DNA of 63,653 bases, filler included. It is 19 parts of 19 records of this genome, joined end to end, with 100 filler letters (N's around TTAATTAATTAA, not from the genome) between each part and the next. Parts side by side here need not be neighbours in the genome. Positions count along the whole stretch, not along the records: positions 23,869 to 30,865 come from SRR9188676_1703; 18 more parts are not named here. One strand, given 5' to 3'. The notes under the pieces were generated by a model that saw only the letters and a list, made by a program, of their open reading frames with translations, made no database searches and had not been told where the DNA came from. How positions within the stretch are numbered: position 1 is the stretch's first letter; every line of letters begins with the position of its first letter. Position numbers and translations under genes: made by a program. This document shows positions 1 through 63,653 of this stretch, piece after piece.

Positions 1-238
1 CTTGGTCTAATGAATCCAGAATGCCTAAAATGTGGAATAATGAAGCTATCTCGAGTTTTCGGGTTTGATATTTTCGAAAAAGTTGGAGAGCGCTCCGGCA
101 TTTGTTAGATTGTCTGAGAGAACGTAGATGTCTCCTCGTGCTCCAAAAGTTCCGACGGGGGTATCATCTATAATATTGACATAAAAATTGTAGGGCTGGA
201 CAGCGGAATAAACATATTCCACAGATTGAATAACGTAC

Positions 239-1274
239 ACATTAGGTCCGAGCTTTCTTCACGATTGAGCATCTCGGCGAGAATTGGAACAAATTGATCC
301 AGCGGGAAACTTCCAAGTGTCTCTTCAGTGGCCATAGCCAGCATATCACACAACTCATTCAAGGATTCCATCTGCTTGATCATGTCATCAGACTTCAAGT
401 CGGCAAGGAGTGTCCGGTAGCGAGCAGAGCCACCTGATACAATCCAAAAGAACTATAATGAGGGAACAAACAGAGGAGATTGACTCAAAAGTATTCATGA
501 AGAGCTATAAAACAGGGCCCCATCGACTCAAAAGAACCTAGTCAACCCGATGGCTCATATTTTGCCTTGGGAAGGACAGTCTGGAAACCTGAAATCTCAG
601 ATGGCCAAGGAGAATAAGCCACGAGCTAAAGAGCCATAAACAGAAAGAGTGATGCACTCTGGGACCGATCAAAACTCGAACGTACCAAACATTCCAGAAT
701 TTCCAAAGACTTCGTCAAGACCACCAAGTCTCCTCAGAAGGTTTTGCAACGTATGAAGACCGTCATTTGCCTCACCCTGAGAGCTGGATTCCTCTCCTGC
801 CTTTGCTGGTGATGTCTTGTCTTCTTTTTCTTTTTCCTTCACCTTTTCCTTCTCTTTATCCTTCTCTCTTTCTTTTTCCTTTTCGGGTTTCTTATTTTTG
901 TCCTCTTTCGGAGATTCCATGGCTCTGTACAGAGAGTGGACAGGATGAGTGAAAATCGATCTCACGACAGGTTCATGACAAGCGCACGTACAAGGATGGA
1001 AGCAAAGAAGATAATTCAGTACGCTTCTTTGAGGGTTCCTTTTCTTTGTCTTTTGATGCAGAAGAACGAGTTTCTCGTTCAGTAGGAGGTCCGCTAGTAG
1101 ATGTACGACGCCTCTTAGATTGAGATGGTGTTTGTGCTTTCGGAGGGCTTTGAGCACGAGATCGTTTGCTTCTATAGAATGTAATCAGAATGTAATTACT
1201 TTTATACAAAAAGAACTCTGCTCTTACCTCGGAGGTGAAAGTGTTCTTCTTCGCTGTGTTGAAGTCCTGGCCAT
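239..1274 (-). CDS. TRIP12: TRIP12/UFD4/UPL3-like HECT E3 ubiquitin ligase, 5' part (4 exons)
   Basis: Exons 1274-1228, 1171-992, 924-686 and 433-~239 with GT-AG introns of 56, 67 and 252 nt. A low-complexity N-terminus is followed by QMESLNELCDMLAMATEETLGSFPLDQFVPILAEMLNREESSDLM, matching the start of the ARM region of TRIP12/UPL3. The HECT domain is not in this contig. Confidence 0.8.
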
Positions 1275-1834
1275 AATCACATTAGAATTCCAAATATTAA
1301 TGCAGATTTGATCAGAATATGATATGTCTTACTCTGTTTCCCTTCTTTCTGCACTGGGTTGATCTCGCAATTTTCGTTTAGAACTTCGAGTTTCCATAAA
1401 AGAGTGAGGGCGTGTTTTTCATCTTAGTGGCACCGCTGAATAATAAATGAAAGTGTATATGAGAAAGCGAGTCCATATAAAGCGTATCTAGTGAATAAAT
1501 ATGAGACAAGGACTTACCAAGAAGAAGAAAAAGCACCTTTCTCTGAACAGGAAATGACTTGTGCTTCACTGTGACGTACGGTCAGGGGAAAAAGAGGTTT
1601 CTGGATTGGCATGACGTGTATGTCTTTAGATGATCGCCGTATCGAATAAATCGAATATTCTGGATCAAACTTTGTCACATGGCCACTAACTTCCGCGCCA
1701 AAAGAGAGATGAAGAAAACTGTCTGACCACACGCCTCCCGATTGCCCCTACTTTTCCGTATGTCATTTAGCGTTTTTCTCCGATATATATCGTTTTTCGC
1801 AATCTCAATCCATCTTTTTTCTCTCTGTAGAGCC

Positions 1835-2622
1835 ATGGCAAACGTAGAGATATGGGTCAACGAGAGCAAGGTACCGTTTTTCTCTGAAATATATATTGGA
1901 ATCAGAATCTAATACGCATGCTCTATCAGAGAGGTTACCCTGAATTGGACGGTATTCGCTGTGCCACAGGACGTTCACAGCCAGTACGATGCCTGCCCAT
2001 TACACGAGATGAAATCTTCGAATCACATTCACTCTTTTTTTGTCTTTCTTAGTGCGACATTCGTGCCGGAAAGCACGGATCTGTAGAATTAATCGAACCT
2101 TTGTGCCGCACCAACGACTTTGGATGCTCCTTCACAGTATTTACGATTCAAGTCACAACATCGACTGAGATTTGGACTGTCGCGAGACGATACTCTGAAT
2201 TCGAGGTTTTATATTCTGAGGTACGCAGTAACAAATCGACAGTTAGCCTCTCTGGATCATTCATCTTCATCCTTAGGTGATTTCTTCTCATCTCCCACAT
2301 AGATGAGAATGCTAAGTTCATTCATTCACTTCATCTATCACCCAACTTGCTGTTGTTTCTCCTTCTCTCGTAATATTCTCATCTTTTCTCAAATATACTC
2401 AGCTTCTTCTTTGCCCGCACTTCTTTCTTGCACTCATATCCTTTCTCCTCGTTTTCCAAACAGCTTCAAACTGCTGGGTTTAAGCATTTGCCTCCTCTGC
2501 CACCCAAGCGAGGGCTAAGCGGTCGAATCGCTGAGCTAATGTATTCAATTTGGTTGCTTTCGGAGCCACACCCGTCCTCTCTTGAAGTTCGCACTGACCT
2601 TTTGCGACAGTTCCTCCATCAG
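1835..2622 (+). CDS. PX (phox homology) domain protein, 5' part
   Basis: Spliced product MANVEIWVNESK|RGYPELD|VFTIQVTTSTEIWTVARRYSEFEVLYSE|LQTAGFKHLPPLPPKR...LEVRTDLLRQFLHQ. RRYSEF and LPPLPPK are PX hallmarks. Divergent from the TRIP12-like gene. Confidence 0.8.
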
Positions 2623-2865
2623 GTATATCACTATTAGATGATGTGATGGGACATAACGATGAGAATATGTGACTGTATTCTTCTCATACCAGCTTTTCGA
2701 TTTTGTTTTGAGAATTTTCGGATTCCTGTCTTTAGGGATATATGGTTCAGGGCTTATTTTGTTTTACATATTTACGAGACATACCTGCATACATTCAATA
2801 AATGAAAACCTTCCCTGTCTTTGAAAGCCCTTGATCCCCCCCTACTGCCTTACCCGGCAGGTATG

Positions 2866-2965
2866 NNNNNNNNNNNNNNNNNNNNNNNNNNNNNNNNNNN
2901 NNNNNNNNNTTAATTAATTAANNNNNNNNNNNNNNNNNNNNNNNNNNNNNNNNNNNNNNNNNNNN
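2866..2965. other. Artificial contig linker (N44-TTAATTAATTAA-N44), first of 18
   Basis: Identical 100-nt spacers with stops in all six frames also at 5522-5621, 10124-10223, 12783-12882, 17473-17572, 20131-20230, 23769-23868, 30866-30965, 33762-33861, 36329-36428, 40043-40142, 42770-42869, 46015-46114, 48474-48573, 51564-51663, 54813-54912, 58166-58265 and 61528-61627. Adjacent contigs are not genomic neighbours. Confidence 0.99.
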
Positions 2966-5521
2966 GATGAATGCTGCATCGGGGGGGTTCTGCTGGTCAT
3001 TGCACCACAGGATGGAGATGCCCAGGTTGAAGTAGATGAACACCTGGTTGAACATCATGATGCTGCGAGGGTACGTGAATCCCGTGCTCGTCAGCAGGCA
3101 GCTGAACGTCTGTATTGGAGATAGAGCGAGAGAAGCAACGAAACGATAATGAACAATGAGGAGGTAAGCAACCCTCCTGTCCCTCTCAGATGCATCTATG
3201 AGAATCTCACCATGTCGGACTCAGGATAATATGTACACGTATTAACCACATATGTCGAGATATTTTCTTCAAGCAGCGGCCGGAAAGGGATGAAATAGTG
3301 TTCGAATTTGAGAATTTCACCTAGGCGCTTCTATCAGATGCAGTAGTGATACCTGGGCATAGAAGAGGAAGCTCTTCATGCAGTCGTCGATCCTGATCAG
3401 CCTGATGTGCTTGAGCACGAGCACGTAGAAGGAGAACAGCATGCAGATGATGATGCATGACATGATGCCGTTCATGAGGGGCTGAGAGGGGCAGGAGAGG
3501 CACTGGCGTCCCATCGGGTAGTATCCGGCAGTGCACTGAGAGCACAGTCTGCCAGTGTAACTGCAGGGAGAGAAACAATAGAGAGAGAAAGCGATCACAG
3601 AAAATGTATCGTGAGCAGGGGAAGGGCAGGGGCAAGCACCAAGGGAGCACTCTGCCATGCACTGATAACTGAGTCTAACGGGTCTAGTTGTATTCCAAAG
3701 AGAAGAATAAAAAGAGTGGTGATGTTAGTAGCCCCAAATGCTGATAATAGCCGTTATGAAAAAAGATCATCGAGGAGATGGTTTCGAAAACCCTATTTGT
3801 CCATGTGCATTCGTATGTCATGACGGGCATAATTGAGGCCAGCTGATGTAATGAGAACATTGTGGGTAACTGTGTTCAGTGTGCCAGTAATCCTGGATCC
3901 CGCTCAGTGTTGATCACCTTGCGTCCGTATGCGTGCACTTGCGCGTATGAGTGGTGCAGAATCCTCATGTCCGTACACTGGAGCCCGCTCAGAGCCGATC
4001 ACAATGCATGTATGTATGTATGTGCGTGTATGTGTACGCTGACACTGTGTGTATGTGTGACGTGACGTACCCCGGCGCGCACTCGTAGTTGATAAGGTTG
4101 TCGGGGTTGCACATCGTAACATTCACCTGGACATACACATTGCATCACACACAGCATGCATATATAAATAAATTAGCTTTTTTTGTTTTTGTTTTTGCAA
4201 TCATTGAAAATAAAATACAGCAACAACTAAGGTCGAGAGAAAGGGTCATTGTGGAGAGAATCAATGCAATACAAGGGAGTGATGTTGAATGTGCTGACTG
4301 TGTGGTGCAGCAATCCTCTCAAAAAAAAAACGGGGCTTTCAAAATCGAAAATAACGGGTATAACGCGGAGGACAAGATACCACGTGACGTGGCAAGAAAC
4401 GGGCAGCCATTTTCACTAACTTTCGCGAAGAGTAGAGCTAAAAGTTCATAGCACAGCACTGCGGCACAGCACTGCGGCTGAGCTCGGGAGTGGACCCGAG
4501 TCCGGTGAAATCACGTGTATTATTGAGAGATCCAGAGAGAGTGTGTGTTGCATGGGCACATACCATAGATGTTGAGTAGCATGGCAACACGGCGGTGGCT
4601 GTGCGGGGGTCACCCGTCGGGGAAGGCCAGTAGTCTGGAAGAAGGCACATAGATCAGAAAACCACACACTCCAGCTCCGTGATAAATACTGTATGTGGTA
4701 GCCAATGTAACACGAGGCTCTATGCGATCGTTCTCTATTTCACTTCTCTCACGCCCCCCCTCCTCTATGTGGCTCCCAGTTGCTCGCCGCCACTTGCCTA
4801 TTTGGTATCTACATCGTTGAATCATCGATATTTTCATTTGCATGCATCCAACATGCCTGTAGAACTTTTTCAGAGTCACCCAACACATCTATGCTGATAT
4901 GCAGACGGCACACACAAATCAATAAGTCCATAAATAACAGCATTGTATATTAATGGAAATCTAAATAGATCAACAATTAAGGTAGGCATCCAAGAATAAA
5001 TACATCCAATGGGCACCATCAGCGAGAGTACTGAATGATTGGATTTGATACCGAGTGAAAAAGCGAGAACAGCCTTCCCCCGACAATTCTATGGACATAC
5101 AAGGAGACAGAGGGAAGGAATGGGCAGAATCTCAGAAATGGCATAGTCTATCCACGCGAGGAGCTGAAATGAAAGATGGGCCTGTGGGAATATGAGTGTG
5201 ACAAAGTAACATTAATGATGGGACGGACAAGTTTCATGACCTTAATGACGGTACATACAAGTGCTAGTAATGATGGGACGTATAAATGCTAGTAATATTG
5301 ACGGTACGTACAAGCAGCCACAGTAATGGTTGCAGGGATGTAGTGCGGCACGGTCAGCACATGACCAAAGGGCAGGGACACTGTCTCCCCCGTGTCTGTC
5401 CTCACAGCCACAGCGGCATCACCCCCCGTGCAGATGGTACCCTCCGTGGGGCATGCGTGGCAGTTGCCTCGGTTGCCCTGGTATCCCACGGGGCACCGGC
5501 ACAGCGTCTGGCCGGAACAAC
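2966..5521 (-). CDS. Cys-rich extracellular plus multi-TM receptor-like protein, internal fragment
   Basis: Exons give CRCPVGYQGNRGNCHACPTEGTICTGG, LLPDYWPSP, NYECAPG|YTGRLCSQCTAGYY, then hydrophobic helices (GIMSCIIICMLFSFYVLVL, MKSFLFYAQ, IMMFNQVFIYFNLGISILWC). This layout is typical of protist GPCR-like 'CxxGYxGxLCxxC' membrane proteins. Confidence 0.65.
4451..4476. repeat. Intronic tandem duplication (GCACAGCACTGCG x2)
   Basis: Direct 13-mer duplication seen in the sequence. Confidence 0.8.
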
Positions 5522-6631
5522 NNNNNNNNNNNNNNNNNNNNNNNNNNNNNNNNNNNNNNNNNNNNTTAATTAATTAANNNNNNNNNNNNNNNNNNNNNNN
5601 NNNNNNNNNNNNNNNNNNNNNTAATCGACGTTTTTTGGGATTCCTGATGGTTCTCGAGAACAAGAAAAAAATGACAGCACATTATTATGACGTTTTAATT
5701 CTAGGGGTTTCAAACTGTTGAGGAATAGAAAAGGAAGAAAATACGATGTTGATCATGATTCATTCACAGAATTTTACGAACAGCAGAGCGAGAATAATGA
5801 GGGAACGCAAGTGAGGATACACACAGCAAAGGTCGCCCTCAAGAGACGAACATCGGATGAGATCATGTGTTCGCTGAGATGACTGGCCTGTAACAGAAAA
5901 TTCTAGGATGAATGAGAGATCTGAGATTATTGCACAAAGAAGGAAGAATAATGATACCGAATAGACCAGAATTCAAATGCGTAATATACAAGTCAATTGC
6001 TGAAAGGAGAAGGTGAAAGGAGACCGTGTGATAAAAAAAGATACGGAGATCATATAAAACTTGATCGGTTAAATGGAAAGAATAAGAGTTAAAAAAATAT
6101 CAAACCAAAAATGAAGATGCATGAAACCAACAACCTGAAAAAAGATACTACTATGATACTCAACTTCCGTTCAAGGACACGGATCTCGTGGAAAACACTC
6201 AGTCTTTATCAATTATCATTTGACTGAAGAGAAATCGTCCAAATATCTAAGTGAAACTCGGGGCCAGACTCAATTTGATGTTCGGCTGTGGCTGAATTTT
6301 GAAGATTTATAGAATTGAATTTGGCCGGTGTGTTTCCTTTGTTTCGTTGCGTGGACTAGAAATGCAGCTCTCCTGATCCACTTCCAAAGTTAAGAATGTA
6401 AACCTTCCAAGGTCGTAACTGAGCTCCAGATTCATCGCTCAGGAACAGGATGGTGTCAGAATTCGGCCGAGTGGAGTGACGACATTTTCTCAAAGACCAA
6501 ATCACATCGAACAGTATCCCATCGCAGTCCAAGGCTCTGAGCTCTCATCCATCACAACCAAGAGTTTCTCTGTAGCAAAAAGAATATCTTAGTCGGAGAG
6601 AATGCGATAGAATTTCAGGAGGTACGACAAA

Positions 6632-9600
6632 CCTTGAAATGGTTGAAAAATACACCTTAAGGGGATAAGAGATCAACAATGGGCTTCCAGAGATATGCCT
6701 GTGAAGAAAGAGAGTATGAGAGAAAGATCGGTAATCGTGTTAACCAAAATAAATAAAAGAAAATACGCTCATAATTATAAGAATAATTGCAGAATATATT
6801 GATAAACTCAAGCAAGCTGGGGGCAATAATTAATTCGAACAGATCGGACAGTGCTGACTATGAAGTGTGATGACATCTTGGAATATGTATGCCCCTTAAA
6901 CTTCCCGAAACCCCAACGCCTGAGGAGATACCCACCCACGGTGGATATCACTACACGTGGCATATCGGACAAGAGTATGATCGATATCAACCAAAGAAAA
7001 GAAATCCAGCTCACGTACAGGAGAGAGAGGCACGCCAGGGGATGGAGAGGGGGACTCTGGGACATTCCAGCCCGAGTAGGGGTAGTATGTAGTCTGGGGG
7101 TGACTGGGAGGAGAAGGAATGTAGATGACCTGGCCCGATACGGGTGAAGGCGGCAGCGACGAGTATTCTGCAGAGTGGAGAGAATGCAGTGAGTGAATAG
7201 TCGTGCGAATTCCTTGGATAGCATGAAATGAGTATTCACCTAGAGAGATAGAACGTTTGGGACTATGCTACTTACATGGACAAAAAAAAACGAACGGGAA
7301 CACGCCAACATTAAGGAACGATTAGGGCTCACATATTACCGGGCACACAGCTTCGAAATCTGCTGGATGAATTCGATACCGGAGGAAGATCAAACATTCT
7401 CGACTTTTCAGCAAAGAAATACAACAAGGATCTTTCATAATCTGTCTACAATAATGACCAATTGGTTAGATCTCTTGTGTGAGACATGAACTTGGAACAT
7501 GCCCGTGTATGGTATGGTATGCAGATTTAATGTTCAATCGCTCCATCCAGCGATCCAAAGTCAGATGCTGAACCTTCTTCATTCCGAGATATTCGTTGAC
7601 TTGAATCTTTACAAAACTCGGTCCCAAATTCGGACAATCAACGGACGTATTTGATTGCTTTCCTACCTAATGGAGACATTTGATGTTGCATTTGCGCCCA
7701 CTGTCCCATGGAAAGTTGCTGTGAGGGCATGCCAGGCTGAGAGGTATGGAGCATATTAACTCCAGCGGATCGAGGAGAGAGCGATACTGCAGGGGAAGGT
7801 AACAACGAGGGGGGCATAGAGGAAGCAATGGAGGTTGGAGGGGTCGATGGTGCACCACTCGAGGATACGCTTCCAATGGAGTTTAGACCCGTAATGGTAT
7901 TGGTTCCAGTGAGAGAGTCCGGAGTGACGGGCGGCGAGTGTGCTGTGGGTACATAGGGCATGTACTGGTAGCCGTGCATATAGTTCATGCCGATTGCACA
8001 CGCTGGGTCCACCTGAGGGGCCGGAATGGCCTGGTACACTGGTGCGTAGGAGTAATCCTCCATGTTTCTGTCGGGTAATACGCAAAAGAGAGAAGAGATC
8101 GGGAAATGTTAATGAACCAGATCTTCGAGCTTGAAAGTTTCCATTACACCAGCTGTCCATGTGCCGTCGTTTCACCAGCTAGTAGGATTGCTTTCGAGCG
8201 ATAAGTATCAGAACACTGAACGAAGGTTGAGAGCGCAGTAGCTAGCATGTGCTTATGAAAAAAGATACGTACTTGCGAAGTGGGGAAAATGGTTTTTTTG
8301 CAGGCATGGTATTTCGAGCCAGTGATTCCTTTCGCGAAAGATTGCGACCGAATTGGCTCATTTGAGGTTCTGTTCGCACATTTGAATCTGTAAGAAAGGG
8401 AACCCATGCATATGCCAAATTGTTAGGGAGATATGAAGAACACGAAAAATACGATATAATTTGCAGCTTCAGTGACAAACCTGTTGTACGCTTCGCAATT
8501 TGCCAATTGAGTCCCTGCAAGGAGAAAAAACATGAAAAGTTAAAACTGGAAGATACCAAAGAATTTATCAATGAAAGTACCGTTGTACAACCCTGTGGTG
8601 CATGTCGCTTGAGTGCCTGTGAAGATGAAGTGAGATATGTAAGGGTTGATAAATTCGAATATCTATGAAAATGTATCCTTCTAAAAATTTCACATACCAT
8701 CATCGCAGACATGGCATTTGCAACCTGAAAAGCGCAAGTATACCTCATTAATAAGTGTTTCAGGGTAAGAACAAAAGCATCTTCATTACCGTGTTGAAGT
8801 GTACAAAGCCAAAGCTCATATTTCGTCTGTTGTTACTCACTTCATGATGAGTTACTTTTCTGTAACATTCAGCCCACAGATTAGCGACTAACCAACGAGG
8901 ATCCATAAAACCAACAAACATGACGACATACGCTGAAACCACTCCTCCACATTCCATTTCAACTACATGTTGGCGCAGTCTCTATTGAATTCATCACCAT
9001 TTGAGTCCAGCTTTCAAATAATATCGAAGGTGTTACCTCATCGGTCATATCCTTCGTAAGTCCTCCAACAAAAACTACAAGAGGATTATGAGCCATCTGA
9101 GGAGTAAATACAATATAAAGATGTGAGATTCTTACGAGTCATGCCTCTGTCCGGGATAGGGGCTGTCTTGTCAGAAGTCGCGAGCCCAGAGCCAATGGTC
9201 GTTCCTAAGTTTGCCGGCGGCGATTTGTTATTTCTAGCTCAAAAGAGAAAAAAAGGAGAAAAAAATTAATAAGAAGAAAATGCACCTGCACGATATGGTC
9301 CTGTAGATTCTTCAGATGATGCTGGAACGGGCTGACTGGGTTGAATGGGTTGAATAGGAATTTGGGGCTTGTGAAAGTCGACCTCAATGGTCAGTTTCTT
9401 TGGCTTTTTCAAGTTATTCTTATTTGCATTGTTGGTATTGACATTATCATCTAGAGAGAAAAATAAATCAGACCCAGCATCGATTTCCGTATGACCGCAT
9501 ACCTGATGACATTCGATCGCTTCCGGGATTGTTCATTTTTGGATTGATCTCGTCCGTACTATCAATTCTACAGAGAGAATCGTCAATAAATGAAAGAATA

Positions 9601-9710
9601 TTCGGATATATCGAAGAGGCTTGAGGCTTTGAGATGAATCCATACAGTTCAGGTGCTGTGGACAAAAGTTCTGATTCGGAAACCAAGTTTTTCAGTTTTT
9701 CAGATTCCAT
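6632..9710 (-). CDS. RRM-domain RNA-binding protein (multi-exon; 3' end uncertain)
   Basis: ATG at 9710 (MESEKLKN...). In-phase exons lead to LFVGGLTKDMTDE (RNP2) and NMSFGFVHFNT (RNP1), then a Pro/Ser/Gln/Tyr-rich exon (7638-8063). The downstream exons are only loosely resolved. Confidence 0.7.
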
Positions 9711-10377
9711 TTGCGAGAAAAAGAAGGAAGATAATAATAATTAATGCTTGGTATGACTGGATTCCTGAAAGATGGTAAAAAAGGCAAGAAATCCGGCAAA
9801 CCGTTCTTGCTTTTCAGCACTTTTCTCTGTCAAACCAGCCTGCTTGTGCAGGTGTAGCCCACCCCCTTATCTAAAGATTTTTCTACTCATGAAAAAATCA
9901 TCAGTGCTCTCCCTATACCAGCTGTTCGATTGCGCGATTCTCGTTCTGGAACTGCTTGCACTTTGGCAGCAAAAGAAGGAAGTCTTCGCTCCGCTTGAAT
10001 CCGTCCACTCAATCCATTCTCCGCAGTCAAAACATTTCCATATTTGACGATTTTTGTTTTCTTGCTGGTTGCTGCATCTTCCTTTGAGATATACTGCTTT
10101 ATTTTTAGACAATAAAGGGAAGGNNNNNNNNNNNNNNNNNNNNNNNNNNNNNNNNNNNNNNNNNNNNTTAATTAATTAANNNNNNNNNNNNNNNNNNNNN
10201 NNNNNNNNNNNNNNNNNNNNNNNTTGCCCTCATACCGTGCGCGCTTCGTATTTAAATATTCATATTCTAGATTCACTTTTATTTCCATGGTCGTTACATC
10301 GTATGATCCATCATCATTATGATCTTCTACATTCGATATTCACTCCCTGATTCGAAACATCCCTTCATCCTCCAGAG

Positions 10378-12475
10378 ATCCGTGCACACTCAGCCTCGAG
10401 CGAACACACCAGACGCAACCAGTACCCCCCTTGCTCCTGCTAGCACTGCCCCGACAACTAGCCCATTCTCACAGCGTGATTCACCTGTGGATCCTGATAT
10501 CCGTTCAAGAAAATCTCTCTCCAGTGCTCTGGCAGACACTATGAGCCCAGTGAAAAGACTTTTCAAGGTCAGTCTCCGAAAAGATTCAATACTCTTTTCT
10601 CTCTTTCCCTCTCTCACTTCCTGAGTTATGACTTTCTGAAAGTTAAAATCGGTCCCTTGAACTTTTCATGACATCTGCGCTGTTGTGATTGCGATTGTCC
10701 ATTTTACCTTCGAACATACCCATCCTAATTTTTCTTCTTCGATTCTATTATTTCTGATCAGAGCCCGAATGGAAAAACGCCAACTCCCGAGAAACCCCCC
10801 CTGCCGTCCTCATACTACCACTACCGTCGCTCCAGCACGTCATCCTCAGCATCATCACCCAGCATGCATACCGGCGCCGAGAGTGTCGCTGACCGCTGGG
10901 AGTATGGAAGGAGCACTGCGTATGGTGGTGTGGGTGCGGATGGGGATGGTGCAGAGGGAGGGGGATATCACCCTCAGCCTGAGGACCGTAGAGCCATGTG
11001 GATTCCGCTCTCCATGGACACAAATATCCCGTCATCGAGGAAATCGCCCTCTCCGCTGAAGTCAAAGTACGTCAGATAGCGATATAGACTTTCTCGGGTG
11101 TTTTGGAACGGTTAAACCACTTGTTTAGCTGAAACACTGTCGGATTGAGACACTGCACTGCAATGACCAGTTATACTCTCTCCCAGTTGATACGAAAATG
11201 CTTTCGCTGGGAAAATATGGCTAATCTTCTATTGTTTTCAGCTCGGGTGGCATGTATGATATTTATATTTTCGGACATTTCACCCATTATGAGCTTGTTT
11301 ATTTATGTATCACCTGGTTTTCTCACTCTCCTCCTCCTTTTTTTGATTCTCGCAGGCAAACGACATCACCCACGAAGCGACGTGCGTCCAGTCCGAGTCC
11401 GTTTCTGCATCGGAACAGCTCCCCGTCTCTCTCGCCCTCCCCGACTCCTACCCTCTCCCCTTCCCTCACACCCACCACGACTGCCGCGCCCATGCCACGC
11501 CCGCGCACACCCTCAGCCCCGACCCCCACCCCCCCATCGACACGGACCCCCCCTGCCCCTACTCCGTCATCATCATCATCACTATCCACCTTCGCATCCT
11601 CATCTACATCACCTAACCCTCACCGCGCTACATCTTCCTCCTCATGGACCACAAGCCCATCCCGGAGACGCAATTCTCTCGATACTCCTCGAGCGCCTTC
11701 TTCGACCTGGCCGAAGTCCCCATCCCCGCAACGAAATCCCCCCAACAGTACTCCTAACCGAGCAACAACTCCCACACATTTATCTACACCATCATCCTCC
11801 TTTTCCTCGCATACGCATGCCTTCGCGTCCACTTTGGACTCATCTCGATCCCCAACCAAAAAAGGCTCGAGCGCACATTTATCCCCACCCACGCGCCCTG
11901 TCCCGAGCGGACCCTCATCCACATCCACATCCACACCATCCCCAAACCGCTCTTCACACTCCCCTTCACCTGATTATCAGAATCACGGTTTCACCGCAAC
12001 TTCATCCCAGCGATCCATATCCATCCCCTCGGCCCGAGGTCCGGTCACTGATCTCTGCAATGACCTCAGGAGTGATGCCATCGAGCTCGACCCAGAGCTG
12101 GACTCAATTACTATCCCATCTCCATACACAACACACACGACGACCCATTCCATATATTCTTCATCTGCAACGGATTATGTTGATTCCGAACTCCCTCTAT
12201 CGTTATTCGCGTCTTCATGCACGTCAGATCATAATGCTACTCTGTCGAAGGACGAGTCATTTAGCTACACTCTTGGGCGCGGAAAATCAGAATCTGTGGT
12301 TCATCACTCTGTATTTCTCGCTACAGAGCCTGCCATTCTCCGCGACGCTCAAGGATCATCTCGTGATGCATTGCCCGGTGTTCCTTCTGGGTCCGTCTCT
12401 CCCCCTGCATTTTTCTATCTTATTTTCTCACGACTTTGTGTAAACTTGACAATACCGAGAGTTCGAGAGGCTTAA
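10378..12475 (+). CDS. Ser/Thr/Pro-rich low-complexity protein, internal fragment
   Basis: Exon-like blocks at about 10378-10567, 10762-11068 and from 11356 onward (QTTSPTKRRASSPSPFLHRNSSPSLSPSPTPT...). The splice signals are plausible; no domain recognised. Confidence 0.5.
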
Positions 12476-12882
12476 TCTCACACGAGAGAAATAAGGATAA
12501 CGAATATAGAGAAAGCTCGACCTCGATCGATGAGATCACGGGGTCTGAATACGTCTGAACCAAAGAGAGGAGGAAAATCCGATTCACCCCCAGCAAAATT
12601 GTGAGGCTTTCAGAGGGCCTGTTATTTTCTTTATTTCTGCTCCCGTTGTGTGTCTCTCTCTTTCCGCTTTCTTGTCCCTATCCTTTTTCTCTTTTCTGTC
12701 ACTATTTCTTTGTTGTCCTTCCGTTTCTTCTTTCATAGTCTCTCCAACAGGCAAATAGTTTAGCAATAGATTATGCAATGATNNNNNNNNNNNNNNNNNN
12801 NNNNNNNNNNNNNNNNNNNNNNNNNNTTAATTAATTAANNNNNNNNNNNNNNNNNNNNNNNNNNNNNNNNNNNNNNNNNNNN

Positions 12883-12909
12883 GAGAGAGAGGGAGAGAGA
12901 GAGAGAGAG
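12883..12909. repeat. (GA)n microsatellite at contig end
   Basis: Similar (GA)n tracts lie at contig ends at 33862-33883, 36429-36454 and ~61494-61527, and probably caused the assembly breaks. Confidence 0.85.
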
Positions 12910-13271
12910 GAAAGGTGAAGAGGGGAGGCGAGAAGACGCGCGTCAGTTTCTGGTCCGATCATCATTCGGAGAGAGCTTGATTCCTCCCTAGCCTGACCAA
13001 GTAGTACCTTGCGACCTAAAGTCCGTTTTCTGGATCAAGGGAAGGTTTGGATCTCGAAAAGTACCGTCCTCATGTCGAAGCGGGTTTTTTTTTCGCTACC
13101 TTAATAATCGACTAGATGATCGATGCATTATTTCGATTTTCAGAAATCAAACACTCCGAGTCAGAGTAACAACGGTTGAAGTGTGGCAGTCATGGAGGTG
13201 TTAAAAATAAAAAAATAAAAAGATACATGAGATGTTCCATTATTGTCAGCGATATGGGATGCGGGACGTAC

Positions 13272-15734
13272 TTGGGGAGTGATGGGGGCAGGGATGCAAG
13301 TTTGAAGCCGGGGAGAGGCGCACGCCCATCGAAGCACATACGGCCGTCATGGCGCTCGGGACTCGCCTCACGCATCCTGACAAGTTGGGGGAACGAGTGA
13401 GCAGCGTGTTAGTGCTAGGGATGAAAAGAGCAGTATATGCCACGAATTGAGAGTAATAGTAGGGGAGAGCCGAATGTACACCAATGAAAAAGAGCCAACT
13501 AGTTGAGGATATGTTCCACGTATGTGGACGAAATTGCTAAAATTGAGTCGCCCTAATGTCAAGCTGATCGTTCCTTTCGAACAGTGCCTCTCGATCAGAC
13601 AGCTCAGAATCTCAAGAACAAATTGTGAGTTGACATACTTTGAGGGTTGATGTGCCATGCGGCCCGAGCGCTCGTCCCATGCAAACATGGTGGAGGCGCC
13701 GTCAAGGTTCGACGAGAAGATGTCTTCATCATCATCTTCAAAAGCACCCACGCCCCATGCTTCCTTCAGTCTGTCATATCAAACCATGTCGGAGCAAACA
13801 GCGACAAACGAGAGATCAGCAATAGGCAGCTCAGAATCAGAATTTCCAGATACTTGAGTCTAAGAGCAGAATAGTTAGTAACGACAAAGAACAGTAAGAA
13901 GTCACGCTGTCTTTGAGAAGGGAGCATCGAGGAACAAAATGGTCTTGTATCTCTCTGCATTCACGGAATTCTGTATTGTAGATAATTATCCACCCAAAAT
14001 ATCGAATAAAATCCCCAAAAATTCAAAATCTTCGGTTGTTGAATGTGTGCCTGGTTTAATTCGAAGAATAGGGACACTGTGTACGAGCGAAATTCATACC
14101 GTTTTGGTTCCAGCTTGCTTCGGTCCCGGTTCATGAACTCGGGTGCATCTCGATGTGGGTCATACCCAAGACCAAACCGGTCTTGCTTGTTCTGAAACAG
14201 TGCTCGAATTCGATCTTCTTCGAGGAGGTTCCTACAGATTCAGAAGAAAAGTCGAAAAAAAAAAAAAAAAGAATTAATCGAAGAACGAATCATAGCGCGG
14301 TTGAAATGGAAAGGGAATCATTTTTATGATCTCGAAGGAACTCGTGTACATCCTGATTCATAATCATCTTAGCATACCGACAGAAATTAAAAGTATAACT
14401 GAGATTCAGGGCATCATAGCCGTTGAAGATAACGTACTCGTCTTCAGGCAGGTCAGGCTCGGCCGGTGTAGTGGGTGCTGCACTCACATCCGGGGGCAGC
14501 TGGCACCCATACACTTTGCGTGCCTGTGGAAGAGGGAAAAAAATACAGCGAATGTGGGAAATGTAAGCAGGTGACAGAAAACTCCCGATTGGAAGAGATG
14601 GAAACGGGAGAAAGATTCTGTAAATTTCATTGGGAAGTAGTCATATTTTTAAGCACAGCAAAAGAAAGGCTGGTCATAATTTTGGGAAAGTACGGGATCC
14701 ACCTTCAGAGACGGAATCTTTAAAAGCTAAAGTTCATCAGAACTGTGCTTCGAAAAATAGGAGTTCGATCACTTTTCTCGTCGACTGAACCACTTGAAAC
14801 ACGGCAATATCACTTTCATAAATAAAATAAAATAATTACCAGAAACATTGGATAATCTATGTGACGAGTCGGGAGCCTATTTCAAGCTATACGTACGGGC
14901 TCTTCGGGGGCCTTTTGAGCCTTTTTAACTCGTACAGGAGCAATAGAGGCACCCTCCTTCCAACCCATCTTCTTCAGGAGTTGAGAGCCTGGAAGGACAT
15001 GAGATTTTTATCAGAGGAAGCACGGCTGAAGATCTCTTATATTTTAAAAAAGTTAAATGAATGATACAATACAAACGATATACAATGATCATATCAGAAT
15101 GCGATGACATAGAATGGGGAAGTCATACCTATGGATCCATCACCAGGTTGAATAATAGTATCCTTCACAAGAGACTCAAGGCCAGGAATCAGATTCTCAG
15201 GGGCCGGGATACCCATATCATCTTTCTTTCTTTTCTCATATTCTCCGCCATAACCAGCAGCTGTCGTCAACCCTTGGTCTTCAGTTAAGCCGAGATGCTG
15301 ATCAAATCGAGGAGTAAGGAAGTTGTTGGAACAAGAACAATAAAACGAACGTACCATGCGATCTTCCTCATCTAGGAAATCGTTGATTGTCTGTTCTTTT
15401 TTCCCAGCTCGCTGATCTCGAGTGGATTTGAAAGTGCTAGGTGCCCAACCTGGTTTGTGTCACGATGAGGAACTGCGAAATGAGACATTATGGAGCTGGA
15501 TTTACCTTCTTTTGACCCAACTGTATTGTAATAACCAGCAGAAAATCCACCTTGGAAGGCGCCATGCAGGCGCCTTCGCCCATTCTCATCTCGGACCTCT
15601 TGTTGCCATACAGGAACAAATTTTCCTTCTTCTATCGCCCGTTTGCGTGCTCCAGGCTTATCCTCATCGCTATCACTGTCGAATGGTGTGCCTAGAAGAG
15701 GCCGGAAGTCGAATTTTTCCTCCGTTTGCGTCAT
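13272..15734 (-). CDS. GPATCH1: G-patch domain protein 1 (GPATCH1/TOUGH-like), 5' part
   Basis: [46 protein letters not shown] (DUF1604), [14 protein letters not shown] (G-patch-like), [24 protein letters not shown] and DGRAPLPGF. Introns are about 56, 57, 140, 373, 206, 329 and 258 nt. Confidence 0.92.
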
Positions 15735-15825
15735 CGTCGATAAAAGCGCATTCTCATCTTTTGGTAGAAAAGGTGGAAAGTCTCATCAATCAAAACCATC
15801 CCGGCACGTCAATACAAAACAAAAA

Positions 15826-17262
15826 ATGACCGATTTCGTTTCCTTTTCCAAGCGCCCAGAGTGGGCTGATGTCAAGCCGATCCCTCAAGATGACGGTGAT
15901 CATCCTGTAAGAGATATTTCTTGATTTTTTTATTCAAAAAAAGCGACTCAACCTTGAGTTAGGTTGTGTCCATTGCCTACAGCGAGGAGTTCGTGGAAAC
16001 CATGGATTACTTCAGAGGTGAATCGTCGAGGAAATAGTTATATGAATGTATGCTCATGTTTTTTTACATACTTTCAGCGATCATTGCGACAAACGAAAAG
16101 AGCGACCGCGCGTTGCAACTGACGGAGGAAGTCATCGCCCTGAACCCCGCAAACTATACTGTGTGGCAATTTCGACGAGAGTTGCTCGGTTTGTATTTTG
16201 ATTTGTGTGACAATAATAATGATTACTGATTCTTGGGTGCGCAGAAGCTCTTGGGAAGAGCTGGGAAGATGAACTCAAATACGTCACCTTGTTGATTCAG
16301 GACAACCAGAAGAACTATCAGGTACTGCTATTATCCTTTTTAGTATATACTTTTATTCTTTATAAATCTATGTCTGTGCGGTGTGTCCTCAATTCCTTGT
16401 GGTTTTCAATCCCAGGTGTGGTACCATCGTCGCGTTGTGGTTGAGAAGTCTGGTCTTGTAAATCAGGAAAAGCCCTTCACTGCCAGCATATTGGAAGACG
16501 ATTCAAAGAATTACCATGCTTGGGCCCATCGACAGGTTTGACATATTCTATTTTGCAGAGAGCTTGTCTTTTTCAATTTGGCCTTCTAATCAACCGATTC
16601 TGTCTCACCTTCCAGTGGGTAATCCGCACTTACTCTCTCTGGGATGAAGAGTTGGAGTACATTGATGCCCTGCTCAATGATGTACGTCTTCCTCTGTTAT
16701 ATTCGTCAGCTTTCCTAGAACTTACATTTTTCTTGCTATTATTTTCAGGATGTGATGAACAACTCCGCTTGGAATCAACGATTCTTTGTAATTTCCAACC
16801 AAGAGATATCTCAAGACGTGTGCGATCGTGAAGTAAAATACAGTATGTCAGCTTTCACGTCGTGTGATTTCTTCGGCCAAATAGGACGAACAAGAAAAGA
16901 CTACTAACAGATTGTAGGTAACAGGAGCGACTTAATCGAAAGAAAGACGCGTATCGTGAATTACGAATTAGCAGACAGAATCGAAGCAATATTGAGTGTT
17001 ACCATCATCATCCTTTCTTCATTTCTTTGAATTTTAGCCCTGGATAAGATCAAGACTCGCGTGGACAACGAAAGTCCATGGAACTATCTGCGAGGTCTCC
17101 TGAAAGCCACACTCTACTCCTTCTCCTTCCGTAAGTTTGCATTCTGCATCAGCTTGTACTCGGTATCGGTGGATCTTATTATGGCTCGTTTGTGCAGCTG
17201 AATCGATTGCGTTTGCTGAGAAGCTTGTCCTGCAGCAGCCCAAGAGCACGTTCCCTCTCGCT
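15826..17262 (+). CDS. FNTA: Protein farnesyltransferase/GGTase-I alpha subunit, 3'-truncated (9 exons)
   Basis: [35 protein letters not shown]...[12 protein letters not shown]...KNYQ|VWYHRR...[13 protein letters not shown]...NNSAWNQR...[10 protein letters not shown], i.e. PPTA repeats. All introns are GT-AG and in phase. Confidence 0.96.
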
Positions 17263-19029
17263 GTGAGTACTTCCTCACTCTGTCCGGTGTTTCTGGATGA
17301 TCATTAGTTTTTGGTGGGGTCATGCTTTATTGTTGTTATGGTTCACCTAGAATTTTATAAGATGAAGTGTGGGGATCAGGCGCCAACCAATGAAATGTTC
17401 GAGAAAGAAGCATAACATGGTTCAATGATTATTTATATTTGACATAAACAATGGAGGTCCGGTATGCCGTCCNNNNNNNNNNNNNNNNNNNNNNNNNNNN
17501 NNNNNNNNNNNNNNNNTTAATTAATTAANNNNNNNNNNNNNNNNNNNNNNNNNNNNNNNNNNNNNNNNNNNNGCGGCACCTGGGAGGTCCTAGTCCACCA
17601 AGAGCAGGATAAAAGGTGGGATGACAGGCAAAGGAAAAAGCAAAAAATACACTACGACAAGATATGAAGTATGACGGTAGTGGCTCGAGAATTTAATTGT
17701 CGTTATAACGTGTAGAAAAAAGGGAGGTGACTCGGAATCGGAAGGTGTGAATAATTCACAGAATGTATTCAAAACTTTTTCAGCATCAGAAAACAAAAAA
17801 TAATAAAAATAAAAAAATAAAATGTAGGAACACATACATGTGGCAATAATTCGTCCGATGAGATTCCTGCAAAAGAAGGAGAGACAAACGGAAGCAATGA
17901 GAAAGAGACAACGCACAACTGCGAAGCTTTCTTTCTTCGACGTGCTGATAATGAATAACAGAAGAAAGCACTGACGCAAATAGAAGAAATATCAAGAAGA
18001 ATATCTTCTTCAGACGAAGGATCACAACAGCTTCTGCTTCCTGTGTGCATGGAAAAGAAAAACTCATTCTAAAGCCGTGATGAAAAAGTCAGAACGCCTG
18101 AATATAAAAGTGGAGATCTGTCAACACTCACTCCATACTAGAGGATGAAGAAGCTCTCAGATACAAAATGGAAGAGGGAAGTAACGCAAACAGAAGAATG
18201 AGAATAATAAAATTTGATAATTGATTCCTCTTCATGCTCAGGAAGGATGGTGAAAGTTTTTCGAAGATTCTATCAGATTCGTTTGTTTGTATATATAAAT
18301 GACACACAAGTATCCCGTGAAAAAGGAGCAAATACGAACGGATTCAAGGGAAATAGTCAGAGATGATGTATGAACCGGCTCAGAACAAGCTCTCACAATC
18401 CTCAAGCCGAAGATAGACAAGAAAAAACTCAAGGAAGTCTAACCTTCTACGCTCGTCAATCCGAGGAAGGCGATCGCCAGGAAAATCAGTAAAGTGACCA
18501 ACTTATTCATCTTTCAACGCAATCCGATGAATACAAAAAGAAGATTTTCGCAGCGAAGAGTGCAATGTAACCAGAAAGAAAGGTGGTCCTTAAGTATAGG
18601 ATAGAATAGCAAAGAACAATGTCGTTGGAGGATTCCTGAAATCGTAAGATCGAAATTGGGAACTCGACAGGCAGGATTCTCTTCGCTGCCACTGAATACC
18701 TAACGGATTTGCGTCAGGCCAGAGCCGCCAGGGGGGGTAGGATTTTCTGCTGCTCGGCACAGGTTTTGTTACAAGGGGGGGATAGATCATGTATACGAGA
18801 TATTTTCTCCAAATCCGAGAATCCGAGCTATCCGCTGCTATCCGACTCCCACCGTCCCACCAGCCTCACTCGTGTAGAATCATTGGATCTATGATGACGT
18901 CACATAGAATGCTCCGGTGCTTCAATTCTATTACCAGATTTTCGAATCTACTTCAGATCCAAGTCAAGATCCTTGCACTCTGTTGGATGAAAGACGTATG
19001 CATTCGAACCGGAAGCCACCCTTCTTTAT

Positions 19030-19769
19030 TTCAGGCAAAGGACGGGGAAAGACAGCATTGATGTGTGCTCTCGAAAAATGTCTGAAAGTTCTGACTGTCA
19101 TCTCGCTGTAGAAAGTCGAGGAGAAAGTCGATCTCATGGAAATCTGGAGATATTGCGCGTACTTGTCGATCTGGCCATGCTGCATGCCGATCATCACCCA
19201 CTGAGACAAATGACGTATATATTTTTTTCAGGGTAAGATCATCATCATCCTTATCATCAGGACGGCGGTCAAGATCAGAACATAAGGCTTGGAATGCTAT
19301 CTGGACCTCAGAATCTCATCGGAAGCCTGGCGGCCATTTTAAAATATTCGTGCATTCAACCACGAATAATATTCTAGACTATTGTGAGAGTGGAGTTGTG
19401 ATCCCACAACATCATCCTTACTTTTTCTGAATCTGTTGATCCGAAAGCCCGGCTTACTATTCAGCTGGACAGAACGCACCGCAATACCAACTCTCCCACT
19501 GCTTCTCCATCAGTCTTCCTGAGCCACTCGACTCAAACAGAGCGAATAGTACTTCATCATCCAAACATGTCTCATCGCATTGCAATCGGCTCAATAGCAG
19601 CCTGTGATACCAAGGCTGATTGTCGAGCCTCTTGATAGCGAGCGGAACCAGTTTCGCATTTTTGTCTGGTATGATATGGTATGGTAGAGTATGACAGGGA
19701 AAACTGCGATAGGTGTACCGAACTGACGTACCTTTCGTACTGGATCCGTTGACTTGGCTTCATCTTGCT
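19030..19769 (-). CDS. Hypothetical protein (tentative spliced gene)
   Basis: Protein-like exon IAFQALCSDLDRRPDDKDDDDLTLKKIYTSFVSVGDDRHAAWPDRQ|RDDSQNFQTFFESTHQCCLSPSFA*, followed by AATAAA. The 5' exons are uncertain. Confidence 0.3.
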
Positions 19770-20791
19770 ACTGAGGAAAAATCCGATTTTTCCCCTGAAG
19801 GAAAATGAGGGATGAAACTGATGCCTGACGATTGAGTGGACCACATTGCAAGTGTTTTCCGATTTTTCCTAAACACTTCCTCCATTCTTCTCTATTTATG
19901 AAAATTCTATTCATCCTTTCCACATTCCAATTTTTACCTAAGTGTCTCAAACGAGCCGTGAGTCTCCTTTCTCTCTGTTTTCCCCCTCTTATGTGCTGTG
20001 GCCGGCACCTCGGCCTCCTTGTGTCCGATTTTATAAGCTTTTACTTAGCTCATTGAATATGTACTATCAAATTCGTGTACTAAGCTACTTTCTTCTTTTA
20101 TCCCCCATGACCCTCTCCACGACGACCATTNNNNNNNNNNNNNNNNNNNNNNNNNNNNNNNNNNNNNNNNNNNNTTAATTAATTAANNNNNNNNNNNNNN
20201 NNNNNNNNNNNNNNNNNNNNNNNNNNNNNNGGTGGTGGTGGTGTGGGGGGGTCTCGAACATGACCAAAAAAAGGGGGGGGAAGGTCGGTGTCCACAGATG
20301 TGTCAGAAACTCTTGAAGGAACGGCGCCCCTAAAGATTTTTATAGAAGGTTGGTAGATAATGACTCGCAATTAGAACATATATAAAACAGTATATCTGTG
20401 GCATTGACAGTCCCCAAACCCCATTCTTCATAACAATAAAACTGATCCTGTGAGGTATAAATGTGATTATCATCTCCAAAAAATGAAGCCGCTTTACGTT
20501 TTTAGAGATGTATATTTCCTTCCCCCAGGCAATGTGTGCCGACTCAACACTCTATGAATAGATGAAGGGAAAAAGTGTTCGATCTGAAGAAATGTTAGAC
20601 AAGAGGCCACAGATATTAACGATGATGAGATAGGACCCTCGGCGGGTTAGCAGCCTGATCCACACTGTGTAATGTGTATAAGGGATGTATCTGTATGTGG
20701 CGAAGAGGGTGTGGTATTGGTTGGAATGGATACATGATTCACAAAAAAAATCAAAGAATTAAAGAAAAGGAAGAAGGAATGAAAATAATAC

Positions 20792-23687
20792 CATCAAACC
20801 CTTGATTATCTGCGAGAGAATGGGCAAGCATCTGCCATTCATGTTTTTCGGCAAAGTTCTTCGGTACGTTAATCCAGTTTGATACCATCGCCTTGAAAGT
20901 ACGGTGTTTGCTCTCAAAACGTAGGGTCATTGCATAACGCAAGATACCAACTCTGCAATAACAATAAGGACATTGAAGGGATGTGTGTGTGAGTAAAAAG
21001 ACGGAGAAAATGTGTGAGGTGAGGAGAAAGAAAACAACCACGGATTTTATTCATGGAAGTGAACATATATATAAGTGAGAGTCCTTTATCTTGTTCGTGA
21101 TCTTGTAGTCAGTTGTGAAGATGATGATATATATACTGGAAAACTAGAAATGGTGAGATGAGATATGACAGGGATATTCGTGCAAAAAAATAGGGGGGGA
21201 TTAAAAAATGTTCACGGAAGAAAATGAAGTTGGAAAAATAGTGTATATTACATGTCAATATATATGAACTCAATTGGACATGTTTGTAGTGAGGGATGGA
21301 AGCTGTATATTTGAGCATCGCGCAACTGACAAAACCATAGATATGCAGAGAAAGAGACTGTTTTTTTGTACACACTCACAGAGATATATAGAGAGAGATG
21401 TGGAAATTGTTATTTTCAAGGAGGAGAGAGAGACTTACTCGAGTTCACATGTACCCAAGTGCACCAGCTCATGGTGTTTCGGCTTGATTGTCGCCTTGTT
21501 TGGATCCGGGGATGCGAACAAGGTACGATATCCCTTGAGAAATTCCCCCACTGCATTATTAAGTATCGTAGAATCGTCAGGGTACTCTGGCCTAAATTTC
21601 ATACACATATGAAGAATGTCCAGCAAGATAGAATATACACTCCACTCTGGAGTCATGAACACGGAATTATACTGTGTAGCAGAAGCTGAAGGGCTAAATC
21701 CAGGAAGGACAAAAGGCAACACTCGGCAAAATAGCCACATCTCACTTGCTGACATACTAAACTTCTCTTTCCGGAATTGTTCATCTGAGATGTAGGGGAC
21801 TTCTGGTAGTGAATATCCGAAAGATTTTCGCAGGTTTGCGTTAAGAATGCTTCTTGTCAGACCGAATTGCGACGCAATACGCACGATGTGTCGACTAGTG
21901 TAGCAACAAACGCGCTCTAAAAGTGTATGCGCTATATCCACAGGGGTTGATGCTATCGGGTCGAAATAAGGAAGCTCAAAGAGGCAAGTTTTCCCTGTTA
22001 CACCAGTGATAGTACTATACTCGTCAATTTCTTCTCGGGGTTTGGTCTGTTTGTAATGCAGTAGGGTGTTCGACTGTTCGAGTAATTGTTCTTTTGTCCT
22101 TCGTATATAGTCTTCTTCATAGTTCCCATACCAAAGATCAGTTTCAGTGGCCTCGCAGTGTCTACATTTTGTGTAAGTCAGACGACCGACACTCTCCTTC
22201 AGACCAATGAGACCATGCAAAGCGGGAATATCCCCAGAGAAGAAGAGTATTCCTCCTTTCAGGTTGTGTACAGTGCCATCCGGGAAAAGAAAAGTCATCC
22301 CGTTCGTAGCAAGGGTTTTCATTTCATCGATGAACCCAGACATAAATTTGTTGAATACTTCCTGAGTGAGGTCTTTCGTGTATGCCAAGCCTAAAAGCTG
22401 GATCATGGGCAGTTTCATGCGGATGGAAGGAGGTAAGTTGGCGATGACAAAATACACAGCTGTGAGTGAGATTTTGGATTTGGTTTTCTCATTGGTGACT
22501 TCAAAAGAGTCAAGATAACAGATAAGGCAAATTGGAGGAGTTGGATGATGGAAAAGAATGTCTTGAAAGAGTGGGCTATTGCGGAATATCGTACCATGAA
22601 ATACATCATGTGCTGTAAAGTGATTCGGGTTTGTGGACGAAGGTTGTGGCCACATTCGTGATTTGGAAGCCATAAAGTGATCAGAAAATCCGGAGGTGTG
22701 AAGGAGATGCTTTTGGAAGGTCCTGTGGAAGGATAAATTTGCAGAGTGAAGTTGCCTTGTGATCATCATTCCTCGGCGTTTGCTGTATTCGTGACGAGTG
22801 CCAATGAGCCTCTGTTCTGGGTCGCTGCGACGATGACGAAAAGCTGAATAGAGAAGTTTCTGATGTAGATACGATGTCCTGCCTACGAATTCATGAATTC
22901 GACGGATTGGTTGCGTCACTTCGGGTATCAAGGAAGAGATGAAGTCATCACAATGAGTGGAAAGGTGCGAAGAGATGTCCTCACTAAGGGAAATCAGATC
23001 AATCACGGGCTGCTGAGAAGCATTCATCAGTGTAGAAAGCACCGTTGTTCGAAGCTGCTGCAGGTTTTCTTGATAAAGACGAGAGATGCAAGGTAAGATG
23101 AAGGATCGCAGAACATCATCTACGATATCCATGCAGTTGTTGATGGTCGTTGTGGAGTATGATTTTGTGATATTCTGCACGTACATCATATCTAAATATA
23201 GGCGTGCGTATTTCATGCGATAATCGTGCAAAAACTGATCAGCAAAATCATCAGCTGAAGAATGGCTTGAAGGAGAGGGGATTGATGGTGGCACATTGTC
23301 ATTCATTGGAATGTCTTCCATGTTATTGCTTGATTCTTGTAGAGGTTCATGAGGTACAGGTTCATATTCAAGCTCAAGCGGAGGGTGCGGAGGGCTAGAT
23401 GGTGCGGCCAACTCATGAGCATGGTCAGTCAAAGCATCATGACATCTGTCGAATATTTCAACTGGACCTGATTCTTCAAGGGCAAACATTCGATATCCTC
23501 CTATTGCGATACCTTTGCGGCTACAGTGACTGCTCAGTGATGAGTAGCGCAAATAAGATGCATTGCATTCCGGATCAGGACATATAAATTTGACTCGATC
23601 TTCCTTCTCATGATCGTTGCGATAGTGGCTACGAAGTTCATCACGGTTTGAAGCGGAATAGAAACAAAAGAGACATTTGAGGTCCAT
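20792..23687 (-). mobile_element. CMC/EnSpm(CACTA)-like DDE transposase gene with two N-terminal C2H2-like zinc fingers, spliced
   Basis: ATG at 23687 (MDLKCLFC...HYRNDH; CPDPEC...HCSR). Core motifs: YLDSFE, YFVIANLPP, FSGDIPAL...CRHC, PVDIAHTLLE, SASEMW, IKPKHHELVH. A 486-nt GTAAGT...GCAG intron (21438-20953) joins these in frame to VGILRYAMTLRFESKHRTFK. No TIRs were established. Confidence 0.85.
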
Positions 23688-24121
23688 TTGAAGACGCCTC
23701 AAAAGAAGGCGGGAAGACGGGGTGTTTATTCGGATTTATTACGGGGATCGCTTCGCCCCAAGGGGCGANNNNNNNNNNNNNNNNNNNNNNNNNNNNNNNN
23801 NNNNNNNNNNNNTTAATTAATTAANNNNNNNNNNNNNNNNNNNNNNNNNNNNNNNNNNNNNNNNNNNNCTTTATTGTTTAATAAATGTCGCGGTACTATC
23901 TTCAAATGCAAGTGAGAATTTCCTAATTTGATTAGGAGATTTTCTTGAAGAAATAGGCCTCGGACCCCCCTGCATTTCGAGAGGAGGCTTTATGGCGTAG
24001 CTTCTAATCTCATCCGTGTTTTATTTTATTTTCGGTCTCGGGATTTTCACGAACTGACGACTGAGAAATGTTTCTAATTCAACTCTTCTGCATTGCATTT
24101 GCTCTTGTGCTTTCGCTATAG

Positions 24122-25122
24122 TTTGGGATCATGATCTCGGCCCCGTACGGAAGGATGCCTACAAATATGGTGAGAAATCTCTCAACGATATCACTACCTG
24201 CTGGCACATATATTATGCTTTAGCGATGATGTGCTTTATTTCGTCCCTCTCGGCACTTTGTTTCGCATCGGTTTTGTCATCACTGTTGTCGCATATTGGT
24301 CACATACATACCCCCTTTTCTTGTTCCTTTTTTTCTGATTTTTTTTTTCTATCTGAAGTTATTTCGTTTTCTGATTATTATTTTGCTATGTCCCATCTTA
24401 CTCAGATTTTGATTGGCGTGGCAAACGCCCAGCTCCGGCCGGACTGCTCCCAGTTTCTAAGAAAGAAGCGAGGCGACTGCCCTCCCTCCATACTCCCCCT
24501 ATTTGAAAAATGCTGGAACCAGGACCCCTCGCTGCGACCCCCCCTCGGGCAAATTATTCAAGACCTCGAAACTGCCCTGAAGTCTCTGCTTTCCACGCAA
24601 AAAAATCAGGTTTCCACCATCTCCGAACGGTCCTCAATTACATCATCCCCGATACGCACACCCTCATCTGGCTCGGGGCATGTGACTGACTCTCAATTCA
24701 ACAATCACACTAACCTCATCAGCGCGAACGTAAATTTGAATGCTAACGGAAATCCCGATGCAAAGAACATCCCTTCACATCAAAGCGGGGGCTCATACAA
24801 CTCTGACAGCCTAACTCTGAAACTGATGGAAACGGTGCGGAAAAAAACGACAGCACAAAAGAAAAAAGAGTCACAGCAGAAAGTTTGGAGCCCCGAATCC
24901 CCCTCCAAGAATTCGAAATCGAACATTATACATGCGCCATCACAATCTCCTCATATCTTCGCGCTGAACTCTATCTCGACCTCCAGCAGTGCTGCTGGGG
25001 TGGTCCACTATGATCATGATATTCGCCATGCAGAACCCATCCCATCTACTCCTTCGATACTGTTACCAACAAATCAAAACAACCAGGCAACCCACACGAA
25101 CCACACAAATCAAAAGCAGTGA
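24122..25122 (+). CDS. Protein kinase (TKL-like), last exons
   Basis: Exon from 24406: ILIGVANAQLRP...CPPSILPLFEKCWNQDPSLRPPLGQIIQDLE (subdomain XI, CW..DP..RP), then a disordered tail to the stop at 25122. Confidence 0.85.
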
Positions 25123-25839
25123 ATCATCTTCTGTAGAGGGAGGAACGTCAGCGAATTTTTGAATCTTCTCTGGAATGTACATGGCATCCGATCATTTCAT
25201 ATTCATCAAACCCATATATAATACCATATTCATGAAACATCCATATATTGATTAAAACAACCATATTTCAGCTAAAGACGAACTTCAACGGCTGCTATTT
25301 CGAAGGTGGTATTTCATGATATAGAGTGATAATCATGTCTCTTGGGGCCCCTGGCTCGGGGATCATTCAAAGTGTGGAGGATTCATTCTAGTGATTCTAG
25401 GTGATAGACAAGTTCAGTACAACTTTTAGACGAGGGTATCATCTAGATCTCAGGATGATGCAGCATTGAGGATGGAAGGACGGGCTTAGACAGCTCACAT
25501 GAAGATGCTGAAAATCCACAAATTATTTGCTTGAGGTGCAATTATTTTTAGAGTAATTGTAATCAATAAAGAGACCAACCGTCGTAGGAGGTCAGTTCGA
25601 AAATGACAAAGCCAGAATTCAAAAGGAGATTCGTCGGAACATGCAAATGCAACTCGATCCATGAAGAACGACTCTTACAAAACACTTCTTATTTGACAGA
25701 GAGACGGCAGTAAATTTTTTTGAACGATTTGGAGCATCAGAACCTGACGCGTGGCGACCTGAATCTGCGTCGTCACGTCATTCGCAAGGTTACCTATACA
25801 GTTGGCGATTTTCCCTTTTCAGAAGGATGTTTTGATTGA

Positions 25840-28800
25840 ATGGAGAGAAGCTCTCATTTGATTCTTATCAAAGTCTATCGAGTAGATACAGGAGCTTGTT
25901 ATCTGCTAAATTATCTGCAAAGTGATGACTCGTAAGTCACTTTTTACTCGGTTTCATCACACGGATCACTCCACACTTGATATTTTGCTCGGCATCTCTT
26001 GGATATAAGAAATCTTTCTATGGCCTCTAACATTTCTGTATGCTATGATTCTTCTATTAGAATTCTCAAACTTCAAGACCTTTTAAGTCAGCAATGTGGA
26101 ATTCCACCCGCATTCCAGATTTTACTCTTGGAATTTACTCATCTTGACCCAAGTAAAACAATAGCACACTATGGTCTCCATGTTCAGGTTGGGATTTCTT
26201 TTCTTCTGTTCATCCATTGATTCTCTGGGATGCTGATACTTCGTGTGAATAATCAATTGCAGACTGAGAACAAGGCGATATATGTCTTTGACAAGCGTAT
26301 GCTGGTTAGCGCAGCAATCTCACCAGCTAAAACACAAATTGAACCTATTTCGGTGAACATCCCGCTCGAGGCTACCTTAGAACTACCCCCAATTCCAGCC
26401 TCCTTAGAACAATTTCCGATGGTGGCTGCCCTCGTTCAGGCTCTTGGCACTTTTGTGAGAAATTTTGACCACCATTTGAATCAAATCACTATTATTACGA
26501 ACGCTTCATGTGCCAGATTAACAAATATGGACAAATGCATCTTACAACAGAGCAATATGGTGCGCGGCATTCGTGCTGCGGAAATGAACTTAAATTCTTA
26601 CAATACAAAGCAAAGCAATATCATGCGGGACTTTCTTATTCACTTTCAAGAACAAAGTGTCAAACAAACTTCACTTTTGCATTCGGCTGAAAGTGATTTG
26701 GAACGATTGAAGTCCGTCCGAATTGACAGTAAGCCATTTATCATATGTGATTTGACAGTTCTGAACCGATGAAGTTCTGAAAACTGACAGTATTGATGAT
26801 CGTCATTCTTCGTAACTCCCTTGGTCTCTCTCGAGCAATTGAATAGAGTCATTTTCCTATTCTTTGCTTTTGGGGGAGGAACTATCTCTGATTCCCCCAA
26901 TCCCTTACATGCAAGCATTTTGATTATTCTTTAACAGGATCCATTGCTGAGAGTCTTGGTATTGAAGGAAACAGCCTGTACCATGCGGTACCTGTTGACT
27001 CGTTACGCAGATGGGCCACCGACCTGCGCTTGAAACAGGACGCGGTATGTACGCAAATAAAAAAAGTATGAACAATAAATGGGTCACCATGCTTCAAACC
27101 TTCCACCTCGGTTTTTGAACGACGGTGATCCAGATATAATTCAGAATTTCATTCTCATGAGTAAACCTATTCTCATAAATAAGATTGATTTTTTATTTGT
27201 CGCAATCTAACGCTGGGTTTAATCCCAATATTACGTTGAACAATACTCGCACGCCCGTGAGAATAGGTCTCTCACGACTAGTTTTGCGACTCGGTCATGG
27301 TTTTCGTCATCATCTGATCTGAAGATTATTATTTTTTGCTCTTTGTGAGTTTTGGCATATTGTTTTCTCGTGGCTGTTCATCGCTCTTGCATCTTCTCGA
27401 TTTATCTCACTCATGATCTTTTGTTTGGTCTGGATATGATTGTGATTCCGGGCTGTGTCCTTCTTGCAGCTTCGAAACAAGATCAAAGATGTTGAAACGA
27501 GGTTTCAAGATATTCAAACAGCAGTTAATCAAGAAGTTGATACGACCCTGTTATTCCCTGAGGCCGACTTGCGGGCCACTCTCGGAACTTGTCAAGAAAT
27601 GTGCAAAAAATTTGAAACCCTCCGAGATGAGGTAAGAATGAATTCTACATGGGTAATTTACGAGCTTGTTTAGTTATGGTCAGAAAAAGGCTGTTATCAT
27701 TTCGTGTATGTTTTGTTTCCTATCGCTGCTCACCACAAACTATATTGCTTTTTTTTTTCCGCTTAAATCCTGTGCTACTTGCATCCTCTCACGTGCAACA
27801 ACTTCTGCTCTAATTCTGCAGTTCGAGTTGGACCTTCAGTCTGCCCAGAAAAAGCGAACCGATGTCTTGGCCTGGGAAACTCTTGCCTCCTCCGCGTATG
27901 TACACTCCTCGATTTATCGTCACTTTCTACTAGCTTTCTCCAAGGGGAAAACGGCAGCAAAACTCCTCTGAATCGATGTCCGCTAGTTCACTCTCTCAGT
28001 ACATGTTCTCAATTTACATGACCGCTTGCACTCGATCCTGGTTCTTTATTTTCCTCTCGGTTTTCGTCATCAGACGGAGTAAATGTTTATCTCTTCCTAA
28101 TTGATTTCCAGCTTCAACCATGTTACCCAACGCATCGAAATTTCGCTGATATTTTGGAATTGTTCCAAAAATCTGAGACGCGACACCTCTCTGCAGCTCA
28201 TTCTTTACAACTTTTGGACTGTTCCATCTACCAAGAAAAGGAAGTCTTTCGAGAAAGTTCGCGGCTAGAATAGGGTACTGGACGCGAATTTTTTGCACTT
28301 TTGTTGCCATCAACCAGCAAGGCACAGAGCCCATGAAGCATATCTCATGATGTCGCGTGGGCTCTCCGGTCTCAGGTGCAAACTATCACGAAATATGATT
28401 CTTATTTTTTCCCCTTTGACTGGCCAGGTCAAGGATTTGCCCGGATTGGGCCAGCTGCAACGAATTCGATATCAAACTACAGGAACATAAGGTACTTGTT
28501 TTTCTATCATTTCGTTGTATGATCCGACCAAAATTATCAGATCAGAAGCCTGCGCTTTGAGAAAGCGAGTGGATTTTGATTCTGTGTCTTTTTCGGGAGA
28601 CTCGCCAGATTGTGCCCTTTTCTCCCTTCAATGATTCGCCGGCTGAATTTCTTTAATTCTTCCTGCCACCGAGCGGACACGATTTTCTCCCGTTGTCATG
28701 TTTCTGATTTCACTCTCATGTCTCTAATGCTCGTCGGGTTCAGGAAAAGGTGCAAAGGATGCTGGAGACGCATCAGGAATTCGAGTCTGGCATGCACAAG

Positions 28801-30411
28801 ATCGAGCAGTCCAAGGTATGGGCTTCTCTCGACCGTCCCAGATTCTACCCGACCATATTATACCATAGCACACCACACCGAACCAAATGCATTCGAGGGA
28901 CTAGTTGAGCCTGGTGTACACACAAAGGAGACTTGAATGCCATTCAGTCCCAAGCCGACTTTTCCGCGTTTCTTTGGCTAATTTCAAGAAAGCAAAACAG
29001 AGTATGGGGCGCGCGCCCCTTTGCTGCGCCACTATTCCAGGGATTTTTCGCATCGTTCTTTTTCATTTTCTACTCTCTAAGGTTGATTTTATTGTATATT
29101 ATATCTGATCATTATAAAAGATTGCCAGAGTTGAGATCATTCTTGAATTCTCGTCTGGGGGTTGCCCCCTCTGCGCCTCAGTCGTTCAAAAGCTGTTTCC
29201 TAAAGACCACACATCCGATGCTCAATCGCTGTCATCCCCCGCTATTCCTCACAACCACCTTGCAGGATGACCTTGCGCGTGCGATTTTCTCACGGCTGCG
29301 CAGAGTGTCTGAACTTCAGGGAGCCATCTTCCAGCTCAGCAGCAAGCTCAGAGGGTATAAGCAAGCCCTGGACAGCCTGCAGCAAGATTTTCTGAACCTC
29401 GTCTATGTCAAGCGTAAGTCCCTTGCTGACAATTTGAAGATTGGAATGCGATCAGCCATTGACTGTTGATGCGCTTGAGAATGACAGAAGGCGACCCGTG
29501 ACCTTAGCGTGTGGTTGTCAAGCACAGTCTATTTTGCTGATCTCGTTATCTGGCCTGTGTGTGGATTTTTTGTTTTTACACTGTATTATTTCTTTTCACT
29601 TCTACTCCTTCATTTTTCTTTTATTTCGTAGCCTGGCCCAGACCCACAGTAGTTATTATTGTTGAAAAATAACTTGTAATGACGATGCTGGCCTGATTGA
29701 TGTGCTTTGATTGGCTTTGATTCTTCAGGATTGCCTGATGCATACGAAAAGCTCTTCCTCCGTGAAATCGCGAGGAGACAGCAGTTTGGGCAGTCCTATC
29801 GCCACGTGGCCTCAGCCTTTGCCGCCAAGATGCTGAAGGTATGTGTGTATCTGCCCGCTTGGATCGGATAGGATCATGGATAATATGAGGAAGGAACTAG
29901 CACCTCCAGTCAACCTTCTGGTTTTCGTACACGGTCCAATCTGAATTCGTTCATTTCGTAGAGAGTAAAACGGAGAATGCAGGCTAAGAGCTGTGCAAGT
30001 CCAGAGGGTTCGATTGGTCTCTCACCCCAAACCCCTTGTTTGACGATCGATGTGTACGTGAGAACCACTCCGAGTCAAGTCTGCTCCTGAGTCCGTCTCA
30101 CAGATTTACTCGAACTCGATCCTGATTTCGAGTCTCGAATATATTGCCTCGCCAGTTCCTCGAGAATGGTCTTCTCCGACCGTGCCTAATTCCCTCTCTT
30201 TTCTCTCCTTTCTGTCCTTCCCCGGGTTGCGCTGTCTACTTGTTCTCTCCGAATCTCCTTCCTCTACTCTAGCTGCGAGATACGGAAGAGGAGCGTCGGC
30301 GCCAGGTTTGGAAGGACATCGTCACATTCTGCCAGCTCCCGGAATGCTTCAGGAAATTGCTGTCCACCACTGTGCCCAAGTGCGAGGTCACCTTGCCCCT
30401 TTTTGATACCC
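25840..30411 (+). CDS. ATG11: Autophagy scaffold ATG11/RB1CC1(FIP200)-like, 5' part (11 exons)
   Basis: N-terminal ubiquitin-like region (KVYRVDTG...GIPPAFQILLL...LDPSKTIAHYGL...IYVFDK), SDLERLKSV, and LPDAYEKLFLREIARRQQF...EEERRRQ...CEVTLPLFDT resemble plant and protist ATG11. Confidence 0.8.
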
Positions 30412-30965
30412 GTACGTCTTTGCTTTTTCTCTCTCTTTCAGGGAGAATCTTCCTGTCACGTTAACCCTTTTCTTTTCTTCCTTGGACTTCAACATTTCGT
30501 CCTGGGAACGATTGGTAGATATCCAACTAAATTACTTGCAACACTCCTGTCGGCAAGAGTCTTTGGAAGTTTGTTGCGAGTTGCTCATGTCAAAATGCAA
30601 CCATCTCACCTCTCTGACTGCATTCTAGTTCCGTTACAGAACAACTCTTATTGATCCGAAAGTCACGTCTCCTGAGGGCCATCCCTGATCCCTATGCCCT
30701 ATCCAGAACTCTGAGTCGAAAGTGGAATTTTAGACGAGTTTTATTCCTTTCCTTGTTCTTTTTGCCTCCACTTTGATAGCGAAAAATAGAGAGATAAGTA
30801 AGGATCACAGTCAGCTTGTTGAAAAAAATAGTAACCAAGCTGCCATCAGGTCGAAGACCGGATTGNNNNNNNNNNNNNNNNNNNNNNNNNNNNNNNNNNN
30901 NNNNNNNNNTTAATTAATTAANNNNNNNNNNNNNNNNNNNNNNNNNNNNNNNNNNNNNNNNNNNN

Positions 30966-32530
30966 GCTTGGAGAATGAAGAATGAGGAATCGAGGGAGTT
31001 CCACCCGAGGCAGAAAACATACGGGTTAGGTGATAAGAAGATGTGAAAAACAGGCAGACACGAACAGATTACTTACGTCCACAGTTGCACGATCCACATA
31101 CTGTCCGATTGGCCTCCAGTTCGCTGGAGCAAACCAAAAGAGACAGAAAAGGAAAGAGAATAAATAAATAAAAAGCCATATATGGATGGAAATATTCAGA
31201 GCAACATAAAAGGAAAGAACATGAAAAATAAAAAATAAACAATTCAATGTAGAATTGTATGTTGAGGTATTCCCGTCGATCATCATCCCAAGAGTGCCAC
31301 TGCCCTAAGAATCATCGAACGACATTTCCAATTTTCTTGAATCCATCATTTTTTTATATACTTTTTTTCAAGAAAGACTCGGGAGTAGGTTAGTTTATTT
31401 TGGTATCAAAACTTGCTATCTTGAATCGGGACGGCTTACCGAGGACAAAGAAAAGCTCAGGAAAGCTCTGCGGATTCCTGGGGCCGAAATCCAAAAAGGC
31501 CTCCATGGGACTATGAGATACAAACTGTGCAGCGCTAACAAAGTCCATGATCGCCAAGTGTTCGTTTTGCTTCCTTGTCCACAGGGTGCCATTCGGGAAT
31601 ACAGCGCTGAGCGAACGAGAAGAAAAGAGAACGAGTAGATGAGACGAATGGAGTATGTTAATATTTTCGTGGAAACATCCTTCTGACCAAAAGTTGATCT
31701 ATGATGCGATCGGGGACACCACCGACTCAATTTCTTTTCACAGGCTGCCGAGAAAAGATCAAGCTTGGGCTACCCGATTCGAAAGTTGGATCAGGTGGCT
31801 TTTCATTCTTCCGAAGCAAATGCCAAATGCCGAATACAGTACCGATATCTCGAATGATTCAAATAATCGCAGGAAAATACCACCACTCCATCTCAGCGGA
31901 GCGAACAAGTGGAATGTATCACAGATTAGAGTGTCATGAGAAACCAACTTACGTCAATGGTACTATGTCTTGTTCAAATAGTAACTTGTATCTCTTGGAG
32001 TTTCGGGCTTCAGCACTGTCCAGATTCTCATCTTCAACCTGTCTGTTCTCGAAGTATACAACGTCTTGCGTCTTGATCTATATATTCACCGATCCAAGCA
32101 AGAAGCACGTATCAGTGTGGAAAAGCCATCTGTGAAATCTTATGATGGTAACATCAAAGACTATCAGGAAATTCGACTTGAAATCGTGGAAGTCATTGTG
32201 ATTCGCCATAAACCATTCTATCCAATGTCTGATCACTGATTGATACAACTTGTACTATCATCCTCTAAAAAGTAACAAATTCTTCCAAAGACGTACGAGT
32301 AGAGTTGCAGCAGAATCATTGAACGTCCAGGTGTCATTATTCAAAGCAGCCAAATGCATGCGTCGAGCATACAGTGTAATAGTCATACAGTACAATCTGC
32401 GCAAGCCAGCCCCCTTGATCTTCATCAAGTTATCAGGATATGTGGTGAACTGTCCCAACGTCATCACGAGCACAAAAATCACCACGCCCAAGAGACCCAG
32501 CGTCACGAGGTTGATCTTGCGTGAGAGCAT
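30966..32530 (-). CDS. Hypothetical type II membrane or secreted protein, 5' part
   Basis: ATG at 32530, MLSRKINLVTLGLLGVVIFVLVMTLGQ (signal anchor). Downstream exon IKTQDVVYFENRQ...LLFEQDIVPL. No family recognised. Confidence 0.45.
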
Positions 32531-34155
32531 TTTCACCGCACTGGGAAAAAAAGAAAACAGCGGGCAATATATGCAAAACAAAAGTGTGTCAAATACGATA
32601 TTCTCGAAATCCAGAATCAAATCAAAGTGCAGAAACGAGCGGGAAACTGATGCTTTTTAACAGAGAGGGAGGGTAAAATGAGCTGGTTCTATTCTCGAAA
32701 ATAATTATATTACCCTCCTGCCCAAGAGAAAAAATCGAACTGTCACTCCGAGCTCAACTCCGAGATCACCTTCATACAACAAGTTCTATATCAGAAGAAA
32801 AAAATATCAGAAACTCCAGAGATCACATTCTGATGAAAGGAAGATCAAATTGAAGAAATGTAACCTTCGCATGCATGATGCAGAAGATCGCAAGTTTACA
32901 GTGGTTTGGCTGAAGAGTATTTTCGGGAACCTGATAATTCAACTTTTCCAGCTAATCAATTTATAACAAGTAAATGCTCTTCAAATCTGATTCTTCTATC
33001 GAATCTCCCTTCATGAAATACATGACAGATGCAGATGCCGCAAGATTGTCAATGCTCCTCAAGAACCATGAGACGGCCAAGACCAGAAGTTAGAGAGAAT
33101 ACAAAAAGTAGTGTAATTTCTAGTCCTGAAGGTAAGAGAAAAGTTTCAATGTTTTCTTTCGTCATTGCCCATCATCTGTGGAAGCGACCATTTTTCCATC
33201 TAGAAAAAAAATGAATAAAATGTTTTCACTGACTCTATGCTAATTCAAAAATAAACCGAATATATCAATTGTGAGTTGTGAGGATACATACTGGAATTGA
33301 TTTGTGTTGCTGTCCAGGATATGGGACGAGGCGATACGGCTCTTGAGGTTGTCGATCTGACTGAACGACTGTCCGCTAGACCGCGAGCGCACTTCATTGT
33401 CATCTGCAGATGATGAATAGTGCAGGATCAAGTGAGTAAAATTGAAAATGATCCGCTGCACTGATTTGGCTGGTTGTGGAGTGAAGTAGGATGATAGCTG
33501 GGGTCTGGGATTTGATGGTCAAGTTGGGCCGAAGATTTGATTTGATATGATATAATTACGGTGCATGTGATAGGATGGAGCTTGTGAGTGTGGTATTCGT
33601 ATTTATGTGTGAAATTACTACAGGTTGCCGACATAGTGCTGAACGATCAAGGTGGGTGGGGTGGGGTGCGGGTCAAGTTCCTGTCATGTGAGAGGATGGG
33701 AATGTGGTGCTGCTGCCAGCTCATGTGATGTGATTTCATTTGAAACGATCCATGGTTATTTNNNNNNNNNNNNNNNNNNNNNNNNNNNNNNNNNNNNNNN
33801 NNNNNTTAATTAATTAANNNNNNNNNNNNNNNNNNNNNNNNNNNNNNNNNNNNNNNNNNNNAGATAGATAGAGAGAGAGAGAGAAAAAAAAAAATAAGTT
33901 CACAAATTCCCAAAATCATCGGATAAATAAAATGAGGATAGCAGGTCCGAAAGTAGTCATCAGATATGAATATAAATCGAAGCAGTGATGTGTTCAACAA
34001 ATAAATTTGGTAGCAAATGACGAGAATAGAGTCACAATAAAAATACCCGAAACTGACCCGTGTTGGAAGGAAAGAGATTCTAACAGGTTCGAAAGAAAGA
34101 GTTGGCACGGAAACACAACATACGAATCACAACGGAGCCAAAGAGAGATCCATAC

Positions 34156-36259
34156 CTGTCTGCGAATCCAAGTGTCACTACCCAGCCAGTCCCCGGACCC
34201 AGCTACTCCCTATACCACAGGCACACAGTCACGTCAGAACAGAGCATAAAAAAGAGACGTAAGGAAACGAGGAGATCGAAAAGACAGAGAGGAACACGAA
34301 AAAAAATCTAGCGCTGGAAATACAAAAGTATATTGCAAAAGGGAATGCGAGAAAGAGAGAAGAAAACCCGTTAGAGAGATATAGACGCTCTTAATTCCCA
34401 GAACGAAAAGGATCCAGGTAGATCGAAATGCGTCTGAGAAAGAGAGTTGTAGAAGGGAAGTGGGTCAAGTGACCGAATAAGAATAATCGATAGATAGACG
34501 GACGGGGGGAAGAGAGAAAAAGACAGACAGGGGGAAAAAAATCAGGGTAAATACATACATGTGCATCCCATTCCAGATTCTCCTCGTCCTCGAGTGAATG
34601 CCTGCTCGCCGTTTCGGTTTCCTGAATGAGCCGTTCCATGAAGCGTGTCTCTGAGCGGGATAGAGCCGAAAGGCTGCGCAGTGCAGCGGGTGTGGTAACC
34701 CCTCGGCGGTCGGCGGACTGCAGAAACGACACGGAGCCGTCCTCGGCATTCACCAGGACCTCTGGCCGTGCACCGGGCTCGTCTCCAACACATTTTTTGC
34801 GAGAGAAAAATAACCCCGCCATGCGGCTTGTCCCAAGAAGAAATCTAAGACGGAACAACAATACACACACAAAAGAGGGAGGAAGGAAAGTGAGTCAAAG
34901 AAAGATAGACAGAACGAAAGAAAGGGAAGAGCTAGATTGAAAACCACGAATAGTCTTCTCACAAACATTTTGATATACATCATGAAAAATCATGTACTCG
35001 CAATGTGCTCGAATTTGTATCCTGATGCCGAAGTCTTCCTGATGCATCGTGGGACAAGAGGTAAATAGATAGACAGATAGAAGAGATTGTACAGGTGCAA
35101 ACAAGATACATCAGAACAGATCAAATGAGGCAGAGAAACGCATCGACAGCGATAAAATTAAAAAAATGACGAATTTGAGGGCGGGTGATTTTGCCCTTTT
35201 TAGAGACAAAATTGGAGAGATATCAGATAAGTGTCTGACTGATGTATATTTCCGAATGAGGTCTTCAGTTTTCAAGAACTTTGGGATAATTTCTTATCCT
35301 TGAGAGATGAAGAAGATAGGAAGAGGAAAACATAGAGGACTCCGTAATTGATCTCGCTACACCTACCCAGGAAGTTGTTCGGCCACAGGCATGGTTTGCA
35401 GCTCTTGCATACTAATATACGGTCTCATTTTGGCACGGCCTTGTCCCGAGATGTCAAACGGCCGGAGAGGTAAACCAAAATCATGCAGGGTGTAAGAAGG
35501 GTCGGATTGTGCCACGCGTTGCTGAGCGTGCGTGTCGGCCTCTAATGTGCCGGGTAGTAACGAGACAAGAGTAAGTACAGTAGAGCACACTGTATGGATA
35601 GGAAGTCCGTAGATCAGGATGCGACGTTCAAGAAGCAATAATTTCAAGAGTGCGAGCACATTGGCTCCAAATCTGCGAATAAGAATTCGAGGAGAGAGTC
35701 CCACATGGTATTCTGAAAGATCACGAAAACGATTCACTTTTTGTGCTGAGGAAAACATGGCATTCAATGAATGGAAAAGAGAGACAAGCATTTCGCGTTC
35801 TCCAAAGTCAGCTTCCTCGAAATACATCTTCACCACAGGCCGAAGACGCGCGAGGAGCCCCCCATAATAAGGTACATGAGAAATAATGCAAATGCTCTTT
35901 TGAACTCGATTTCTAGTCATATCGGCTGTCCGGGACTTCACGTCTGTGACGGCCACCTGTCGAAAACTAGCCACGCAATGGTAGACTGACCCTGGGTCAG
36001 ATTTGTCGAGGGATGGAAGCTGAAAAAACACTGCATCTTCATCGTATCCATGAACGCCATCAGGCATGGCTAAAAAGGGAAGGAATTCCCATCTCTTGGG
36101 CAGAATTATATGGTCATGCTCATCCTTGGACATTCCAGACCAAGGGTTAATGACCCATTCAAGGACATGTCCCAGTTCATGGTGAAATCCAACGATAACG
36201 ATATGAGCAATGGGCTGAGGACCCCAATCTGTGATGTCCTTTTCAGAGCCGAGACTCAT
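34156..36259 (-). CDS. AVL9: Late secretory pathway protein AVL9 (DENN-like), 5' part
   Basis: IVGFHHELG...LPFLAMPDGVH...FRQ...DMTRNRVQKSICII...LLLLERRILIYG, then G|FLLGTS and WLGSDTWIRRQ. Introns at 35366-34845 (522 nt) and 34558-34210 (349 nt). Confidence 0.92.
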
Positions 36260-36860
36260 CTCGCATGATCTCTCCTTTCTAAGCTGGATTTCGAATAAAA
36301 AATGTTTGAAAATAATACAATGTCAGATNNNNNNNNNNNNNNNNNNNNNNNNNNNNNNNNNNNNNNNNNNNNTTAATTAATTAANNNNNNNNNNNNNNNN
36401 NNNNNNNNNNNNNNNNNNNNNNNNNNNNAGAGAGAGAGAGAGAGAGAGAGAGAGTGATGACGAACACACCGAGTGAAGAGAGATGACATCAAAAATATAG
36501 CCAGGAAGATCGTAGGGTCCAGAGGTGGTTACCATGAGTGATGTGTGGTAGCCAAATCATTCACTCCCTATTCTCGACGATTATCCTTCTATACTCTCAA
36601 CCAAGAGCATTGTCAAAAATGCGACAATTTCCGATCCTTCACCCAGAAAGGAAAGGAAGCCTTTCTAGAAAATAACATAAGCTCATACCATTCCCAAAGT
36701 TATTGCAGAACAAGTAACGTAGAGACAATAAGGGAGACCCAATATTAAAAAAATCATTGGATAATTTATTGCGAAACAATCCCGGCAATTAAAGTAGATT
36801 AGAATGGTCGGCATGGAGGGTCAAGATGCATAAGGACTTGAAACGACAACAATAACTCAC

Positions 36861-38510
36861 CTGCTTATTCATCTCTGCGATCTGTGCCGTGACCTCGCGC
36901 ACTTGGTCCTCTTTCTCCTTCAAAACTTGTTCCAAGTGCTGCATACTGCGCTTTGCCTCTTCAGCATTCATACCCACGCCCGCAATCTGATGTTGAGCAG
37001 TGGGATTTTGGGAGTTCTGCTGCCGTGAAACAGGCCCAGATGTTGTATTATTGTCTGGCTTGGGGCCAGTGCCGTGTTGAGTTTCAAGAGTGTGATTCAG
37101 CGTGTTCAGTTCGTGAATTTTTTCGCTGGAGGATAACAGTGGAGAGAGGATAAGGAGGGAGAGAGAGAATCTGGTATAAATATCGGTCATTGAGCATGCA
37201 TTGCCTTGCCGCTGGAATGGATGGTTTTTCCGAAGAGGAGGCAAATTGGGGAGAACATGGGATTGGTATGTAGAGAGATGGGAAGAGATATGATCCTCCA
37301 GAAGGATCCTTTCTTGTATGTGGGATCAGATATATGAAATATATATCCTGATTGGTTGTCGGTGATTGGGGCCGCGAACCTTAAAACATCTTGTGACGAA
37401 GGAGGAATTTCGACACGTCGATGTTGTGCATCTGTTCTTTATTGTTCGAATTGTTGTTCAGAGTGAGGAATGGTCTCTAGGTGGCGTCTAATTGCACTTA
37501 TTTCTGACCAGGAATCAAAAGTTCTGACACAAACCAAAGCTGTGTGGTATCTTATCATGCGCTGAGACACGCTTTTGATAATTCACCGTGAGAATGTCAG
37601 ACGAGGAAGCTTGCTCTCAGTAATATTGTTGACATTACCCGTTCTGGCTCAGGTAGAAATCAAGGTAGAAGGGCCGACTTCGGGAAAGTCGAAAATAATC
37701 AATCAATAACCATCTTAAAAAATAAATTCAATAGTTGTATCTCGAAAGCAGCAAGACTGTGCTTACCCGATCTGGCTCTGCAGTTGATCGATCGTAGCCT
37801 TATGCTTTGCAGCCGTAACCGCCAGTTCTCTGATCTTGGCTTCATCTTTTTGACGCAAGATATTCCAGATCTTTACTACGGTGCGATCGATTTCCATCAT
37901 CTGCCCTTTGAAGGTCATGAGATGCTCCAACCGCTGTAACTCATCGATGCTCAGAGTGCGGTTGGAATTGTCTTTGGCTACACAAAAGAGAGAAAGAAGT
38001 AATTCAGTGTATATTTAGAGAGCCTGATGCTCCAATATGAGCATGATACTGTCATTGGGGCACATGATAAGAGATAATATCCTCGAGTGATCGGACAATT
38101 CCACTCAGCCGTAGCTTTGGGATATTTGTCGACATTCTCAATGCAAGGGTGATAAAACATGCAATATTCAGTTCATCGATATGATACAGCGTACCTTGCT
38201 GGAGACCTTTGCCTAACACCACTCTCCGAACGAGATCAGGCTGAGGATAATTTGGGGGTGCCGGTCCTGCGTCATCCATAGAGGATGGCTGTTTCTTGAG
38301 GACATCAGGAAGGCGAGGAGATTTGAGCAATCGCGTGGACAGAGAAGCTTTGGATTGCTTCAATTCGCTGAGATTCTATGTTGTTTAGTCAAAAATGAGA
38401 TGATGATCTTCGGCTGTTTTTCAAAGAGAGGACTTCACCTTGAATGGAACAGGTGCGGGATCAAATTGGCTTGATATTACACCGGAAATGTCTTTGCTGT
38501 TGTCGGCCAT
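36861..38510 (-). CDS. Coiled-coil hypothetical protein, 5' part
   Basis: ATG at 38510 (MADNSKDISG...). Exons include LSIDELQRLEHLMTFKGQMMEIDR...KATIDQLQSQ and EAKRSMQHLEQVLKEKEDQVREVTAQIAEMNKQ. Confidence 0.55.
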
Positions 38511-38735
38511 TCTGATCGAAAGTCTGCTCTAATTCATCATTCTTACGAAATTTGTAACGGAAGACAACACATCCCTTCGCTGCGACCATTCATCATTTCT
38601 CGTGCTGCACTCGTCATGCCATCCGTGAGCAAAGACGTAGTCAGCTTTAGGGGGGCGACATCAATTTCAGATTCGAGAGAAAATCCGCATCTTTACCCTC
38701 CTGAAAAAAGCATACATCAAAAAGACAATGAAAGA

Positions 38736-39800
38736 ATGAAAGTCCGAATATTTCCCCTCATTTTCCTTCTATGTTTTCACATGACAACAATATGTTCGAG
38801 TCAGAATGATCGACTCCGCTACAATGATTGGAGATCGGTCATGACTGAGGTTGATATGTTACAACGAGCTTGTGATTATGCTGCCGCTGGTTTGTGTGAT
38901 TCACTTGAACAATTTCGTTATTGAACTGAATAAATGTGCTTAGATGGACATTATGCAAAGTCTGAACTGCGAAACGAAACTCTTGCTTATATACATGCCA
39001 TGCGGGCTGTTGAAATGAACTGTATGTACCAGTGCGAGAATCTCGAAGTAATTGGGAACATTTTTACTGGTGATCCCAAACTTGTCTGTATGTATATGCC
39101 TAGCTTCACTTCACTGTTTGCTTTTAATTAATGTTGAAAACTCGTAGACGCTCTTCCTGCCCTGGCCAGAGCTATGCCAAGCTGTCGGAATTATTACCCA
39201 CTTTATGTTATGTATGCTCTCATATTTCAATACCTGGGCTTTCCAAGCGAGGAAGTTCATTGGATTATGGCTGCGGCTACCCCACTGGATCCTGAAGCAG
39301 TCAATGAACAGTATTACTCCCAGGTCGAGATTGAAATGCCCAAGGTGAGCGAGCAGGAGACCGGAGTTTGTGATTAAACCAACCTCGCAAAAGACATTGC
39401 AGATTCCTCATGATACTCTATTGCACTGTACTTGCCGCATTTTACTTAACTGTGAAGAGTTTTGTCCCTTTTCGATGATGATCTGTATTGATCACGGACC
39501 ATCGAGATGCGTACTCTGACCCTCAGGATATTTTATCAGTGAATTCGCTCGGTTTTCCGAATTTCAAGCTTGAATATAGCGCCTTGCCTCAATCGTGACT
39601 GATATATTTAACTTGATCAGCAACCATCTGCAGACCGGGAGGCGTACTTCACACTTGTGAATGATGAGAACTTTGTGGAGGGTGCGCTGGCGCTGGGGTG
39701 CTCGCTGCGGAAGGCAAAGGTCACTCGCCCTTACATCGCTCTCATTACTGATGACATCTCACATGAGGCTCGAGACAGCATGAAAAGGATGGGTTGGCAG
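38736..39800 (+). CDS. GT8-family (glycogenin/PGSIP/IPUT1-like) glycosyltransferase with signal peptide, 5' part
   Basis: Signal peptide MKVRIFPLIFLLCFHMTTICSS. Exon 4 reads EAYFTLVNDENFVEGALALGCSLRKAKVTRPYIALITDDIS...GW, the GT8 N-terminal motif. Introns are 54, 60 and 276 nt. Confidence 0.8.
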
Positions 39801-40603
39801 GTATGTGGTTCGAAGACCAAAATCAGCACTTTCACAATTATTGTAGTTTCCCGATGACCTCTGACATGAGGCTTGTGATCTGGTGCCATGTAACGGATGC
39901 GCTCGCAGATAGGGTTCAGGGAAGGTCACCGTGGATGCTGGTTGTTTTCTGCAGATGCATGTACTGGGATAGTGGAGGCAGTGAGACCAAGAGAAATCGC
40001 CAAATAAGGGAAAAAATCGCCAAGAACATTCTATGACAGAAANNNNNNNNNNNNNNNNNNNNNNNNNNNNNNNNNNNNNNNNNNNNTTAATTAATTAANN
40101 NNNNNNNNNNNNNNNNNNNNNNNNNNNNNNNNNNNNNNNNNNTGTGGTTATTCTTCAATCAAAACATCGTTGAGGAATGGGACTGGATGAAGAGTGAGAA
40201 TATGGTGTGCAGAAAAGGGAATAAGAGTCGACAGAAAGAAGAATGAGAACATCAGCATCATTCTCATTGAACCAGGTTACAAAAAAATGAAATGATTGAT
40301 CAGGTCAAATAGTGACAAAAAAGAATGCATGCAGGGATTTGCCACGATGCTGGGAAATCAGATTGGTCGAATATGAATCATGACCTTAAATCGATCGGAA
40401 TAAGAAATGATGAATGCAGGAAATAGGACTGATTAGGGAAAGAAAGAATCTGCATGGATGGGAAAGGGCGACGAAATTAGGTCTGATGTATGTATGGGAA
40501 ATGTGCGATTTCCGAGACATGTCTAATTCTCTTGCTTTCGCAAAAAATACTTCCTTTCGAACAAAGCAAGTCCATGGTCAGATTTCTTCTCAGGTGCACT
40601 TAC

Positions 40604-41432
40604 GAATGCTGGTAGAGCAACACGACAACATACACGTCACCACAGTTCACTTCATCCTTGTAGTCTGTGGCACGAATATGGGTCAAACCGCCATAACGCG
40701 CCTTGGCTGCCTTCTCCTTCATTTCGCGTATCCTTTGCTGGCTGGGAGGGACGGAGGGAGAAGGAGGGAAGGAGGGAGAAAGAGGGAGAAAGAACGAGAT
40801 AAATAGAGTGAGAGAGATGGATAAAGATAAATCATTTATCCAGAGCAAAGGCAACATAAAATATCGAAGTCAAAAGTCCAAAATCAAAACATTTCTTTCC
40901 CGTCTCAACAATTTCGAACGAGGAACATTTTTCCACATTCTTCTGTTATGATTGATACGAGAAGAAAGCTGATGCAAGTTCGGTCTAAGAGGACAATAGA
41001 AACCGCTATGTGTGTTCCGTGCAAGGTTCAAGATGAAGCGGATCGGGATCGGGTCTGAAAGCTTGATAGTCTTGATAATTATAGTAGTTTGAGAGAGAAA
41101 CGAACCGATAAGCCTCAAGCTCCTTCTCATCATCGCTGCCAAGGTCATCATCCATCATGTCATTCAATTGATCCAAACTCTTGTTCTTCAGAGGGTCATA
41201 GTTCTGAGCAGCTATAAATATTCAGCCATCGATTAGCATTCTGCGAAATGAAATTATTAATTCGAAATACCTTGTTCGGCAAGCTCTGCAATAGTATCTT
41301 GAGAGATCTCGACCTCCTTGGGGGGCTGAATACAGCGGAAGGTCAGCATTTCTACACTTATGAGAGAGAAGGGCATATTACCAAGTTGCCCATGCGACGC
41401 TGGATCGTCTCCCATTCAGTTTCACCCGACAT
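40604..41432 (-). CDS. PDCL3: Phosducin-like protein (PDCL2/PDCL3/Plp2), 5' part
   Basis: MSGETEWETIQRRMGNL|PPKE...LDQLNDMMDDDLGSDDEKELEAYR|QQRIREMKE...YGGLTHIRATDYKDEV...VVVLLY. Introns are 56, 59 and 364 nt. Confidence 0.9.
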
Positions 41433-41596
41433 TGTTTCGATAAATAAAGAGACGAAAAATGACTGATGACAGCAACACACGCGCCCTTTTATAACATCCC
41501 TTCGACCTGAAGATGACGTGTCAAAACAAGAACGACGTGACAGGAGGGCAGCCGAATTTACATTCTCTGGATTTGGTGCGATCGGACTCGATTTAG

Positions 41597-42711
41597 ATGG
41601 CCAAAACGAAGGAAATCGAGATTCCTTCAACTCGATTCGAGTCAGAAATCTATGATGAGGAGATAGGAGAAGAGATCCCTCTTTTGAGCCCAACCTCAAC
41701 GAATATTCGTGTTTTACCGCCGGTCGATCGGTACGGCGCTCGAAAGGACGATGTATTTTCATCTTTCTCACGTTGAGACTTCACCAGGGCTTTCCTCAAT
41801 GCGAGAAGGAAGCTCCTTATCTCATGTGTACTGTGCTCGATCTTCATGGTTGCCGAAATTATTGGAGGTTATCTCGCCGGGTCTCTCGCTATTATGACAG
41901 ACGCTGCTCACCTTCTTTCTGACCTTGCCTCCTTTGTGATCTCCTTGATCGCGTTAAGGTATGATCGGATATTCATTTCTGCACTTCTTTCTCGTCGCTC
42001 ATCTTTCAATGTTTCAGTGTTGCCCAGCTACCTGCCTCGCATAAGCTCTCTTATGGCTATGTGCGTGCCGAAGTTATTGGTGCACTGTTTTCTATTTTTA
42101 TTGTGTGGGTTTTGACTGGTAAGTAATTTCAACTTCTTCGAAAATCCCTGACCCCTGACACTCATTCTGCTCCTCACAATTCGAGTCGGGGAGAATCAAT
42201 CAATTTCCAGAATACTCGTGGCTCCTTATCATCCCGAGAGTAGATTTGTATCTTGATATGTTCATCTAGACAGGTTCTCGACTCCGATCCTTTAGCTATG
42301 CTTGGATAGAGATCAGAGTCGCTATATTTCCCTTTCAAACCACTTGTTTTTGTTTCTCTATCTCTTTATTTCACTGTGTGTTTCTCACTCCCCCATCCCC
42401 CACTTCCCAACACACACACAGCCTCATTCCTCATGTCTGTCTTTTCTCTTTTCCTCTCAGGTATTCTTGTGTATGAGGCTGTCCACCGAGTGCAGCATCC
42501 CGTCCCAGTGAATGGCAAACTGATGTTCATCATCGCCTCTGCTGGCTTGGGTATCAACATCCTGATGGGGCTAGTACTTGGCCACGGCCATAGCCATGGT
42601 CCTGGCGGTCACATCCATGAGGAGGAAGAGGAAGATCATACCAGCAAGAAGGAAAAGAAGAATAAACGTAGCGGGAAGCATGGCCACTCACATGGTTCCA
42701 AGCAGCATAAG
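41597..42711 (+). CDS. CDF-family zinc transporter (ZnT/SLC30, MTP-like), 5' part
   Basis: ARRKL...FMVAEIIGGYLAGSLAIMTDAAHLLSDL (HxxxD), SYGYVRAEVIGALFS and a His-rich loop GHGHSHGPGGHIH. Introns are 57, 59 and 342 nt. Confidence 0.93.
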
Positions 42712-43202
42712 GTTGGTTGCGAAATGTTTAGGCATTTTGCCTCCACGACGATCATTCTCGAACTATCTTNNNNNNNNNNNNNNNNNNNNNNNNNNNNNNN
42801 NNNNNNNNNNNNNTTAATTAATTAANNNNNNNNNNNNNNNNNNNNNNNNNNNNNNNNNNNNNNNNNNNNCAATTAAGGTAGAGCAGAGAGTGAGAGAAGG
42901 GTCGTCGTGGAGGGGGTCAGAGAAAGTGATACGCTAAATGGCAAATCCGAATCGTTTTCAGCTGATAATTAGTTCGAGACTGTCCTATTTCGGGTGTCAA
43001 AATCGAAGTCAATGATTCAATCAAGAGGATTTGTAATTCGATTCATTATTCTGATTTCGATAAGATACAGACAGTCCATTTCATTGTCGTTTTCAAAAAT
43101 CGAGATATCTGGGTCGTACGTCAAGTCTTTTTGAATATTAGGACTCTCACTTTCACAAATCACAAATATACAAAAAACAAAAAGTCTCAGCTGATAATAT
43201 AC

Positions 43203-44166
<964 letters not shown>

Positions 44167-44295
44167 TGTATGAAGTCATACAAGCTGTGAAAAGCAAGAT
44201 GGCGGGAAGGCAGAAAGAACACGTCTGATGTTTCAACATTCTCCTGACGAAATTTGGGGTTTTTTGAATTTTGACTGATTTCCTCTTGCTTTTTC

Positions 44296-45960
44296 ATGGC
44301 GTTCCAAGTCCCAAAACCAATTTTTAGATATAAATTCGATATTCTTGTACATGACTTGACTTTTGGCTGTGCTGCCGGTCAGGTGAATGAGGTATGCTAC
44401 TCTTGGATTCTGATCATGTAATTTGCAACATCTAAAACATATATTTGCAGTTCACACAAGGAAATCAGCTGCAATTAGCCCTCAGCCGAAGTGGGAAGCG
44501 AACTCTCACACCGCCTGTAAGGTCTTCTTTCCACTTTGATTTCGATAAGTGCTGACATCTAATCCCAACCAAAGGCGTCGGTCGAAGCAAACTCGAATGT
44601 TGTGCGATGGAATCATACTCTGAGTATGAAAGCACAGTTCGCAAAAGATGAAGGAGCAGGTGTAGCTGGAAAACGGTACTTCCTCCCAGGATTCATGAAG
44701 AGGCCACCAGCCAGCTGATCAATTTTGTATATTTATTAGATATGACGTTTCTATTTATGTTGCGATGCCGAATCAAGGCAAATCTTTCCTCATTGGAACT
44801 GTTGGCATTGACTTCTCTGCCTTCACACTTGCTCATAACACCAAGAGAGAAATTGTTGTTAAAGTGCCTATGAAAACCCCTGATGAAAAGCGTCAAGTCG
44901 AGTCTGAGTTGAAATTGACTGTGACCAGCACTTGGTTGAAAAACCAAGCTGGTAATGATGAAGGTATTTGAACATCTAACTAGCTTGCGAGGAGTCTGGT
45001 TCTATTTTCTCTGAAAATCGTATTCTGACTTCCACTTTTTCTCTACAGATACCATGTCTATTTCCAGCTTTGTCACAAATACCTCTTTTGACTCTGTTGC
45101 GCCATCAGGTCCGTGTAATATCCCTGATCTCCCTCTGTATTTTGGCCCCGATCCATCTTGAACCGTTCATCCCTTCCGCATCTTTTCAAACGATACCGAA
45201 TGAGGAGAAGAAGTCTTACTTGAACTCATTTCATTTCGGTTTCTCCATTTGATATAACATACGTTCTAGCCTCCGCTTTGCACTGGATGTCGAACAGGAG
45301 TCATGGGAATCATGCTTCAACTCATCACCATTTCTATCTCTCTGCTTTGGAATAACAGAGGCGCGATCACATGCTCTTCACCGAATGTCCAGCGCGGTGA
45401 GCAGCCACACTCGTGATGAGACTATGAGTGAGGCCGGAGAAGCCCGCGAGAATAACGGTACGCTATTTGGAAATATATGGTCGGAAATTGATCGATCGGT
45501 CCTCGCTATGGCGATGGCTTCTAGTACTTGAGAGCATGATTGAAACCGAGGAAGCTCGCCAAACAATCGGATATTTTGATGAGTGGGTGAAAGGAATATC
45601 AGAATGACGAGGCATGCAAATGATGAGGATGATAAAAGTATGGGTGCTGATGATGACGATGGAAAAAAAACATGAACTGTGGTTCTTATTCACACCCTTT
45701 ACAGCATGCTCGTCATTGTAACCATTGGTGAGGCCGGCAAAATCGCGAAAACTACTCTCTGCGCACGTGGGGAGTTCAATTCGGATGGGATATGTAATCT
45801 GCTGTATTGATTGACCTGATTTCGTTGGCACTCTGTTTCCATTTATTATTTATTATTTTACAATACAGATGCGATTATTTCCAGTCTGCAAGCTGAAATT
45901 GACCGTGCTAGAGCTGAGCAGACCTCGGCGACGAAGGAGCTTGAGAAATTGCAGTTGCAG
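44296..45960 (+). CDS. NT-C2 (EEIG1/EHBP1-type) domain protein with coiled coil, 5' part
   Basis: YKFDILVHDL...VVRWNHTLSM...IGTVGIDFSAF...LKLTVTSTWLK...DE|DTMSISS, then the coiled coil IISSLQAEIDRARAEQ. Introns are 59, 58, 64, 85, 250 and 411 nt. Confidence 0.7.
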
Positions 45961-46114
45961 GTAGGCCTTCCCACACTCCACATACACTCACATTCTATCA
46001 TTTCCATTCAGACANNNNNNNNNNNNNNNNNNNNNNNNNNNNNNNNNNNNNNNNNNNNTTAATTAATTAANNNNNNNNNNNNNNNNNNNNNNNNNNNNNN
46101 NNNNNNNNNNNNNN

Positions 46115-46143
46115 GGTCCTGGGTTCGAGTCCCAGCGGGATCA
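46115..46143 (+). tRNA. 3' portion of a bacterial tRNA (probably Lys; anticodon not in the contig)
   Basis: T-arm CTGGG-TTCGAGT-CCCAG, then acceptor strand CGGGATC and discriminator A, directly followed by a terminator hairpin. Confidence 0.8.
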
Positions 46144-46145
46144 CG

Positions 46146-46181
46146 AAAAAGCCTTCAAAATTTAATTTTGAAGGCTTTTTT
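46146..46181. terminator. Bidirectional rho-independent terminator between the tRNA and ohr
   Basis: AAAAAGCCTTCAAAAT-TTA-ATTTTGAAGGCTTTTT, a perfect inverted repeat with A/T tails. Confidence 0.9.
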
Positions 46182-46208
46182 ATTGAATGTATCTTTTGAT
46201 TTTATTCA

Positions 46209-46634
46209 CTAATTTTCATTAGTAACCGTAAGTGTTACTTCGATATTTCCTCTTGTAGCATTTGAATAAGGACAAACTTGATGTGCTTGTTTTACAAGTT
46301 GTTCGGCTTGTGCTTGCTCAACGCCCGGAACATTGACAAATAATTCTACAGCTAATCCGAATCCACCGTTTTCAATTTTTCCGATACTTACTGCTGCTTT
46401 TACTGATGTTTCGCCTGTTGTAATTTTACCCATTTTAATCACCAATTTCAAAGCGCTATCGAAACAAGCTGAATATCCTGCCGCAAATAATTGTTCTGGA
46501 TTGGTGTAATTGTCATTTGCACCGCCCAATGCTTTTGGCATACGAACTTCTAAATCTAAAATACCGTCTGAACTTTTTACTTTACCATTTCTTCCACCAG
46601 TAGCAGTAGCTACGGCTGTATATAATTTTTCCAT
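46209..46634 (-). CDS. ohr: Organic hydroperoxide resistance protein Ohr
   Basis: Intronless, 141 aa. LYTAVATATGGRNG, TNPEQLFAAGYSACF and VCPYSNATRGNI contain both catalytic Cys. Confidence 0.97.
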   Translation of the reverse strand: MEKLYTAVATATGGRNGKVKSSDGILDLEVRMPKALGGANDNYTNPEQLFAAGYSACFDSALKLVIKMGKITTGETSVKAAVSIGKIENGGFGLAVELFVNVPGVEQAQAEQLVKQAHQVCPYSNATRGNIEVTLTVTNEN

Positions 46635-46657
46635 TTTTGTTTTTTTGTTGATTAATT

Positions 46658-47092
46658 TTAAATATTCTTTGATTCTTTTACTGCTAATATTCTATTGATT
46701 TGCGTTTTTAGCATGAAGTATTGCTCTTCGTCAGTTTCTAATTCTTTAATTAAAGCTTCTGGAATACTTGTGGCTTCTTGTTTTAACAAACGCCCTTTTT
46801 CAGTTATTTTAATATCAACCAATCTTTCATCATGTTCAGAACGGCTTTTGGTAACAAGTCCGCTCTCAATCATTCGTTTAAGTAATGGGGTTAGTGTACC
46901 ACTATCAAGCCATAATTTGTGTCCTAATTCTTTTACCGTTACTTGTTCATGTTCCCACAGTACCAACATCACTAAATATTGTGGATAGGTTAATCCGATT
47001 TTTTCAAGATGAGGTCGATACAATGAAGTAATATGCCTTGATAAGGCATAAACGGGAAAACATAATTGGTTTTCAAGTTTTAAGTTATCCAT
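46658..47092 (-). CDS. ohrR: MarR-family peroxide-sensing repressor OhrR
   Basis: LENQLCF...YRPHL..GLTYPQYLVMLVLWE...LDSGTLTPLLKR...DER; lies immediately upstream of ohr. Confidence 0.95.
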   Translation of the reverse strand: MDNLKLENQLCFPVYALSRHITSLYRPHLEKIGLTYPQYLVMLVLWEHEQVTVKELGHKLWLDSGTLTPLLKRMIESGLVTKSRSEHDERLVDIKITEKGRLLKQEATSIPEALIKELETDEEQYFMLKTQINRILAVKESKNI

Positions 47093-47111
47093 GCTTCAAT
47101 TATTTATTTTT

Positions 47112-47141
47112 CAAAATTAAATTGTACACAATTGAATTGCA
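47112..47141 (-). promoter_or_regulatory. Bacteroidota -7 promoter element plus adjacent OhrR operator
   Basis: TAATTTTG on the minus strand (47119-47112) fits TAnnTTTG. The adjacent CACAATT-G-AATTGCA (47127-47141) resembles the OhrR box TACAATT-N-AATTGTA. Confidence 0.7.
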
Positions 47142-47207
47142 AGCAAAATGACAAATATTTTTGATTCAATCAAAAATAATATTTTACAGGAATAAAATTG
47201 CTTTAAT

Positions 47208-47215
47208 TATCTTTG
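47208..47215 (+). promoter_or_regulatory. Bacteroidota -7 promoter element (TATCTTTG) for the kinase gene
   Basis: Matches TAnnTTTG, 26 nt upstream of the ATG at 47242. Confidence 0.65.
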
Positions 47216-47241
47216 CATCCCTTTTTCAAAATACTTCAACA

Positions 47242-48243
47242 ATGAACACAATTTTTCCGACCCAATATTCTACTGTTTCTACCAAAGCATTAGAACGATT
47301 TTTAAATGATCAATACGGTTTTAAAGAAATGTCGTGTCGTTTGCTAATTCGAAATGTAAGTGATACTTATTTGTTAGAAGGTGAATCGGAGAAATACATC
47401 TTTAAAATTTACAGAAATACACATAGAAGTCTGCCTGAAATTCAAGCTGAAGTTGAATTATTACATCATTTAAAACAGCAAGGAGCGAAAGTAGCTTTTC
47501 CTATTTTTGATAAACAGGGAAACGATATTCAATCATTTAATGTAGCTGAAGGTGTTAGATATGGAGTTTTGTTTACTTATGCTTTAGGAAAACCAGTTTA
47601 TGATTTGAATGAACACCAATTGCTGACTGTAGGGCGTGAAATGGCGATAAATCATAACATTAGTTCAAAAGTAACATTAAGCCATTTAAGAGAGACGCTA
47701 GATATCAATACTACATTACTGACGCCTTTAGAAGTAATTAAGCCAGCTTTTAAAGATTTGCCAGAAGAATACGAGTATTTAAGAGCAACAAGTGATAAAG
47801 TAATCGAAAAACTGGATGAGTTTGATACCACGAAATTTAGTTATGGCTATTGTCATTATGATTATTTACCTAAAAATTTCCATTTTGATGAAAACGACAA
47901 TATTACTTTTTTTGATTTCGATTTTGCTTCAAAAGGCTTCTTAGTCAATGATGTCATGACTTTTTTTGTACATTTTTTCTTTCACGTACATTTTAAAGCC
48001 ATTACTCAAGAACAAGCCGATAAAGATTTTGATACTTTTTTGAAGGGTTACCGAGAGAACAGAGAATTGTCGGATGAAGAAATTGCTACAATTCCTTACT
48101 TAGGATTTATGTTTTGGATGTATTACTTCAAATTTCAATTTGAGCATTTTGAAGATTGGTCGAACTACTTTTTCACGCCTAGATTTATCAAGGAAAGAGT
48201 AACGCTCATCAAGAAATGGACAGATTTGTATTGCAAGTTTTAA
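47242..48243 (+). CDS. APH/choline-kinase-like phosphotransferase (type II homoserine kinase family)
   Basis: CHYDYLPKNF (HxDxxxxN) and FFDFDF motifs. The likely start is MNTIFPTQYS at 47242, not the TTG at 47161. Confidence 0.88.
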   Translation: MNTIFPTQYSTVSTKALERFLNDQYGFKEMSCRLLIRNVSDTYLLEGESEKYIFKIYRNTHRSLPEIQAEVELLHHLKQQGAKVAFPIFDKQGNDIQSFNVAEGVRYGVLFTYALGKPVYDLNEHQLLTVGREMAINHNISSKVTLSHLRETLDINTTLLTPLEVIKPAFKDLPEEYEYLRATSDKVIEKLDEFDTTKFSYGYCHYDYLPKNFHFDENDNITFFDFDFASKGFLVNDVMTFFVHFFFHVHFKAITQEQADKDFDTFLKGYRENRELSDEEIATIPYLGFMFWMYYFKFQFEHFEDWSNYFFTPRFIKERVTLIKKWTDLYCKF

Positions 48244-48247
48244 AATT

Positions 48248-48286
48248 ATCTTGGAAAAAGGAGAAGTAACCCCCTTTTTCCAAGAT
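48248..48286. terminator. Inverted repeat/terminator between the converging kinase and thioredoxin genes
   Basis: ATCTTGGAAAAAGG...CCTTTTTCCAAGAT. Confidence 0.75.
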
Positions 48287-48293
48287 GTAATTC

Positions 48294-48473
48294 CTACAAA
48301 ATTTCTCTAATCGCTTGTTTAGCTTTCACTAAAGTAATCATTCCTGTATGGCGCCACTTTTGTTTGCCTTTTTTGAAAGCAATCAAAGTTGGTACAGCGG
48401 TGATATTATATTTTTTTCTCAAAGCTGGATTTTTATCAATGTCAATTTTTATAATTGAGATTTCTTCATCCAA
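48294..48473 (-). CDS. Thioredoxin, C-terminal half (not in the ORF track)
   Basis: LDEEISIIKIDIDKNPALRKKYNITAVPTLIAFKKGKQKWRHTG...EIL*, a Trx fold with the cis-Pro VPT motif. The CxxC is cut off by the contig end. Confidence 0.85.
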   Translation of the reverse strand: MDEEISIIKIDIDKNPALRKKYNITAVPTLIAFKKGKQKWRHTGMITLVKAKQAIREIL

Positions 48474-48573
48474 NNNNNNNNNNNNNNNNNNNNNNNNNNN
48501 NNNNNNNNNNNNNNNNNTTAATTAATTAANNNNNNNNNNNNNNNNNNNNNNNNNNNNNNNNNNNNNNNNNNNN

Positions 48574-49362
48574 TTTTCATTCTCACTTCAGAGGCCGAAT
48601 CAGACGAACATTTACCCCGATCTTTACCTGGATCTTTACCCGGATCTTTGACCCCCTTAATGGTAGGAAAAGGTCCAATGGATATTTCCTTTCGAACTCA
48701 TTATTCAAGCTCAAATATTGTCAAGCCATCCAATGAGGCAAACTCTGTAAGAATAGGGAGTGGGAAGGTTTCTGTGTGGGTATGGATGGTGGGAACAAAC
48801 CTTTCTCAGTCTTCGAATCTCACTTCGTAATACAGATACGGCCACCACATCTCCCTCTTCATCCCAGTCCATATCATGAGTACCTGTGGTCATGCCTGTG
48901 GTCACACTGGCATTGTCCCATTTCACTGTCTTTTTTCGATTGCGGATCAAGTCATCTTCAGATTTTCTGGTGAAGAGTGAATGAACGAGCGCCTATCATA
49001 AAGTGAAGAATAAAAAGCATGGAATTCATACCGGAGTTTCCGAGAAGACTCTAATAACTGACTTTGGACTTCCTCTTTGAGTTGAGCGCGCAAGCGGGCC
49101 AAGTCTCTCTTCTTTTCAACCTAAAAACAAGAAAGATGGGAAGATTGTATTAGATATTATGGGATATATCACACTATTTCATGCTGTGAAAGATGATTAT
49201 GCTTTGTAACAATGGCTCGGAAATCGATGCAACCCATTCGAGGTGACTGAGAAGTGGAAAAGGATCACTCACTGAGCGAACATTAAAGAGTACGGTAGAA
49301 TTGACATCATAATCATCATCATTACTCAGAAATGTCCGAGTATTCGGAATACTTCCAGTCAT
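48574..49362 (-). CDS. Hypothetical coiled-coil protein, 5' part
   Basis: MTGSIPNTRTF...NVRS|VEKKRDLARLRAQLKEEVQ...|KSEDDLIRNRKKTVKWD...RSEIRRLRK|. A 12-nt tandem repeat at ~48610-48650 reads KDPGKDPGKDRG. Confidence 0.5.
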
Positions 49363-49476
49363 TCTTCGATCGGCAATCTCTCAACGGTTCATTTGCAGGA
49401 GAAAGTCTTTTTGTTTACTCTCACTTTCCTTCCCCAATTCATCCTCGATCCCTGTGTGTTTTCACTCTCGGAAAAA

Positions 49477-51140
49477 ATGGATCACCTAGCAGAGGCCGCT
49501 TTCATTGCTGTTGGGACCATCATCATGTGGAAGGTGACCAGACCTCGCTCAGGTATTTTGTACCCTCAAATCTTTGAAGTGAAATCAACCGCGACATCAC
49601 TTAATCTTGATGCGGTCTTCAGCTGGGGAAAAGGTCACTAAGCCCGCTAAACCTGATCCAAATATTCAAATTTCTCCACCTTTGGAGAGCTTCTATGTGA
49701 ACTACGTTGGTCCCTTGGTCACTGTATGAACGTCACCAATTTATTTTCGCATCTTGAATTGATGTGATTTTGTTTTAGTTCTTGATGACTTCCATCCCTC
49801 CTGGCCCCAGGTTCCTCCCACTCCGCACTATCATTAATATCCAAAAGGGCGGTACTATGCTCTATGTGTTCTTCTTGATGAAATACTTCGACAACTTCTC
49901 GTAAGAATCTGGCTGCTAATTTTTCTGCCTGTTGTGCTTCCCCCTCTGATCATTCATCTTGCATATAGCATGTCTGCATATCTATACCTGTCTCTTCATG
50001 GAACCTATGGTCTGCTTTGGCTGCTTAAGGACCAGATTTTCCCTGACCCCGGCTGGGAGCAGGATGTGACTGTTCTATCCTATTTGAACGCCGCTGTCAG
50101 CGTGCTTGGGCCCTATTGGGTTGCAGGTTATCTTACTGTGTCTCGCCATGTTGAAATCTTGCCTTATCAGGTTGGTCTCTCACTGACCCCTTTTCTTGAC
50201 ATTCTCTCAACAACAAGCACCGATTGAGGTTTTTACTGTTCAATCTTGGGAGTATATCATAAGACTGAGTGATATACTCTCAAGTTTCAGTCACTATATG
50301 GCTCGCTTCTCTTGTTCTTGAAATTCACTCGCGAATCGACTTGTTCTCATTTTTACTCTCTTCGAGGATGTAGATGGCCATTGCGGTGACCGTGCACACT
50401 CTGGGCTGCGTCTTGATGATGGCCTCTGACTCCCAGAAGTACTTCACACTCAAGTAAGTCCAGATGCGAATTCATGGAGATACAAGCTGGGAAGACGAAT
50501 GAGGTTCATAGAAGTGAAATGCGGGTCATTGTTGGTTTTTTCTGTAACACGTCCCATTCGGAATCTAGTCTGTGAAGGCGGAATGAAGAACAAAACTCCT
50601 CTCCATCACTTAGATTATCACCGACGGAGGACACTTGAATTATCCCAAGGACCCTTGGGTCATTTATCAATGGTGTCACAGATTTTTGATGCTTGGCCGA
50701 ATAAGTCAGCACAACCCGTTGATTCATGAGGTGGACCGTTTCGTGGTTTGTCATCCCCGCCTCGTTCATGAACGGCAGTATAGTGGATGAATGAGTTCGT
50801 CCTTTGTATGTAATCAACCCTTCGTTACATTCCGAGGTCTAATCATCTCCGCACGTGTCATTTTTACTTATATGCATTCTCATCCACCACCATTGATTCT
50901 TCCAGCGCGTCAATGAAGACATGATGTCTTTCTATCTCTCTTGTTGTCTGTTATGAGCCTATTTTTTTGAGCTCTGATCAATCTTTTTGTGATGACTAGG
51001 TACAAGAAAGGTCTGATCTCGGAGGGTTGGTTCGCGCGCTGCCGTAACACCAACTATCTCGGCGAGATGATGTTGTATGGCACATACGCTTACGTGGCAC
51101 AGCACCCCGCCCCCTGGGCTATCCTCGCATACATCTGGGG
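49477..51140 (+). CDS. DUF1295 / steroid 5-alpha-reductase-like membrane protein (ICMT/PEMT clan), 3'-truncated
   Basis: IINIQKGGT...YLSLHGTYGLLWLLKDQIFPDPGWE...SDSQKYFTLK|YKKGLISEGWFARCRNTNYLGEMMLY. Introns are 70, 55, 68, 203, 546 and >420 nt. Confidence 0.85.
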
Positions 51141-51663
51141 GTACGTGCCACTATCACTATCACATCAATCACCAGATAGCAAAACTCTCAAACCTCCTTA
51201 CATCCACATTTCTCATTCTTTTCGTACGCTGACCACTTTCACAACCCTACACACAACGAATAGTCGAATGAGAAGGAACACGAAAAGTATCTCCACAGCC
51301 AGTCGGATCGATAGGGACTGAAACCTTCTTGGTCCTGTACTCACGAGGAGGAGCGCCCAGTGAGGAGAGGGCACTGGTTCTCCGAAGCACTGTCAAATTT
51401 CTCGACTTCCTGTGAACGACTGGGGGTCGTCCTCTTCTGCCAAATTCCCCTCAATAATGAACCAAGCTCTCCGCTCGAGTAGCCAGATCATTCCGCGCAA
51501 AACCACTTCAATCAAGCTCTTCAGGATTCTAGTAGGGCACGCGAGCTGTGACTCAGGCACCCCNNNNNNNNNNNNNNNNNNNNNNNNNNNNNNNNNNNNN
51601 NNNNNNNTTAATTAATTAANNNNNNNNNNNNNNNNNNNNNNNNNNNNNNNNNNNNNNNNNNNN

Positions 51664-52484
51664 ATCGTACCTAATGGAATGATGGCGAGAATAACGAACA
51701 AAGACATAACTTCGTCCCCTCGAACTGGATCCCATGCGTCATGATTAATAATCATATAGAAACAGAGGCGCAGTACAGGCATGTAGAACATATCCAGCAG
51801 AATAGGAGCAAGGTCTCGGTGAATGGTGCCCACGAACGGGGAACTTCGAGGAATGAAGATAGAAATCGCAACAACGGTCATCATGAAGAGCCAAACACCA
51901 GTGATTACAAATGTGGAAGCACGAAGGGTATGAACTGAGCAATCAGCTATAGACATCCAAGATCATTTGATCGAAGAAAGTTAGTGACCAGGAGATGGAG
52001 GAAAGAAAAGCAGTCACAGAGCGTACCCAGATCAAAACAATAATATTCTTTGACTTGAAGAGTCACAAATTCAATGGGAGTTGCATGCGGCATATTATGC
52101 CAAGGAACATGATATATCCAGGCAAAGGAGAAAAGAACTAGAAATTCATAGAAAGTCGCGATCCACATAAGCACCTCCCTACAAGTTACATCAAACCAAA
52201 AGTTTCCGAAAAGAAATTCGGGGAAAAACATGAGATAGCGCCTTTTTGCATTGACAGAAAAGAATATAATTCACGGCCACATACGAACGATAGTATCGTT
52301 GACCTTTGAATGAGCGATAACGAGGGATGAAAGCAAGTGCTTTCGAGTCCAGGGATTTGGGATGGTCACTATGCGGATCTTCTTGTTTGATCCCATGCTT
52401 TTTGAGTAGAAATGTGTTAATGCCTATGAGATATGCACATATAAGGGACCATCCGACTCCATCTGCCGCTTTCCAGATTTCCAT
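51664..52484 (-). CDS. Hypothetical multi-pass membrane protein, 5' part
   Basis: ATG at 52484. Hydrophobic exons EVLMWIATFYEFLVLFSFAW and FVITGVWLFMMTVVAISIFIP...LLDMFYMPVLRLCF. Confidence 0.55.
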
Positions 52485-52721
52485 TTGCTTCCTCGAGTAT
52501 TGATATCTCGAAGCTTCACAGGTACAGGCATATCATCGAAAACACAAGAGCTAAAAACTGTCTGAAAGCATTAATGAAGGAGAAATTGCTGCACTCTTTT
52601 GCGAATTTCAGTTGCAAAAAGACTTGTTCCTGACCGCGCTTGGCGGTCCATTTTTTTCATCCTTTTGAATGCCATTTAGAATACCTTCTTGATTACATTT
52701 CAATATCATTCTTATTGTAAA

Positions 52722-54753
52722 ATGGTATCATCCAAGAAAACATTTGTTTCAACCATGCAGAATCTTGGCGGCAGAGAAATGCTTGCAGAAGATTATCACG
52801 TTCATGCCGTTCGAATGGGCACAGGTACTGATTTCATATGCCTGAATATTAGTTGTTCTCATGATCCCTATCTAAATAGTAAGACGATCAATCGATTGCG
52901 ATGCTCCATTTTCCTATCGGAAGTATTGCCCAGGCGTCGAGCGTCCTTTGCATGTTTGGATCCCACCCTCTCAACGAGATGCAAGGTAAGAACAAGACAA
53001 GGATGAAACTTCTGCTTCTGAGTATTTTAGCTTCCTTCGGTACCGTCATCTTACACTTTCCTCTCTAGGACACTTAAATCTCCGACCCGTCCATCATCGG
53101 CTGCATCCTTCCGATCTTCCTCCCAATCGCCTTCACGGGCGGGGTCTCCTCCTCCGAGCCGTCCTTCTTCTCACACTCGTCCATTTCTCGATATGAATAA
53201 TGAACCCACTTCGTCAATGCGATCGTACGTTCACACATAGAACACGATCATCAGCCGGTTTGTGAGCAACTATTTTTAGACAGAAGACCATTCATGGAAA
53301 AATAATAATATATCTATGAAGGATGATTAAGATCGTCCAATATACGTAAGAATGAACACTCTGGCCAACGCTCGAATCTCAATCCTCCAATTCTCGTGTT
53401 TTGAAAAATCCACAGACTGGATTCACTCACAATTGTAAATGCGCCAGATTGCTCACCCAAATTCAGCTTCTCTCCTGAGTTTTCCGGTACATTTCCCTCA
53501 TTTCTATTTGTCCACCATTAGGAGACCGATGAGTGCGATGACTCCTTCTGAGTATGGCCGACAGTCTTCCTTGAAAGGCCGCTCTCGAGCAGCATCTATC
53601 CCTCTCAAAGACAAAGCGTCTGAGCTCGAATCGGGCTCTGGCTCAGAGTATGTCGCGTTAATCCCTTCCAAACTCGCTCGGATTCATCACAAATGACTGA
53701 TTTGTTTTCTTTATGAAGTGTGCCATCCGTCGATTCTGAGTTCTGGATGACCTCTGAACAGATTCTCAAGCAAGTCATGTAAGTCTTTTTTTCTTTCTTT
53801 TTTTTCTTCTTGGTATTTATCAACAGAGCAAAATATTTTCACTCTCTTGAAATCGGAATAGGGGTTATTCAAATATAATAATGTCAGCAGAAATTTCTTC
53901 TGTCGTCGGTACTCACCGCTACTCTATCCACAACCGCCACGATATTTAACTTTGTTCCGTTTCTTCTCCGTAATATGTGAACGACCTGTCTGATCCATTG
54001 TCCGAAAGACCCATCAAACAAGTCTGAAAAACGGTTAAGGAATCTTCCGTTTTCCTAGAGCTCAGTCTCAGACTTCATCATCAGGTCGCTCATTTTCGTA
54101 TTCTCTTGAATTTTCGACCACTGCTTTCTCACAGGTCTGGCCCAGATCGCAATGCATCTCCGGATCGACAGGAGCCTCACGCTTCTGAAACCCCTACCCA
54201 CACTGAAACAAATATCGAAGATCGCGCTTTTTCACCCTCCCCAAGACTCTCTAACCGTAACCGGATCCACTCCGGTACCAACACCGAACCCGATTCAGTG
54301 CCGCTGCAAAGCGAATCTCGGAGCAGTCATCACAGCACCACTCAGACATCCAGCTCGCGCCCCATCTTGCAAATCCCATTAGATAGACGAAGCCCAACGC
54401 GATCCACACGTGATGCTTCCACTGATAATAGGCCATGGTTGAATGACGAGCGATACGAAAAATATCAGCTTAGCAACTCGGACAAGGACGTTGTCAATGA
54501 CTTTATCACAATGCTGATACAGAGCGAATCGGGTTCTGCGTCTTCTAATCCAAAGGAATCCGCTCCAAGGTATCCCAAAATGTTGAGACGGCCAACCCAA
54601 GTTACCAAACGACAAGGACATCAGCATCGTAATAAGGATCAAATCGTCGACATAGTAGAATTGCTCGTGCGGACAGCAGAAAAGCTTGGCGTTCAAAATG
54701 AGCGTGATCGGCTCTTTGATGAAGCTATTGCTGACTGCCTTCAGGACGCATAA
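52722..54753 (+). CDS. Hypothetical Ser/Arg-rich protein (multi-exon)
   Basis: ATG at 52722. Low-complexity exons, with a last exon at ~54135-54753 ending in a helical segment (IVELLVRTAEKLG...CLQDA*). Confidence 0.5.
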
Positions 54754-55246
54754 TAGACGATTTTCCGCTTTTCGTTTTAGCTGCAGCATTAACCAATTAA
54801 CCCTGTTAACTTNNNNNNNNNNNNNNNNNNNNNNNNNNNNNNNNNNNNNNNNNNNNTTAATTAATTAANNNNNNNNNNNNNNNNNNNNNNNNNNNNNNNN
54901 NNNNNNNNNNNNACTACCCGAGTGGAGAAAGAAATAAGGTGGATATAAAGATGTGTAGGAGCGTAATTATGGTACTTGGACGAATCGAAGCGATTCTTCT
55001 GCTTCAAAGTATCATTTCATGGCATTCGTATGAAAAGGTTCCGAAGAAAAAATGTCGATAAATAGATTCCATTGTTGTCGAATGTCTATCATTGGACAAC
55101 TGTTATCTGTCTATATCTAATAGAATGAGCGCATAAGATGTTACTACCGAAGCGGAAATGAAAAATGAGATGGTTTGAGGGAATGAAGTGTTCTAATATG
55201 AAGTGTGTCTGTGTATGTTTATGAACATGTAATTCTCTATATACAG

Positions 55247-55537
55247 GGAGCATGGGTCCAAGAGCCACAGCACCGATATGTGTGGAAGGTGCCGAGCGTG
55301 ACAGAGAGCACAGGGCTGTTGCAGGCTATGATCGAGGTGCAAGACGAGCAGGAGGTGATGCAGCCAGGGAAAGTACCCACGGCAACCGTCAAGTTCACAG
55401 GCACATGCAGCAGGACTCTGACCGGCTTCGACGCCCATCTCGCGCTCTCTGATATCGCACAGAGCGTAGATATGCAGCGCAATGTGCTCTTCACAACAGG
55501 GAAATATATTGTATATGCCACGGAGGTCAAACAATGA
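55247..55537 (+). CDS. Muniscin/TCUP-type mu-homology domain, last exon
   Basis: GAW...YVWKVPSV...GLLQA...VKFTG...TLTGFD...FTTGKY resembles the C-terminus of the FCHo/Syp1/TCUP MHD (W...LWKI...V.F....TLSG...F..GKY). Confidence 0.65.
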   Translation, partial: GAWVQEPQHRYVWKVPSVTESTGLLQAMIEVQDEQEVMQPGKVPTATVKFTGTCSRTLTGFDAHLALSDIAQSVDMQRNVLFTTGKYIVYATEVKQ

Positions 55538-56035
55538 GGAATTCAAGCGAAGGACACAATTAATTGTGACACAGTAGATAAGTCCAAGACCCCGACTGTA
55601 CAGTCGAGGATGCACATGTGGACGAGGAACCTGAGGGTGATTTCCTGAGAAGAATAAATAAATGATAAATCAAGTGTGAATTGGGATTCTCTGCTGATGT
55701 TCTGAGGGTGATTACGATTGTAATGTAATGTTCATTTTGTGTTTCGTTATTTTCAGTTGATAGGTATATTTGTAACAGGAGATGAATATATTAAAAATCT
55801 AGATACAAAAGAGGAAATGAAAGTGATATGAAGTAATATGGGGTAAGAGAACAAAAAGTGGGATTTCGTTAAGGCAGGAGTTTGCAAGGAAGTGAATGTT
55901 GGACAAGGGTCATGATGCACTGGTCAGAAGAATGCACGTTGTGAATCGCTTCTTAGTCCTTTCTGTCTGATGTCACATACATTCGCCTCTGTGAACCTGT
56001 GGCATAGTGTGACGAAACTCAGTGTCCGTCCACAC

Positions 56036-56743
56036 TTATTTGCTGGAGGCCAGGAGTCGGCGATGGGAGTGATATTGAGGTCGAGGTTGGGGCATATTCC
56101 ATTCTGCAGTACGGAATGCGCTGGTGTTGTACTGCTTTGGGCCGTATGTGCGCCAGGGAGGAGGGCATTTTTCCCACTCAGGAATGTGAAGATAATCGCG
56201 CGAGGTTTTGCATGGCTCCTCGGCAAAGAGCTGGTGACAATCGCCAGCTCGGGGCGCTTCAACTCGCTTACGGTTCACCGGCTTCAAGTCCCCAAAACCA
56301 TATCGCTTGTCGGGCCAAAGGAGGCGATTATCTGGAGGGAAGGGAGAAGAAAATTGAGACCAAGAAAGCAGTCAAAACTTATGCTCCTTCCGATAGAAGG
56401 TTCCTGAGATCATGTCTACTCGCTTCCTTTTTAGAGTCCATAAATCTTATTGCAACGATTCTTGCTGAGTAGGATAGACTAGGGCGGAATCTGAAGTCGC
56501 ACACAACACACCTTCTTTCGCATCGACAAAGCGCTGACTGGACATAGAGACCTCACGCATAGTTTGATGAAGAGGGCTTTGTTGGCGTGCAGAGAGAGAC
56601 GCTCTGCTCGGGACATAAAGGCGACTGATGTCCAGGCGACTGCTGCGATCGGGACTAATGAAGGGAAGGTGTTGGGGGAGCTTGGGTGCCTCAGCACGAG
56701 TCATTGTTTGATATGAGGTTTCGTAAGTGAGTTCTGACAACAT
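56036..56743 (-). CDS. Hypothetical protein (spliced; start probably at 56743)
   Basis: MLSELTYETSYQTMTRAEAPK..., last exon NRLLWPDKRYGFGDLKP...RLLASSK*. Internal splicing is uncertain. Confidence 0.4.
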
Positions 56744-56898
56744 TGTGAGAAGAGTTTTCTTCTTTCGTAGAATATTTCGAGTCTGTGGAATGCGATTCGA
56801 GAGTTTTTGAATGCCCACGTCATACGCCAGGGTCATCATGTCAGTCGCCAGTTTTTCATAACCTTGCATGAGGGGTTGACAAAGACCAAAACATCAAA

Positions 56899-57746
56899 AT
56901 GAGTGGGAAAGGAAAGGGAAAATTCAAGATAAATACATCTCCAAAGGTATAAGAATATCACTACTGCCAGGTTAAAAGGTCGCTAACAATGTCTTGTAGA
57001 TGAACAAATTGTTCGGTATTGATACGCCGGCCACAGCGCCGGCGATCGATGAGAACAGCATCCTGCTCAGCTCTAGTAAGAATAAATTTGAGGAAGATCA
57101 TTCTTTCTTCATCTTCTTGACAAGTACGTGTGTCGATATGATCGATTCCTTGGACTTGTGAGATTCTAATCTCTCATCTCTCCAGTCCATGCCGCTCGAA
57201 ACATTCGCAAGTACGATCATGCCGATGTTCACGAAGGCAAATTATATGCTCTTGTAACAATTGGCTCCCGCCAGAATACTACTAATGCTCAGAGATCCCA
57301 ATTTGTGGAGAAAAACCAGAACCCTGTGTGGAATCAGAGTTTCGCAGTGTAGGGATTTTCTTTCTTTTCTTCTCTTATGTGCAATATATTCTAATCACAA
57401 TGTAACATACTGTAGAAAAGCACAAGAGTCCGATCAGCAGTTCTCCGTGGTCATCTATGCCGAAAACACTCTCCGTACAGATACTGTCATCGGTCATCTC
57501 ACACTCGATATCCCTGCATTCCAGAACCGTGTTGATGGTTTGTATCTCAACCAATATTATCTTCTTATTTTCCCTTTTTTTTCGATGATCTAAGTGGATT
57601 TTCTTCGTATTTCAGACGAAACGCGTGTTCTCGGTCTGATGCAGTTCCAAGCGCAGTGGTATCCCATCGTAGAAGACTGGAATAAGGATACCCCTGTCAC
57701 TAACTTATTCAACATTGTATCCTCCTTGGGATTTGAAGAGGATCAG
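56899..57746 (+). CDS. C2-domain protein, 5' part
   Basis: FFIFLT|IHAARNIRKYD...LYALVTIG...KNQNPVWNQSF|...VVIYAENTLRTDTVIGHLTLDI, a C2 fold. Introns are about 53-78 nt. Confidence 0.8.
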
Positions 57747-58337
57747 GTACTCATTCCTCGGAATTCCCAACACTCAAGATCAAATCTGTCGAAACTTGAG
57801 AGGAATAGAACTGACGACAAGACATCAACTTGCATACCATGGATCTTATAACACCATCATATTCAAAAGTAGACCTGGATAGATATGTTCAATCTTCTTT
57901 CTGTCGAGATTTATTCTCTCTGATCACCCTACCCCAGATACGTTCCAATGTACAGATTTCAATGATACATTTTCTTTTTCGCTCATGTTTCCAACCGCTC
58001 CGATTCACTCTGGATCCATGTCTTCGCACTAGTCTCTCTGTTGAGATCTTTATTGCTACAATAATTGTGGTCATTTATGAGTGGACCTCTATCTCCCTGG
58101 TGCCGCGCGGCATGCGGCATGTTTTCTCAGTTTTCTACAACGCAAGCAAGTGGAGCCGGTGGTACNNNNNNNNNNNNNNNNNNNNNNNNNNNNNNNNNNN
58201 NNNNNNNNNTTAATTAATTAANNNNNNNNNNNNNNNNNNNNNNNNNNNNNNNNNNNNNNNNNNNNAAATAAGCTCATAATTACCAAAATCTAATAATAAA
58301 TAGATGGATAAATAGAGGTGAAAACGTCCACAAGATA

Positions 58338-61300
58338 TTATTCTAGCATTTCATCCATATCAATATCTTCTGGCTCAGATAAATGGCCGCCTGCACCAGC
58401 CTTAAAAGCATCATCATCCATGGAATCATCAGCAAACGGGTCTAGTTCCTTAGGGGCAGCAGGGGGGGGTGCTGGTTTCTTTACCCCCCCCCCCAGCCAT
58501 CATAGGTCCAGAATTAGCTGTCTTTAACCCCACTACACCCCCCGTATTATTACTATTATAATTGTTGCTCATCCCGCTCTCTGAAAGCCCACCATTGACT
58601 GGCTGCAACTTGGGCTTGTTCATCATATTATTCATTGTCCCAGAAACGTTACTAGAGCTAGAATTGGTGTTCGAAAGCCAATCTGGCTGAGAATTATTAC
58701 TCGCTGAGGTATTCGTGGAGTTCAAATTCACAAGTTTTGGCTTGCTCAAGTCAGAATTGGCGCCCAAATGGCCCAAAGGCTGCAAATTGCCATGCGTGGG
58801 AGTTGGATTTACCCCTCCTATCCCCGCACCTACCCCCATAGTATTGGCGTTGTTACTAAGAGTAGGTTTGTTGTTGTTTGCCGGTCTGAGCCAATCTGGT
58901 ACATCCTCTGCCTCGCTGCCACTGAGATCTGTACTTCTCTTTCTGCGTCCAATGATAGCTGGTTGTGCAAAGTTGCTAGTATTTCCTTGCGTATTTGGGT
59001 TATTGGTGTTTGTGGTGGTAGAGGGTCCTGCGGTTAGCCAATCCGGTTTTGAGCTGTCATTTCCGGCTCCAAGTCCGTTAGTGGCGTTGTTATTCATGTT
59101 TACATTCGCCCCCCCTGCTCGCTGTACCCCCCCAAACATACCCCCCGTGGCAGTGGGACCCCCCACATTCATCATGGGCCGCATAGGAGGGTTCATATTT
59201 TGCCCAGTAGAGGGGTTACCAAGGTTACTAGTGTTAGTATTTGCAGCTGTGTCAGGTCCGAGCCAATCAGGTCTGGCAGAATTTGAAGTAGCATGAGTGC
59301 TACCATCACTACCTGCACTGCCATTATTCGAGCCCAAATCGGCATCTGGTGCGCCCATGCTGGGTCTTTTGGTGCCTAGTCCTGTGAGCCAGTCCGGCAC
59401 GTCCTTATTCTTGCTATTCATGTTATTGTTTGTGGGGAGATTTGATGATGCGTTGGTGGTATTTGGGGAGTTGGAGTGCAACATGGGGATGGGTGTGTGT
59501 GTGGGTGCATTAGTGGATGTAATGGGTTTGTTTTTCGGTTGGAGCCAGTCGGGTAGATCATTGTTGTTGTTGTTGGAATTGTCCGTTACAGCAGTTGGAT
59601 TTGCACCTGTCACATCAGAAGAGGAGCCAGAGTTCCCGCCCAATTGCCAGCTGGGCTTTTGGTTGGCGGGAAAGCCAGGGTCCTTTTTGAAAAGTGATGG
59701 CGCATACCCACCCCCACCCCCTCCCGCTACCCCCCCTGTACCAGTACCCCCCTCATTTGATGGCTTGCGCATAAACGACGGTACATACTCATCACTATCA
59801 TTACTGGCCCCTCCCGCTGCACCACCCATCAGGGGGGGTTTCTTCGCGGCCAAAACAGAGGGAGTATACCCCGAGTCCTGGGGGGTATTAGTAGTGGAGA
59901 TAGGGCCATCAGGAAGCATTCTGGGTCTAAATTTGGGCTTAAAACCCGCAGGGCCGGCAGCTACACTACTACTGGAACCCGACGTAGCACCCACATTTCC
60001 ATTCGTGTTTCCATTCATATTTTGCTGATTGGTGTCAATGGTAGCGGGGGTTTCAGAATTGGTGGCATATGCGGTTTCAATTTCCTCTTCTGGGGCATTC
60101 AAGGATACCGCGGGGGCTGGTTGGCTAGGGGTAGTAAAGTCCGGGGTGGGATTCGGGGGGTAGGCGGATGTGGGAGCGATGGGAGAGGCTTTCATGAGCA
60201 TATCGGGCTTGGTTTCTGTCAGGAAAGCGTTTTGGGTAGGTTGGGAAGCGGTGGTGGTAGGAGCGAAGGAAAGAGCAGGGGTCATGGAAGGATTGGCGGA
60301 AGGATTGGAGAAGGAGAAGAAGGATGGGCCGGTGGACACCGCGGGAGCAGGCGCAGGTGCGGAAGGATTGCCGGAAGGATTGCCGTAGCCGGGAGAAGGA
60401 GCGGGGAAAGGTTTAGTGTCAAATAGACCGGCAACACCTTTCTTCTTGCCAAACCCAAACGTGGGCTTCACAAAGCTAGGCGCCGCTGCAAAAAATAATA
60501 ATAATAAATATGCAAGAGAAAAAATCAAACAGGAAAAAGGAGTCAGAATAACACCCCAAAACAAGGAAATACGAGGCCTGAAGGGAAGACAGGTGCGAAA
60601 ATATGTCTCAGTATCGAACTACTTAGCTGGGTGATATACAAGACTGGAGGCAGAGGCAGTGAGAGCAAGAAAATCCAAGATGGACCTCAATCGATTTTTA
60701 GCGTTAGGTAAAAGCAGGTTTGGGGTCGGGACCCTTAACACCCCTTTCAGCGGAAGGAGAATTTTGACGAGGATCGGTTATGATTTACGGCGACCCAAGT
60801 GATTATTACGAGTCAATTTACCTTGTTCTTGTGATCCTGACGTGTCTGATCCTGACGCTCCCTGCATACACAATAACGGGTAAAAATAGCATAAGAAAAA
60901 AATATTCAAATCAAAAACACGGTTCGCAAAAACGAAAGACGGCAAAATGCTTGTCGTTGTGCTATTCCCGATAATAAACCCCGACTTGATAGTGGAAAAA
61001 ATATAATTTTCAAGCAGAAGAACCAAAGAAGGTTTGGTAGGCCCATTCACTGCGCAGGAAACATGATCTCCATGAAGCAGAGAGGATAGGGATGTCGGAA
61101 GTATAGTAACCTGTAAAAGATGGGACAGTCGGGCTAATGAGAATCAGACGCCAAAAAGTTTGCATACCTGGACAGGAGAATGTTCATCCATACGGGGGGT
61201 ATTCGTCGCTGAAGTATTTCCGCCAGCTTTCAGCATCTCCATAGGGGGGGTAACGTATGACGTGGCCGTGGGGCCCGTCGGGCCATGGGGCACTTCACCC

Positions 61301-61414
61301 CCCCCTACAGCCGAAGCCGCGTTATCAGGGGGGTAGTGCATCTGGGGGGTAGGAACCACATGGGGGGTATTTGACGGGGATGCCTCAGAACGTGCACTTG
61401 TTACAGAAGCATCC
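58338..61414 (-). CDS. Large intrinsically disordered protein, 3' part, with PDWL and YxPS repeats
   Basis: The last exon starts at 60485. The ORF-track frame stops at 58450, but the shifted frame after the G11 run (58484-58494) continues ...ELDPFADDSMDDD...DIDMDEMLE* to 58338. Confidence 0.7.
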
Positions 61415-61667
61415 TAATTGGAGAAAAACAAACAAACAAAAAACAGAGTGCGAGATTAGCCTTCGGCAGTTGGGTATTCTTTACAGGAGTGAGTGAGAGA
61501 GGAAAGGAGGGAGAGAGAGAAAGAGAGNNNNNNNNNNNNNNNNNNNNNNNNNNNNNNNNNNNNNNNNNNNNTTAATTAATTAANNNNNNNNNNNNNNNNN
61601 NNNNNNNNNNNNNNNNNNNNNNNNNNNTGATCGTCAAAAAAAAAAAAAAAAAAAAAATCGATCATAC

Positions 61668-63130
61668 CGTTTTCATTTTCTTCGAATGCGCCACGATGGC
61701 ATCGTCCTTCCACTTGAGCACAAGGCCCGTGCTTGTGCCTGTGATCACGGAGCCATCCTTCAGGAATGCCACAGAGAGGATATGCTGTGCACCGACTTTC
61801 ACGAACTTGCCGCGTTTGGACTTGAGAACCAGCTTTCCTGAGTCCAGATCGTCATCCAGAAGCGTCCAAAACTTGATATGGTGGTCGCCAAACGTCACGA
61901 GCTGCCCATTGAATGGGTTGAATCGCGCTCCGAAAACCTGCATGATGTGATGAAGGAGGAAAGATATTCAGCATGATGGCCTTAGGATATCATATATCAT
62001 GGAAATCATGGAAAGTAGACAAGAAACCAAATAAATGTGGACAGAATAAGCGATGAAGTTATATTAGTAAGGCTGAGGATATCACTGCACGCGAGCGTAT
62101 CGGGCCTTTATACTTGGAAGAGGACAGTCGCAGTCACGAAGAGAGATTGAGAAGGGGTGACGGCGGGGGATGGGCAAGAGGAAGTGAGATCAAAGCCGAA
62201 CTTCAATTAAATTATCCATAGGGTAGAAGGGCTATAAGAGGCGCAGCTCTGAGCCTAAGTTAAAACAAGAATCTAAAAACCGATCAAAGTCAGTGTTGTA
62301 ATACGATGACCCACTATTGGGCGTTCAATGTGGGACATCGGATAGAATATCCTGAACAACAGTAATGTGATTATTCAATCTCACTATTGACGGCAGGCAG
62401 CAAAAAGGGATATTTATGTGTGAATTGGTGGTGGAGTGAGAATATGATTATCAATGCGGTACATAGTTACATACCATTCCAGGCTCATTCGTAGCAGTAG
62501 CCAAGGGCACGGGTCTCCGTTTCCACTCCCAGATCGCCACGCAGTGCATCTCATCCAGCCCCACAGAGGCAAGTAACGACCCGTCCCCCGAAAATCCCAG
62601 CGCCGCAATCCCCCGACTATGCACACCCTTCAGGCGCGCAATCTCCTCCACAGACTCACTGCTCCATACACAGATATAGGGCTCCTTCCCCAGCTGCCCC
62701 GTCGCCACGATATCACGCTCAGGATGCATAGCAAGACTCACAATTTCGTCATCGTGGCCCATGAAAAAGCGCTGTTTGTGATTCGCGACATTGTACACTA
62801 TCCCCACTGTTGCCGCATGATACACAAGTTCAAGGTCACGGTTGTAGCGCAGATTATCGCGGCAATCATGGGATCGATACCCATACACAAACTCCAGGGA
62901 AAGCGTCTCGTCGGGGGCCTCATTAAAGTTCTTGGGCCATGAAATGCGCTTTTCCCACGCTGCGGGAGGAAATACATTCTTGTAGTATGGTTTGGTGCTG
63001 GATAGCGCCTTCTTGTGATCATCATTGTTGTTGGTAGCAGCATCATCCTCATCACTATCCATGGGGTGGGGTTGGGATCCGGTAGGGTCTTTCAGCCGCC
63101 TTCTAGGAGGGTCCATGTCAAGATCGGAGT
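61668..63130 (-). CDS. EML5/EML6-like microtubule-associated protein (HELP + WD40), internal fragment
   Basis: APDETLSLEFVYGYRSHDCRDNL (HELP), QRFFMGHDDEIVSLAMHP...VATGQ, LASVGLDEMH, HIKFW. Exons 63130-62475 and 61937-61668. Confidence 0.92.
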
Positions 63131-63653
63131 CTGCAACGAGAGAAAATAGGCAGAGATAAGAGAGAAATGAATAAGGCTTCTCCAATGCTATCTCAGATGG
63201 AGCCAGTGAACTTCGCGCAAAAGGGGAAAAACGAATAGAGAAAGAGAAAGAAGTAGGAGCAATATTCCACTGAATGGCACTTTCCGATGGCTGCAGGCGG
63301 AGTCAAGATATGAGGAAATTGCCTGAGAATTGGCTACACAGAGGCTCAAAATTTCACAAAGCTTTACTCCAAGAGCTATTCGAAACAGGAGTGCAAAATT
63401 GGTGTAAAACGAGCGAGAGGCTTTCACATGAATCAAGTACCAGAGTGTCTCTCAGCCGTATTAGAGGTAGACGTATTTCAAGCTCATAGATTGCCTTGGC
63501 ACAAGTGGAGAAAATTTCGGTCGGAATAAGAAATAAACGCTCAGGAAAATGGATCAGAGGGAGAGCGTTAGGAGGGGGGGACATGAGGGAGTGCGGGTGG
63601 AAGCCGTGATGATGATTGTGGAGATGAAGCGGGGGGGGGGGGGGGGGGGGGGG

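What the first reader, a model, noticed from the sequence alone, without database searches (positions are those of the whole stretch)
25840..30865. Intron length rises with distance from the gene start, in about ten genes across the window (inverse of the usual long first intron)
Hand-mapped introns in 5'->3' order (nt): ATG11 129,75,209,425,190,532,252,450,315,434; DUF1295 70,55,68,203,546,>420; SMC3 51,60,60,75,73,>330; PDCL 56,59,364,>460; ZnT 57,59,342; GT8 54,60,276,>240; TRIP12 56,67,252; GPATCH1 56,57,140,373,206,329,258; NT-C2 59,58,64,85,250,411; FNTA 56,60,56,94,80,67,195,67,>210. Introns near the ATG are minimal and then switch to about 200-550 nt, at roughly 0.3-1 kb in most of these genes. 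AVL9's first intron lies ~900 nt into the gene and is 522 nt, so distance matters rather than intron rank. Mid-gene fragments (EML 537 nt, transposase 486 nt) are also long. In many studied eukaryotes first introns are the longest. Inference: a promoter-proximal zone resists intron expansion, for example through a chromatin or DNA-modification domain, deletion-biased repair, or co-transcriptional splicing constraints. It would also explain why so many contigs centre on promoters and break in gene bodies.
Basis: partly seen in the sequence, partly recalled or inferred. Interest (0 to 1): 0.72.

Follow-up and report, generated by a model that had tools for sequence, protein, structure and literature searches.

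The report
Short early introns, long later introns
In this little-known eukaryote, introns close to a gene's start are tiny (about 55-75 bases) and those further in are several times longer. This is the reverse of the usual rule, has a precedent in blood flukes, and its cause is still unknown.

Summary
The window is 19 short contigs (one bacterial). All ten hand-mapped gene models exist as open GT-AG chains. A position-neutral gene finder trained without the tested contig recovers 19 of 23 long and 16 of 30 short introns exactly. Homology shows no missed exons in the long introns that could be tested.

In 15 genes with an assignable ATG (64 complete introns), intron length rises with distance from the ATG (Spearman 0.70). 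None of 10,000 within-gene shuffles reaches this. Distance predicts length; intron rank adds nothing. The switch lies about 0.4 kb into the CDS, or 0.6 kb of genomic sequence.

The rule has exceptions. Two unlisted genes (PX-domain, coiled-coil) begin with 182- and 217-nt introns. ATG11 begins with 129 nt. FNTA stays short.

The mechanism is not shown. CpG content shows no boundary, and long introns share no repeats, transposon remnants or known RNAs. Long introns carry the same sense-strand pyrimidine skew as short ones, which fits slow growth in place. Start regions are compact overall: four divergent gene pairs have ATGs only 91-164 nt apart. The closest precedent is Schistosoma mansoni. 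I judge this a new member of a known but rare kind, of moderate interest. A whole genome and RNA data are needed.

The parts
25840..30411 (+). ATG11/FIP200-like gene, the focal gene. Exons: 25840-25931, 26061-26187, 26263-26728, 26938-27044, 27470-27631, 27822-27895, 28428-28491, 28744-28815, 29266-29413, 29729-29838, 30273-30411. Introns: 129, 75, 209, 425, 190, 532, 252, 450, 315, 434 nt, then a donor and more than 454 nt to the contig end.
   Evidence: Chain rebuilt; the finder reproduces introns 3-10. 21 distant relatives were found; 7 of 7 scanned carry ATG17_like with ATG11 and/or ubiquitin domains. They align collinearly. Exons 3/4, 9/10 and 10/11 abut in the relatives' coordinates. The 110-125 residues between exons 4 and 9 match the 124 aa of exons 5-8. 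Exons 6-8 individually are weakly supported.
25932..26262 (+). Start-proximal zone of the focal gene, holding its two shortest introns (129 and 75 nt).
   Evidence: Exon 3 aligns to residues about 64-225 of the relatives, which supports two upstream exons and the called ATG.
26729..30272 (+). Distal zone of the focal gene: eight introns of 190-532 nt.
239..1274 (-). TRIP12-like gene, 5' part. Introns 56, 67, 252 nt.
   Evidence: Exon 4 matches TPR_TRIP12_N positions 98-160 of 223, E 4.7e-8.
1835..2622 (+). PX-domain gene, head-to-head with TRIP12. This is a counter-example: CDS introns of 182 and 243 nt from 36 nt after the ATG, and a probable upstream intron 1618-1830 (213 nt).
   Evidence: Weak PX hit, E 0.006. 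Splice sites at percentiles 0.90-0.99.
12883..15734 (-). GPATCH1-like gene. Introns 56, 57, 140, 373, 206, 329, 262, 242 nt.
   Evidence: DUF1604 profile 2-38 then 40-69 across the first intron. 120 relatives align collinearly, and none covers the 373-, 206- or 329-nt introns. Intron 7 corrected.
15826..17307 (+). FNTA-like gene. Its ATG lies 91 nt from the GPATCH1 ATG. Introns 56, 60, 56, 94, 80, 67, 195, 67 nt, so mostly short throughout.
   Evidence: PPTA repeats in 5 of 6 exons scanned. Exons 7 and 8 match farnesyltransferase alpha residues 230-262 and 265-285 across the 195-nt intron.
34140..36259 (-). AVL9-like gene. An 893-nt first exon, then introns of 522 and 349 nt.
   Evidence: Avl9 clusters. 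The closest relative, P0121, aligns q8-279, q293-392 and q402-416 to the three exons.
36861..38279 (-). Coiled-coil gene, divergent from GT8. This is a counter-example: first intron of 217 nt at 85 nt from the ATG, then 641 nt.
   Evidence: Splice sites at percentiles 0.98-0.99. No family assigned.
38841..39800 (+). GT8-like gene. Introns 54, 60, 276 nt, then more than 242 nt.
   Evidence: No Pfam hit for exon 4 on its own.
40604..41432 (-). Phosducin-like gene. Introns 56, 59, 364 nt, then more than 461 nt.
   Evidence: The identity is only weakly supported: PDCL3 chain 7nvm_P, E 1.7.
41597..42711 (+). Zinc-transporter (Cation_efflux) gene. Its ATG lies 164 nt from the PDCL ATG. Introns 57, 59, 342 nt.
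   Evidence: Cation_efflux profile 1-48, 51-81 and 85-131 on exons 2-4.
43203..44166 (-). SMC3-like gene. Introns 51, 60, 60, 75, 73 nt, then more than 333 nt.
   Evidence: SMC_N profile 1-29, 44-89 and 93-134 on exons 1, 3 and 4.
44296..45960 (+). Its ATG lies 129 nt from the SMC3 ATG. Introns 59, 58, 64, 85, 250, 411 nt.
   Evidence: No Pfam hit on the single exons tested.
49477..51140 (+). Introns 70, 55, 68, 203, 546 nt, then more than 423 nt.
   Evidence: Only a weak ERG4_ERG24 hit on exon 6.
57000..57746 (+). Introns 62, 67, 78 nt, then a donor and more than 419 nt to the contig end. It is divergent from a minus-strand gene whose ATG at 56869 lies 130 nt away.
   Evidence: C2 hit, E 6.7e-4.
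61668..63128 (-). EML-like gene fragment with a 537-nt intron.
   Evidence: HELP plus Beta-prop_EML 1-101, then 112-186 across the intron.

Best explanation
Intron length in this genome depends on position in the gene.

Within roughly the first 0.4 kb of coding sequence (about 0.6 kb of genomic sequence) after the start codon, introns are held near the minimal spliceable size of 51-75 nt. Further downstream the same genes carry introns of about 200-550 nt. Both classes use the same splice signals (G|GTANGT ... YAG).

Shown here: the pattern itself, that it depends on distance rather than intron rank, and that the tested long introns are genuine.

Inferred: all non-coding DNA around the promoter is kept compact, and distal introns are free to lengthen. 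The same start regions also have very short divergent spacers, with ATG-to-ATG distances of 91-164 nt in four gene pairs. The cause would be selection against insertions, or a deletion bias, in the promoter-proximal chromatin domain. The lengthening looks like slow growth in place rather than insertion of mobile elements. The rule is a strong tendency, not absolute.
For: Trend:
- rho 0.70-0.78; 0 of 5000 and 0 of 10000 within-gene shuffles reach it.
- Kendall tau is positive in 10 of 10 listed genes.
- The first intron is shorter than the last complete intron in 13 of 14 genes.
- Distance, not rank, carries the signal. AVL9's first intron lies 893 nt in and is 522 nt long.

Models are sound:
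- N-termini are anchored by homology: SMC_N profile position 1; a plant GPATCH1 relative aligning from its residue 1 at the called ATG; AVL9 from q8; ATG11 exon 3 at residues about 64-225 of its relatives.
- Long introns shown free of missed exons: ZnT 342 nt; GPATCH1 373, 206 and 329 nt; ATG11 209, 315 and 434 nt individually, and 425, 190, 532, 252 and 450 nt collectively by residue count; FNTA 195 nt; AVL9 522 nt; EML 537 nt.
- Held-out splice-site scores and the held-out gene finder agree with the models.

Compact start regions: divergent ATG spacers of 91, 129, 130 and 164 nt.

Growth in place:
- Cores of long introns keep the sense-strand skew. T exceeds A in 21 of 23 and C exceeds G in 20 of 23, as in short introns.
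- Among the 53 introns there are only 4 non-self matches to any contig, all 31 nt or shorter.
- No Rfam family is found.
- The ten longest intronic ORFs have no Pfam match.
Against: - The sample is only 63 kb, 15 genes and 64 introns. No RNA evidence and no whole genome were available, so 5'-UTR introns and short first exons cannot be seen.
- Three of the 13 first introns lying within 230 nt of the ATG are not minimal (129, 182 and 217 nt).
- FNTA keeps short introns for 1.4 kb.
- True 3' ends of multi-exon genes are hardly sampled, so 'long to the end' is not shown.
- CpG observed/expected and GC show no boundary along genes. No sequence trace of a modification domain supports the inferred cause.
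Confidence: 0.6

Rival explanations
1. Ascertainment artefact. Without RNA data, only compact 5' ends can be recognised. Genes whose short first exon is followed by a long intron are called 'mid-gene fragments' or are missed, so short first introns are over-represented.
For: When I searched for unlisted genes, two of the five with an assignable ATG began with long introns. The PX gene probably also has a 213-nt intron upstream of its ATG. Contigs 2, 9 and 16 hold only long or mixed predicted introns, with no recognisable start and no Pfam support.
Against: The trend holds within genes whose N-termini are fixed by homology: SMC3, GPATCH1, AVL9, ATG11. It also survives adding the counter-examples (0 of 10000 shuffles). 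Missed first exons cannot explain why introns 2-4 are short and introns 5 and later are long in the same gene.
Confidence: 0.15
2. Sample or gene-class effect. The pattern belongs to a subset of genes, such as housekeeping genes in tightly packed divergent pairs, that happen to fill these short contigs. It is not a genome-wide rule.
For: Seven of 18 eukaryotic contigs hold a divergent pair. The four pairs with spacers of 91-164 nt all have minimal early introns. In each of the two pairs with spacers of about 560 nt, one member begins with long introns. The window is a tiny, possibly non-random part of a fragmented assembly.
Against: ATG11 and AVL9 are not in recognised divergent pairs and still show long distal introns. 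All 10 listed genes trend the same way.
Confidence: 0.15
3. Age or insertion model. Long introns are newer, or were lengthened by mobile-element or introner-like insertions that land preferentially away from the 5' end.
For: Long introns are closer to the contig-wide GC than short ones: 0.41 against 0.37, with the contigs at 0.44.
Against: There is no sequence similarity among long introns or to other contigs. No tandem or Rfam features explain them. The ten longest intronic ORFs have no Pfam match. A consistent sense-strand pyrimidine skew in 21 of 23 cores is not expected for recent insertions in random orientation. A 63-kb sample cannot exclude low-copy families.
Confidence: 0.07
4. The long introns hide unrecognised exons, so the true introns are all about 60 nt.
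For: A naive search finds that 17 of 21 long introns could formally be tiled by GT-AG introns of 100 nt or less plus open segments. That test ignores site quality and the downstream frame, so it is uninformative.
Against: Profile or homologue coordinates abut across every long intron that could be tested. The gene finder, which is free to add exons, adds none in 19 of 23.
Confidence: 0.03

Closest known systems
Schistosoma mansoni gene architecture (small 5' introns, large 3' introns)
   Same: Small introns are concentrated at the 5' end of many genes. Protasio et al. [quoted passage not shown] They note that excluding the first four exons greatly improved exon-boundary prediction. I recall, but could not read, that the 2009 genome paper states 5' introns are smaller than 3' ones.
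   Different: A different lineage. The proteins here have no close flatworm relatives: the best GPATCH1 hits are fungi and plants, and the best AVL9 hit is a protist entry. Here the minimal size is about 51-75 nt and long introns are only 0.2-0.6 kb. Dependence on distance rather than rank is shown here; I did not see it stated for S. mansoni.
The usual eukaryotic pattern: longest first intron, length falling with ordinal position
   Same: Intron length depends on position in the gene.
   Different: The sign is opposite. Bradnam & Korf 2008 (PMC2518113, passages) find the first CDS intron about 40% longer than later ones in most species. Zhu et al. 2009 (PMC2636830, passages) find a negative correlation in all 13 genomes studied. 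Theileria shows the same (PMC2612703, passages). Here the first intron is shorter than the last complete one in 13 of 14 genes.
C. elegans operon genes (short first introns)
   Same: Bradnam & Korf name these as the exception: first introns in operons are shorter than average.
   Different: The genes here lie in divergent pairs with their own start regions, not in same-strand operons. No trans-splicing evidence was sought.

Membership tests
5'-small / 3'-large intron polarity (S. mansoni type) | Minimal-size introns are concentrated in the first exons of many genes. | tested here: met
   17 of 20 introns within 300 nt of the ATG are under 100 nt. 10 of the 13 first introns lying within 230 nt of the ATG are 70 nt or less.
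5'-small / 3'-large intron polarity (S. mansoni type) | Introns further 3' are systematically larger. | tested here: met
   1 of 8 introns at 1-2 kb and 0 of 7 beyond 2 kb are short. rho is 0.70, and 0 of 10000 shuffles reach it. True 3' ends are mostly off the contigs.
5'-small / 3'-large intron polarity (S. mansoni type) | The property holds genome-wide. | not testable with these tools
   No genome is held, no RNA run is listed, and no related locus was found.
Usual long-first-intron architecture | The first CDS intron is on average the longest. | tested here: not met
   The first intron is shorter than the last complete intron in 13 of 14 genes. Kendall tau is positive in 10 of 10 listed genes.
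Introner or transposon-derived introns | The introns share sequence or terminal repeats with one another or with other copies. | tested here: not met
   There are only 4 non-self matches, all 31 nt or shorter, for 53 introns against all contigs. The ten longest intronic ORFs have no Pfam match. The sample is small.
ATG11/FIP200 family (focal gene) | An N-terminal ubiquitin-like domain followed by an ATG17-like domain. | tested here: inconclusive
   Single exons score weakly: ubiquitin E 0.11; ATG17_like positions 301-333 of 355, E 0.07. However, 21 relatives were found with exon 3. 7 of 7 scanned carry ATG17_like (E down to 3e-33), 5 of 7 carry ubiquitin, and they align collinearly.
ATG11/FIP200 family (focal gene) | A C-terminal ATG11 domain. 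| not testable with these tools
   The contig ends inside the gene, with a donor at 30412 and then 454 nt of intron.

The most novel reading that the evidence does not exclude
This deep-branching protist may have a sharply bounded compaction domain of about 0.5 kb on each side of its promoters, many of which are bidirectional. Inside it, every kind of non-coding DNA (divergent spacers and introns) is pinned at minimal size. Outside it, introns drift to 4-10 times that length. This would be a chromatin- or repair-defined mutational boundary that arose independently of the similar polarity in schistosomes. It would make the cause of positional intron-length bias testable in a unicellular system.
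Probability: 0.3. Interest if true: 0.65.

Novelty: new member of a known kind. Interest (0 to 1): 0.5.

Why it matters
Longer first introns are described as a general property of eukaryotic genes and are usually explained by regulatory content near the promoter. A second, unrelated lineage with the opposite polarity shows that the rule is not universal. Here the polarity depends on distance and comes together with very short divergent promoters. Whatever sets intron length can therefore act as a promoter-proximal constraint on all non-coding DNA.

There is also a practical side. Gene finders and RNA-seq assemblers tuned to one intron-length class will mis-annotate the 5' ends of such genes, as was reported for S. 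mansoni. Fragmented assemblies of this organism will over-represent gene starts.

Tried and rejected
- RNA evidence: the look-up of sequencing runs listed no RNA holder, so read laying could not be used.
- Whole genome: none is held.
- ATG11 exon 3 against the word-indexed protein collection ('longer'): no hit. The exhaustive HMMER search then gave 21 distant relatives.
- The search for related loci with AVL9 exon 1 in metagenome contigs: 107 pattern matches, none confirmed.
- Berriman et al. 2009 could not be read by PMC id or DOI.
- Literature searches for other reports of the inverse polarity and for introns in Rhodelphis found nothing relevant beyond Protasio 2012. Supplements were not consulted.
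- The naive tiling test of long introns by short GT-AG introns was too permissive to inform.
- CpG observed/expected and GC along genes: no boundary.
- Rfam: 0 families. tRNA scan: 0 genes.
- No Pfam family was found at the thresholds used (E up to 1, or 5 for ATG11 and 0.01 for AVL9 exon 2) for single exons of several genes: PDCL exons 3-4; DUF1295 exons 3-4, with only chance-level hits to unrelated families on exons 5 and 6; GT8 exon 4; NT-C2 exons 3-4; ATG11 exons 3 and 5-8; the candidates for TRIP12 exon 5; and the predicted genes on contigs 3, 9 and 16.
- The PDB sequence search leaves the PDCL 364-nt intron untested: exon 3 has no PDCL hit, and exon 4 hits PDCL3 at E 1.7.
- My first self-trained gene finder mis-modelled many 5' ends by favouring 'open intron' starts. 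It was replaced.
- I first mistyped by one base the ATG of the PX gene and the first-intron borders of the coiled-coil gene. This was corrected.

Full report
WHAT THE WINDOW IS

The 63,653 bases are 19 contigs of 2.0-7.0 kb joined by 100-nt N/stop-codon spacers. Eighteen are eukaryotic, at about 44% GC. Contig 14 (46115-48473) has about 30% GC and intronless MarR, OsmC and APH genes, so it is bacterial.

Several resources were not available:
- No whole genome is held.

Everything below therefore rests on the sequence, on homology and on my own scripts.

A solution exists for all ten genes on the expected contig. The per-exon translations look like real proteins.

The 53 complete introns share a clear consensus:
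- Donor: A at +3 in 42 of 53, G at +5 in 42 of 53, T at +6 in 30 of 53.
- Acceptor: C or T at -3 in 52 of 53.
- The consensus is the same in the 30 short (<100 nt) and the 23 long introns.

Reading through would give a stop or a frameshift in 29 of 30 short introns. 22 of 23 long introns hold in-frame stops.

A NON-CIRCULAR CHECK

I wrote a small dynamic-programming gene finder. Its intron-length prior is flat from 40 to 2000 nt, so it has no positional preference. I trained its splice-site and codon tables without any gene from the contig being tested. The results were:
- Long introns: donors and acceptors rank at median percentiles 0.975 and 0.947 among all GT and AG sites on their contig strand. 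Both sites are in the top 10% for 17 of 23.
- Short introns: median percentiles 0.966 and 0.907.
- The finder recovers 19 of 23 long and 16 of 30 short introns at exact coordinates.

One reader intron fails this check. A donor 4 nt upstream gives a 262-nt intron with both sites at 0.96. It is followed by an exon that relatives match, and then by a 242-nt intron.

ARE THE LONG INTRONS HIDING EXONS?

Wherever homology could be applied, the exons flanking a long intron abut in the coordinates of a profile or a relative.
- ZnT: Cation_efflux profile 1-48, 51-81 and 85-131 across the 59- and 342-nt introns.
- GPATCH1: DUF1604 profile 2-38 then 40-69 across the first intron. 120 full-length relatives align collinearly. 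Regions covered by at least 3 alignments fall only in called exons, and none falls in the 373-, 206- or 329-nt introns.
- FNTA: exons 7 and 8 match farnesyltransferase alpha residues 230-262 and 265-285 across the 195-nt intron.
- AVL9: the closest relative aligns q8-279, q293-392 and q402-416 to three exons separated by 522 and 349 nt.
- EML: Beta-prop_EML profile 1-101 (plus 11 residues), then 112-186 across the 537-nt intron.
- SMC3: exons tile SMC_N from profile position 1.

For the focal gene, an exhaustive HMMER search with exon 3 found 21 distant relatives. Seven of seven scanned are ATG11/FIP200-type: all carry ATG17_like, together with ATG11 and/or ubiquitin domains. They align collinearly to contig 8:
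- Exons 3/4 (209-nt intron), 9/10 (315 nt) and 10/11 (434 nt) abut. One relative, for example, runs q24-208, 208-235, 362-409, 410-445 and 445-487.
- The 110-125 residues that relatives have between exons 4 and 9 match the 124 aa encoded by exons 5-8.
- Exon 3 aligns to residues about 64-225 of the relatives, which supports the called ATG and the two short upstream exons.
- Of the 7 weak alignments (E<1) outside called exons, 5 lie in an unrelated upstream ORF. One lies in intron 8 (E 0.57) and one lies downstream of exon 11 (E 0.09).

These rest on splice-site quality and the gene finder alone. Exons 6-8 of ATG11 are individually weak.

STATISTICS

- Spearman of length against genomic distance from the ATG is 0.78, against CDS distance 0.78, and against rank 0.74.
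- None of 5000 within-gene permutations reaches the observed value for any of the three.
- Kendall tau is positive in 10 of 10 genes.

To avoid cherry-picking I annotated the other contigs and added every further gene with an assignable ATG. These are a PX-domain gene, a coiled-coil gene, a C2-domain gene, AVL9 and the minus-strand gene on contig 17.

Final set, 15 genes and 64 introns (33 short, 31 long):
- rho is 0.70 for CDS distance, 0.71 for genomic distance and 0.55 for rank.
- 0 of 10000 permutations reach the observed value.
- Short fraction by genomic distance: 17 of 20 at 0-300 nt, 10 of 17 at 300-600, 5 of 12 at 600-1000, 1 of 8 at 1-2 kb, 0 of 7 beyond 2 kb.

Distance against rank (n=62):
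- Partial correlations are 0.49-0.56 for distance given rank, and -0.09 to -0.25 for rank given distance.
- The logistic midpoint is about 420 nt of CDS, or about 630 nt of genomic sequence.

I left truncated introns out of every test. A contig break is more likely to fall in a long intron, and a truncated intron is by construction the last one, so including them would bias towards the trend.

EXCEPTIONS AND BIAS

The rule is not absolute.
- The PX gene (ATG 1835, divergent from TRIP12) has CDS introns of 182 and 243 nt starting 36 nt after its ATG. It probably has a 213-nt intron just upstream of the ATG as well.
- The coiled-coil gene (ATG 38279, divergent from GT8) starts with 217 and 641 nt.
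- All of these have splice sites at percentile 0.90 or higher.
- ATG11's first intron is 129 nt.
- FNTA stays at 94 nt or less, apart from one 195-nt intron.

This illustrates a real ascertainment risk: from sequence alone, a short first exon followed by a long intron is hard to see. The trend nevertheless survives adding them, and it holds inside genes whose N-termini are fixed by homology. Ascertainment therefore cannot be the whole story.

Predicted genes on contigs 2, 3, 9 and 16 have no Pfam support and I did not use them. A possible 71-nt fourth intron in TRIP12 could not be verified.

WHAT THE LONG INTRONS ARE MADE OF, AND THE SURROUNDINGS

- Long introns share no sequence with each other or with other contigs. 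There are 4 chance-level matches of 31 nt or less.
- They hold no Rfam family.
- The ten longest ORFs inside them, on either strand, have no Pfam match.
- Their cores keep the sense-strand pyrimidine skew seen in short introns. T exceeds A in 21 of 23 and C exceeds G in 20 of 23. This argues for long residence or growth in place, not recent insertions in random orientation.
- GC is 0.37 in short and 0.41 in long introns.
- CpG observed/expected is 0.7-1.0 at all distances, with no step. Nothing in the sequence points to a methylation boundary.
- Start regions are compact overall. Four divergent pairs have ATG-to-ATG spacers of 91, 129, 130 and 164 nt, and two more have about 560 nt.
- 7-8 of 36 eukaryotic contig ends lie in (GA)n, (GGT)n or homopolymer tracts, against about 5% expected. 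The assembly breaks at simple repeats, several of them in distal introns. This helps explain why contigs are centred on gene starts.

ORGANISM

The GPATCH1 exon finds fungi and plants at 55-70% identity, with no close relative. The AVL9 exon finds one stand-out hit at 52% identity, the EukProt entry 'Rmarinus'. The next hits are animals at 40% or less. I read that label from recall as Rhodelphis marinus. The source is thus probably a poorly sampled protist near that lineage. This is a lead, not a finding.

COMPARISON WITH WHAT IS KNOWN

The usual pattern is the opposite.
- First CDS introns are about 40% longer than later ones in most species (Bradnam & Korf 2008, passages read).
[quoted passage not shown] 2009, passages).
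- Theileria shows the same (passages).

[quoted passage not shown] 2012, passages). The 2009 genome paper that it cites could not be opened. C. elegans operon genes are a partial exception. Seven further full-text searches found no other report, and a search on Rhodelphis found nothing on its introns.

VERDICT

It follows distance, and it has exceptions. The mechanism is not shown. My preferred reading is a promoter-proximal zone in which all non-coding DNA is kept minimal, while distal introns lengthen slowly in place. That reading is an inference. It is a new member of a rare known kind, of moderate interest, and needs a complete genome and transcript data.

Noticed in passing
46115-48473 (contig 14): Bacterial-looking contig inside a eukaryotic assembly. 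It has about 30% GC and intronless ORFs for a MarR/SarA-type regulator, an OsmC-like protein and an APH-family phosphotransferase, plus a 35-nt inverted repeat near its start. Probably a contaminant, prey or symbiont.
   Followed up: partly
15735-15825; 44167-44295; 41433-41596; 56870-56999: Four head-to-head gene pairs have start codons only 91-164 nt apart: GPATCH1/FNTA, SMC3/NT-C2, PDCL/ZnT and the contig-17 pair. Two more pairs have about 560 nt (TRIP12/PX, coiled-coil/GT8). Seven of 18 eukaryotic contigs hold a divergent pair, counting a less certain one on contig 15.
   Followed up: partly
contig ends, e.g. 12883-12925, 33862-33900, 36429-36454, 61491-61527, 61628-61670, 63630-63653: Contigs often end in (GA)n or (AG)n tracts, or in poly-A or poly-G runs. 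7-8 of 36 ends fall below the 5th percentile of dinucleotide entropy. On the sense strand of the genes concerned, several of these are (CT)n tracts in distal introns.
   Followed up: partly
21438-23735 (-): A 766-codon open frame with weak Plavaka and tnp2 transposase similarity (E 7e-5 and 2e-3) and a C2H2 zinc-finger-like N-terminus. The finder places a 486-nt intron downstream of it.
   Followed up: partly
58453-60618 (-): A 722-codon low-complexity open frame rich in P, S, T, N and FG-like motifs, with no Pfam family. The short in-frame 'introns' that my finder predicted inside it are probably artefacts.
   Followed up: no
24058-25119 (+): A 354-codon open frame ending 718 nt upstream of the ATG11 start. 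It has no convincing family (a kinase C-terminal hit at E 0.02). It attracts weak alignments from the coiled-coil parts of ATG11 relatives.
   Followed up: no
48721-49120 (-): Three small exons joined by 65- and 56-nt introns with strong splice sites, ending in a stop. They lie upstream of DUF1295 and divergent from it. The first exon and the ATG were not found.
   Followed up: partly
1618-1830 (+): A probable intron just upstream of the PX gene's ATG, with a GTATGT donor and a strong acceptor (percentiles 0.98 and 0.99). It would be a long (213-nt) 5'-UTR or first intron.
   Followed up: partly
whole window: Introns show strong transcription-strand asymmetry (sense strand rich in T and C). 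As a result, the sign of the AT and GC skew in 1-kb windows tracks gene orientation along the contigs.
   Followed up: partly
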